Source: Hamiltosporidium tvaerminnensis FI-OER-3-3 (lineage: Eukaryota; Fungi; Microsporidia). Taken from it: DNA of 64,000 nucleotides. The stretch lies in assembly GCA_022605425.2 (NCBI GenBank), contig CM061253.1, positions 124,001-188,000 on the forward strand, in the 5' to 3' direction. Made by a program: the position numbers and the translations under genes. A model generated the notes under the pieces. That model saw nothing but the letters and a program-made list of their open reading frames with translations, was not told the origin of the DNA and made no database searches. The first letter of the stretch is position 1, and every line of letters begins with the position of its first letter. Below are positions 1-64,000 of this stretch, piece after piece.

Positions 1-340
1 TTATAATTGATATCAAGGATAATCTCGAATTTTTGTGAAAAGAGTCAGAAAAGTTACCTAGCTCCTTATTTCCACACTGATATTTCAATTATAGCAACCA
101 TAAATTTTTCTTTGTTCCATATAAAATGCTTGGCTGTTATACAGCGATTTAATTTTGTTTGATGCATTATTTTCGTTTGGCATGGCCTACGTGTTTCGAA
201 TTTTGTTTAATTTGCACTTCCGAGCTAATCTCTAAGCGCTATATGTATTTTTTAAGCATTGCAATCTTGAAAAGGTTACAAAAGCCTACTGTATATAGGT
301 TACATTTGAATATTTTTGAGTTTAGGTATCATGGTTTTGG

Positions 341-570
341 TTCCCCGACATTCCGGGTACAGAATTGGTTTGGAGTATTCTTTGCCTGTTCTAAGAGGCG
401 ATAAAAAGGTCTGTACTTCTGGCTGTAGGTTGGGAATAGGGCTAACAATCTATCTTCTAAACCCGCCATGTTACGAAACCAAAATAAACGAACTCACCGG
501 AAAGAGAGCAGTGAGCGGCATTACTGAGTGATACCAAGACTCTTACGGGGATGTAGTGTCGAGAATGAAT
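341..570 (+). mobile_element. RTE-derived non-autonomous retroposon (family A), copy 1
   Basis: Aligns end to end with 14654-14895 and 28621-28847(-). Ends in GAATGAAT. Flanked by direct repeat ATGGTTTTGG (331-340, 576-585), a likely TSD. Confidence 0.8.
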
Positions 571-2399
571 ACTTTATGGTTTTGGATTGACTGTTATAAA
601 AACCAGATAGATAGAAGAAAAAAATAGATACAAGTATCTTTTTACATATCTATTTTACATTATATGTAAAAATCACATTATTTAGATAATCGATATATCG
701 TTTTGCAGATACAGTATACTTCTGTATATTTTTCTTTTAATGGTATGGTTTATAGACGCGACCTAGGCTTGGGCTTTCAAATGGAAATCACTTCCTAAAT
801 TATTTACTAGTTGGGTGCAAAACGTCCCAAAAACTCCATTACATACATTCAGTCGTAGGCAAATTGGTTCATATTCAAAATGTTAAGGCGAAAAACGGCT
901 AATTATAGTGAATATTTCATGGACTGCAAAGTCGTTTTAGTTATTTTAAAGATGCATATATAGGTTGTGTGTATGCTAATTACATGAAATACTTACAATC
1001 TTGTTGTTTTGATCAGTAAAAATCCAATTATTTATACATACTAATCATACTTTGGGGATGTTTTAAAGTGAAATAGCTGATTTATTTTTCTTAAAAACAT
1101 ATTTATGACTTATGTTGTAGCATATCACTTTATGCCTGTCAAATGAAAGCTATAGTATTCTGGCCTAATTCAGGCCATTACTTAATTACTTAAAAATATC
1201 AAAATCGTGAAAAGTTTAAATATTAAGCTTACTTTAAGTCGGGTAAAACAAGAAAGATATTCTCGTATAAATTAAACTGTAACAAGAAAGATCATCTCCG
1301 AAGAAATCAAGTATTTTTTTTATTTTGCTCAAGCGATTTCTCTTATCTTTTTTGAGTACGATTGGATATCAAGGGTTTGAAAAACATGTACAAAAATTCT
1401 TTTTAGAATTTACGATCCTTAGCATTAAATGTTACTATAAATTTATTTATACAACTGAAATGAAAATTTATACAAAAATAGTTCGTAAAATAACAAGTAA
1501 ATTTTTACACTTATATTTTACTTGCAGCTTGTGGGTGATTGGTTAAAAGCTTTTTTACTTACTTAAAAAATATTATCACTACATGATCAAAGACCGAAAA
1601 ACGATTTTATATCGAATGTGTAATTTTATTCCGCATTATTTCTATGTGATAATATTTTTGATTGTATAGTAAAAAGAATGCTAAGTAGAGTGGGATAGGG
1701 AATTGAACCAAAATACATAAGACCCAATGGTATGACCTTACCAGAATATTGCAGAATAGTTTTTCAATCAAAATGAAAAGGTAATACAAAAAACCAATAA
1801 ACACGCGGATACGTAATGGCGTCGATATTATATAATGACTTTCTATGATTTTTTGGCGGACAAAATTAGCTAGCATTTAAAGTAAATATTAAAAATTATA
1901 CCTACAAATATTCTTTATATTTTATTTAAATTGGAGAACAATAGATAAAATTGTTTCACTACTATTTATCTTAAAATATAATTTATTAGGCAGTAAAAAG
2001 TATGTTTGCAAAAAAATAATTAATTAAAGTAGAAATACCAGTGAGATAAATAAGAGAAAAATATGCATATTTCAATATATGAAGTATTGCTCATTATGAA
2101 CCGCTACTAATTTCTGATGCATATAGAATTTCGTAAAACCAAGCGAAATTTGTTTTAGCATACAAATTTTAGTTTAATACTCTAGCATAGTTTCATAGAC
2201 GACTTTTCTTTTATTGAAGATTTTATATGCGAATTATCTTTTAAAATACCAACCTATGTATTTATTATTTTGCAAAAGTAACAGTTAAACTTAATTAATC
2301 AATATTTGAATGCTTAAAGTTAGATATGCCAGAAGGGCACGAATTTATTTGGAAGTATATAAAGATTCCTACAAACGGTCAGTTTGCCTTACAATGATT

Positions 2400-2900
2400 T
2401 AAATCATCGAAGCTGAAATTGATCGTAAAAATTTATTGGCATAAGTAAAATAGTAATTGGTTTGTGAATGCTGAAGAAAACAATGAAGGCTGATAATAAT
2501 GATTCTTTTAAGCTTAACGTGTCTTTTCATGAATATTATTTGCCTAACCAACCCTAAATAAGTCTTAGAAAAAGTATTCTATTTAAAAGAACACATGAAA
2601 AATAAAATATGAAATTTAGACGAAGTTTGCAGGTTTCACAATAAGTTCTTATATAGAAGTGTTAGATTCAAAGAAAACAAAAACCAAGTAATTTAATTAT
2701 CTCTAAAAATTACTTTATTCCGTATGACACATTTATTATAATAATTATTTAGATATTTTATCATAGAATGTATTGTAAAAGAAGCTTGGATATTATCGGA
2801 TATAAACATATTGAATAAGATCGGAAAATTTTGTAGGAAGGAATTCTCTAAAAAGGCACATAACTATAGGAATGATGTTTTCCGTTACCAAATTCGAGGA
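2400..2900 (+). mobile_element. Possible heavily eroded ISXO2/Merlin-like transposase relic
   Basis: Broken frames read IIEAEIDR/KFIGISK (cf. VEIDESKFGKRK) and KLGYY...SENFVG...AH (cf. LGYxHxxVNHSxxFVxxxxGxHT). Many stops; by-eye match only. Confidence 0.25.
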
Positions 2901-5900
2901 AATGGTACAATTTTACCTAAGATTAAATAATTAAATTTATTTTTTCATGGGTCTAATTTAAGAAAATAGTTTGGTTAAGATCATGTGACCCAAGAACCTA
3001 CGATTGTTGTGAAAATAAATTCAGAAAGGCGAATTATAGAACAAACTTTCTTTATCATTTAATTATGAATTATCTAAAACTAATAGACCAGAAACATGTT
3101 AATTATACTATAAATTTAGGTTTTGATCCAAGATGAGAAAGAATAATGGCTTAGTAAATATGTAAGTAATTCGTTTTTTTAATAAGATACAACTTAATTA
3201 TGCTTTTTTTTAGAATCGGTAATATATCATAAAATTTTTTCATGACTGAAAATTCTAAACTCATCGTTTTAATTTTTTTTATCAAATAGATCACAAAATT
3301 TTGCAAAACTCTTTATGAGATTTTAAAAGTTGTTTTTAAAAAAAGTAGGCTAGCTACTTTATTTACTGGGAGCTTAAACATTTGACCTTAATATTATGAC
3401 ACTTAAGGTTCGAGGGCGGACCGATCATCTGAAATTCGCACCGCTATAATTTAAAAGATGAAGGTATAAACAAAGTCTTTTAGATGAAATAAAGACAAAG
3501 GTTTTTTAAAAATACCTAAACGAGCCGGTAGAGCCTTTACATGGATTAAAACGAAAGTATTTAAAATTATTTCTCCATAATGAACATCAAATAATCTTTG
3601 TATTAAATAAGTATGTCAGAATGTCTATGAATTCACTGAGTCTAGTTAGTTGATAAATCTCAAAAAAACAAAGTTTTTTGATTGAATTTCAGAAAAATAT
3701 TTAGGCAAAAATACAAGGATAGAAAATCGAAATATATAAGGTCTGCTATATGAGTAGCAATAGCTTGTTCGTTACTTCTGCGGGAAAGCCCTCGAACTCT
3801 ATATTTAATCTATGTATGGGTACATTGAGCCGATATCTTAAGAAAATACACGAAGCTACAATATGTGTGAATTGGTCCGCATATTTATTGGAACCCATAT
3901 TTTTATGCTAACATGCTCTTTTCAGTTAAGTTGCAATTGATTTTATCTTTTAAAAGATAGTTTAAGGAACTCCAAAGTGTTGTGTAGTTTCAATTCAAAA
4001 AATAGTCGCCACAAATAGCACATTTTGCAAATGTTCTGGCCGTTTTTAAAAACAGTTAGTTCTACAAACAACTTTATAAAAAGAGAAGGTTGCACTCCGA
4101 GATTTTTACTTTGAAGGGATATAAATGAAACAAATGTAAAGAATTTAAAGACGATATGACCAGCAACTAAATGCAAAAATTTATTTTGAACGGTTATCCA
4201 CATATGATGTGTAAATTAGATTATCTAGGAGTAATTCAACTTAATTAGTCGTCGATACACAGAATAGGTAATATAGTACCATAATGGTGACAAAATAAGC
4301 TATATAAGACAAAAACCCAAAACAAGCATATATCATTAATACCCGAACCGAAAAGATGCTTTTAATGGGAGATTGACAATGCCATTATATCTGTTTCCAG
4401 TCGCAGGCTATCGGAAAGGTAGTGGTACTTTAAGCAGTGAACAAGAAATTAGAAAGTGGATACCAGTGACAACACTGTTATTACACATTTTAAAGGCATA
4501 TGTTTTTAAAAATAAAAGATAACCGGTGGTAACACTCAAAACCGTAGGAAAAGAAAATTATAAATGCTCTAGGTAATAAGCATGAGCGCATTAAGGTCAC
4601 AAAAAATGATTTCTTAAAGAAAACAACAAGCCTGCGAAAGGCATAAGCTTTGTTTTATCATGGTTACAAATGAAATTATGAGAACTGAAATTTATTTTAA
4701 CCCGTAAATACAGGAAACATATTAAATTATACAAAGGACTCAAAAATTCTGATAAATAATCATTTACACGCTATTATGAGTAGTTGAGTATTTCATACAA
4801 TTCTCATAAATAATTACAATTTAAACATAGAAAATATATCGTGATGAGCATTTCAAAAAAATGTTAAAATTAGATCGTAAAATAAAAGTTGTTACCAGAA
4901 ACAAATCCAATTTCGAACCGAGAATAATAGACTGGATATATTGATTCAGAATAGTAGAAAACAATTATAAGACACTACTTGGGTTTTAAATTACTTTAAA
5001 TCATTCTTTTGGTATTCTCAAGGTTTTAAATTTCAGCAAGGGTTCTTCTTGGCTAATTATAGTAGTCTTGTTATAATTTTAGGGGGTATTTACCCCTTGG
5101 GAGATAAGTTGGAACGATATTGTTTGAAAGATCATAATATTTATCATATGCGCTTATATTAACATAAGAATAAAGGCATATATACAATCTATAGTACTTT
5201 TCTAAATTCTATAGACTATTTTTTTTAACCAAGAACCTAAAGAAAAATAAAGTGGATAGAAGCTGACAAAAAGGCATCATTTTTTATTAAAAAAACCATG
5301 AAAACCAACTAACTTAGGTCTCTTTTGGCAACAATAATTACGGTGGAAGAGGATGTAAACTACTAAAGATAAAAAAAATCGAAATTTTACTATTTTTGAG
5401 AGAAATGTCACAAAAATCATGTAAAAATCTCAGACTCAATTCAAATATGTGAGAGTGTAATAAAGCTTCAAAATTTGTTGATTTAATCTAATAAAATACA
5501 ATAGAACACAACTTACCCAACAAAAAAATAACTTTTAACGCCGTATCTCTTCTTGCCGACAAAGATAAATTTGAAAATAAAATCAAAATTCAAAAATTTT
5601 AATATTACTTGTTATTTCCCTTTCGTTCAAATAATTTAAAAAGATTTTACATGCTATTCATGAATATAGAAAAAAAATATACTCAAAATGAACGAAAAAA
5701 ATATATTCGGAATTTATAAACATATTTTTTTTGCAAAAGAAATTAAAAGCTACAAAAATCTGCAATTTAAAATAATCTTTTTGCTCCATAGCCATATTTT
5801 ATAACCTTTGATCAATTTTATGTGTATCTAGGCGTTTTAAACACATGTTTTTTGTATTATAGATCCAATTTATGTCTTAAAATACATTTAATTTGAAATT

Positions 5901-8765
5901 CAGTGAATATTTAGTACGATACATAGAAATATTGGATAAAATATTTTGATTTCTAGCAGAAAAGTAGAATATATCTTACGTTCACAATTACCATTTGGGA
6001 TCTATAATAACGGCCAATTACTTCAATAAAGCCTAGGTGAATATTAAAAAATGTAATTAAGCGGGAGACATGACATTGACTGCGAAGCATGAATAGTCCC
6101 AAATTTGAAATCTTATTTATGAAAATTCACCTATTATGTACTTTAATGAGCCCAAATAATTAGATTTTCGTTCAAGAGAGTATTAATATCAATTAGAATC
6201 AACTCTTTATTATATTATTTTAGAAAATAACTATAATATAAAAAAAAAAGAACTCAAAAATAATTTTGGCTAGCAAAAACTCTATAAAGAAAAAGCTTTA
6301 CAATCGTAAACATCTTGAAGTGCGAGTCATACAATAGACAGTCCGATAATGATTGTGAATTAGTCGTTGAGAATTGTGGTAGACACACCTTGCCGAATTT
6401 ATGTATATTTATCAAGCGTGAAAATATATCGTGGCATCGTAAATTTAATTGAAAATAGAAAAAACATAATTTTCTCAAATCTATTAAAATGTCTTGATTA
6501 TTCAAATCGACCATAAAATATACAAAAAGCGTAAAACATTCTTAGAGAAACCTTGAATAGAAATAATAGAAAAAAAATATTCAAATTGATTTATCATTAA
6601 GGTATAATATTGTGATTAAAGATATTTTATTCATACCTAGCGTCTAAAAAATGTTTTTACTGTATTTTTAATTATCAAGAAAAGTTTATATGAATTGCAA
6701 CTTAAACAAACAAAATTAAAATACATCTATTCGATTTAAGAGAGAATAAATAATATAATCTACCATTTTATAAACTATAACTATCTGAAATATACCATAA
6801 TATGCAGGAAATATGACTTTAAATAGAAGACATATGACACAAACATTTTAATAGGAAATCATAAATGCATAATAATTGTAAGAAAAACTAGAAAAACGTA
6901 GAAAATAACCGAATAAAACCTCGGATTCAAAACATTAATCTACAATTTTCACATTCAAATATCATTCTTTTAAAGACTGAAAATGATAAAAAATATCTAC
7001 CATGTTTATGATAGATATTTATAATTCGAATTTAAGTTTCAAGCTATGCAATATATTTTGAAGGAAAAATGGATTTCAAAACATTTTTTGGGTCAAAAGA
7101 CCAAATCTTTGAAGAAAAATTTAATAAATAATTCAAGAGCTAAACATTTTTAAGATATTACATTTTATATATAATGTTTGGTACTATTTTTTAAAATATC
7201 AATAAATATCAAACCTACAAACTTTTTTGTGCCATAACATAAATATATTCTCTAATACAGCCTGTATAACTATTTGCACTAAAAAAACATTTGCTAAAAT
7301 AAAAAAAAATCCAAAAACCGATCAAAATAATCTATATTATTACATCTTTTCATATATTTGTAAAATATAAATATAACAACCCAATAATAAAGCAAGAAAA
7401 GTGTGATTAAAACATTTTTAAACACTGAAGTGGCGGATAAAAGCATTAAAAGGGTATTCTGAAGGAAAGCATGAACATATATTTAAATTCCAGGTTAAAA
7501 TACGAACTATTATGTCGATTCCATGTTGAAATTCTAGATTGAAATTACATAGGTTGCTATCTATATTACAGTTTTGGTTATGAGATCTTTGCATTAACGC
7601 CTGTTGGTTGTGAGAAGAAGTATTAGAAGATACGCCGTTGTTTGTAAAAATATATTGAGCGAAGATGTATCGATCTGTTGTTTGATTTCTGATTGATTCC
7701 ATTCTATAGCTTTCATTCGACCTTGGAACATTTAAGATCGTATTTTTATTCATAATCAAAAGCTTTTTTAAATTATATAAGTTAAGCCCAAAAAGTTTAA
7801 CTTTAATCTACTTGATAAGAATTAATATTTTTTATGATTGCAATATAATTTAGAATTTAAAAAGCGATCTATTTTTTAAAAATTATTGCTGAATGGTTTG
7901 TAATTATTAATTCAAAAAAGATTTTAACTTCATTTATAATTATAAATTTTACTAGAAAAAATCAACAATATATACACATTATTTGTTATATTTTTTTGAT
8001 GAAAAAATATTTTCTGTTAAACTTAATTAAATTAATTTTCGATTGATCCTTAAATTATACAATAAAAATTCTAGTTTTCGATTTCACGATGCTCATAATC
8101 AAATAGTTTTTTATTATAAAAATGTAATTTTTATAAAATCGACAAAAATTTCTTTTAAATTTTTTTGAAACAATATTTATCATAATTCTATTATTCTTTA
8201 GAACAATTATTAAATTAAAATTATTTTGAATGCAGTCTTCAATTTTATTGTGTCTTTTTTCGATTTAGAGAACCTCTTTTTTTTTCGAAACGTTGTCTTC
8301 TTCAATCCCTGGTTCAATTTTCTCATTTATACTTTGTTTATTGTTGTTGCGTTCGAAAAATAGATGGTATAACTCATTTTCTTTATTTTTTAGTATTTTC
8401 CTTCTATTTGCTCATATTATAGAAGTTTATGGCTTTAATGCCACACGCCGTTTTTTTAAATTTAAAGAGAGGTTATGTTCTAACTATAATAAAAAAAATT
8501 ACGCAAATGAGTTAGCTTGGTCTATCACAAGAAAAATTACTCTCTTTATTAGCATAATTGACAAACGTAAGCTTTGGATCTTGATTAGTCACGGCTTTTG
8601 TGATCCATATTAAATTATTTTTTAATTTAACATACCTTTTATAACATATAGTGTTTCCTTCCGCCATATTTAATTAATATTATTAATTAATAAATAAAAA
8701 CTGATATATCTTTTCAGTAATTAACTTATTAATTACATGCACCCATATACATTCAAACATAAAAA

Positions 8766-11115
8766 ATGTCTTACTGCAATTCCTTTTCCCTTATATTTTA
8801 TCTTTTTACTACATGTGTGCTGATAGCTTCTCTTACAAGCGTATCATTATATATTATAAACGAAGAGAACAGTATTTCAAATCTAATAGAAAGCGCTCAT
8901 ACTATTGAAAATATGTTTATTAATGAAAATATAGAATATTTCAATAAGAATAATAAAATTACATTGTTTCAAAACAACATATTATCTCATGAACGTAAGT
9001 TTGGAACAACAAAATATTATAATCCAGATATTATAGCACTGCCATACACGAAAAATATGCTACTCAATTCTACACTTTTAAAATCCTTATTTGATAGAGA
9101 AAAAACAACTTTTAGAGTGTTTATAAAAAATATTTCAAGCTCAAATTTTCTTCTTTTTCTTGAATTGGTAAAGAAATCGAATATTCTTACTAATCAAATA
9201 ACGATTAAGCTTTTCTGGAAATCTTAAGAATTATTACTATATTAGATATTAAAAAATCTAAGCAGAGAGATCTATTTATTAAAGAATTTCTAAGAAGTCT
9301 TGTATATGGTCTGAATACATTGTCTTTTGGTTTTGATTTCAATGAAAGTTATTATAATTATCTTATCCATGATACAAAGCGATCATTATCGAGAGATTTA
9401 TTTGTATTTTTCATGGAATCAGTTTATTTTAAAGAAAACAGGACCAAGCACTATCTTGTTTTAAAAGAAAATAAGATAACATGTTTCAAAATTGAACGTT
9501 CTGTTTTTTATCAGGAAAAAAACAAAGTGCTTCAAAGAAATAAAATTTGTTTACGATTAAATGATTTTAACGCAAAAAAATTATCGAAGTTGATGACCTC
9601 ATATCTTCTACGTAATATTTGGGTTTTTTTACTTAAAATTACACGAATAGATTTTATTTACTTTGCATTTGCATTAGAAGAAACACTTAAAAGTATTTTT
9701 GAAATTTTTTCTGGTGCAAAGCTTCCTTCGGAAATATTTTATATTCATTCAATAAAAAATGCGACAAAACTACTTTTAAAAATGAAAATCATATATTTTT
9801 AAAAAACTTAAAAGTTTTGAAGTTTTTATTTGATTTCACCTTGGTGGAATTAAAAGAGATATTGGTGTCTTACAAAAACATGGTAAAAATTTCAATAAAA
9901 ACACGTAAGATCGATTTTAATACTTTGCGATTTTTAATAGATTTCTGTTCTGAGAATTTAAATACATTATAAACTTGTTTCATCAGACTATATTTATGAT
10001 AATAGTGATCCGGGTATATTGAAATGTATGCCAAATAACATTTTGTGTTTTCCTATGTATTGCAAAATTGATGGATATTTAATAGGCAATCCTCTAAACC
10101 AAACTCTATTTATAAGTGCTAATAATAGGTATTTATACGGAGAATTTCTTAGATATTGTTACGATATATTCCGTTTTTTATGTATGAATAGTAAAAAAAT
10201 TAAGATTTATATGCTCGAGTCATTATATCCACAAAAACTTGATAGCCAAGTTTATGTTGCTTTAAGATATTGTAAAATTTTAAAGCATATATATTTTGAA
10301 AATATAATAGTATCTAATGAGTTACTGATATATATTTTATAAACAACTTCATTATTTTCCATCAAAATAAAGAATTTCGAGTGTTCTTACAACGAAAAAT
10401 TATTTGATAGAATTTATACTTTAAATTTCAATCTAGAGGCTTTAATTCTTTCTAATTCTAAAGTTTGTATCAAATCGAGACTTTTAAGTTATTTGTCAAA
10501 GTTAAAATGTGTTTCTAAATATAAAATTGAAAAGACACATTTTAATTATAAAAAATTGGCTTCGAGAAAGCCGTATTACAACCTTCTTGATTTTTTTAGT
10601 AAAAATATGACCGAAAAGATATTTTTAAAACATTTGAATTTAGAATCATCGTATATGAATGATCAAATGCAAAACTTTCTTTATTTTTTTCTGACATTTA
10701 TGATTTTTCAAGACTTAACTCGATATTTTTAATTTTCTATCGATTTACAGAAATCGATTATACATTTTTCCCAAAAATGAACAAACTAAAAGTTGTTGAT
10801 ATAAATTTTTACGGCTTAACAGAAAGAATAGCTTTTAAAAAAGTTTTCGAGAATTCTAATTTATTCGATACAGTAATTTCTTTAACGATACATCTTACTA
10901 AAATTACGCCTGAGGACATCGATCTTTTGGGATCTTAAAAAAATTTATTAAGTTTTTCTATTGCTTTAGATACAATTGATTATAAAATTGTTCAAAACAT
11001 TCGTAGAAAAAACTTTAAGAATACGGAATTCGTCTTAATGAAACCAATTCGAAGTGAAAGATCAAATGAAGTTAATGCATACCTAGATTCCGAATTTATA
11101 TATAATTTCCCTTAA
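8766..11115 (+). pseudogene. Disrupted member of a lineage-specific, putatively secreted (LRR-like) protein family
   Basis: ORF fragments 8766-9227, 9320-9802, 10019-10342 and 10493-10732 are collinear with the open paralogue at 62082 (INEENSISNL/VNEENRISNL; KYYNPDIIALPY/KYYIPKIVTIPY; YLLRNIWVFLLKI/YLMRTWIFLLKI; FENIIVSNELLIYIL*/LENIIISDELLLYVLE). Has frameshifts and an in-frame TAA at 10340 where the paralogue has GAA. Hydrophobic N-terminus; stop at 11113-11115 followed by AATAAA. Confidence 0.75.
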
Positions 11116-14100
11116 ATAAATAATTTCTTATGCTTTAAATATTTCTAGTATATTTTAAATTTAAACAAGATGAATATCGGTATCTATTTTTGGCTTAAAT
11201 ACCATGTTTTTATTTCTGAAAATTTAACATCAATTGAAATCGAACAAATATTTATTAATCATAATGAACTTTAATTTTAATTATAGTTTCAAAATAAAGA
11301 AAAATTTAAACTGTTTAAATTTTGACAAAAACAATGTGTGAATGTTTTTTTTACAAAAAATAGAAATATAAAAAATATGTTTTTATATAACAGGTTTTAT
11401 ATTAGAAATTTCGATGCTTTTCTGGCATTTTATGAGACAAAATATGGAAAACAATTCCATTTAAAAGTTACTATTCTTAGTCTCTCATTTCTAATTTTAG
11501 AATAAAATTAATGTTATATCGATATTTGTCTTTAAATTTTTCTATCGAATATTTTAGGATATTTTGAAGGTGCTGAATTTACTGTTATGTTATAAATTAG
11601 AATAATTTAAATAAACGAAAATAAAACGATTCTTAAAGCTATAAAATCATAATTTTTTTTGAAGATAATCTTTCGCCCTAAAAAAATAAGGCAAATGTAT
11701 AATTCGAAATAATAAAACCTGACCAAAAATGCCAAAGATTTTTGTTTTTTTATTTATAATATGATCAATCGAAAAACCTTTATCGAATAGCATAGTTAGC
11801 GCTTTTATTTGTTTAAAGCAGTGAAACTTTACTCAATTCAAATGGCCTGTATATAGGCTTATTAATTTGAATGACACATAAAGGTTCTAAAAGCTTAATT
11901 TTTTTGTAATATTGGCTAGCACGAATTTTTATGGCTTTTCTTAGAATTATTTCCCGAGTTATGACATAAATACACAAGAGAAAATCGCATTGAAAATTTT
12001 AGCGATAGAATATGAGAATTGCAGTTAAAGAAAATTTAAAATTTCGTATTTCAAAACCTGCGAGTAAAAAATTAATTAAAAATCATGTAAATTTAAAATT
12101 TATTACTTAGAAACGACTACCTGATCACTTTTTCATTTGAAATTCAGAAATTATGTAAAATAAAAAAATATGAAGAGGTTAAAAAACGTTCTCCCAAAAA
12201 AAGTAATTTATATTTCAAGAAATGCATTTTTTTTTTATGCAGTAAATAGCTCAAAAAAATTCTAACAGTTATGATTAAATAAAATTATTCATCTACAGAA
12301 CTTCGATATTTAAAATGTTTAGATTGTTATAAAAATAGTATATTTTTAACAAATAGTTAAGGTCATTTTAGAAAATATTTCTTATATAGAACAAAAATAT
12401 TGAACTTACAGAAGTATAATCAAAAGAAATTGAACCCATCGATTTAATATTTAGTATGGTATCAAAGAGCAAATAGAACGGCAAAAACCCGTTGTTTCAT
12501 CGCGATAAAAAGTGTCTGCACTGCTACAATAACACATCCTTCTAAATTTCGATTGGATTTTACTTGGCTTCATTCATATATTTAGAAGTAAATAAGGCAT
12601 TTTTTTTTCATATAATTCCAAAAATGTTCTTTGGATTAAAATTTAGAGACCGGGAAGACCAAGGAAGTATTATGATTTCCTTTATTTCAAAATATCATTG
12701 ACACCTTTAATGTTTACTTATGATGATTATCTTTCGTAAGAATACAATCGTAAATTATATTTCTAGCAGACGATTCTGAATGCTCGAAAGAATACTCAAA
12801 TATTTAAACTGGTCTATAATGAGATCAATAAATACCGAATTCCCAACGCCGGTTTTTTACATGCATCTTAAGACCATAATATTTTTACCTTCAGAATTAC
12901 TTCTGGTGTCAAATATTATGGAATTGAGTGTTCACCTTGCTCCTATGAAAAATAAACATTAGCATCTTAATTAAAGGATCTGAGCTTGCATTAATCACGA
13001 AATATTACACTTAAAACGTTCAGGCGAAGTATATAAATTCATACTTAAATTTCAAATCTAGAAACTATATTTTTTGGTTAAAAAAGTTATCGAGCAGCGG
13101 GACAGTCATATCTACTAACATTTCTTGGATAATCTATTATAGTCTAGAAAGTACAATTTGCATTACATAATAATGCATCTAGCTTCTTGGTAATTTCTGG
13201 TTGGCTAAATACAGAATTTTCTTTTCTAAAATTTAAAATTACATTGAATATTCTAATATATATAGGGAGGCCGTCAAGATTCATGTTTTCAATTTGTATC
13301 TCCTCATTTATATATTTCTGTAATGTTTCATGAGTCGTAGACCTAGAAAAAATAGCAGTTAGGATTGTTTTCTTATTATATATCTTTAAATATGACATCA
13401 GTGAAGCATCTTTCTCTCCGGCTGATTTAATAAACTGATTTGGGGTATTTTTAAACTCAAAATACTTAATTTAATAATAATTGACGCAAATATTTATAGA
13501 AATTTTAAGTGGTTAGGGTTTTTTTGAATTTCAGCACGCTATATAATAAAATATAAAATTCTGATTATAATAGAATTCTTCCATGGAAATAAAAATGTAA
13601 AATATTATAACTCATTTTTTACTATAAAAAAATTTAAATTTTCTATTTAATAAATAAAACTAGTGACATTGGTATGTATGGATTTTTTATTGACTAACTG
13701 GTGGGTTTATGCTTAAGTTTAGATTTTAATTCATTGATTGCATCTATACACAAAATTGTAAAGATTAAAAATAGAAAAAATTCGGAGCAAGATAAAATAT
13801 ATCCAAGTACATCATATTTAGAAAGAGTGGTGTTACGCAAAAAATGGAATATTCGAGGCCAAATACTCAACCGCTTTTTCGTAAAAATATAAACCCAAAA
13901 AAAATATTGGTATGGAAAACATTTAGACAAGACACTATTATGGTATATTGTTTAAGATAATATGAAGCCGTCGGAAAACTTGCTATTATTTTCAAACTTT
14001 AGATACCTAGATATACTCTCAGTTTATTAAAATTGTTTTTGAGATCTTTCACAATAATAATCATAATTCAAATTTGGTTTTTACGGTGTAGGATCTTGCC

Positions 14101-14653
14101 ATATAGCACGACATTGAAGAAATTTTTTAAGAAAATCGAGGAATTACTTGAATGACTGGCTTAACACCCCATCTCTTAAACCACTTTAAAATATACATTC
14201 TTTAATTAAATGAATAGTTAAAAAAATAAAATAAAGAACAAAACATATTTAATTTAAAATACAAGTTTATTTGAGTAAATATTTTTTACATATAATCGGG
14301 AATCCTTTAAGTATTAAGAATGAAAATAGTATGGATTTATAAAGACATCAAGAAATTGATATTAACATTTAAATATATATTTGCATATGTTTGGCCTAAA
14401 ATTGTGCTTTTTTTAATAAAATGCAACAAATAACTGAATTAGATCCGCATCTGAGATTTTACTTACATTTAATACGAGCAAAACTATATAAATAAAAATT
14501 ATGATAGTTGTTCAACTCAAATTTATAAAAACAAAAATCAATTTAATATTATTTAAACATTTTCTTCGGAGCTGGACATACACTTAAGATTATTTTATAA
14601 TATATATTTCTGAGTTATGTACAGTGAAATATTTAAAAATCTATATAATCATG

Positions 14654-14895
14654 TTCCCCAGCATGCCGGGAGCAGAATTGGCTTGGAGTATTCTCTGCTT
14701 TGAAAGAGGCAATTAAAAAGGACTTATCCTTCAGGTTGGAGTTAGACCTAGGGCTAACAGTAACCCGCTCTTTAAACCCACCCAGTTACGATACTCAAAA
14801 AAGTAAAAAAACCTACTGGAAAGAGAACATGGGCGGTATTACTGACGGAGGCCAAAGCTCATGTGAACTTTAGTGCCGAAGATGAATGAATGAAT
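14654..14895 (+). mobile_element. RTE-derived non-autonomous retroposon (family A), copy 2
   Basis: Same head, body and tail as the other copies; (GAAT)3 tail; degenerate TSD TATAATCATG / TACAAACATG. Confidence 0.8.
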
Positions 14896-17800
14896 ACAAA
14901 CATGACTTTCATTTAAAGTCTTGTCAAGAATCTAGTATTATCATTTTTATAAATCAGAAGAAATCTAGGATATTGTTTTTGTTTATCCTATCGAGTCTAA
15001 TTTATTCCCAGGAATCAAAAATTCGGGGTATATCGCTATAAAAAAAATAATTTTTTATATCTGATACTATTTATGGGTTTCCTTATCATGAATTATTAAG
15101 CATAATGTTCGAATTTAATTCTCTAAACGGCTTCTATAGATTTATTATAAAATATAGATGAGGCACTACAATTGTTTAATTTTAATAGATATTATAGTCA
15201 TAAAGATTCGTCGATTATATCAATCTCATATATTTATTTTCATATAATTTTAAAGTTCATAATGGGCTTAGTGTTTGCATGAAATAAAGGTTTTCGATAT
15301 TTCTATAAAAATTTGTTTATTTTACGTAAAAAGTCACGTTTAAAAAACCTAGAAAAGAGACCTAAATTAAGTTTCTGGCTTTCATAGAAATTTTATTTTA
15401 GCTGTGTTTGTTTCAAGAACATTTTATGAAGAATGCTGGCGTTCTCTACGATAGATATTTTGACACTTTTTATACATAATTGCATTTTTAATAAACACAA
15501 ATCGGTATAAAACGAAATATTTGAATCGATATGGGAGTAATATATTGTTCTTAATTTGTATATTAAGTTTAATATAAGCTCAAACATATATTTGCCTAGT
15601 AATTAACCAAATTCAAGCTTTATATATACATGTGTTACAATGAAGGTCAAATTTACTTGTCAATAAAATATATTTCGCTTTATTGATTTAGGTAAATGCT
15701 GTGGTATATCATTTTAAATTTAAATGATTAAAAGACGAAATTCATTTTTATTGCTAGCCATAAGGAAAATATATCCAATAGAGGCAGCTATTTGTACTTT
15801 GTCAAATATGTTTCAATACTCGTTATTATCGTTATTTTTTCAAATTATTATATTTTGTTTTATTTCAAAACCGTAAGCGTGATAATTATCCTCATAATAT
15901 GTATAAGCAATCGAAGAAGTTCATCCTCTTGTTTTCTATATATATTAGTGGTTGATATTACTCTATTGAATTAGAATTAAGCCCATATAAATAATATTTT
16001 GTGAAAAGACTAAAAAAACAAAAAACTAAATAAAAATAATCAACAGAATAAGTTCATTCTGTATTTTTAATATTATAGTTATAGCTTAGACAGTTTCAAA
16101 ATAAACAAAAAATTTGGGAAAAATCGGAAACATTGGATATGGCTTATTTACTCAATATTTTATATCAATGGTTTGGTCTCTTATACATTTTTTTTACTAT
16201 AAAGAGATTTTGCAATATAAAAAATCAGAGATATATATGTAAAATATTAGCATTAAAATATACCAAATCGATGACGCAAAATTGAGGGTTAGTTCTATTT
16301 TCACAATCGTTAATTTGAACCGTGGAACATCTTTTTGAAAAAAAAAGAGAAACCATGATCTTGAATACTGAACACATGTTTAAAGAACTCCAACTATTAT
16401 TTAAAAAATATTGTTGTATCTTTGTTTGGAATTTGCTATTTTTTTGAAATTATACTTATTAATATAAATTCTAGCCAAAAGAAAATGATATAAGTCAAAA
16501 ACTAAACGCTATATTTTTTGGGAATAATTACCTTACAACAAAATATATTATATATTAATAATTTTATAATGAGTCTCTATAAAAGATCAGAATCATGTCT
16601 AAATATGTACAAGGCTTAATAGGAAATGGGCAAGTAATGAGTATATCGCAATTAACTTTTTCATGGTAAATAAATTACTTACTGACGAGATAGTTATCTT
16701 TTAAACCTGGAAGTCTTGCGATGGCTAACAACCAAACTAGCAAAAAAATGTTTTTAGAATGCTAAAACTTGCCAAACTCATGTTCATGTGTAAATCATGT
16801 TGCAATAAAAGAATTAGAAAGAGGTGTAATATAAGATAGGCTTATGATAGAAATTCATATATTTTTTAGGTTTTGAAGGCTTTGCACTACAGATCTCATT
16901 TATTGTATGAACGAAATGTCAATTCAACATAAAAAATGTACTTTTACTTTTGGAAAAAAGTTCTCTGTATCACCTTGCGTATAGATTTTCTATACCTTTT
17001 AAAAAGTTACAAATATACCCTCAAGTTAACGTATCGATTTTTATAATTAAAGAAAATTTACAAATTTGAACTAAAAAAGAGCTTTCGTAATCTTTTTTGT
17101 ATATATTTATATAGCAGGGTGTTAAACTGTTACTTTAAAATTGAGATTTAATGTTATACGTACCAATCATTTAGTTATAATCCTGCTTTGCAGTTATAAT
17201 TTGTATGTTTTTTTACTTTAGGTCATAAATTTTGCTTTTCAAACACACTTTTCAAAACCATTCTTCGTTTCTAGCATTGAAATTATCTTACCAATATTTC
17301 CTTAAAAAAATTGCAGTTCTTACCATACAAGTATTTCTAAACGTAATCTCACTTTATGTATTATAGATGTTTCATAGATTTTTAGATATAGACTTTTTTC
17401 TTTTCCGGGCCATTTACCTTATATACCCCTAAATTTTTAACCTGCTTATAAATATGTGATTCTTACAAATACTACTTATAGCATTTTCTTTAAATATTCT
17501 TAATTAACATGGATTATTTCTTTTAAATCATAAATATCAAGTTTATGTTAGAATTTGAACTTGCTAACTATTTATTTTTGACTTGTTTTATTCCATTGGT
17601 CTTATATTTTTATTTTCCCTGTACGTTTTCCGATTATGTAGAATTCAAAGATACTGTCTATAATTTTCTAATATTTCTCTTGAGAAACTTCGTTTTTTTT
17701 AAAAGCTAGTTTGAAGAGATATATATTTTTGAAAATTTAGAGCCATTACTATTTGGGTTATTTTGGGAAAGCAAATATACTATAGAAATCATGCTGTTCT

Positions 17801-18296
17801 GCTACTATGAATTATGCCACCAAGTATTTAAATAGAGACAAAGGTTTAGAAGCAATAGCACAGATAAATCTTGATTTTGGATTGGTCTGAAATTCAAAAG
17901 CACACCCGTCTTAATGGGTTTTTGTCCCATATTTTTGATAACCAATCTAAATTTTCCCGGTGTAATATTAACTTAAACATGATTTAAATCATTACGCTGA
18001 TATTATTGCAAATTTTCACCTATGTAACAATATTAAGATTTTTTTATAGCAAAAATAGTTTTTTTTCATTAGATTCTTAACATAAACAATTTATAATTAA
18101 AAATATTTTATCTTGCTATGTTATCGAAAAATTACAATTAAATTATTTCTTTTATATCTTAAATTACTTAATTATAAAAAAAATACGACAAACTTAAATT
18201 TGTATATTCTCTTTTAAGTTAGTATCGGAATTTTATCAATTTATGTCTTTCGACTATTCATTCGTTCAAATTAACTTATTGCATTTGAGTAAAACA

Positions 18297-21200
18297 TTTA
18301 TTCAATAAAATTCAGGGTTAAAATACTTTTACAATTTTTTAATGTTTTCTTCTACCTCTTTAACCATTGCTGTCTCTTCTTCCAAATTTAAATCTTCATT
18401 TATGTTATTGGTCGGTTCCTCTAAAGTGGTTCCTCCTTGTGAAATAAGAAGTATATTATTTTTTGGTTTAAAATTTTTTGCACCATCATCCTCTCTCTTC
18501 TCTTCTTTTAAAGGGGGGTATTGGTTCCTCATGCATCTCTGATCTCATAATAACACCCATTGACGCTCTCTCCCAGCTCTCTTCGGAATTTAGTCCTGAC
18601 TCAAGTCCTCTTCGTCGATCAAAGGAAATTGTTTCGACTGTCTTCTTAAGTACTATAGACTGAATGTATGCCTCTACATTCATGGGTATTTCTAGTCTTT
18701 TAAGATGAGATTTATGGTATTTGGTCTCAATACCGTCCCAGGTCATCACATAAGGGATTATCTCAACACTACACTTATAAATAAGACCTAACTCATTGGC
18801 TAGCAAGTCATACTTCCTGAGTTTTTCAGTTTCAACTATTTGAAGTGAATCTTGGGAAGTGATTCCTACTTCAATGAGTGTTATCTTATTCTTCTTCTTA
18901 TCTAAAATAAATATGTCCGGTCTGTTATTCCGAATTTTAACATCAGTTTTAATTCTGGTGTCCACTATTATCTCTGCATACTCATTATCAAGAATTTCTT
19001 GTATTGAGAATCTCCTAATTTGTTTTGAAGACTTAAACTTATATCTATTTAGAAGAAGTAGGTGTAGGCATCTAACCACTTCATTATGCCGTCTAGTGTA
19101 ATCATGGCCTAGCATTTTTTCACATCTAGTTGCTAGATGATCTACAGTCTTACCAGACTTCCCGCAATGTTGACACACACCATCTGCTCCCAAGAATACA
19201 TTTCTATCCTGGATATAGCAGAACACAGCTTCATTTCGTGGCCTAATATTTACTCTATTTAGCCATCTTAAAGAGTCACTAACACTCAAAAGTTCATTTT
19301 TTCTTGCCTTCTATAACTTTGAATGGAGTTTTCGTTTTTCTATTTCGTTATTTAGTTTTGCAAGTTGAGCTTCTTCTAAACTTTTCTTAGTGACTTCTTC
19401 TACAAACCTGTACTTTACTTTTAAGAAGCCTTTTATTAGTGCAAGATGGGTTTTATTATTATTGTCCACCTTGAGGATTGCTGCTCGTCTAGTTGATATT
19501 TCTTTACTTTTTTTCAGACAATCCAAGAGTTGCAGAAGCATATGTTCGCTTCGCAACTAAACACTATGTAGGCCTCTTCCAAGTTCTGTTCTAGGAAGAT
19601 ACAAACGCTCTTTACATCCTGGGCGAATATGTATCTTATTTTTCACATACACCGCACGCAGTGCATCATCTAACTTAGAGAAGTCAGCCGGTTCAAGTCG
19701 AAGTACTCTTATGTGGTAGTTGATTAACGATATCGCATGTGGATTAATTGCAGAAAATAAACTTTTTGCGTTAAATATAATGTGACAAAGTCTTTCAACT
19801 CCTACTATCAGTTGCTTTGTACTTCTTCAAATGAGCTACGTGTTGGAATTCCTCTGCTATCTTCTATTATTCCTAAATATTTGTAAACACTAACACCCTC
19901 TAGAAGAGTAGCAGTATCTTCACAACACGTATCATTTGTGGCTGACTTCTCTTTGTTAATCTCTAAGCCAATCACCTCTAAAAATTCCTTTGCCTCGTCT
20001 GTCATAGCACTCAATGTGGAACTGTCTTTTGCAAGTAGCTTTAGATCATCAATAAACAAGAGATGATTAGTAGAATGGGATTCTGCATCTGTTTGTACTG
20101 TCACTTTTGTGCGTTTTTCATTAAGCTTTCGGCTTAATAGATCCATACACAACACAAATAACAATGGTGACAAACTATCTCCTTGTAGAATCCCTCTATC
20201 AATCTTCTTGCTCATGATTTTTTCAGGCCCTACTGATATATCAACTATCTATTTTTACATAATTATCTGCAATAAATTTTAAGATCAGATCAGGTAAATT
20301 TTGGTTTTCAATGCATTGAGTTTAATAAGCATGATCTATTGAATTATAAGCTTTTTTAACATCAATCCATGTTGCCTTAAGATTGTTTCCATACTCTTTA
20401 TTTAAGGCAATATTCAGTAGAGCCTGCTCTTTCGCTCCCTGCACACCTCTTACCGCCCCTAATTGGTTCTCTGCAAGCAACCCTCGCCTTTCCACTTCAA
20501 TTTGAACGACTTTCGTTACACACTTTGTGGTTAACTTAAAAAGGTTGGACATACAAGTGATTGGCCTGTAGTCAGAGCCTCTTCATGGAATTCCTTTCGG
20601 TATCAAATACGTAAGCCCACAGTAAAACCAATCAGCTTGAGGTGTTCCTTCTAAACGTATAACTTTCACAATATCATAAATATATTTGTGAAGAGTTGTA
20701 AGTTTCTTGATGAAAAAATTGTAAATACCATCAATTCCAGCAGCTTTCCAATTGGGAACCAATTAATGATATTTACAAATTCATCAAGTGAAGGAAACGT
20801 GGTCAGATGATTATCTGATACAAATGGAATCAAATAATCATCATACGTGACTGTGTCATCATTTTGTTCCACATTGTAGACCAAAAACTCACAATTTCAT
20901 CACGGCTAACCACATGCTCGGATTCTATACGCTCAGATAACCCACGATAAAATTGACCATGGAAAAGCTCAAACATACGATTCTCTTTTCGGAATTGCTT
21001 CCTACTTTCATGTATCGCAATTTTTTTCTCGTAAACATTCAAAGATTCATTCTTCTTAACTAAAGCCTCAGAAAGATCAGTTACACTGCTCAAGTTTAAA
21101 TTAAATTCTCGCATGATTTTCTAAGGCTCTTCGTTTCAGAAGTGGAGAGCTTTTCCTGCTTACAAGCCTTCTCGAGAAGATCTTTGGAAAGTACTAACTT

Positions 21201-22075
21201 AGAAATTTTACTTTCTATGTTTTCCTTCCAAGCGGATCTAGGCTTTTCTTTGCGTGTTGCCTCGTCATAGCATACCTGGGCTGCCTGGATTATCCGTGCT
21301 ACTTATGTTATCGTCATCGGCACATAAGAATCAGCATATCACCGATAATTCGATTAATAAGGTCCAAAACTTTACTTTCAACCAATTCACTTGGAAGATT
21401 TCGAGTTCTGACCACCTCTTTTCTAATTTTCTTCTGTGAGATTTGTTTGATTTTACTCAAAAATTTATCTCACAGGTTTATGTACTCCGTGTCAGTCAAG
21501 GTACATTGCTCAGTCAGAAAAATGGCGATTCTACATATCTCTCTGTTCTCTTCTTGCTTAGTTTCTCTTTCTGCCGCCTTTTGTGGAATTTTTTAAACGC
21601 ATCTATATCTAGTGTGCAGCTAAATTTCTCATTATAGTACCTCAGAGTAGCGAGCCAGCCATTTCTGGGCATTCTATCAAACCCTTTTGCACTCTAGAAT
21701 AGCAGATCTAGGCCATTCCTGCTCTACGACTGTGACAGAGTCAAGTATTGAGTGCAATACCATCATTCGATTCCCTTCTAGAATGGCATCTGTATTGAGG
21801 TTTGTCATGCCGTTGGCTGGTCCAAACGCAGTGGCATCGGTACCAGAAGACGAGGGTATGGTGTCAACCAAGCAGACTAGACTAGTCTGGCAACTACTTC
21901 TTGGTGGTTGGTGGGTGGTGTTATGGAAGGTCGGTGGAGGTGGAATTCTCTCGGATAACATTGCTACATCTACATCACACATCAAAATCTCTCCTGCGCT
22001 GTTCTCCAAGTTGTTTACAGCCTTTATTTTTTCAATTTTTATATTTTCGCTGTCTACTTTTTTCCTTCTACTCAT
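18297..22075 (-). mobile_element. Non-LTR retrotransposon, R4/Dong-like (RT + CCHC + restriction-like endonuclease), frameshifted copy 1
   Basis: Fragments carry WIDVKKAY, RGILQGDSLSPLLF, LFIDDLKL and YKYLG (RT); CQHC...DHLATRC (zinc knuckle); RHNEVV; and RPDIFI...LIEVGIT...KLRKY (PD-(D/E)xK RLE). Starts MSRRKKVDSE and ends ...AACCCTGAATTTTATTGAATAAA. Clade assignment is from motif style. Confidence 0.9.
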
Positions 22076-22077
22076 AT

Positions 22078-22190
22078 GGAATGAGAATAATAATGATAAG
22101 AGGAATAAGTATTGATAGGAAGAATAAGAATAAGGATTGATAGGAAGAATAAGAGGAATAAGAATAAGAAGAATAAGGATTGATAAGAAC
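22078..22190. repeat. Degenerate (AATAAG/GAATAAG)n purine-rich microsatellite
   Basis: Visible repeats such as aagaataagaataaggattgataggaagaataagaggaataagaataagaagaataagg, directly abutting the retrotransposon start codon. Confidence 0.7.
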
Positions 22191-22384
22191 AGAGATTGTT
22201 TTTACATTAAAATTATATTTAAAGAATATTTCTATTTATTTTTATCTAAATGAAATCAAATAATTAAAATAAATATTTTAACATTTTTTTTGGTAAAATT
22301 ATAGATAAATTATAATGTATTAGGTGTCAATCTTATAAAAACTAACTGAATTTTATATTCTACAGAAAAAATATTTGTGAGTAT

Positions 22385-22555
22385 ATTTATAATCTTAATT
22401 TACTAATTTATAATCTTTTACACTTTAAATTTAGTAATTTATAAATATTTATTACTCAGTTATAATCATTTACATTTTTAATTTAGATAATTTACTATTA
22501 TATATATTACTGAATTATAATCTTTTACTATTTTAATTTAGATAATTATAAATGT
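22385..22555. repeat. Imperfect AT-rich tandem repeat, about 3 units of roughly 50-55 bp
   Basis: TTATAATC(T/A)TTTAC...TTTAA(A)TTTAG(A)TAATT recurs near 22408, 22460 and 22515. Confidence 0.5.
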
Positions 22556-22893
22556 ATTTGTTTTTTATTTAGTTTTTTTTGAATTCGGAATTCGTAAAAG
22601 GGTTTTGAGGAATTTACTACTAAAAATTTATTGTTTTTTTAAGTCAGTATATTTCTCTTCTGCTGTTTTTTGTTTTATTTTTTTGAGGATTAAGCTATTT
22701 ATTTTCCGTTTATTCCTTTCACTTTACATCTAATCTTAATTCGTGTGATTTGTTTTTTTTGTCAGAAAAAAACAGTTTCTTCTAGTGATATGCTGGATTG
22801 ATTTATTTATTCTTGTATAACTTCCTAATTAAATTTATTAAATTTTTTAATTTAGTCAAGTATACAATTTTATGCGTTATTGAAAGAATAATT

Positions 22894-23611
22894 TGTGAAT
22901 AGAAGATAACCGCACTAAAAACTATCTACTTAGTAATTATCAGATGAAATTGATCTATGGCATTGTTTGGATTCCTGCAATACAATAACATATTAGATTT
23001 TAAGTTGTTCTAGGGGAGTTTTAGAAAGAAGAGAAAATCTATAAAATTGTGAATTTTTTTTTCTACAGAGTTAGGTTTTTATTTCCATGTAACTAGATTG
23101 GAAACAACGAGTGAATCTGTAGGTAATTTCCATGTAGAAGCATGTAAACCTAGCCTTATTACTTGGGTTGAAAACTTAGTGTTTAGAGGATACGGAAAAG
23201 CATACCTTTTAAAAAGCCAGGAAGCTAAATAGCAGAATACTTGTTAATATGACATTGCACTGTTAAATGGACTTCATATAAGTCACCGAGATAAATATTT
23301 TAGCAGTAAGTTTATTCGGTTCGAAAAGTATAGAGTAAGTGGAATCTGATAGACTTAAAAGTTTTATGGGAGGTTTAGACCTACGATCACACTCTATGCA
23401 ACAAAATTAACAAATTATTGGCAACTACCTCGCCCGTTAATTGGGTTCTACATACCTTTTAGATGAGAGACTTTGGGAGTAAGTATCGTAAGAGGTACTA
23501 ATGTAGTGTTGCAGGCAGCTATTTATGTTAAAACCAGAACTACGTTAATGTTATGAAAAAAATATAACAGTTACGATTGTTGTTTAAAAAGATGTGATAT
23601 TTTTAAATAAA
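22894..23611 (+). mobile_element. ~715-bp non-coding structured retroposon (family B), diverged copy 1
   Basis: Collinear with 48930-49649(-) and 53470-54180(+). Starts TGTG...GATAACC and ends GATGTGATATTTTTAAATAAA. TTATTGAAA on both flanks (22877-22885, 23613-23621) is a probable eroded TSD. Confidence 0.75.
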
Positions 23612-26600
23612 ATTATTGAAATATTATAAAGGATATAAATAAATTTCCAGTAGAAGATGCTTTTAAATATTAATATTATTTACAGTTGTTCCTGGATTTT
23701 AAAAATAAATAGAAACAAAATCCGAACGAAATGATTAAAATTGAATGCAATTTTTAAAATTAAAACTTTAAAAATATGAAAAAAATTCTGTTCATATGAT
23801 GTGCTACAATCTAAAAAGACTAGTTACCGATAGTCAATGCAAATGTTTATTTGGAGTATGAATGTTTCGAGACGTTTCATTCTCTACTTCTACACACTCT
23901 TATTAGCTGTGTAAGATCAAGGAACTAATATAAGAGTCATATTCTTAATCAGAACACTATTTCTAAAGGGTCCCATTTTTTTCGAATTATTTTATAGTTC
24001 CAGGTGAGTTATAGCTTTCATATAGACACTGTTGGTTATATAATAGATTTTATATAACAAAGGTTTTATTAAATAAAAATTTATTTTATTTTAAAATTCG
24101 ATTGTTTGTAAGTATTCTATAATCACAATTATAAAGGTAGAACTCTATACTCAATGGTTATGATATTCAAAAAATAATATAAATTTAGATAACTTTTAAT
24201 TACTATGCCAAAGGTAAATTTTTATAAAAAAAGGTTTACATTTTTATGTATAGTTTTATAAAGAACTTGCTTGGTATATTTTCATTTCAAGATACTAAAT
24301 ATAGAAAAATTACGAATTATTGTAAGATTATAATTTTTAGGCTTTTGAATTTATAATAAAGTCATTTTTATTTATTCTTACACGATATTGTTTATGAGAA
24401 GAATGTATAGCAAATATAAAAGAGATTTTATAAAATTTTATGTTTCGAAAGTATTATATGCGGCTTAAAACACAATTCTATGTTTTATCGATATATCTAA
24501 TTTCTGGCAAAATAAAGATCCCTAGATTTTTTATAATATATTTAAGTAAGTATTCGATGTAATAATAAAAATATATGTATTTTTGGGAAAATGTATCTTT
24601 TAAATATAAAAAAGTTTTTTAATTTTATTTTTCCAAGTGATGTTTGCTTAAAAAAGTTTAAATATTGAAAGAACATTTATTTACAATGACTAAAAACAGT
24701 TTCGAGGTAAAAATGCAAATATTAAACTTGAATTAAAAATAATTTGTTTATTGCAAGGTAGGAATAATTTATAATTAGTATAATATGTTTTAAGAATTAA
24801 GAAGTAAACATCATGTTTCTAATTTTACTGATAGAATCCAAAAAAATATAAATCTAATAATTAAATTATTTTTAAAATGGCAAGTCTAATATACTTCTCT
24901 GATAAAAAATTTAAATTTCAAGCAAATTTTCTGAGAAATTTTAAATAAAAATTTTAGTCAATAAATTGAAATGTTTCTTTATTTAATTTGCCTGTAAATA
25001 CTATTTAAATGAAAATACTTATGTTTGAGTTGTGAATTCTATTACGAATGAATATTGCTCCTGGTGGATAATAAAGAGATGAATAATTTATTTTAAGAAT
25101 AGTTTTTTTTTGCATTTTAAACCAAAAACCCGAAAGAAATCTAAATAAATACTTCTTTTTTATGGATTAGTAAGAATCATAATTTTAGATTGTAAGATAA
25201 GCTTTATTATAATTGTAATCTTAACATTTAAAAATAATATCTAATACTTTTAAAGCATACGTTGGAAAATCACTAAAATATAATAATTAACAGCTAAATA
25301 CAAAAATTCACTAAAATAAATTCCACCAATATGTATGTATTATAAAAACCTTGTCTTAACATTAAGTAAGTATGGCCGAAAAAGAAAAATTTGTTTTTTT
25401 TTACAGCTTATTCTTTATGATAAGGTAAATAAATACTAATTGAAAACATTTATTACGAATAAAATACTACCCACTGACATATTAAGAAGAAAAAAAAATA
25501 TATATACAAAAGCCTACATGTATTATAATTTTTTTTTGTTTCTTGATGTTTTGTGGAATATATTTGTTTGTTTTTGGATCAAATTATCACTAAATTTTAT
25601 CTAAAACTTTTCATTTACGATATTTTTAGTTTCTGTTTTAGGAAAATATAAATCTTAATTCTTTCATTATAAAGTTTTATAGTTGATTTCACTCTCTTTA
25701 ATTTATATTCCTTAGTGTTTATGTTGTATCAAAACATGATAAAGATTATATTGATAACTTAAGGAACAACATGAAAATTCTATCTTAAATTTATTATATT
25801 AAATAAACAAGCTTTGAATTTAGTTTTCTATTGTGTTCATAAATAGTGTAAAGCCTTGTTATAGTATTATGTGTTTTTGAACCCTCTTGATTGATTTTTA
25901 GAATATTAATTAGTCTTGGATGGTATAATTGATTATATTTATAAAAATCAATTCCGATTTCCAAGAAGATACTCATTTTATTCATGGGTTTGTAGCTTTT
26001 TGAGGCCGTCTTCCTTTGAATCTAAAAATTGTTATCTACACCCTAATGAAAAAGTTTTTCGATTTTTGTAAATTTATAGTTTTTTTAAGAAAATAAGCAT
26101 GTTTTGTATCAAATACGTTAAAATATTTTTTTCCAATGACTAGATTGTTGTTGCTTGTTTATTATAATATTCGTGAAACGAGTCTTTTTTTTGAAAGAGA
26201 CACGCGGGGTTATTATTTTATTTGAGCGATTTTTCGCTTTAAGTATTGTGTGCAGAACTTAGGGAAACTCTATTTATACAAGTAGTCAATAGCAAATAGC
26301 AGAGGTAATGGTAATATCTATTTTGCGAAATGTAGAAAACGTTCTAAGTGCTTACATAATAATTTTTTTACTATAATGTTTGAATTTTTTTTGAATATGC
26401 CCAATGTCTCACATTTCAATTAAATTGGCTTTCTTTAAATCACCATCATCTATCAAATTTAGGTTATAGAGAAAAAAATCGGTTTATCACTTTAAGTCTT
26501 AATAATATTCCTTGTAGAAAAATATCAATCGAATTATTTGCTAAAAAAAATTACAATGCCTTGCAATATTTGTATAATTGTTAGTTTTGGATTTTCGACA

Positions 26601-28620
26601 AAAATTGAATCAAGCAATGGAAGATTTACAAAATTCCAAATGACAACTTGACCTACTAAAATTTCTAGGCTTCCCAAAATGCAGATAATTTTGCACCGTC
26701 TATTATATTTGCACCAAATACTTCGATTAATTCAAGTAGAAATATATATCCACAAAGTAGACTATTCTAAGAAAAGCGTCTTTGCTATCAATACCTTTTA
26801 TTAAATAACAGTTTCAACTAGTCTGTAACTAAATAATTTCTTCCACTAATTCAACAACCCAGCTAAGCATGCAATATTTAGAGAGCCATCATATTTAGTG
26901 TGATATAGAACCACGGTGTGAACAACAACAATTTCTTTAGAAAAACACAAAGAAAATAGAATCAACAGAAGCTCGCCTACAGATATATTTTACATAGTTT
27001 ATTGAAGTAAGTAGATATTTTTTTAAAAATCATCTTGAAAGTTTTCAACACAAATGTATAGTGATGTACATGCAATGTGTTATTATAGATTGTGTAAATT
27101 ATTTCTTCATGTAGGAAAAAAATCCAGAATGCATACCTAAGATTGCTGGAGTTCCATTGATGCATATTGATCTAGCAAGTTCAATTGTAATAGATAGTCT
27201 AATTAAAATCTTTTTGCAATGAAAATAGCACTTTCGTGGCTTACAAAATAAAAATTTGCCCGTCATTTTTCTTTCTTTTGCATATCGCATGTATATCAGC
27301 AGTTTCTTGCAATTATCAACATCTTTGGCTCATCTAATTATATCTTTTTTAGCTCGTTCCTTCCCTACGAATGAAAGACAATCAAAGAATAAATCATAGC
27401 TTCGCATAGTTATAGGCGTCCCAAAGACATTATCTTATGATTGGTTAAGTTTCGGCCAACGTAATCTCATTAATTAGACTTTTTATTTTATATCTCGTCG
27501 TTTCATCAATTTAGATACTTGATTTAAAATATAGAATATTATTTTTTTTGTTTTTAGTTGTTTAAAACAAATTCCTATTTACTTGGAGGACTCGCATGAG
27601 AATTTAGTTTCAATGTTTTAAACACAATATATAAAACTCAATTATAGTCCTCTTTAAACCCTCCCGAGATTTGATTTTCACTCGCACTTTCTTTTTTGGT
27701 CAAAAAATCGTTTCCGAGTCTTTTTGTGCTGTATCGACTGAATGAATGTCTCTGTTTTTTCACGTACTTGCGTTTTTTTTAGCATACATATTACTGTATT
27801 TTAGCCCAATAAACCTCAAGTTTATGACATGAGCGATCATCTCACAACCAATTTAAATACAAGATTAAATTTATTAGCCAATTAAAGACTATGATTCTCC
27901 GGTTTTTACATTTTCAACTATTTGAGATGAATCTTATGAAGGTATTTCCACTTAGATAAGCGTACTTAATTTTATTTCTTATAAAAACTAAGAATATCCA
28001 ATAAATTATTACAAATTTGAATCGGTTTTAATCACTTCTTCTTCAACATTTTTTCATTGTACCTGTTTCAAGAACTTCTCGGACAGTGTGAATTAAATTT
28101 CGTTTTGTAAACTTAAATTTATATCTATTTAGTGAGAGTAAATGTATGTTTTCCCCACTTCGTTGTGCCACCTGCTCAGTAACATCCAGCCTTTTAAATT
28201 CAGATAATCAAATTATCTACTGGTTTACCAAAATGATTGCAGTGTAAACTTTCCATGCCTACTATAATAAATTTCTATACTGAATAAAGCTGAAAATTTG
28301 TCAAAATATAATCAATAACTATTTTTTTTCTTTTGGAATAACTCGAACGTCAACAAGTAATTATTATGACGCCTTAGAAAATTTATTCAAATATTTACCA
28401 AATTCATATATATTCAAATTTAAATGATATATCTTCTCCCATCCAAAAATTTAGAGTTAAATGAACTTTGTTCGTTTTAAACGTTTTTGTCTTTTGTTCT
28501 GTAAAAATACAGAATATAAAAAAGTAATGTTTCATTCGCCTAATAATCTATTTTGAATATTTATAGGCTTGAGCTGCGTAGTTCTTGTAGACAAAAAAAT
28601 TTCTTTGAAGTGATTTGTAT

Positions 28621-28847
28621 TCATTCATTCATCCTTGGCACTACAGCCCTGTGCGAGCCTTGGCCTCCCTTAGTAATATCGCCCACCGGTCTTTTTCCAG
28701 TGGGTTTGTTTACTTATCGGGTTTCGTAACAAGGTAGTTTTAAAGGGTGGGTTGTTAGCCCTACGCGCAACCTAACATGGAGGATCAGTCTTTTTTAGTT
28801 GCCTCTTACGACAAGCAGAGAATACTACAAGCCAATTCTGCACCCGG
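28621..28847 (-). mobile_element. RTE-derived non-autonomous retroposon (family A), copy 3
   Basis: 14-bp TSD with one mismatch: GAAGTGATTTGTAT (28607-28620) / GAAGTGGTTTGTAT (28848-28861). (GAAT)n tail. The 3' part reads DRWAILLREAKARTGL*, like an RTE ORF C-terminus. Confidence 0.85.
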
Positions 28848-29603
28848 GAAGTGGTTTGTATAGTAATAAGCATTTATAAATATTTTCTTCAAATTTCGCT
28901 CGAAGTTTTTTTCATACTGGTAATTTGTTTAAATTTTCTGTTCGTAATTCATTTGTGCGTTCTTTTTTCAAGAATTTTACCTAAAATGATTGCTTTTGTT
29001 TAAAGATTAGTATCAAACTTTCGATATGAAACAGAAAAGAAAATTTATATAAATATATTTATGAAATAATATATGAGTTCATTTATAAAGAACACATTGC
29101 TTTTCCCCCGTAATTTTCTAAATCTCACACTATTTACACAATATCTTTCTCGCTTGATATTAAAAGCGGTTTGCGTTTGTTTTTATGCAAGTTTTTAAGG
29201 GCCTACAGTTTAATTTGATATTCAAAATTTAAAATTTTAAAATCTAATTAAAATAAACATTGATTTCATTTAAATTGAAGTCAAGATTCTTTCTTTAAAT
29301 GAAATAATTCAATAAAAAAATTCAAAACTCAAATTTTACAATTATATTACTTTAAAAAACTCATTTGTCTTATTGTTTCATAAAGGAAAATGAATTTATA
29401 ACAAAAAATGATTTCATTTATACCAATAATTAGTATTAATATATTCAAAATGTATTATTATTCATTGTTGTCCAATTAAATATTAGGAAACCCTTTTTAC
29501 TAAACTAAAATTATCAATAAAAAAATACCTTTTTTAGAAAACCAATAAAAATAAAACTAAAAAAATAATAAAAATAAAACGCAAGGCATAAAAAATAAGA
29601 AGA

Positions 29604-32600
29604 ATGCAACTTAAAGTAGAATATTTAAAAGAAATAAAAAACAGAATTATAGGTAATAAATTAGAGAAGATAAGATTATTTGAAGAGGGATTTATAACAA
29701 ACAATATTGAAAAATATAAAAATATGAAAGATTTAGAAATATTTAGTTTGTACAGTGAAATCTCATCGTTACTAACTACAATAAAAAATGATGAAATAAA
29801 CAAAACAATCAAAGAATTCAAAATTCATGAAATAATTTTTGAGAAAATTTATTTTATTTTAAAAAATTTTGATACTGAAAACAAAAAATATTTTTTGAAA
29901 CTGATTTCTGCATTTAGAATTATAATTGGTAATTTAATGCCACCAGTAAGTTTTTTAATGGTAAAAGTTTTAATAATAATTATTGAAAACAAAATTGAAT
30001 TCGATTTTGAATCTTCTTATCATAAAAATGAATTGTTTAGAATATTTGAAATAATTTCAGAAAATTTATCAATTTTAGGTATTTTTAAATCTAAAAAATT
30101 TATAAAAATTGTAAATCAATCAATTTTAGATAATTCATTTAATATTTTATATCTTTTACCATTCATTGAAAGAATAATTGATAAAGAAAATATTTTAACG
30201 ATAGATATGAATAATTTAGTAAATAGATTTTATAAATCGGATATTAGAGTTAAATTAAGAATTATTGAATGTTGTATTTATTGGCATTTAGTTTATGAAT
30301 CAATAAGAATTAAAGAAATGATGAGAAATAAAAGTTTAATTATAAATGAAGTTGATAATTTGTATGACAGAATAATGAACCTAAAAGATGAAGATTTAAA
30401 GGGATATATTTATTTTCAGAATTCTGTTTCTGATATCGAAAAAATTATTGAAAGTAAAAATTCTAATTTTTGTATTTCTATTAATAAACCAAATATTAAT
30501 AATTCAATAAATTCTAAGAATTTTTTTACTGAAGAATTTATTGAAGAAAATGATGGTTCGAATTTTTATGAAAAGATATTTTTTCAAGATATTGATTTTT
30601 CGATATCAAAAAAATTTGAAAATCAATTTTTCAATGTAAAAAATGATGATTTGACTGAATTAACTGATAATTTTGACTTGTTAGATTTTTCTGATCAAAT
30701 AGAAATGACAGAATCTTCTGTTCATCCAAAAGATTATAAACTTGATAAACCTATAATTGGAAGAAAAGGTTTAGAAAAATATTTTAAAATTCAAATGAAA
30801 GAAAAAAATACTGAAAAAACAAAAAAAAATTAGAAATGTTAAAAAAAATTTTAAATATGCTTTCTTCAATTCTGTTTATAGAAAGAGACAAATCTTTATT
30901 TTTACTTTCAAAATTGAGTCAAGAAAATGAAAACGTTCAAATGATTTGTGCTATTTTAAATTTTCCTGATCATTTAATTGATCTTTTTGTAGATATAAAT
31001 AGAAATAATGTAAGTTATGTAAGTGTTTTATATTCTATGTATGCCATTACATCTAAATGGGAAGAAAATAGAAGATCAATTTGTAAAAGTTTGGTGATTC
31101 CTACAATATTTGCAATTTTGAAAAATAAATTATCAGAAAAAAAATTTGATGAAACTTTTTTAGTAATTTTTTGTCTTTTAAAAAGTTTAACCCGAAGTGT
31201 CACATTTTTACGAACAGAATTACCGGAATATCGAATAATAGAAATTTGTTTAGAAACTCTTGAAAGCATTTACTTGGTAGATTTAAATAGAAAGAAAAAT
31301 TCAAGTCCTCGTAAAATGTATGAAATTATAGGACATGATAGTTGTCTCGATGGAATAAAAGGTAGATTTTTAGACAGTCAAGAAATTCTTAGTGTCAGTT
31401 CAACAACAATATCTAAAAAAGATAATTCTACTTTTTTTGGAAATATTAGTAATTCAAATTCGTCAAATCTTTCATTTTCTTCTTTAAATTCAGAATCTTT
31501 TGAAAATAAACTTACAATCAATGAATCATCAAATTCATTAAATTTACAGGAAAAGAATCACCTCTTAGAAATAAATACAAATTTTTCTGAAAATAAAAAC
31601 ACATTAGAAAGTCAAAACGGGAAATCAAATAAACAATTTTTAGATTCAAATGAATTAATTTCTATTGAAAGTGAAACTATTTCTAACGAAATACTAAGTG
31701 AAAAACCATTAGAAAGTGACAATTTAGTTGAAAATATTCTAGTGGCAATCAAAAAAGAAACTTTTTCTATTCTTTCAAATCTTTTATTAGAATTCGGAAA
31801 TTATAAAAACAAATTTATGGATAAAAACGGTTTAAAAATTGTTGTTCAAAAATCAGAAAATATCGAATTCAATTTATTTTTCCTTTTAAAAAACTTCCTT
31901 TACGAATCCAATTGGGATACAAAAACTTATTTTATAAAAAACACAGAACCAGATTTTTTTACAAAATATATAGGCGAGCCAACAGAAGATATTTACAAAA
32001 AAATAATTTCATGTTTTAAAAATGAAATTGAATTTGACAAATATTATATTAAATATCGTAAATTAGAAGATCCAGATATGATTTCACAAACCAATAATTA
32101 TTTAAACGATGATATTTCTTATATAGAAATTACAGGCCGTTCAAATTCATCTCGAAATAATGTATTTGAAAATTTAAATACATCAAAAGAAAAACCATTA
32201 AATTTTCAACAAAATATTCCAATTCAACTGAGTGTACCTGCAATGGAACAGTTAATGAATGTTTTAAGAAATCTTCTTTGTGGAACAAAAGAAGAGTTAA
32301 AATATATTTTTAGACGATTTAATTCACTTTTAAATTCTATTTTTTGTTACTTCAAAAAACTGACTTCACGTGTAAATCGATCTAATTTCCCAATAATTAC
32401 TCAAATTATTTATATTTTTGTCAATTTATCAGCCAACAATTTAAAATACAAAAAAATGATGCTTCACGATGAAATTATAGATGGAATCATCGAATTAACC
32501 AAATTTAAAAATAAAAAATTAGAATTAAGCATTCTCTGGTTAATAATCAATTTAAGTTGGAAAGAAGAAGAAGGAGTTAAAAACAGAATTAAAATATTAA

Positions 32601-32710
32601 AAATGAAAGGATTATTTAATTGGTTAAAGTTTTTAGAATACAACGATCCTGTTTTTACAGATAAAGTACAAACAGCCTTAGAAAATCTTAGTTTTTATGA
32701 ATCAAAATAA
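29604..32710 (+). CDS. ARMC8: Armadillo-repeat protein, ARMC8/Vid28(Gid5)-like; one gene split by a -1 frameshift at A9 (30821-30829)
   Basis: The C-terminal ORF has CLLKSLTRSVTFLRT, SILSNLLLEFG, EQLMNVLRNLLCG and LWLIINLSWKEEEG...DKVQTALENL, which I recognise as ARMC8-like motifs. One extra A joins 29604-30833 to 30836-32710 (…TKKK-LEMLKK…) giving ~1035 aa. The stop overlaps AATAAA. Confidence 0.75.
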
Positions 32711-33869
32711 AAAAAAACGAATTTTCATTAAAAAATATTTTTATTAATTATTTTTTAGTTAGAAATTAAGTAGACAAATTGGAGTTAAAATATTAGATTT
32801 AGCAATATATTGATAGTAAGAAACCCAAACAAGTTAAAATCTTTAAACTGAAAAACCCTTTGGATTTTTGTAAAAATATATTTAAATTACCATAAATAGT
32901 AAATTTTTATATTTTCTAAATATTTTAAAGAAATATTAAATTAAAATATTTTTAATTATTCTAATTCCTTCCTATCTGTAATAAATAGAATAAAAATTGT
33001 TTTTCTTCCTTCTATCAGAAGAAAACAAATGAATATTCATTTTTATATACGACAAGAACAGCCTACAAATATTTTTTAAAAAATTTCTAATACATATAAT
33101 AAGATTCACTCAATACATATATTCTTTACATGCTTGATTCATTAGAGATAAACAAGTAGAATAAAATCAGATTTTTATTTACTATCTTTAGAAATAACGA
33201 AAGTAACAAACAATATTAAAAACTTATATTAATAAAAAATTAATTACTTCTCGAGAAAAGAAATCTTTAAGATATCCTTCAAATTTCACAATCAGTAAGA
33301 TTCAATAGTTATTCATACTTTCAAGAAACAGAAAAAACTCATAAATATTACAATAAAATCGTTTTATATTTTCTATCTAAAACATTATTCATTCTTAAAT
33401 AAGCTAAAAAAATCAAAAAATAATTAAAAAATGATTATTACAAATATACAATGTAATCATTTATATATTTATTCTTAAGTCTTCCCAATTAGTAATATTA
33501 GCTTAATATTACCTTAATATATACTGTATTATTTAATTGTCAATTATATATTTTTATATCGCTTAATTAAATATAATTTAGATTATCATATATAATTATA
33601 AGTACTTAGATCTCAAGTCGTTTTTTAAAAAAATATTTTAGCAAATACTCAAAGTGTCTTCATCAAAATACAAATTAATTTTAATAATAACATATATAAA
33701 TATTTTAAATACTATTCAGATTAAAATATATGTAGAAGTATGAATTATCTTTTTTTATTATTTTGTTAAAATTTATATTTTAAGTCTTTTTTTAATCTTA
33801 AAAGCTCGGTCTTATTTATAAATAAAGTTTTATACTTATTTCATAGTATAAATTGGATAAAATGAGTAC

Positions 33870-34040
33870 CACGAGACATATAAGAATATATATAGATATA
33901 TATTAAGATATTTTAAGTCAAATAAAGACTTATTAAGATTGATAAGAATATATTAGGACAAATAAAGACATATCAAGATAGACAATAATATTATAAGATA
34001 GACGAGAATATCTAAAGATAGACAGGAATATATAAGAATA
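33870..34040. repeat. Degenerate ~20-bp tandem repeat (AGACRRGAATATATAAGAT-like)
   Basis: Consecutive units agacaataatattataagat / agacgagaatatctaaagat / agacaggaatatataagaat. Confidence 0.45.
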
Positions 34041-34199
34041 TATAATTTATCTTTTGCAAACAATATCTCTTTACAAAGAAATATTAAAAAAAGCTAAAAC
34101 TGTAATTTAAAATTAAAAATATTTCTTATGTTGCTATACAGAGATGCAAACAACGTAAAATTTATTATTTTAAACTTTTCAATAGAAATATGAAATTTA

Positions 34200-34281
34200 T
34201 ATAAGATTTTTCGATCAATATACTTCCTTGGAATCAATATCATAATCCTTGCAATCAATATCATAATTTTTCAATCAATAT
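34200..34281 (+). mobile_element. Orphan left-type TIR of the Tc1/IS630-like transposon family
   Basis: TATAAGATTTTTCGATCAATAT... followed by about 3.5 copies of the 21-bp unit AATCAATATCATAATCCTTGC, matching the TIR at 42396. Truncated by the 3' end of LINE copy 2. Confidence 0.7.
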
Positions 34282-37200
34282 TTAATAAAATTCTGGGTAA
34301 AAATATTTTTTACAACTTTACTATATTTTATTTCACCTCTTTTACCACTATTGTCTCTTCTTCCAAATCCGACTCTTCATTTATGTTATTGGTCGGTTCC
34401 TCTAAAGTGGTTCCTCCTTGTGAAATAAAAGGTGCTTTATTTTTTGGTTTAAAATTTTTTGCACCATCTTCCTATCTCTTCTCTTCTCTTAAAGGGGGTA
34501 TTGGTTCCTCATGCATCTCTGCTCTCATAATAACACCCATTGACGCTCTCTCCGCTCTCTTCGGCATTTAGTCCTGACTCAAGTCCTCTTCGTCGAACAA
34601 AGGAAATTGTTTCGACTGTTTTCTTAAGTACTATAGACTGAATGTATGCCTCTACATTCATGGGTATTTCTAGTCTTTTAAGATGAGATTTATGGTATTT
34701 TGTCTCAATACCGTCCCAGGTCATCACATAAGGGATTATCTCAACACTACACTTATAAATAAGACCTAACTCATTGGCTAGCAAGTCATACTTCCTGAGT
34801 TTTTCAGTTTCAACTATTTGAAGTGAATCTTAGGAAGTGATTCCTACTTCAATGAGTGTTATCTTATTCTTCTTCTTATCTAAAATAAATATGTCCGGTC
34901 TGTTATTCCGAATTTTAACATCAGTTTTAATTCTGGTGTCCACTATTATCTCTGCATACTCATTATCAAGAATTTCTTGAATTGAGTGACTCCTAATTTG
35001 TTTTGAAGACTTAAACTTATATCTATTTAGAAGAAGTAGGTGTAGGCATCTAACCACTTCATTATGCCGTCTAGTGTAATCATGGCCTAGCATTTTTTCA
35101 CATCTAGTTGCTAGATGATCTACAGTCTTACCAGACTTCCCGCAATGTTGACACAAACCATCTGCTCCCCAGAATACATTTCTATCCTGGATATAGCAAA
35201 ACACAGCTTCATTGCGTGGCCTAATATTTCCTCTCTTTAGCCATCTTGAAGAGTCACTAACACTTACAAGCTCATTTTTCCTTGCATTATATAACTTTGA
35301 ATCGAGTTTTCGTTTTTCTATTTCGTTATATAGTTTTGAAAGTTGAGCTTCTTATAAACTTTTCTTAGTGACTTCTTCTACCAACCTGTACTTTACTTTT
35401 CAGAAGCCTTTTATTAGTGCAAGATGGGTTTTATTATTATTCTCCACCTTGAAGATTGCTGCTCGTCAAGTTGATATTTATTTACTTTTTTACAGACAAT
35501 CCAAGAGTTGCAGAAGCACATGTTCGCTTCGCAACTCAACACTATGCAGGCTTCTTTTAAGTTCTGCTTTAGGAAGGTACAAACGCTCTTTACATCCCGA
35601 GCGAAGATGTATTTTATTCTTCACTAAAACCACACGCAATACATCATCTAACTTAGAGAAGTCAGCCGGTTCAAGTCGAAGTACTCCTATGTGGTAGTTG
35701 ATTAACGATATCGCATGTTGATTGATTGCAGAAAATAAATTTTTTGCATTTAATCTAGTCTGACAAAGTCTTTCAACTCTTGATATAAGTTTGCTCTGTA
35801 CTTCTTCAAATGAGCTACGTGTTGGGATTCCTCTGCTATCTTCTATTATTCCTAAATATTTGTAAACACTAACACCTTCTAGAAGAGTAGCAGTATCTTC
35901 ACAACACGTATCATTTGTGGCTGAATTCTCTTTGTTAATCTCAAAGCCAATCACCTCTAAAAATTCCTTTGCCTCGCCTGTCATAGCACTCAATGTGGAG
36001 CTGTCTTTTGCAAGGAGCTTAAGATCATCAATAAACAAGAGATGATTAGTAGAATGGGATTCTGTATCTGTTTGTACTGTCACTTTTGTGTATTTTTCAT
36101 TAAGCTTTTGGCTTAATTGATCCATACACAACACAAATAACAAAGGTGACAAACTATCTCCTTGTAGAATCCCTCTTTCAATCTTCTTGCTCATGATTTT
36201 TTCAGGCCCTACTGATATATCAATTTTCCATTTTGATATAATTACCTTAATAAATTTCAGGATCCAATCAGGTAAATTAAGGTTTTCTATGCATTGAGTT
36301 AAATAAGCATGATCTATTGAATCATAAGCTTTTTTAACATCAATCCATGTTGCCTTAAGATTATTTGCATACTCTTTATTTAAGGCAATATTCAGTAGAG
36401 CCTGCTCTTTCGCTCCCTGCACACCTCTTACCGCCCCTAGTTGGTTCTCTGCAAGCAACCCTCGCCTTTCCACTTCAAGTTGAACGACTTTCGTTACACA
36501 CTTTGTCGTTAACTTATAGAGGTTGGACATACAAGTGATTGGCCTGTAGTCAGAGCCTCTTCGTGGAATTCCTTTCGGTATCAAATACAGAATCCCGCTG
36601 TAAAACCATTCAGCTTGAGGTGTTCCTTCTAAACATATAACTTTCACAATATCATAAATATATTTGTAAGAATTGTAAGTTTCTTAATAAAAAAATTGTA
36701 AATACCATCAATTCAAGCAGCTTTCCAATTAGGGAGCCAATTAATGATATTTACAAATTCATCAAGTGAACGAAACGTGGTCGGATGATTATATGATACA
36801 AATGGAATCAAATAATCATCATACGTGACTGTGTCATCATTTTTGTTCCACATTGTAGACCAAAAACTCACAATTTAATCACGACTAACCACATGCTCAG
36901 ATTTCACACGCTCAGATAACCCACGATAAAATCGACCTCGGAAAAGCTCAAACATACGATTCTCTTTTCGGAATTGCTTCCTAATTTCATGCATCGTAAT
37001 TTTTTTCTCGTAAACATTCAAAGACTCATTCTTCTTAACTAAAGCCTCAGAAAGATCAGTTACACTGCTCAAGTTTAAATTAAATTCTCGCATGATTTTC
37101 TAAGGCTCTTCGTTTCAGAAGTGGAGAGCTTTTTCTGCTTACAAGCCTTCTCGAGAAGATCTTTGGAAAGTACTAACTTAGAAATTTTACTTTCTATGTT

Positions 37201-38071
37201 TTCCTTCCAAGCGGATCTAGGCTTTTTCTTGCGTGTTGCCTCGTCATAGCATACCTGCGCAGCTTGCATGATATACGCGGCTTCCGTAATTGACTCAGGT
37301 ACATGACCTCCTGCATATTCACCGACTACTCGATTAATGAGATCAGAACTTTACTATCAACCAATTCATTTGGATGTTTTCATGTTCGGACCACCACTTT
37401 TCCAATTTCCTTACTCGAGATTACTTTGATTTTACTCAAGAATTTATCTCTTATGTTTATGTACTCCGTGGTGTCGGTCAGGGTACATGTATCAGTGAGA
37501 CGAGTGGCGATTCTACGTCGCTCTCCATTCTCTTCTGATTTTATTTTCTTTCCCATCTCACTTTGTGCCAATTTTTTTAACACTTCGAGAGTTCAGTGGA
37601 GCCGAATTTCTCATTATAGTACCTGTGAAGCTCTGTCCAGCCATTTCTTGGCATTCTTTGAAACCTTGTCTGTACTGCAAAAAAAACAATTCGAGGCCAT
37701 TCCTTCAATGCTGTTACGGAATCGAATATCGTCCGCAATGCCATTAGCCTGTTACCTTCCGAAATAGCTAGAGCACAGGGGCTTGTCATGTCGTACGATG
37801 GCTCGCACGCAGAGACTTCAACCGAAGAGGGAACTGGTGCATTAGGCGAAGGTAAGGTGTCAAGCCCACTATTTTGCATTTCACTGCATGTTTGGCTTGG
37901 TGGTGGAGGTGTTATTGTTGTGTAGGAGGAGGAAGGTAGGGAAATCGCCGGTGGGTGTAGCTTTCATTTTTGTACCTCACTATCACTCTTCTTCACCTCA
38001 TCAGCGTCGTTTGCAGCCTTTATTTTGGAATTTTTCGATATTTCGCTGCTAACATTTTTCTTTCTACCCAT
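34279..38071 (-). mobile_element. Non-LTR retrotransposon, R4/Dong-like, frameshifted copy 2
   Basis: 385-aa RT fragment (35490-36647: YRPITC, WIDVKKAYDS, QGDSLSP, FIDD, YKYLG, KERLYLP) and CCHC/RLE fragments (34509-35204). ATG at 38071 (MGRKKNVSSE). 3' end ACCCAGAATTTTATTAAAT. Confidence 0.9.
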
Positions 38072-38263
38072 TTTCTTTTTTTAATTTAATAAAAAAAATT
38101 ATTTTTTTATATTTTAAGTATCAAGAGATATGAATGGGTCCTATCGAAAATGTAAATACTACAAAGCAAATTAATGGAGATATTTCAGATTTTTAATATT
38201 TAAAAAGTATATTGTTTGTATCAGATATTATTTCTAAATCATGTTTTTCTTTTTAAAAAAAAA

Positions 38264-41200
38264 ATGGGTAGAAGAAAAAAAGTTGACAGCGAAAATATAA
38301 AAAATGAAGAAATAAAGGTTGTAAACAACTCGAAAATTAGTTTAAAAGAGACAAAAACGTGTGATAGAGATGTATTAACTATATCCGAGACGGTTCCACC
38401 AAAAACAGATCATCTATAATAACACCCACTCCCCATCGAGCAATACGCTTCAGGTTACTTCAATCAGCCTGCTCGATTCCGAAATCCCTTCTTATTGTCC
38501 CGATTCGTCTGCGGGTAGACCAGCCAAAACAATGGAAAACCTCAATGCACCTGCCATTCCAGAAGGAAATCGACTGATGGTATTGCATTCAATACTTGAC
38601 TCTGTCACAGCCGTAGAGCAGGAATGGCCAAGAACTGCTATGTCAGCAGTGCAAAAAAGGTTTGAGAGAATGCCTAGAAATGGCTGGTCTGCAATTCTTA
38701 GTTACTATAATGGGAAATTTGGTCGAACTGTTGATATCGATTTGTTAAAAAAATTAACACATAATGAGGCAGAAAAGGAAATAAGGCAAGAAGAGAATGA
38801 AGAGCGACGTAGAATCGCCACCTTTCTCGCCGATCCCTGTTCCTTAACTGACACTACACTCTATATGAACCTGAGAGAAAAGTTCTTGTGTAAAACCAAG
38901 GAACTCTCTGCGAAGGAAATCGGAGATGTAGTGGTTCGAACTAGAAAACTTTCAAGTGAATTGGTTAATAGTAAAGTTTTAAAACTCCTAAATCGGATCA
39001 CAGGTGAATATGCTGAATTTCATGTGCCTAAGAATGTTAGTGATGCAGCTCGAATCATCCAGGCGGCCCAGGTATGCTATGACGAGGAAACGCGTAAGGA
39101 GAAGCCCAGATCTGCTTGGAAGGAAAACATAGAAAGTAAAATTTCTAAGTTAGTACTTTCCAAAGATCTCCTCGAGAAGGCTCGTAAACTGGAAAAGCTC
39201 TCTACTTCGATAACGAAAAGTCTCAGAAAAATTATGCGAGAGTTTAATCTAGACTTAAGCAAAATAAATGATCTCTCTGAGGCTTTGGTTAAGAAGAATG
39301 AGCCTTTGAATGTTTATGAGTAAAAAATTACGATTTATGAAAGTAAGAAGCAATTTCGAAAAGAGAATCGTATGTTTGAGTTATTCCGAAGTCGATTCTA
39401 CCGAAGGCTATCTGAGCACGTTGAATCTGAGCATGTGGTTCATCGTCACGAAATTTCAGAATTTTGGTCTACAATGTGGAACAAAAATAATAAAGTAGTT
39501 ACATAAGATGAGTATTTGATACCTTTCGTGTCAGATACGCAACAGACCACGTTTCCTTCATTTGAAGAGTTTATAGATATTATCAATTGGCTGCATAATT
39601 GGAAAGCCGCTGGAATTGATGGTATTTATAACTTTTACATCAAGAAACTTACGAGCCTTCATAAATATCTTTACGATATTATGAAAGCCATATGTTTAGA
39701 AGGAACGCCTCAAGCCGATTGGTATTATTGCGGAGTTACTTATCTTATACCTAAAGGTACACCAAAGACGGCTCAGATTACAGGTCAATAACTTGTATGT
39801 CAAATCTGTATAAACTGACTACAAAATGCGTTACTAAAGCGGTTCAGGTTGAGGTGGAAAGACGAGGATTACTTTAAGATAATCCGTTGGGAGCGGTTAG
39901 AGGAGAGAAAGGAGCAAAAGAAAAGGCCATAATGAATGTTGCAATTAATAAGGAATACGGAAACAATCTTAAGGCTACATGAATTGATGTCAAAAAAGCT
40001 TATGATTCAATAGATAAAGCTTATTTGACACAAGTCATCGAAAACCTTAATTTACCTGATTGGATCCTGAAATTTTTTAAGCTACTTATTTCAAAATGAT
40101 AAACTGATATTTCAGTAAGGCCTGAAAAATCATGAGCAAGAAGATTGATAGAGGGATTCTGCAAAGAGATAGTTTGTCACCATTATTGTTTGTGTTGTGT
40201 ATGGATCCATTGAGCCGAAAGCTTAATGAGAAATACACAAAGTGACAATAAAGACAGATGCAGAATCCTACGCGACTAATCATCGCTTATTCATTGAGGA
40301 TCTTAAGCTCCTTGCCGAAGATGGACAAACATTGCAAGAAATGACGGAAGAGGTTATAAAGTTTATGAATAATATAGGATTTGAAATTAACAAAGAGAAG
40401 TTAGCCACAACTGATCCATGTTGTGAAGATACTGCTACTCTTCTTAAAGGAATAGGTGTTTATAAATACCTTGGAATGTTAGAAGATAGCAGAGGAATTC
40501 CAAAAAGTAAGTCGTTTGAGAAAGTACAGACTAAACTTATAGCACGAGTTGAAAGATTTTTTCGCACGAGATTAAATGCAAGAAATTTATTTTGAGCCAT
40601 TAATCAACATGCAATTTCTTTACTAAACTATCATATAGGTGTACTCCGACTTGAACCGGCTGACTTCTCTAAGTTAGATGATGCGGTGCGGGCAGTGTTA
40701 GTAAAGAACAAAATATATCTACGCCCAGGATGCAAAGAACGTCTATACATTCCACGTAAAGAGATTGGAAGAGGTTTACATAGTGTCGAGTTCAAAAGCG
40801 AACATATGCTTTTGCAACTCTTGGATTGTCTGGAAAAACATAAAGATACATCGACCAGAAGAGCAGCAATCCTAAAGGTTGAGAATAATAATAAAACCCA
40901 CCTTTCACTAATTAAAAACTTTTTAAAAATAAAATACGGGTTGGAAGAGGAAGTCACAAAAAAGAAATTGGAAGAAGCTCAACTAGCTAACCTATATAAC
41001 GAAATCAAAAACCGAAAACTACATTCAAAGTTATATAGCGCTAGAAATAACGAGCTGGTAAGTGTAAATGACTCCTCAAGATGGTTAAAGAAAGGAAGTG
41101 TAAGACCACGTGATGAAGCAGTGTTCTATTACATCCAGGATAGAAATTTATTCTGGGGGGGGCAGAAGGTATGTGTCAACACTGCAACCAGTCTAGGAAA

Positions 41201-42052
41201 ACAGTAGATCACTTGGCAACGAGACGTGAAAAAATGCTTGGTCATGACTATACTAGACGACATAATGAAGTGGTACGATGTATACATTTACTCTTGCTGA
41301 ATAAATCTAAGTTTAAGTCTTTGAAACGAATTAGAAGCCACTCGGTTCAAGAAATTCTTGATAACGAATATGCAGAGATAAGAGTGGAAACCAGAATAAA
41401 AACTGATGTCAAGATTCGGTGTAACAGACCAGATATATTTATTTTAGACAAGAGACAGAATAGTATAACCCTCATTGAAGTAGGAATCACATCCCAAGAC
41501 TCTCTTCAAATAGTTGAAACAGAGAAGCTTAGGAAGTATGACCTATATAGCAAATGAGTTAGGTCTTATTTAAAAATGCAGTGTAGATATAATTCCTTAT
41601 GCGATGGCCTGGGATGGTATTGTGACAAAATACCATAAGACGTATGTTAAGAGACTACAAATACCCATGAATATAGAGGCATCTATACGATCCATATTAC
41701 TCAAGAAGACTGTCCAAACAATTTCTTTTGATCGACAAAGAGGACTTGAGTCTGGACTAAATGCCGAGGAGAGCTGGGAGAGAGCATCATTAAGTGTTAT
41801 TTTAGGAGCTGAGATACATAAACAACCAATACCCCCTTTAAAGCAAGTAGACAACGAGGAAGATGATGTTAAAACGGAAAATACAAAAAATATTTTACCC
41901 CTTATTTTGGATGGTATAACCACAGCAAAGGAACCAACAACTAATACAAATGAAGAGTTGGAGTTGGAGGAAGAAATAGAAGTGGTTGAAATGGTGGAAA
42001 GAATTATTTAGAAAAGAGAAAAATTTGTTAACCCAGAATTTTATTAAATAAA
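38264..42052 (+). mobile_element. Non-LTR retrotransposon, R4/Dong-like, frameshifted copy 3 (more divergent subfamily)
   Basis: MGRRKKVDSE start; WKAAGIDG, YKYLG, KERLYIPRKEIGRGL, CQHC..DHLAT, RHNEVV and RPDIFI..IEVGIT fragments with many stops. 3' end AACCCAGAATTTTATTAAATAAA. Confidence 0.9.
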
Positions 42053-42395
42053 TATATTTCATTTTTAAAATATTTAAATTTATTGTATTCAGGATAGTGA
42101 ATTCTTTGAATACGATTTTCGATATTTTTAGGTAAAATCTATAACCTTTCCATTTAATTTAATTTTTTTATACATTTAATATAAAGTTCTATATTATCAG
42201 TAAATATTTGTAAGAAAAAAATGCGAAAAAAAAACATTTTAAATTTATTTATACATTTATTTAAAATTTTTGTTTTAAAATATAAATTTGAAAATAAAAG
42301 ATTTTTAAGGTATTTATTATTTTCTAAAATCGGAAAATTTAATAGTCTAAAAAATTGAGGCAAAGTTAAATTTATGTAGTTCCCATTCCAGAATA

Positions 42396-43920
42396 TAGGG
42401 TTTATCGATCAATATAATAATCCTTGCAATCAATATCATAAATTTTCGATCAATATAATAATTCTTGCACTCAATATACTACTTTTTCGATCAATATAAT
42501 AATCCTTGCAATTAATATCATAACCCTTGCAATCTATATAATAATTATTTTTAAAAAATAAAAATTTAAACAATAATTCATTCATTATAAAATTAACTCG
42601 CATGTCAAATGATTTTTCAGGAAAAATACCAACGTGAACAAATATGATTTTCCTGTAGGTGAAACACCGGAATGTAAAGAGTGCGAAAATGACAATGTTT
42701 TGAGGTGTCTTATAGAAAAATCGGGATCAAATGATGAAAATCTCTCCATAACCACTATTCCAACTCTGAGGAAACAAAAAGTTTCTATTAATGATCGAGA
42801 ACGCATAATTGAAAAGACATTAGAAGGCTATTCTATGTCCGCAATTGCCTCGATATATCGAATAAATTACCAGACGGTTAATAGTATCGTTAGACGATAT
42901 TTAAAAACCGGCCTGGTATTTGTCGAGAAAAGAGGTGGTGATAGGCGCTCAAAGCTACCTTTGGAAATAAAAGAGAGCTTACAAACCTATGTTGATTTGG
43001 AGTGTACAAAAACCTTGTATGAGTTGGTAGAATGGGTCAAATGTACATTTAATGTTGATGTGTCAACTAGTACAATCGATAGCGCACTAAGGGAGTTCCA
43101 TTACACTCTAAAGCGTGTAACATTAGTGCCTGAGCGTAGAAATACACTTTCGACAATTGAGCTAAGAACAAATTACGCAACTAGTTTTCGTGAGTTGGAG
43201 GTTGATAACGAAGACAAAAACTTTGTCTTTTTAGATTAAGTTGGGTTTGCAGTAGTAACACGCCCCAGCAGAGGTCGTAATATGAGAGGTGAATCTGCAT
43301 ACTTATCTGTAACAGCAGCTCGAAATAGAAATATTTTGGTAGTCGCAGCAATGAACAAATATGGTTTGATATACCATAAGATTCATAAGAGGGCCATAGA
43401 TGATGAGGATTTGAAATTATACATTAAGGAGATTAATGAAAGTTGTCAACGGCAAGGAACCTAGACTCCTATATTTGTATGGAAAATGCGAGAATTCATC
43501 ACTATCGGGGATTGAATGATGATGAGGAAATTGTTTCGTATCGAATAAAATATCTTCCACCTTACTCTTCATTTCTTAATCCAATTGAGAATGTATTTTC
43601 AGTCAGGAAAAATAAAGTAATTAGAAGTGGTGTTCGTACCGAGCCTCAGTTGAGAATATTAATTTGTAGAAAATTTAATGAGATCACGGGAGAACATTGT
43701 AATTCTTTTTACCGTAAAATGTTAGAATATTTGCAAAAGGCTGAAGTAGGGCAAGTGATTCTTGAATAATAGTAATAAATCTCAAGTACTATTTATAATT
43801 TTATTTATTAAATTTCTATTTTTTAAAAATAAATATTATATTGATTGCAAGGATTATTATATTGATTGCAAGGATTATTATATTGATTGCAAGGATTATT
43901 ATATTGATCGAAAAACCCTA
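42396..43920 (+). mobile_element. Tc1/IS630-like DD34E DNA transposon, defective
   Basis: Ends TA|TAGGGTTT.TCGATCAATATAATAATCC...GATCGAAAAACCCTA|TA, i.e. TIRs with TA TSDs. TIRs are built of 21-bp units (about 7 left, 4 right). Encloses a transposase pseudogene. Confidence 0.9.
42602..43769 (+). pseudogene. Tc1/IS630-family transposase pseudogene
   Basis: HTH-type N-terminus (RIIEKTLEGYSMSAIA...RGGDRRSKL...VSTSTIDSAL). FVFLD* has TAA in place of the expected E. MENARIHH...LPPYSSFLNPIE has 34 residues between the catalytic positions, with the second D changed to E. Frameshifts near 42615 and 43460. Confidence 0.85.
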
Positions 43921-43925
43921 TAGTA

Positions 43926-44260
43926 TTAAAACCCCTTTATATTCTAATTTTTAGATGACTGTTAATTAAAACCCCTTTATATATCAGTATAACTAATACT
44001 AATTATTAACACCTTTTATATATCGGGATAACTCATACTACTTATTAACACACCTTTATATACTGGAATACCTTACACTTCTTAATAGCACCCCTTTAAA
44101 TAATAGAATAACTCATACTAATTATTTAAACCCCTTTATATACTAAAATACCACATACTACTTTAACACCCTTTATATACTTGGAATACCTTACGCTACT
44201 TTAACACCCCTTTATATATCAGTATAACCCATTCTAATTAATAACACCCCACCACCCTTC
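43926..44260 (+). repeat. Non-coding array of (T)TAA(C/A)ACCCCTTTATA with 38-40-bp period, about 9 units
   Basis: Motif cores near 43931, 43971, 44011, 44050, 44090, 44130, 44168, 44206 and 44246. Confidence 0.8.
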
Positions 44261-44280
44261 TTTCTTATTAACAACCCAGA

Positions 44281-44304
44281 AGGACCCACCCGACAAAAAA
44301 AGAA
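44281..44304 (+). promoter_or_regulatory. CCC-type motif upstream of the kinesin start codon
   Basis: GGACCCACCCGACAAAAAAAGAA-ATG. CCC shortly before ATG is a known microsporidian start-region signal; it also precedes 8766 and 62082. Confidence 0.4.
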
Positions 44305-47300
44305 ATGCCAACCCTTCTTAACAATTGTACAGCCAAAAAAACGATTTCAGTAAAAATACGTATAAAACCATCACAGAGTAGTTCTGATGTACCATACAGT
44401 TCAACGCAAATAACAGTCAACAACCGTACATACAATTTCCAGCACATATTTCCACCTACTGCGTCACAACCCCAACTTTTTGAGCATATTGTACCACTTC
44501 TTGATTCTTTTATTGCTGGGTTTAATACTACTGTTGTTGTTTATGGACAGACAGGATCAGGTAAGACGTATACTATGGGAACAACACCAGAGCAGATGGT
44601 ATATAATTATGAGGGTGATAGTTATAGTGGTGAGAATAACACCCCTTATGTTACTAAGGGAGAGGATAACACCCCTTTATCTATAAATATTAGGAATAAC
44701 ACCCATTATATAAATAATAGTGAGAATAACACCCCTTGTATTAGTACTGGCAATAATAACACCCCTTTATCTATAGGTACACAGAATAACACCTTCCTAA
44801 ACGATAATACTGTTACTAACACCCCTATAATTACTACTACTAATACTAACACCCATATAATTACTACTCCTAATACTAACACCTCTTTAAGTAACACATC
44901 TAATACTAACACCCCTTTAAGTACCACTCCTTATACTAACACCCCTATAATTACTACTCCTTATAATAACACTACTCTTACCAATACCCTTGGTATTCTT
45001 CCTAGATCTGTTATTTACCTTTTTAACAACATAAATGTCCCTATAATTCTTTCTTTTATAGAAATATACAACGAAGAGGTTTATGACCTTTTATCTGATA
45101 ATAAAGTACCTTTAATTATAAGAGAAAATAACGGTATACCAATACTAACAGGTGTTAGTAAACACACAATTTACAGTACAAAATGTGCGTTTAAAAAATT
45201 AAATAAAGGTTTATTGGAGAGAAAAACAAAAAGTACAAAAATGAATTTAAACAGTTCAAGATCTCATGCAATAATAACATTACAAGTAAAAGACACTTTA
45301 CTTACATTTGTAGATTTAGCAGGATCAGAGAGAATGGAGAGAAGTGGTGTGAAAGGAGAAAAAGTAAAAGAATGTATTTGTATTAACAGTGGACTGTTAA
45401 GTCTTAGTAATGTTATTAATTCGATGTATAAAAAAAATAAACATATTCCTTTTAGAGACTCTAAGTTGACTAGACTGTTACAGCCTAGTTTTATTGGACA
45501 GTGTTATACATTAGTGGTAGGGTGTATTAGCTTAGAGGGAGTTGATATGGGAGAAGGGGTTAATACTCTTGTGTACTGTTATCGTATATGTTGTATTGAG
45601 GGTTATATTGTAAGAAGAATGGGTGCTAGTTTGGATTATAAAGAAGAGGTGTTAAAGGTAAGGAAAGAGAATGAAAATTTAATTGGGGAAATAAGAAAGT
45701 TGGAGGGTGTTATTGATATGTTAAAAAGAGAAAATGAGAAATTAAGGAGGGGTGTTAGTGATAGTAAGAGTAGGTTGGAGGGTGATATAGGTAGGGATAT
45801 ATTAAAGGGTGTTAGTAATAATAAGAGTAGGTTGGAGGGTGTTAGTAGTAAGAATATGTTAGAGGCGGTTAACTATAGTACTAATATACAACAGGGTGCT
45901 AACTATAGTACTAATGAACAACAGGGTGTTAATATAAGTACTAATAAACAACAGGGTGTTAGTAATAGTATATATGGTTATAAGGGTGTTGAAAATAAAG
46001 ATTTATTGAATAACAAGGTGTTTACTCCGAGTAAAATTATAAAGGGGTTAAATATAGGTAATACTACTATTAATAATAAGAAGGAATATTTACATGATAG
46101 ATTAGGGGGTGTTAATAGATCTGTTATAGGAGATAGTAGGTTAAGGGGTGTTAATAAGTCAGTAGTAGGGAGTGGTTTAAGGGGTGTTAATAAGTCAGCT
46201 GTAGAGTGTGGTTTAAGGGGTGTTAATAGGTCCGTAATAAATGATAGATTAACAGGTGTTAATAAGTCTGTAATAAATGATAAATTAACAGGTGTTAATA
46301 GGTCTGTAATAAATGATAAATTAACAGGTGTTAATAGGTCTGTAATAAATAATAAATTAACAGGTGTTAATAAGTCTGTAATAAATGATAAATTAACAGG
46401 TGTTAATAAGTCTGTAGTAGAAACTAGATTAACAGGTGTTAATAAAGGTACCAACATCTCTAGTAGGTTAACGGGTGTTAATAGATCTGTTATAGATGGT
46501 ATTGAATCAAAGGGTGTTAATAATGTTACCAATATGTCTAGTAGATTAACAGGTGTTAGCAAGGAATCAGATAAACAAGAGAATAGTAGTGTGAATACAC
46601 CTGTTGTTACAAGAGGTATATTTAACACTTCTTCAAATGCAAATTATCAACGATTATTAAAAGATAGACTTGTTAATAATAAAACCCCTTTATCACAAGA
46701 TAATAAGAGTAATGTTGTTTGCACTCCTTTATCACAAGATAATAAGAATACCGTTGTTAACGCCCTCTTAGCGCAAGATAACAGCACTACTGTTACTAAC
46801 ACCCCTTTACTACACACTGATAATACTAACACTAACACCCCTTTATTACACACTAATAAAACTAACACTAACACCCCTTTATTACATACCAATAATACTA
46901 ACACTAGCACCCCTTTATTACATACCAATAATACTAACACTAACACCCCCGTTACTTTAAAAAGAAAAGATTCAAATCAACCAGATAGTAAGAAAATAAA
47001 GGATGATAAAAGAAGAGTAACTTTTAAAATTAATACAACGTTAACACCTGTTAAATATAAGAAAAAATTTAAAGTAATTAACACCCTCTTATATAATAAA
47101 AGACCTGTTACTGGTATATCAGCTTATAAGGGTGTTATTTATACTTGTAGTCTTAATAACACCATTACTGCCTATAGTATAAATAAAGGGGGTGTTATTT
47201 CTTCATATGAAGATAAAGAAGGGTTAAGTAATTTAAGTGTAATAAATGGGTGTTATTTATATAATAGTAGTTCATCTCTAAATAACACCCCTTTATTACA

Positions 47301-48171
47301 AGATATAGATACTAGTAATAACACCCCTTTGTTTAGTAACTCACCTGTAAATAACACCCCTATTACCACTAATACATCCTTACTAAATAACACCCCTATA
47401 ATTACTAATACATCTTTACTAAATAACACCCCTATAAGTACTAATACATCTTTACTAAATAACACCCCTCTATCTTATACTATACCCTTTACTGATAATA
47501 TGACTGTGACTGACTCTAACGTGTTATATTACAGCAATAATAATTTTAAGGTTATTGATATGAAATATAATAAAGAGGTGTTAAAGATAAGAACAAGTAG
47601 TACAATAACAAGTATGAAAACAAAGGGGTGTTATATAATAGGAGGTCATGAAAATGGTAATATTTCAATATTTGACAGTAGAATGTACAATAAACCGTTA
47701 TATTATAAAAATATACATAAAAGTACAATATTTAGTATAGATTTGTACAAAAGTAATATTTTTAGTGGATCTAGAGATCATACGATAGGTGTATTTGATT
47801 TTAATTTAAATAATACTTTATTACTTAATCCACCACACTATGATAGTGTGATGTGTGTGTTGGTATATAAAGATAGTTTAATAAGTGGTAGTAGAGACTG
47901 TTCTTTAAAGAGGTGGAGTATTGAAGATAAGAGTGTTGTTAAGACTTATCCTTATGCACATGAAAGTTGGGTTAAAAGTTTGTGTCTGAGTGATGGGTTT
48001 TTTGTTAGTGGAGGTAAAGACTGTAAAATAAAGGGGTGGGGTTTTAATGATAAGAGTTTGGTTAGTTTAGGGGAGTGTAGTGTTAAAGGGGGTGTTAATT
48101 GTATTGTAGAAGATGAAGGGGTGTTATTTGTAGGTAGTCAGGATAAGAGTGTATATGTTATAGGTGGTTAG
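44305..48171 (+). CDS. Kinesin-4/KIF21-like motor with C-terminal WD40 repeats and low-complexity repeat insertions
   Basis: P-loop YGQTGSGKTYTMG, FIEIYNE, switch I NLNSSRSHAI, switch II FVDLAGSER and HIPFRDSKLTRLLQ; a short coiled coil; WD40 motifs SGSRDHTIGVFD, PPHYD...SGSRDCSLKRW and AHESWVKSL, which resemble the KIF21 C-terminus. Intact 1288-aa ORF. Confidence 0.9.
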   Translation: MPTLLNNCTAKKTISVKIRIKPSQSSSDVPYSSTQITVNNRTYNFQHIFPPTASQPQLFEHIVPLLDSFIAGFNTTVVVYGQTGSGKTYTMGTTPEQMVYNYEGDSYSGENNTPYVTKGEDNTPLSINIRNNTHYINNSENNTPCISTGNNNTPLSIGTQNNTFLNDNTVTNTPIITTTNTNTHIITTPNTNTSLSNTSNTNTPLSTTPYTNTPIITTPYNNTTLTNTLGILPRSVIYLFNNINVPIILSFIEIYNEEVYDLLSDNKVPLIIRENNGIPILTGVSKHTIYSTKCAFKKLNKGLLERKTKSTKMNLNSSRSHAIITLQVKDTLLTFVDLAGSERMERSGVKGEKVKECICINSGLLSLSNVINSMYKKNKHIPFRDSKLTRLLQPSFIGQCYTLVVGCISLEGVDMGEGVNTLVYCYRICCIEGYIVRRMGASLDYKEEVLKVRKENENLIGEIRKLEGVIDMLKRENEKLRRGVSDSKSRLEGDIGRDILKGVSNNKSRLEGVSSKNMLEAVNYSTNIQQGANYSTNEQQGVNISTNKQQGVSNSIYGYKGVENKDLLNNKVFTPSKIIKGLNIGNTTINNKKEYLHDRLGGVNRSVIGDSRLRGVNKSVVGSGLRGVNKSAVECGLRGVNRSVINDRLTGVNKSVINDKLTGVNRSVINDKLTGVNRSVINNKLTGVNKSVINDKLTGVNKSVVETRLTGVNKGTNISSRLTGVNRSVIDGIESKGVNNVTNMSSRLTGVSKESDKQENSSVNTPVVTRGIFNTSSNANYQRLLKDRLVNNKTPLSQDNKSNVVCTPLSQDNKNTVVNALLAQDNSTTVTNTPLLHTDNTNTNTPLLHTNKTNTNTPLLHTNNTNTSTPLLHTNNTNTNTPVTLKRKDSNQPDSKKIKDDKRRVTFKINTTLTPVKYKKKFKVINTLLYNKRPVTGISAYKGVIYTCSLNNTITAYSINKGGVISSYEDKEGLSNLSVINGCYLYNSSSSLNNTPLLQDIDTSNNTPLFSNSPVNNTPITTNTSLLNNTPIITNTSLLNNTPISTNTSLLNNTPLSYTIPFTDNMTVTDSNVLYYSNNNFKVIDMKYNKEVLKIRTSSTITSMKTKGCYIIGGHENGNISIFDSRMYNKPLYYKNIHKSTIFSIDLYKSNIFSGSRDHTIGVFDFNLNNTLLLNPPHYDSVMCVLVYKDSLISGSRDCSLKRWSIEDKSVVKTYPYAHESWVKSLCLSDGFFVSGGKDCKIKGWGFNDKSLVSLGECSVKGGVNCIVEDEGVLFVGSQDKSVYVIGG
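44632..44990 (+). repeat. Coding array, 30-bp period, AATAACACCCCT core (NNTP/NTNTP), about 12 units
   Basis: ENNTPYVTKG EDNTPLSINI ... YTNTPIITTP inserted between the P-loop and GILPR. Confidence 0.85.
45745..46565 (-). repeat. Coding array with AGG(G)GTGTTAAT core (GVN/GVS); mainly 30-36-bp units, reverse complement of the NTP core
   Basis: QQGVN units (30 bp), LRGVNKSVV units (33 bp) and near-perfect LTGVNKSVINDK units (36 bp). Confidence 0.85.
46675..47470 (+). repeat. Coding arrays with TAACACCCCT core (NTNTPLLHTN and NNTPIITNTSLL; 36-bp units)
   Basis: Two blocks, about 46675-46950 and 47280-47470. Confidence 0.8.
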
Positions 48172-48175
48172 TAAA

Positions 48176-48480
48176 TAAAGGGGGTGTTATATCATAAGTA
48201 TGATACGCTATATGTATTAAAGGGGTGTTATATCATAAGTATGATTCGATGTATGATTAAAGGGGTGTTATATAATAAATATGATCAGATGCACGATTAA
48301 AGGGGTGTTATCTAATAGTAAATATTTCTGATCGGTGTTAGTATAAAGGGTAATAAGAGGGCGTTATTTATAGTAAATAAGTACATATAATAAGCGGACG
48401 TTAGTTATATTATATATGTACATCTAACAAGAGGGTGTTATTCATAGTACTAACCTACTCTTATATAACAAGGTGTTATT
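48176..48480 (-). repeat. Non-coding array of ATTAAAGGGGTGTTAT, 40-bp period, decaying distally
   Basis: AGGGGTGTTA at 48221, 48261 and 48301, a variant near 48180, and weaker copies near 48358, 48433 and 48471. Confidence 0.8.
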
Positions 48481-48929
48481 TATAATATACAAGCTTAGAT
48501 CTTTTAATTTTTAAAAATTAGTAAATAAAGGTAAATTTTATATAAAAGAGTTGATATTTCGTCTTTGATTTTTATATTTAAAAATAATCTTGTATTTACT
48601 GTGAATTATTATAAATCATTAATTTATATTTTATAAAAATGATAAGAATAAGACTCTTCTTATATTTAAAACAAAATTGTAAAAACCCTTAGATTTATCA
48701 AAACTTAGAAATAATTCAAACTAGCATTGATATTTAAATAGAAAGCTATAAAAAGAAAAATATATTGTAACTGGTATTTATTTCAGTTGTTTTGATTGTA
48801 GTAGAAGATTAATAACAATTATTATTGTTATTACTAAATATCATGAAGTTAAATAATTGTTTATCTATCTAATACCTTCATGTTATTGGTCTAACTTTAA
48901 TTATATTACACATATTGCTTATTATAATC

Positions 48930-49649
48930 TTTATTTAAAAGTATCACATCTTTTTAAAATAGTAGTAAGTGTTATATTTGTTTTCATGAAATTAACGCAG
49001 TTCTGGGTTTAACATAAATAACTCCAGCCCAAAAACTCCATCAGTACCCCTTGGGATACCTACATCCCAAAGCCTTTCATCTACCAGGTGTGTAGAACCT
49101 AATTCCTAGGCGAGGCAGTTGCCCGGAGTTCGTTAATGTCCGTTGCATGGAGTGTGATCGAAGGCCGAAGCCCCCTGTTCTCCAAAGACTTTGCAGCATT
49201 CACTTACTCTACACAGACTGAACCCAATAAACCTTTAACTAAGATATATTCCAGATACTTACATGGGATCCACTTAGACAGTGCAATGTCATACCAACAG
49301 GTATAACCTGCTACTTAGCTCTTCCGGCTTTTAATGGTTTTTTGTTTTATATCTCCCAAGCGCCAAGTCTTCTAACCCGAGTGAGCAGGCTAGGTTTTCC
49401 ATGCTTTTACATGGCAATTACCTACATGTTCAGCTGCGGTCTGCAATCTGGTTACATAAAAGACTATAAAATATATTTGTATAAAAAGCTTCCCATTTCT
49501 TAGACCTCTCCTCCTTATAACAACCCATGAACAATCGAAGATGTAATATGGTTTTTATTCTACCAAAAATTCAAACAAAGATCCTCACTCTGGTTTCACA
49601 CATTCTATGCCAATCAAGAGGTTTTTTATTTGGTTATCCTCCCTCCACA
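48930..49649 (-). mobile_element. ~715-bp non-coding structured retroposon (family B), copy 2
   Basis: Reverse complement starts TGTGGAGGGAGGATAACC and ends GATGTGATACTTTTAAATAAA. Highly similar to 53470-54180. Several hairpins, including GGGGC-UUCG-GCCUU. Confidence 0.85.
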
Positions 49650-52600
49650 TTGTACTATCGAAATAATTATATATAATAAAAACAATTTTTGCTTTTTTTA
49701 AAATAGGACTAAGTTGAAACTTTATAGGCTTTATAAATGAATTGGTTTCAAGCAATATTTCTAAATATATTCTATATAAAGACTTTGTTAAATTACAAAC
49801 TATCAAATTGTAAAAGATTTTGAGAGTTTCTATAATAGTTAGAAATTTTTTCCATTTGAAATTAAGTAAAAATTCTAACCTTGATCTCATAAGATATAAA
49901 TAGGCTACATCGAACCAAAATTTAAAATTTTAGATTTTACTGGTATTTGTATTTTGGTCTGAATTACGCTTTCTTTCATATCTTCCTCCAGTAGCAATAT
50001 TTTAAACTATACACTGCAATTGGTTTTTTAAAAAACAAAGTTATAATATCATTAAAGTTTGCGATAACTGCTACTGTTTCTTGTAAACAACATTTCTAAT
50101 TAATATATTGGATGCTTGTATATCAATATCGATATATTTCATCTATGTCATTCCAAAGTCTGATTGAAACCTAAATGCAATATTCTTTATTCGATAAATT
50201 AAAGGTAATATTTAGTTTTAGTACTATTTTGTGTGTAATCTCGATTTATAAGTCGTAGTTATATGCTCGAAGGGGTGTTGTATTAGTTATAAATAGGCAT
50301 AAAATATCCCTTTAACTTGTAAGAAACTATACAGACACCTCTGCCGTTTAGGAAAATCATCTGATTTAATCTGCGGGGTTTTCTATTCAGTTTCTGAGTC
50401 ATTTTTTAATGAATAAAGAAAATAGCGGCCATTTTTAGATAGTATTATGATCCCAGGTTTCTGACCAAAAGAAAAATACACACATTATAGAATTTGATTT
50501 GTTATGCTGGTGAAAATTTGTTTATGGGCTCTAATTTTACACAAGTAGTTACAAATTTGACCAATTATTCGTTTTATTGCCCTATAGATATGTTTTTTTG
50601 ATGTGGTCTGAATAAAATTTTCATTTTTCTTAGATCTAATAATATTCAAACATACTTAAATCAAGTATCTAAAATATTATGATTTTTCAAAACTACGGTA
50701 GTAAAACCTAGTTTGCTTTCCTTAATTCATCATATTTTGAAGTATAGAAAAAAAGTATATCGCTTGACCTAGTTTTTGTTAGTTTACTATATTAAATAAT
50801 GATATAATCATAAATGCTCATATTTGTGGTATCATATGATAAATACTGCAAAATTTCTTTGTGCAACTCTCATCCAAGAATGTATTGATTTCTTATCTTT
50901 CCCACTTTAAAATTAGTATTTATATTATATTACGACAAAGTGGCTATGTTTGAAGTACGTCTTTAACAATGAATCGCTCTAATTCCCGGGATTTCTGTAA
51001 AAAAATAAACTTTCAAACAAATAGAAATCACAGTGTTGTATTTATGCCTTTTAAAGCGCTCGTTTTAGGTGAATCATTTATTTTGCTTTTTTTTCAAATC
51101 TATTTTGGTTGTCTTTTAAATACCGCAGTTTTACTTCTATAAATATTCCGTGTTTTAAAAATTCTTGAAAATGTATTTTCTCTCATATTTAGCAAATTTA
51201 AGACATAAAAAATTTGGATTTTTAGTATATTTTTTTACAGGTTCTTCATTTAAAATTCTTTTTATTCAAGAAAAAACAAAATTTTACAAACATATGTTTG
51301 CCAAATCTTCATTTTTCAACTCTTTTCTAGAGTATGATGAGTATAAAATTCAATTTTGCAGTCTTCTATATATTTTATTAGTTTCTTTAAAGTACTAAAT
51401 GAAATTTATTATGTGACATAGATAGGTCACTCGATAATTAATACAATCAGAAGTTCTTTTCAAGCAATGTTACGTTTTTATTTTTTTTGATTTTTAAAAT
51501 GAATTAATAATGTTTATTTATCATGATCCGTTCCAGAGACTTTGATTCATATTCCAATGATACTTATTACGATAATATATTTCGCGGCTTTCTTCTTAAA
51601 TTTCATATTTCGTAGTAATTAGGGATAAAAAGAAAGTCAAAACGCACTGTTGTTTATTCCAGAATCTCGTGCATTTATAGAAATGATTCCATCTCTTGTA
51701 TTTGAGACCAATTTATATTTATCAAATGTGATTTGCTTAATTCGAACAAAATAAGAATAATTTAGCAAGGATACCCGTTTCGGTATCTATTTAAAGTTTA
51801 TACGAATACATTTTTAAGCTGTTGAAAGAAGAAAATTGGACAGCAAGTTAAACTAAAAAACAAAATTTGCATTTTTTACGGTTCACACTTCTTTTTTTTG
51901 GTATTAAGAATATTTACGTTCCCATTTAAAAATATTTTGAATAGAAATTTTATAGAGCAATCGAAATAGATAGTTTTCACTTTGTCTTATCAGAGACGCA
52001 AGACGCAGTAGACCATATTTTGAGCGCGTTAATTCATGTTTACTGCAAGTTTTAAACATATTTATATTTCTGACTTGGCTTTGTTAGTCGGTACTATCTT
52101 TTTTACCTCTCTATAGCATCAATCTATGTTTTTCATCTGTTTGATTTCGTCTTTCCTGGGCTCATGTATGAATATTTATAGACACTTTGTCCACAATCTG
52201 AATAGGTTTGTAATCAGGTAACTTTTTTCTAGCGGAACCGTTGATTAATAATAATAATACAATGTTCGGGCTGATTATGTATTTATTATGTCTGTGGCGG
52301 ATTTTCCAAACCTTCATTTTCACGAAAGAAAAAAGAAATTAAAGTTTCAAGTAGATCGATAAGAAAGTTTTATATATTATAGATTTTAAGAGCTTGATTT
52401 TAAGATTTCAGCTGCATGTATTCTCATTCATCAAAAAAAAGCGAATGATTATTCCATTAAACCTTTATTTATGTGTTTTATAAATTAACTATCTTACTTT
52501 TGTTCCACATAGTAGATTAAAGGATCAATTTCTGTATGATAACTTAATTTTAAAATTTTCGCCGAATAAATTTCTTAAAACTCTTACTAAATATCTTTTT

Positions 52601-53469
52601 GGCAAAATATGGTTTTCTTTAACACTCAATACTTCAAATATAAAATATAAAACGCAATTGATCCGTATTTGAGCCTTAACTAAAAATTTAATTTCTTTGA
52701 TTATGTTAAGTTTTAACTCGTTTTATAAAACTTTTTGTATTTCAAAAAGCAAGCTCCTCATTTATCTTGCAATATGATTAATGAAATTCTTCAAGTTTTA
52801 ACAAATTTATATTTCTATTTTTTAGGTGCCTCAATATATCTTTAGATTATAAAACTAACTTATACATATTGAATTGTAATGATCTTTTAGGTTATAACAT
52901 TTTTTAAACCTTGTTTTATATATAACTCTAATTCGATTTTATACATTGCTATTTACTCAATTTTTTTGGCTTTTTAAAAATCTTTTATAAAACTTCGTTG
53001 AAAATATTTAAACTTAGCCACCAATTTATTTTTCTATCATATTTATAAAAGCCATAAACAAACAAAAGACATTGAATTATACAACAGTCAAGTTATATCT
53101 AGTTGTTGCTTTCTTCGAAATCAAATTTTCCTTTTATTACTGTCAAATCATTAGACACACTAAATTAAAACCAAAAAATACTTTCTATTCCATATTTATA
53201 CACTCATATTTCTTAAAAAATTTTTACAGTGATTTCTAATATTTTATAATTCGAAACTCAAATACCAAAATATTTCCCCTTACAAAGTATTTGACATATA
53301 GGAATCATTTATCTTTTTATAACCATAAAAAGGTTGTATTTTCGGTCCCTAACACTTTATTCTTTCATTAAATAGGAGAATCGAAAATAAGACACATTTA
53401 TTTGAAAAGTAGATATATTTAAATTTATACCTGATTCAAAAAAATAACATATCCTCTATAAACATAAAA

Positions 53470-54180
53470 AGTTGAGGGAGGATAACCAAATAAAAAACTT
53501 TTTGCTTGGTAATGAGTGTTTAAACTGGTGTGAGAATCATTGTTTGGTGGGAATAAAACTATACTACATCTTTGGTTGTTCCATGGGAGTTGTTATGAGG
53601 GGAAGAGGTCTAGGAAATAGTGAAACTTTTTCTACAGATTTATTTGTAATTTTTTATGTAACTAGATTGCAGACCGCAGCTGAACATGTAGGTAATTGCC
53701 ATGTAAAAGCATGGAACCCTAGCCTTGCTCACTCGGGTTAGAAGACTTAGCGCCTGGGAGATATAAAAATAAAACCCATTAAAAGCAGGGAGAGCTAAGT
53801 AGCAGGTTATACCTGTTGGTATGAAATTGCACTAACTAGCTGAACCTCATGTAAATCTCTGAAATATATCTTCAATAGTCTATTGGATTCATGAAGTGTA
53901 GAGTAAGTGTGAATGCTGCATAGTCTTGGGGAGCCCAGGGGGTTTCGGTTTTAGATCACACTATGCAACGAGCATTAACGAACTCCGGCTAATTGCCTTG
54001 TCTATTAATTAGGTTCTACACATCTGGTAGATGAAAGGCTTTGAGACGTAGATATTGCAGAGGGTACTGATGAAGTGTTGGGGTGCAGTTATTTATGTTA
54101 AACCCAGAACTGCGTTAATGTCATGAAAACAAATATAACACTTACTACTATTTTAAAAAGATGTGATACTTTTAAATAAA
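53470..54180 (+). mobile_element. ~715-bp non-coding structured retroposon (family B), copy 3
   Basis: Inverted relative to copy 2. Ends AATAAA and is followed by G-TCGATAGTACAA. Confidence 0.85.
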
Positions 54181-54510
54181 GTCGATAGTACAAGTCGGAA
54201 ATCTAAACCGTCATAGACGAAACCATTACGATATTATGATTGAGTTATTTGATTTACGTATTAAAAAGCAGCCTTTTTTCTTTATAAATACATACAAAAA
54301 GACTTTAATATTACCAAAAAACAAAGTAAATAATAATTTATAATTAAATTTTATATGACCCAAGTTTATTGATTATATAAATTATAAATATTTGTATTAC
54401 TAAAAGAATTAACATATAAATGTAAAATAATAGTTAGTTTTTTAATTCTTCATTGTTTAATTAATATCGTGATCCAAAGTATTGTTTAAAACTATTAAGA
54501 TTTCAGATTC

Positions 54511-56973
54511 TCAAACTATATCTTCGAGGGGCAAAGGATTTATATTAATTTTCATTATCTGAGAATTTGAATTCACCTTGCATCCACGCAATTCGACATT
54601 CTTTAATATTGGCTGTGAAATAATAAAGTTTTCAATGTCAGAATCAACATTTGTATTAACCAGAACGAGTGTTTCTAGAACCAAACATTTTAAAATTCCG
54701 TATTCCTTCAAGAATTCAGAAAATACTTTATTGTCTAAAGTAATTACAAGGTATACCAGGTTTGTTATCGAAAATATTTGAGAAATATCTGATGAACAAA
54801 GCTTGTTTCCACATAAGTTGATTTCTCGAAGAGAAGAAATAAGCGCCTTACTTAAATGGCTCATAAATCCATATGAGAGGTCGCAATGACATAAATTGAG
54901 TCGAGATAGACAATCAAATTGGTAAATAAAAGAAAGATTTGTTAATTCTAACTTATTTCCCGACAGATCCAAATCTACCAACTTACTTGCAAATACATAT
55001 TCGGAATTTAAAAAATCCAATGAATTATCTGTCGAAAAAGATAAATTTATATGTTGAAGTACTTCAAACGCAGTTATGTGGGTCAATATATCTCTGGTTA
55101 TTAAATTTTTGGATAAACTTAATTTTTTTGTGGTGGTATGCAATGATTTTTGACTTAAAATCCTCTTTAAATATTTTATTTCATTTAACTGATCTAAATA
55201 CAAAATCTCTACTTGTATATTTGAAGAAAAATATTCGGAAAAAAATTGATTCAATTTTGAATAAGATAGATCTAAATATTGAAATTTATTTTGCCAGTTT
55301 TCGTGATCTTCAAAATATCTCAATCGCTCAAAATTAACTCCTCTCACACTTAGAAATTTTAAAACTTTGCACAACATAAATGATTGTAAAATCTTGTAAT
55401 TTAAACGAGAGTAATTTGCTCTGAGTTCTTTCAGCGTCTCGTTTCTCAGGGCGTTTAAATCTTTTGAACTTCCATTGTATATACAACACGAAAGATCTAA
55501 AAGTTCAATGTGTAGGGCATGCAAATGATTAAAAAATCCATTTAGCAATAAAAAACCTACTATATGCAGCTTTCTTAATTTTGGAAAATAGTATGACAAT
55601 TTACACAAAAGAAAATTTAAAGATGTATTACATTTGACTAAAATAAGTGAATCTAAATTTTTTAAAGTTTCCAAAAAGCAATAATCTGTACTTAACAATT
55701 CTAATCGTTCAAATTCGACATAAGTTATTTCATTATTTTTGATTGATTGTAATGAACTAAAAATTGAAATAAAACTTGTTCTCATTTCATAGTTCGTTGT
55801 ATGTTTTGTAATATTGTTACATGCAAAATCCAAATCCTTAAATTCAGTAAAATATATATCATCACTAGAAATCTTAATACCTTTTATTTTGAACGAATAA
55901 ACTATACAATTCAAAAATACAAATTTATCTTTGGAATTTTCTTGTGAGATTAATTCCAGAGCTATAGGTGTGATTCTAACCATGATTTCATCTATATTAT
56001 GTTTTTCAAATGAAAGTATATTTTTATTCTGTTTCTTCTCGACTAAAACCAATTCTTTACGATTAGAATTATAAGTTATATCGATAGTTTCATATAATAA
56101 ATATAAGAAAGGTAAAAAATATTTGTTATAATTGATAAAATCAGCGCCCGTTAGATTTGATACACCGACATTAGATCTATCTTGTAAATACAAAAATATA
56201 AATGGAAGTAAATTTTTATAGAATGTTAATAAGGCATCCGAGTCTGAATAACAGGTGAGATCGTACAAAAGCCAAATTAAACCTAAGAACTCTTCTTTTT
56301 TTAAACCTGCAAAATTCAGATTCCATCCATTTTTTAAAATGTTCATACATTCTTCAAAAATAACACAATCTATATTGCTCTTCGTGATATCTTTAATATT
56401 TAGTTTTATTTCGTTATTTCCAGATCTTTTTAATTCATCAAAATACTTAGATTTGATTATAAAATCATCTGAATAATCAAAACTAAACATATCTGTATCT
56501 TCGGACAGTAAAATTTCTGTATCACCCAGGTTTTCTATACAAAAATCCTTATTATTGAACACAGCAATTCCTTCAATATTGTGTTCTATAATATCGCTTT
56601 CTGACGGTAAAATATTTTTTGCATTTGGCACGTGGTATTCTATTTGATTGCTATAAACCTTGAAATGGCGCTGAGAAGCAAAAAAAGAAGGTTGAAATTG
56701 TCGCAAAGATCTTATTTCAGACCCATATTTTTTCTTTCTACTATAAGAATTTAAAAGAGAAAGAAGCAGAGGCTTCTCGGTAGCTGGATTTTCTAAAAAA
56801 CCGGCTCTTTCAAAATCTATAACAATTCTAATGCAATTATTGGGTCGCAGAAACCTACAAATCAAAATAATGAATGTATAGTTTCTAAAACTTATAGGTA
56901 ATTGTAATATTTTTTTGCATTTTTTCTTGTGAAAACTAGCATTGAGTAAAAATAATACGCAATCGAAATACAT
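54511..56973 (-). CDS. Leucine-rich-repeat protein (820 aa), lineage-specific family
   Basis: Intact long ORF with repeated LxxLxLxxN/C motifs in the C-terminal half (IELLDLSCC, FQYLDLSYSKL, LVDLDLSGNKL, LSRLNLCHCDL, LREINLCGNKL) and hydrophobic N-terminal segments. Confidence 0.85.
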   Translation of the reverse strand: MYFDCVLFLLNASFHKKKCKKILQLPISFRNYTFIILICRFLRPNNCIRIVIDFERAGFLENPATEKPLLLSLLNSYSRKKKYGSEIRSLRQFQPSFFASQRHFKVYSNQIEYHVPNAKNILPSESDIIEHNIEGIAVFNNKDFCIENLGDTEILLSEDTDMFSFDYSDDFIIKSKYFDELKRSGNNEIKLNIKDITKSNIDCVIFEECMNILKNGWNLNFAGLKKEEFLGLIWLLYDLTCYSDSDALLTFYKNLLPFIFLYLQDRSNVGVSNLTGADFINYNKYFLPFLYLLYETIDITYNSNRKELVLVEKKQNKNILSFEKHNIDEIMVRITPIALELISQENSKDKFVFLNCIVYSFKIKGIKISSDDIYFTEFKDLDFACNNITKHTTNYEMRTSFISIFSSLQSIKNNEITYVEFERLELLSTDYCFLETLKNLDSLILVKCNTSLNFLLCKLSYYFPKLRKLHIVGFLLLNGFFNHLHALHIELLDLSCCIYNGSSKDLNALRNETLKELRANYSRLNYKILQSFMLCKVLKFLSVRGVNFERLRYFEDHENWQNKFQYLDLSYSKLNQFFSEYFSSNIQVEILYLDQLNEIKYLKRILSQKSLHTTTKKLSLSKNLITRDILTHITAFEVLQHINLSFSTDNSLDFLNSEYVFASKLVDLDLSGNKLELTNLSFIYQFDCLSRLNLCHCDLSYGFMSHLSKALISSLREINLCGNKLCSSDISQIFSITNLVYLVITLDNKVFSEFLKEYGILKCLVLETLVLVNTNVDSDIENFIISQPILKNVELRGCKVNSNSQIMKININPLPLEDIV

Positions 56974-59900
56974 TTTTATTAGGCGTCAATATTTTAATTT
57001 TTATTTTTATAATTAATTTTTTTTAATTTAATACAAGATAAACAACTGTAGTAATTATAGAAGACATCGGATTTCTTAAATATAATCTGATAAAACAAAA
57101 AAAAAGATCAAAAAATTTATTAAATGTCGATATTCGAGATTCCGGAATTTTTTCAGGTTTCCAGGTAAAAAAGTAGATATAATTATTTATATTCGAATTG
57201 TTAGAAATAATAGCCATAAAAAATTTACTCTAATCAAAATTCTGTATAATACCATTATCTTAATTAAAGTACAGATTGATTTTTCAGCCTTTATTATTGA
57301 ATGTAGCTATAATTTAGATTCTTGTAAAAAGTAATTTTAGTAGTAAATCAGAAATAATATTTAGGAAGATTTTGGAAAAGCTGATATGAGGCGAAACACT
57401 GACAGCATATAAAAATTATGGAACTTAAACAATGTAATACTGAGTTAATGAGCAAAGAATTCTAAAAAAGAAAAAATTTTTGTGCATAGACTTCTATTTC
57501 TGTAATATCCTTTGTATGTAGCTTTATTCTAGGAAGTTAAGAATATATGACTAAAGATATACGATGTTTAACAGTATAACCTAAATATCCCTGCCAATAG
57601 AATTCTCTCGGAGCATTTACATGCCCAAAGTCTATTAATATCATAAAAGAAACATATCTAGTGATTTAATTTAGGAATGGGTAATTATTTATACTTCCTT
57701 TTCGTTATTCAGTAGATGCTAAAATCAGAAGTAGTTCATTTAGGATTATAGTTTTTAAAACAATAATATAACAAGCCTTAGATAAGTATTACAGTGCTTC
57801 AAGAGAATATCAGGAGAAATTAAACTTTAAAATAATAGATTTTATTGAACATTTAACTCATGAGAACATATATGAAATTAAGTGATTAAAATAAAAGTTC
57901 TAAAAATGTTTTCATTTCGCGTGGTTCATATCAATTGACTGACAATTCACGTTACATAGACATACCCAAGAAATATTTGTATAAATACTAAAATTTTAGC
58001 AAATTAAAGGAAGTATTGAGTGATCTAGGCGCAAATGTTATAAAGATGCCTATGAGACTTCTGAACTCTGCAATCAAATTTTTATCAAACATAATATTTT
58101 TTCGTATCGACTTATAAAAAAGTTAGATATTATATAGGTAACACATAAATTTCATGATAATGAAAATCTTAAGAGATAGATCTACTTCTTAAATATAAGA
58201 TAAGTAAAATTGGTTAATTTGTGACTTAAAATTAACTTGAGAAGGTGCCTAGAACTCTAACGTATGTTTTTACACAAGAAAACGCACAAAATAGGCTTAT
58301 TCGAATTTAATACCGGATTTTATTTACATACTTCATATTTCTTTTTTTTTCGGCGTCGAAGATGCACAAATGAAAGTTTACCATCTGTTTCTTTTAATCT
58401 GTTGTAATTTGGGATCATATGAGATCGGCTTATAAATCATATGTGGTTTTTGTTTTCCACAACGACTGTAAAGATTGCATACGTTTTATACACACTCAAT
58501 GCCAAGCAGATGATTTTTAAAGCGGTTATACTCCCTTAATCTACTATTTTTTTGATTCGAGATCAAAATAAAGAAATGCGTCTATAAATGCTAATGCGAA
58601 GAAACCTGCGATCTATAAAAATATTATGCCCTAGAAAAGAGAATCGTATGTTAGAGTAGTTCTGGAGTCAATAAAACAATGAATTATTTTAACCTGAAAA
58701 CAGAAGTAATTTGATTTTTTGCGGTAAAAGTAAGTTTTTGTATTCTGTTCGCCAAATAAAAATGTACTGTTTCCGTGTTTAAAGTAATTAATAAACTAGT
58801 ATCTGAAATTATAAAATCTTATTTTATTTGATACGATTGTAACCATTATTTATAAGACTACATTTTTGATCTCCAAAACTTGATTTTACATGTATTTTAC
58901 TTTAGAGAATTACACAGCTCTAAACTAAAATAAAATTTATATTGTAGAATTTATAAGTATGATAATGAGAACATACAATATTTGTGGAGTGTAGATTACA
59001 TATTAAATTCCAAATTAGGGGTTAATGGTGTCCAAACTCATGAGATAAGTCAAATCTCACGCTTCAAAAATATGCAAAATTATTAAAATAAATAGTCTTA
59101 TAGTATTAATTGTGATATATAACTCATTTTCAAAAAACTAATATGAAGCTAAAATTGATGCAAAAAGCCTGCAATGTATTCTACTGGTTATGAGTGTATT
59201 GAAAATATTTAACCGACTAAAGCGCGAACTATATTCGCCAAAAACCCTAGTATTTAATTTATAATATTTATTTAATAAATGCATATAAAATTTAGATAAA
59301 GGGAATATAATCGCAGTAAGAACTATCTATAGTATGGTGATGTCGGATTGTCTTAAAGGCGTTGTTGGCATTTGGTAAGACATAATAAAACTAGGGGTAT
59401 AAGCTAAACACCTATAGTCTCTAGTTACAATATATTTAAAGAAACAAATTAAAAGCATCTATTTGTTTCTTTTCAATCCCCGAGTAGTAAAAGAAGAGGA
59501 ATTAATAGCAAGTAAGTATAATTAGAAGTCTCTTACCGGAGTCGAAAATTTATAGCTAATCTATAAAAACCAGAAATGAGACTAAAAGAACAACGAAGGA
59601 TTTGTTAGCAAAAATATTTACTGAAAAATTTAAATGACAATAGTTTGTCCCTTTTGTGAATCAAACCCGTATTTTCTAAAGCGAAACCAATATAAAAATC
59701 GCAATGTGTTTATAAATCGACTTGGCACGACTCATTAGCTTATTTTCAGCGATGCTTCTTTTTTCTGCGTAGTAATTGAAATCGTTACTTCATAAATTAA
59801 CAAAAAGCAGTATTTTGCAAAATTGAGATTTTTTATGTAAAAAAAGAAACTGAATAAAATGAGGCATATAATGATTCCTATAATGAGGCTTAAAATGATT

Positions 59901-60179
59901 CGACTTCTATCTTCAAAATTTCTAAGTCTTTACAAACCAGCTTAGATATTACAGAATACCAAAGGTGAATGAATAGATAAACCAATAGAGGATATAAAGA
60001 GAATGTTTCTTGAGTTGATGAACTTTCACTTTAAATGGCAAAAGAGTAAACTCAATATTTACAAAAAACATATCTAATTAAATATAATGTATATATACTT
60101 TGTGTTTTAATTGTGTATTATATGAGCTCTAATGACAAGTGTTGCGACTAGAATTGTCTAGAATGTAGAGGTTGTAATA

Positions 60180-60620
60180 TATATAGCAATAGTATAACGA
60201 TAAGGTGGAGGTTAGAATAGACAAAACCCTTGTTTTTGGAACGCGGTGTAAACTTATGAGTATCTTGCCTTTAGATTCTTGAACGAAACAATAAAATAGA
60301 TACCAGCAGAGTATAAATCTTTAAAAAAGCTTTATGAGAACAAATACATTTTGTCTCAAGAGAAGTCTCTATGGATTTTTAAACTACCATTACAGTAATC
60401 AATGACGTGCGATAAATATTAGGAAATACTCGAAAAATGTTAATTTATATAAAATATTGACACATGATAACTTATGAAAGATAAATATTGCCCACAATAA
60501 TCTTATTATGTTATATTTTCCTTTAAATGCATGTGTGAGGGCATTGCGGATATACTCGCAGATTTCTGTAACATAAAATCTATTAATCCGTTTGAACAGG
60601 CAGAAGAAAAGTATCAAAAC
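60180..60620 (+). mobile_element. Possible eroded ISXO2/Merlin-like transposase relic
   Basis: Broken frames EVRIDKTLVFGTR and CGYTRRFL*HK loosely match VEIDES and GYxHxxVNH. Weak. Confidence 0.2.
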
Positions 60621-62081
60621 ACATGAGACTTGATATATTTAGTAGAACAATTTACTAATTCATGTGCAGGTGTTTTGAAGGATTGCATGATATGGCTCAA
60701 TTAAGAGTTTTTATAAGTTAAAAACCCTTTAGACATTGTAATAAACTTTCAAAAATGAATTCGAGGCTTTTTATGTAATAAAATAGTAATAAGATTACGA
60801 AGCTAAAAATAAGGAAATTAGTTCATATATGAATATAAATAAGTTAATGTACATTGAAGTATAAATTGATAGGTTAATGTCGTTATGTTGTCGAATTAAA
60901 ACATGGGAAGAAGTATGTATATCTCCTTGAATGATAACCTGGCATTTAAAACCGATGTTTTTAGAAAATCTTTTTTGTTATCAGCTTGTAACTTTTTGAG
61001 ATAATTTGATAAGATATTCCCAAAAACAAAAAATATTTACCAAATAAAAAAACCCACAGACAAAATATTGAACAAATCATTTATTATATGTGGATGTACG
61101 ATAAATATGTGTAGCCACAGCCTGCTCTATAATGGTAATAAATGAAGGACTATGTAGAAATGAAATATATAGAAAAAGGGATATCTTCTATAAATCATGG
61201 ATACCGAAGAATAATTAAAAAGCAGTTAGAATTATACCTATAACAATCCTCTTAATTTACTTTAAAATATCTGAAATAAAAGATCGATTTTAAATAGCGG
61301 AGTAACAATTTTAAAACTTTTAAACAAAACATGAAACACCGATAAAAAAACACACAAATACATTCATAATAATACATAACTAAAGAATTTAATATGTCCT
61401 GAAAGGTTTAACTTTCATTCTGGAATTAAAAGACGCGTAGTTTAATATAAAATATTTTTTTTTAATCTTTAATTGGTTATAACTTATAAAAAATGAGTAA
61501 AGTTACTCTGTAATGCCAAAAACTACTTGCCAATTCAATTTCAGCTAAGAACAAATCTAAAATAAGCTACTATTATATTTTTTAGTACTTTGAAAAATTA
61601 TTATTTTCATAATTATTTGTTATTTTTTAATTCATAATCTACACAGAGATAACTTTATAGAATAATGTTTTTCTTTTCTCTAAATTTTAATCACTAATCA
61701 TGTTTTTCAAGTTTTGAATTTGGTTTTGAGAGGTTTTTATTTTTTTTAATCAACATCTATTTATTATTTATCAAATATACAAAAAAAATCCAATGGTTAA
61801 CTACGCTTCAAAATTCTTGAATTCGATTCTGAATCGTTTCTTAAATAAGATTTCCACTATTTCTCTGTCTAATAAGACTTTAATTGTTATTCTGATGGTA
61901 TTTTGGATATATTCTGGAAAATTCAAAAAGTTGAATAATAAAATATATAACTTCACTGTTTCTGAAAATTCAAAATTAATTTAAATTTTAGAATTCTATT
62001 ACATAATAAACCGATTTTTATAATTAAAATATTTAATTAAAATATTATTTTTTAATATTTTATTCAGGAACCGAGGCCCAG

Positions 62082-64000
62082 ATGTGTGTAGAAATGTATT
62101 TTACGCGAATTTCAGAAAAAACTGCTTTGATAAAATGTCATTTAATATTTATGTTTCTCGTTTGCTTTCCTTTTCTGGTAAATTTAACAAAGATAGTGTT
62201 TTTTCTTGTAAACGAAGAAAATCGAATTTCGAATCTAGATATTTCGCATTCACTGTTGGAAAAAGGCATTCTTTGCACCGATTTTATATATCCAATGAAT
62301 GAAGAAGATAAATTTAGTGTTTTTAAAAATAATATTATATGTTTCCAATCAATATCAGAACAACCCAAATATTATATTCCAAAAATAGTAACAATACCTT
62401 ATAATAAAAATGCTTTACTCCAGTCAAATGTTCTGAAAAAAAATTACGAATGCAACCGAACAGATATTAGAATTATTTTAAAGGATGTTTCTTATCAATC
62501 TTTGCATATTTTTCTTAAATCAATAGAACATAGTGAGATTATTGTTAATAAACTTAGAATACAAGATTTTTTAGATATATTGATAATTATTTCTCTACTG
62601 GATATAGAAAATAACAAAAAAATATCAGATTTTATCAAAGAATTATTTATAAATCTTATTTTTTCAATGAAAAACGAAACTATACCATTTGATTTTGAAA
62701 AATATTATGACAGTCCGCATTTTGAGAAAATTAATAAATCAATGCTGATGAATCTATGGATACTTTTTATGAATATTATAACATTTAATGATAAAGCCAC
62801 AGTGCGAACTACCGTTCGTTCAGAGTTATACACAATGAGTTTTAAATTTATTGATGTCTTATTTTCATCAAAGGTTTTACCTCCAAAAAGTTTAGGAACA
62901 AAACTATATTTAAGATTAGACAAAACAAGCATTACACATATCTATAAGATAATAAATGTAGAGTATTTAATGAGAACATGGATTTTTCTACTCAAAATAT
63001 CAAATCTAGATATTCTTTATGTTATTTTCTTAGACCAAGAATCTTATGAGAAATCAGTCAAACTTTTTTCTAATATAACATGTAAAATAGAAAAGATTTA
63101 TGTGGTTTTTTTAGAAAGTTCTATAAAGTTGTTTTCAAACATAAATTTTTATATTCCTTGCAAAAGCTTAAAGGTATTCAAACTGAAATATGATTATTTC
63201 ACAACAGATGAAATAAAAAAGCTTTTAAAAATTTGCGATCCTTTACAATATATTACCATTAAAACAAAAAAATTGGATTATGAAAAATTAAATCTATTGG
63301 TAGATTTTTTTAAAAAAAATCCGGATAAATTCTGCAAGATTATATGTTGGATCTATGATATCTTGAACACAGATTCGGAATCACTATCGCACATCCCGAC
63401 TAATATTATATTTTATATCGATCAAATTAAAACAGGATCAAGTTATGAAAAAATACCTATAAAATATATGCCTTTTTTCCACAAACAACATTATTGTTAT
63501 AAACTAAAAGACAATGATGTTTTCCCAAATAATATTGTATTCTATGAATGCTCAAAGTTCATAGAAATAACATTAGATTTTACAGGCAGTTCAGTACCTT
63601 TTAAACTTAATAGTTCAATTTTTACATCAATGAGATACTTCAAAACCATAAAATATTTTTTTTTGGAAAATATCATAATTAGTGATGAATTGCTTTTGTA
63701 CGTTTTAGAATCAAATACAATTTTACTCTTAGTTGTTCAAAAATTTTGTATCGCTTCTAATTTAAAATTTCTTTCGAGAAATGATAAATTGATTAATCAA
63801 AGTGTAAACAATATTGTTTTAAAAGATTCATTATCGAATATTAATTGTAGTGTTTTTGATTATTTGAGTAGATTTAGACATTGTATCGGATTTAAACTTG
63901 TAAATGTATACGTTGATTATAGAGTTTCTTGTCTAAAAAATTTATACAATTTTTTTTTAAGTTCTTCTACCATAGAGTATGACAAAATATATATGGAAGC
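62082..64000 (+). CDS. Putatively secreted lineage-specific protein (LRR-like family), 3' end outside the window
   Basis: Manual translation stays open from ATG 62082 (after GGCCCAG; alternative ATG 62094) to the window edge, about 640 codons: MCVEMYFTRISEKTALIKCHLIFMFLVCFPFLVNLTKIVFFLVNEENRISNL... Paralogous to the 8766 pseudogene. Absent from the ORF track, presumably because it has no stop here. Confidence 0.85.
   Translation, partial: MCVEMYFTRISEKTALIKCHLIFMFLVCFPFLVNLTKIVFFLVNEENRISNLDISHSLLEKGILCTDFIYPMNEEDKFSVFKNNIICFQSISEQPKYYIPKIVTIPYNKNALLQSNVLKKNYECNRTDIRIILKDVSYQSLHIFLKSIEHSEIIVNKLRIQDFLDILIIISLLDIENNKKISDFIKELFINLIFSMKNETIPFDFEKYYDSPHFEKINKSMLMNLWILFMNIITFNDKATVRTTVRSELYTMSFKFIDVLFSSKVLPPKSLGTKLYLRLDKTSITHIYKIINVEYLMRTWIFLLKISNLDILYVIFLDQESYEKSVKLFSNITCKIEKIYVVFLESSIKLFSNINFYIPCKSLKVFKLKYDYFTTDEIKKLLKICDPLQYITIKTKKLDYEKLNLLVDFFKKNPDKFCKIICWIYDILNTDSESLSHIPTNIIFYIDQIKTGSSYEKIPIKYMPFFHKQHYCYKLKDNDVFPNNIVFYECSKFIEITLDFTGSSVPFKLNSSIFTSMRYFKTIKYFFLENIIISDELLLYVLESNTILLLVVQKFCIASNLKFLSRNDKLINQSVNNIVLKDSLSNINCSVFDYLSRFRHCIGFKLVNVYVDYRVSCLKNLYNFFLSSSTIEYDKIYME

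What the first reader, a model, noticed from the sequence alone, without database searches (positions are those of the whole stretch)
43926..48480. One DNA motif (TAACACCCCT/AGGGGTGTTA) saturates a 4.6-kb domain and writes two different protein repeats from opposite strands
Seen: the kinesin's NNTP repeats (AAT AAC ACC CCT) and RGVN repeats (AGG GGT GTT AAT) are reverse complements of one core. The core occurs dozens of times in blocks of alternating orientation: C-strand ~43930-44990, G-strand ~45500-46570, C-strand ~46680-47470, G-strand ~47570-48480. It also fills the non-coding flanks and appears singly within folded domains (ILTGVS, EGVNT, KGVIY, KGCY, KGGVN, EGVLF). It is almost absent elsewhere in the window (one near-copy at ~50271). 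The period is 38-40 bp outside the ORF but a multiple of 3 (30, 33, 36) inside. Inference: the repeat is generated or selected at the nucleic-acid level and the protein only tolerates it. Candidate explanations are a telomere-like G/C-strand motif added or copied during break repair, a phased array of sites for a Rap1/Tbf1-type factor marking a chromatin domain, origin or centromere, or fold-back dsRNA in the transcript. I recall similar GVN-rich repeats in Hamiltosporidium proteins but know of no described mechanism.
Basis: partly seen in the sequence, partly recalled or inferred. Interest (0 to 1): 0.85.

Follow-up and report, generated by a model that had tools for sequence, protein, structure and literature searches.

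The report
Polarised telomere-like motif islands in microsporidian
In the Daphnia parasite Hamiltosporidium, short telomere-like DNA words pile up in islands of essential genes, always pointing toward fixed junctions, and have reshaped both silent and protein-changing positions, which suggests an undescribed directional process acting on the DNA, not a protein function.

Summary
Observation confirmed; it is one example of a genome-wide, Hamiltosporidium-specific system. The exact 10-mer occurs 1,123 times, and on contig C1 62 of 68 copies lie in 8 islands covering 2% of the contig. The islands are essential genes: this KIF21-type kinesin, Prp8, TAF2, dynein, Sec31.

It acts on DNA. The core GGTGTTA is the top 7-mer even in non-repetitive coding sequence (33 vs 3-10 expected), in all three frames. 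Inserts run G-strand then C-strand (95 vs 3). GC skew at four-fold sites ramps from -0.76 to +1.0 between inserts. Cores sit on a ~30-bp lattice and flip in place. Whole units are polymorphic between isolates.

The arrays are not telomerase copies (1 of 309 cores continues as telomere), but the telomeric word AGGGTTA is enriched 8-fold with the same polarity. Best reading (0.4, inferred): a footprint of recurrent breaks or nicks whose 3' ends face the junctions, with telomere-type factors biasing repair. Rivals: Okazaki-junction barriers, or selected binding arrays (origin, holocentromere, insulator).

The scan noted this system before on other DNA; I found no paper describing it.

The parts
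42396..43922 (+). Left boundary: Tc1/IS630-like DNA transposon with 21-bp modules in its inverted repeats; not part of the motif system
   Evidence: HTH and DDE_3 hits; tandem modules; many contig ends at 43922
43927..44251 (+). Non-coding 5' flank array, C-strand cores, period 38-40 bp; an extra 37-bp unit in another allele
44305..48171 (+). KIF21/kinesin-4-type gene, 1288 aa (motor, coiled coil, WD40); orthologues 748-850 aa in most microsporidia
44596..44990 (+). In-frame insert in the motor: one G-strand variant at 44611, then a C-strand array (NTP), period 30; 60-bp indels in H. magnivora
45000..45640 (+). Alignable motor block with a C-to-G skew ramp at third codon positions and single cores (45148; AGGGGTTA variant in EGVNT)
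45645..46558 (+). G-strand array (GVN/GVS), periods 30, 36, 39; holds the 30-bp unit shared with unlinked loci (45892-46075) and a 57-bp deletion allele (45765-45821)
46559..46679 (.). G-to-C polarity junction (cumulative skew peak near 46620); further junctions near 44640 and 47270
46680..46950 (+). C-strand array (NTP), periods 39 and 36
47042..47255 (+). First WD repeats with single cores of both orientations (C at 47042, 47079, 47157; G at 47128, 47188, 47246)
47283..47469 (+). In-frame insert in the propeller, C-strand array, period 36/33
47500..48168 (+). Alignable WD40 block with rising G skew and single G-strand cores at ungapped positions (47574, 47624, 48088, 48117)
48180..48478 (+). 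Non-coding 3' flank array, G-strand cores, period 40-41 then 37-38; an extra 38-bp unit in another isolate
48929..49648 (.). Right boundary: ~720-bp dispersed repeat; not part of the motif system

Best explanation
The islands are the accumulated footprint of a directional DNA process, not a protein adaptation. SHOWN: G-rich words (GGTGTTA, GGGTGATA, AGGGTTA) and a general G-over-C excess build up on whichever strand runs 5'-to-3' toward a junction, as a telomere G-strand runs toward a chromosome end. Junctions lie in gene flanks and in tolerant loops. SHOWN: arrays gain and lose whole 27-60-bp units, and selection keeps only in-frame units in ORFs. INFERRED: neighbouring same-strand cores serve as microhomologies for these duplications; in-place core flips on a 30-bp lattice are quasi-palindrome template switches; units shared by unlinked loci are templated copies. 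INFERRED: the junctions are sites of recurrent double-strand breaks or persistent nicks, so 3' ends face the junction from both sides. A telomere-type factor with relaxed specificity (CST/POT1/Myb-like), acting on the exposed G-strand, limits resection or biases repair toward alleles with correctly oriented G-rich words. This gives a polar molecular drive strong enough to change conserved residues, fading over a few hundred bases.
For: Polarity: mixed inserts run G-then-C in 95 cases and C-then-G in 3, over 65 proteins. Four-fold-site GC skew -0.76, -0.11, +0.43, +1.0, +1.0 across 11 blocks, p 2e-7, with no AT ramp. GGTGTTA is the top 7-mer in 8.3 kb of non-repeat coding DNA: 33 vs 2.9 (codon shuffle) and 9.9 (synonymous permutation); 1 in 12.5 kb of control genes. 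Cores at ungapped positions of the kinesin alignment. AGGGTTA 55 vs 7.2 under local shuffles, 52 of 55 in local polarity; all 8 interstitial telomeric 15-mers on C1 lie within 5 kb of a motif copy. Opposite-strand cores 30 bp apart in both orders. Whole-unit indels among alleles. 7% of units share at least 80% of flanks with an unlinked locus, 0% in shuffles. TERT, FEN1/Exo1-sized nucleases and a weak Spo11-like hit are present. gBGC tracts reported in Hamiltosporidium (PMC6944219).
Against: No break map, binding data or candidate protein. Extra cytosine damage on resected DNA alone would lower GC, whereas G doubles as C falls, so a G-gaining bias must be added. Allele differences are mostly transitions with few C-G changes and gave no clear direction. 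Recombination in these species is reported as very low (PMC6944219). Hotspot-making motifs are normally lost by drive, not gained (own knowledge). The same geometry is produced by Okazaki junctions without breaks.
Confidence: 0.4

Rival explanations
1. Replication footprint: a protein bound at the inserts stops lagging-strand nick translation, so Okazaki 3' ends face the junction from the left on one strand and from the right on the other. Flap errors of about 30 nt give the duplications. Islands are zones replicated in both directions.
For: Same geometry as the best explanation, acting every cell cycle, which suits G rising while C falls. Units of 27-42 bp. Blocks between inserts are almost never under about 70 aa, median 120 aa (2 of 85 vs 34% expected if random), a nucleosome-like scale. 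Islands 50-400 kb apart. Okazaki ends gather at nucleosomes and Rap1/Reb1/Abf1 sites in yeast (PMC8496332); yeast leading strands are C-rich and termination zones show upward jumps (PMC3459929).
Against: Yeast replication skews are about 9% and decay over 20 kb (PMC3459929); here about 80-100% over 0.3-1 kb. FEN1-sized gene present. Does not by itself explain gain of a specific 7-mer. Block lengths may reflect protein domain sizes.
Confidence: 0.2
2. Selected cis-array: oriented, phased binding sites with a function (holocentromere units, replication origins, or insulators shielding housekeeping genes from surrounding transposon chromatin).
For: Many islands per chromosome bounded by transposons; no centromeres found in these genomes and holocentricity proposed (PMC12449221); strong short-range skew marks Candida centromeres (PMC2924309, PMC3459929); non-coding spacings cluster at 28-32 and 38-41 bp; ten Myb loci exist.
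Against: Unit number varies freely among alleles; absent at the orthologous loci of Astathelohania and Edhazardia; kinetochores inside Prp8 or dynein are unlikely; selection for sites does not explain skew at four-fold positions outside cores; Candida junction sign is opposite.
Confidence: 0.17
3. Telomerase (or another reverse transcriptase) writes short patches directly onto broken 3' ends, which are then rejoined head to head.
For: Native polarity matches; TERT present; perfect 15-20-nt telomeric pieces inside islands and one head-to-head junction in Prp8; known in mammals (PMC2246262).
Against: Dominant word is not the telomere repeat; 1 of 309 cores continues as CCTAA; 1 and 0 genome-wide cases of a telomeric dimer next to a core; terminal arrays are nearly pure; does not explain the synonymous ramp.
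Confidence: 0.08
4. Selection for fold-back structure in the mRNA.
For: The G-to-C junction region folds better than shuffles (z -5.05).
Against: Arms only 70-85% complementary; flank covariation weak; arrays also in flanks and as single-polarity clusters; any G-then-C order folds as a by-product.
Confidence: 0.05
5. The units derive from a transposon (R4-like LINE or Tc1-like termini).
For: The abundant R4-like LINE carries cores, including a G..C pair about 250 bp from its 3' end.
Against: Its terminus and flanks do not match island units, and it has no skew oscillation; single cores arise without indels.
Confidence: 0.04
6. Protein-level selection for GVN/NTP linkers plus codon bias.
For: Arrays are in frame and sit in loops where other microsporidia also have inserts.
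Against: Three frames, both strands, non-coding copies, fixed codons, synonymous ramp.
Confidence: 0.02

Closest known systems
Core-sharing minisatellites at recombination hotspots (Jeffreys core / PRDM9-linked; own knowledge)
   Same: Unrelated tandem arrays of 27-42 bp share a short G-rich core; copy number polymorphic
   Different: Fixed head-to-head polarity, synonymous skew ramps, cores gained singly in conserved coding sequence, concentrated in essential genes; no hotspot evidence here
DNA uptake sequences of Haemophilus and Neisseria (PMC2817400)
   Same: About a thousand copies of a ~10-mer, in coding DNA in several frames, inflating the encoded tripeptides; drive-like accumulation
   Different: Eukaryote with no known competence; clustered in islands, polarised, tandemly amplified
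Interstitial telomeric sequences inserted at breaks (PMC2246262)
   Same: Telomere polarity; short perfect telomeric pieces occur inside islands
   Different: Dominant word is not the telomere repeat; units are heterogeneous 30-40-mers; single cores appear without insertion
GC-skew switch at Candida centromeres (PMC2924309, PMC3459929)
   Same: Very large, short-range strand skew of unexplained origin in a fungus
   Different: One per chromosome, abrupt negative-to-positive, non-coding, no motif; here several per island, abrupt positive-to-negative, inside genes, tens of islands per chromosome set
KIF21/kinesin-4 with C-terminal WD40 (host gene)
   Same: Motor, coiled coil and WD40 architecture; 33-35% identical to microsporidian orthologues
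   Different: About 500 extra residues of motif-derived inserts

Membership tests
Interstitial telomeric sequence | Tandem copies of the species' telomere repeat | tested here: not met
   Telomere is (CCCTAA)n (PMC10542269); 1 of 309 cores continues as telomere; only a minority of short true pieces
Interstitial telomeric sequence | Insertion relative to an empty orthologous site | tested here: inconclusive
   Arrays are inserts against orthologues, but single cores sit at ungapped positions; no close relative with empty sites
Core-sharing hotspot minisatellite | Tandem units of 10-60 bp with a shared core, variable in copy number | tested here: met
Core-sharing hotspot minisatellite | Next to a mapped recombination or break hotspot | not testable with these tools
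   No break or crossover map for this organism
Uptake-sequence-type driven motif | Over-representation in coding DNA beyond codon and amino-acid use, in several frames | tested here: met
Uptake-sequence-type driven motif | Genome-wide, roughly even spread without strand polarity; sequence-specific DNA uptake | tested here: not met
   91% of C1 copies in 2.2% of the contig; polarity 95 vs 3; uptake itself not testable
Candida-type regional centromere skew | One negative-to-positive switch per chromosome in non-coding DNA | tested here: not met
   At least 8 islands on C1, several positive-to-negative junctions each, inside ORFs
Holocentromere unit / origin / insulator | CENP-A, ORC/MCM or factor occupancy | not testable with these tools
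   No chromatin data
Transposon-derived repeat | Units match an element terminus with target-site duplication | tested here: not met
   LINE 3' ends and Tc1 repeat modules differ from island units
Intron or RNA-excised insert | Removed from mRNA, free of frame constraint | tested here: inconclusive
   Units in ORF arrays are multiples of 3 and the 57-nt 'short isoform' exists as DNA, which argues for translation; no RNA run held the stretch

The most novel reading that the evidence does not exclude
A telomere-maintenance factor with relaxed specificity acts at hundreds of internal sites and drives oriented telomere-like words into essential genes (a eukaryotic, strand-polar molecular drive), or the islands are sequence-marked chromosome elements (holocentromere units or origins) embedded in essential genes.
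Probability: 0.3. Interest if true: 0.9.

Novelty: new variant of a known kind. Interest (0 to 1): 0.74.

Why it matters
Strand skews of this size at synonymous sites, flipping every 0.3-1 kb, and a motif written over conserved residues of Prp8, helicases and motors, are not described for any eukaryote that I could find. Centromeres, origins and recombination sites of microsporidia are unlocated (PMC12449221); the islands and junctions give a base-resolution list of candidate sites, roughly 90-140 islands by extrapolation from C1, to test with chromatin, replication or break maps. It also offers a concrete source for protein inflation and the non-synonymous excess reported in Hamiltosporidium (PMC6944219), and the polymorphic arrays are ready typing markers.

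Tried and rejected
Telomerase read-through: no telomeric continuation after cores. Hairpin with covarying stem around the core: weak. Long inverted duplication of flanks: left and right 40-bp units are 39% alike against 30-36% for unrelated arrays, and arms 70-85%. LINE or Tc1 origin: rejected. Loss of FEN1: a 351-aa XPG_N gene is present. C-to-G hypermutation: such differences are rare among alleles. Direction of recent changes: too few clean sites. Other organisms: the 24-nt shared unit is absent from metagenome contigs; repeat searches returned only Hamiltosporidium where names could be read (most signature proteins were not named). One search was a pattern slip and returned telomeres only. 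In one search one WD block overlapped an insert, so its C count is not used. Paper searches found no description of the motif; the library lacks most subscription journals.

Full report
Source. The window is G000:C8:124001-188000 of a 21.64-Mb, 17-contig assembly. The kinesin matches Hamiltosporidium tvaerminnensis proteins on a contig of the same length, and the assembly statistics match PMC10542269. Telomeres are (CCCTAA)n.

Observation. The exact 10-mer occurs 26 times, all within 44202-48310, with about 75 near copies from 43927 to 48440. The ORF 44305-48171 encodes a KIF21-type kinesin with WD40 tail. Against orthologues of 748-850 aa, the NTP and GVN arrays are inserts. The island lies between a Tc1-like transposon ending near 43922 and a dispersed element starting at 48929.

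Genome-wide. There are 1,123 exact copies, balanced between strands, against 24 for the control. On C1, 62 of 68 lie in 8 islands covering 2.2% of the contig, with clusters 50-400 kb apart. Islands examined hold Prp8, TAF2, a DEAD/DEAH helicase and a topoisomerase II-like gene (the last named from its sequence only). Proteins with the same repeats include dynein, a PI-kinase, Sec31, NTE1, midasin-like AAA, INO80-like, RNA polymerase and Sec7 proteins. Every signature protein whose name I could read is from Hamiltosporidium. The orthologous loci of Astathelohania contejeani and Edhazardia aedis lack the motif.

It is a DNA-level effect. In the kinesin 24 of 29 GV pairs use GGT GTT and 18 of 27 TP pairs use ACC CCT, whereas ACC is rare elsewhere. 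After masking tandem repeats in six genes, GGTGTTA is still the top 7-mer: 33 copies in 8.3 kb, against 2.9 for local codon shuffles and 9.9 for synonymous permutation (maxima 8 and 17 in 300 runs), and 1 copy in 12.5 kb of control genes. A few of the 33 may be decayed insert edges. These copies fall in all three frames. Several sit at ungapped, otherwise conserved positions, for example KGGVNCI, DEGVLFVG and TKGCYIIGG.

Polarity. GC skew forms a sawtooth: it rises slowly across each alignable block and drops abruptly inside each insert. With core codons excluded, four-fold sites go from -0.76 to +1.0 across 11 pooled blocks (p 2e-7), with no matching AT ramp. In 65 proteins, mixed inserts run G-type then C-type 95 times and the reverse 3 times; P/T/H fall from 18% to 5% and G/V/E rise from 8% to 25% across blocks. 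Blocks are rarely shorter than 70 aa. Island ends mostly follow the same rule, C-strand at left and G-strand at right, as here and in most C1 islands. So the G-rich strand runs 5'-to-3' toward a junction or island end, the polarity of a telomere.

How arrays change. Opposite-strand neighbours have their GGG/CCC triplets 30 bp apart in both orders, so the core appears to flip in place within a retained lattice (QQGVN versus QHPVN); this is inferred from spacing, not seen between alleles. About 40% of the listed G-then-C pairs belong to an R4-like LINE and were removed. Same-strand spacing peaks at 30 bp, with a second group at 38-42. Alleles differ by whole units: 57, 60, 60 and 39 bp in the ORF, 37 and 38 bp in the flanks, and 27-60 bp in NTE1. 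The 57-bp deletion is present in DNA runs, so the 1269-aa form exists as an allele. One 30-bp unit recurs at unlinked loci (about 70-90 times single-copy depth; 80-90% flank identity).

Telomere link. The core is almost never followed by telomere sequence, so the arrays are not interstitial telomeres; this agrees with two earlier follow-ups. But AGGGTTA is 15-fold denser in islands, 7.7-fold above local shuffles, and follows local polarity in 52 of 55 cases (many are tandem copies, so not independent). All 8 interstitial telomeric 15-mers on C1, at 3 independent loci, lie within 5 kb of a motif copy (p about 8e-4). These could also be members of the local ACTAAC/CCTAAC low-complexity family. 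TERT is present.

Mechanism. Any explanation needs 3' ends facing fixed junctions from both sides, a reach of a few hundred bases, gain of G with loss of C, and gain of specific words. Recurrent breaks or nicks with a telomere-type factor biasing repair fit best (0.4): polarity is native, and template switching explains flips, duplications and inter-locus copying (general knowledge of repair synthesis). Okazaki junctions at a bound barrier give the same geometry (0.2; PMC8496332), but known replication skews are ten times weaker (PMC3459929). Selected arrays (0.17) are attractive because centromeres are unknown here (PMC12449221), but copy number drifts freely and relatives lack them. No step of the enzymatic mechanism is shown.

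Comparison and verdict. It works most like core-sharing minisatellites combined with the drive seen for bacterial uptake sequences (PMC2817400), and fails membership of interstitial telomeres, uptake sequences and Candida-type centromere skews. I file it as a new variant of a known kind, with a 0.3 chance of a categorically new drive or chromosome element. The scan recorded the system earlier at other loci; new here are the synonymous-site ramp, the test on non-repeat coding DNA, the 30-bp lattice in both orders, the allele data and the co-polar telomeric words. Interest 0.74.

Noticed in passing
window 43837-58100 versus L034: About 70 substitutions in the island and its edges (1.2%) but only 3 in the next 8.6 kb (0.03%) between two isolates. 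Hypermutation, old alleles, or a haplotype/LOH boundary; one locus only.
   Followed up: partly
L028 3118-9999 (G000:C1 about 853-860 kb): Prp8 is split over several reading frames inside the repeats; NTE1 is likewise split in this assembly but intact in other isolates, so probably consensus errors.
   Followed up: no
window 34279-37812 (-), 18297-21831 (-), 38264-42053 (+): Abundant R4-like (RT plus restriction-like endonuclease) LINE; 3' ends in AT-rich targets, one copy inside Tc1 21-bp modules; copies sit next to several islands.
   Followed up: partly
window 42396-43922: Tc1-like element with a premature stop; its terminus contains AAAAACCCT, resembling the TAAAACCCCT variants next to it. 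Another isolate has a LINE end and different modules here.
   Followed up: partly
G000:C17:727297-728024: An 86-bp higher-order repeat containing a C..G core pair, at least 9 copies; the start of C17, which lacks a telomere, begins in a C-strand cluster.
   Followed up: no
G000:C15 842250 and 865690; C14 745795 and 786659: Exo1-sized and XPG-sized genes each occur twice in inverted orientation 23-41 kb apart: inverted segmental duplications or uncollapsed haplotypes. C1 1172062-1172176 and 1266741-1266855 also hold the same array inverted.
   Followed up: no
L015 180-400 (start of C5): Degenerate telomere-like tract (CCTAG, CCCTGG) behind a short telomere, unlike other ends; may be read error.
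   Followed up: no
L038 about 560-690; window 22084-22189: Strand-skewed CT-rich or GA-rich repeats without the core; the NTE1 island begins with one in the expected polarity.
   Followed up: no
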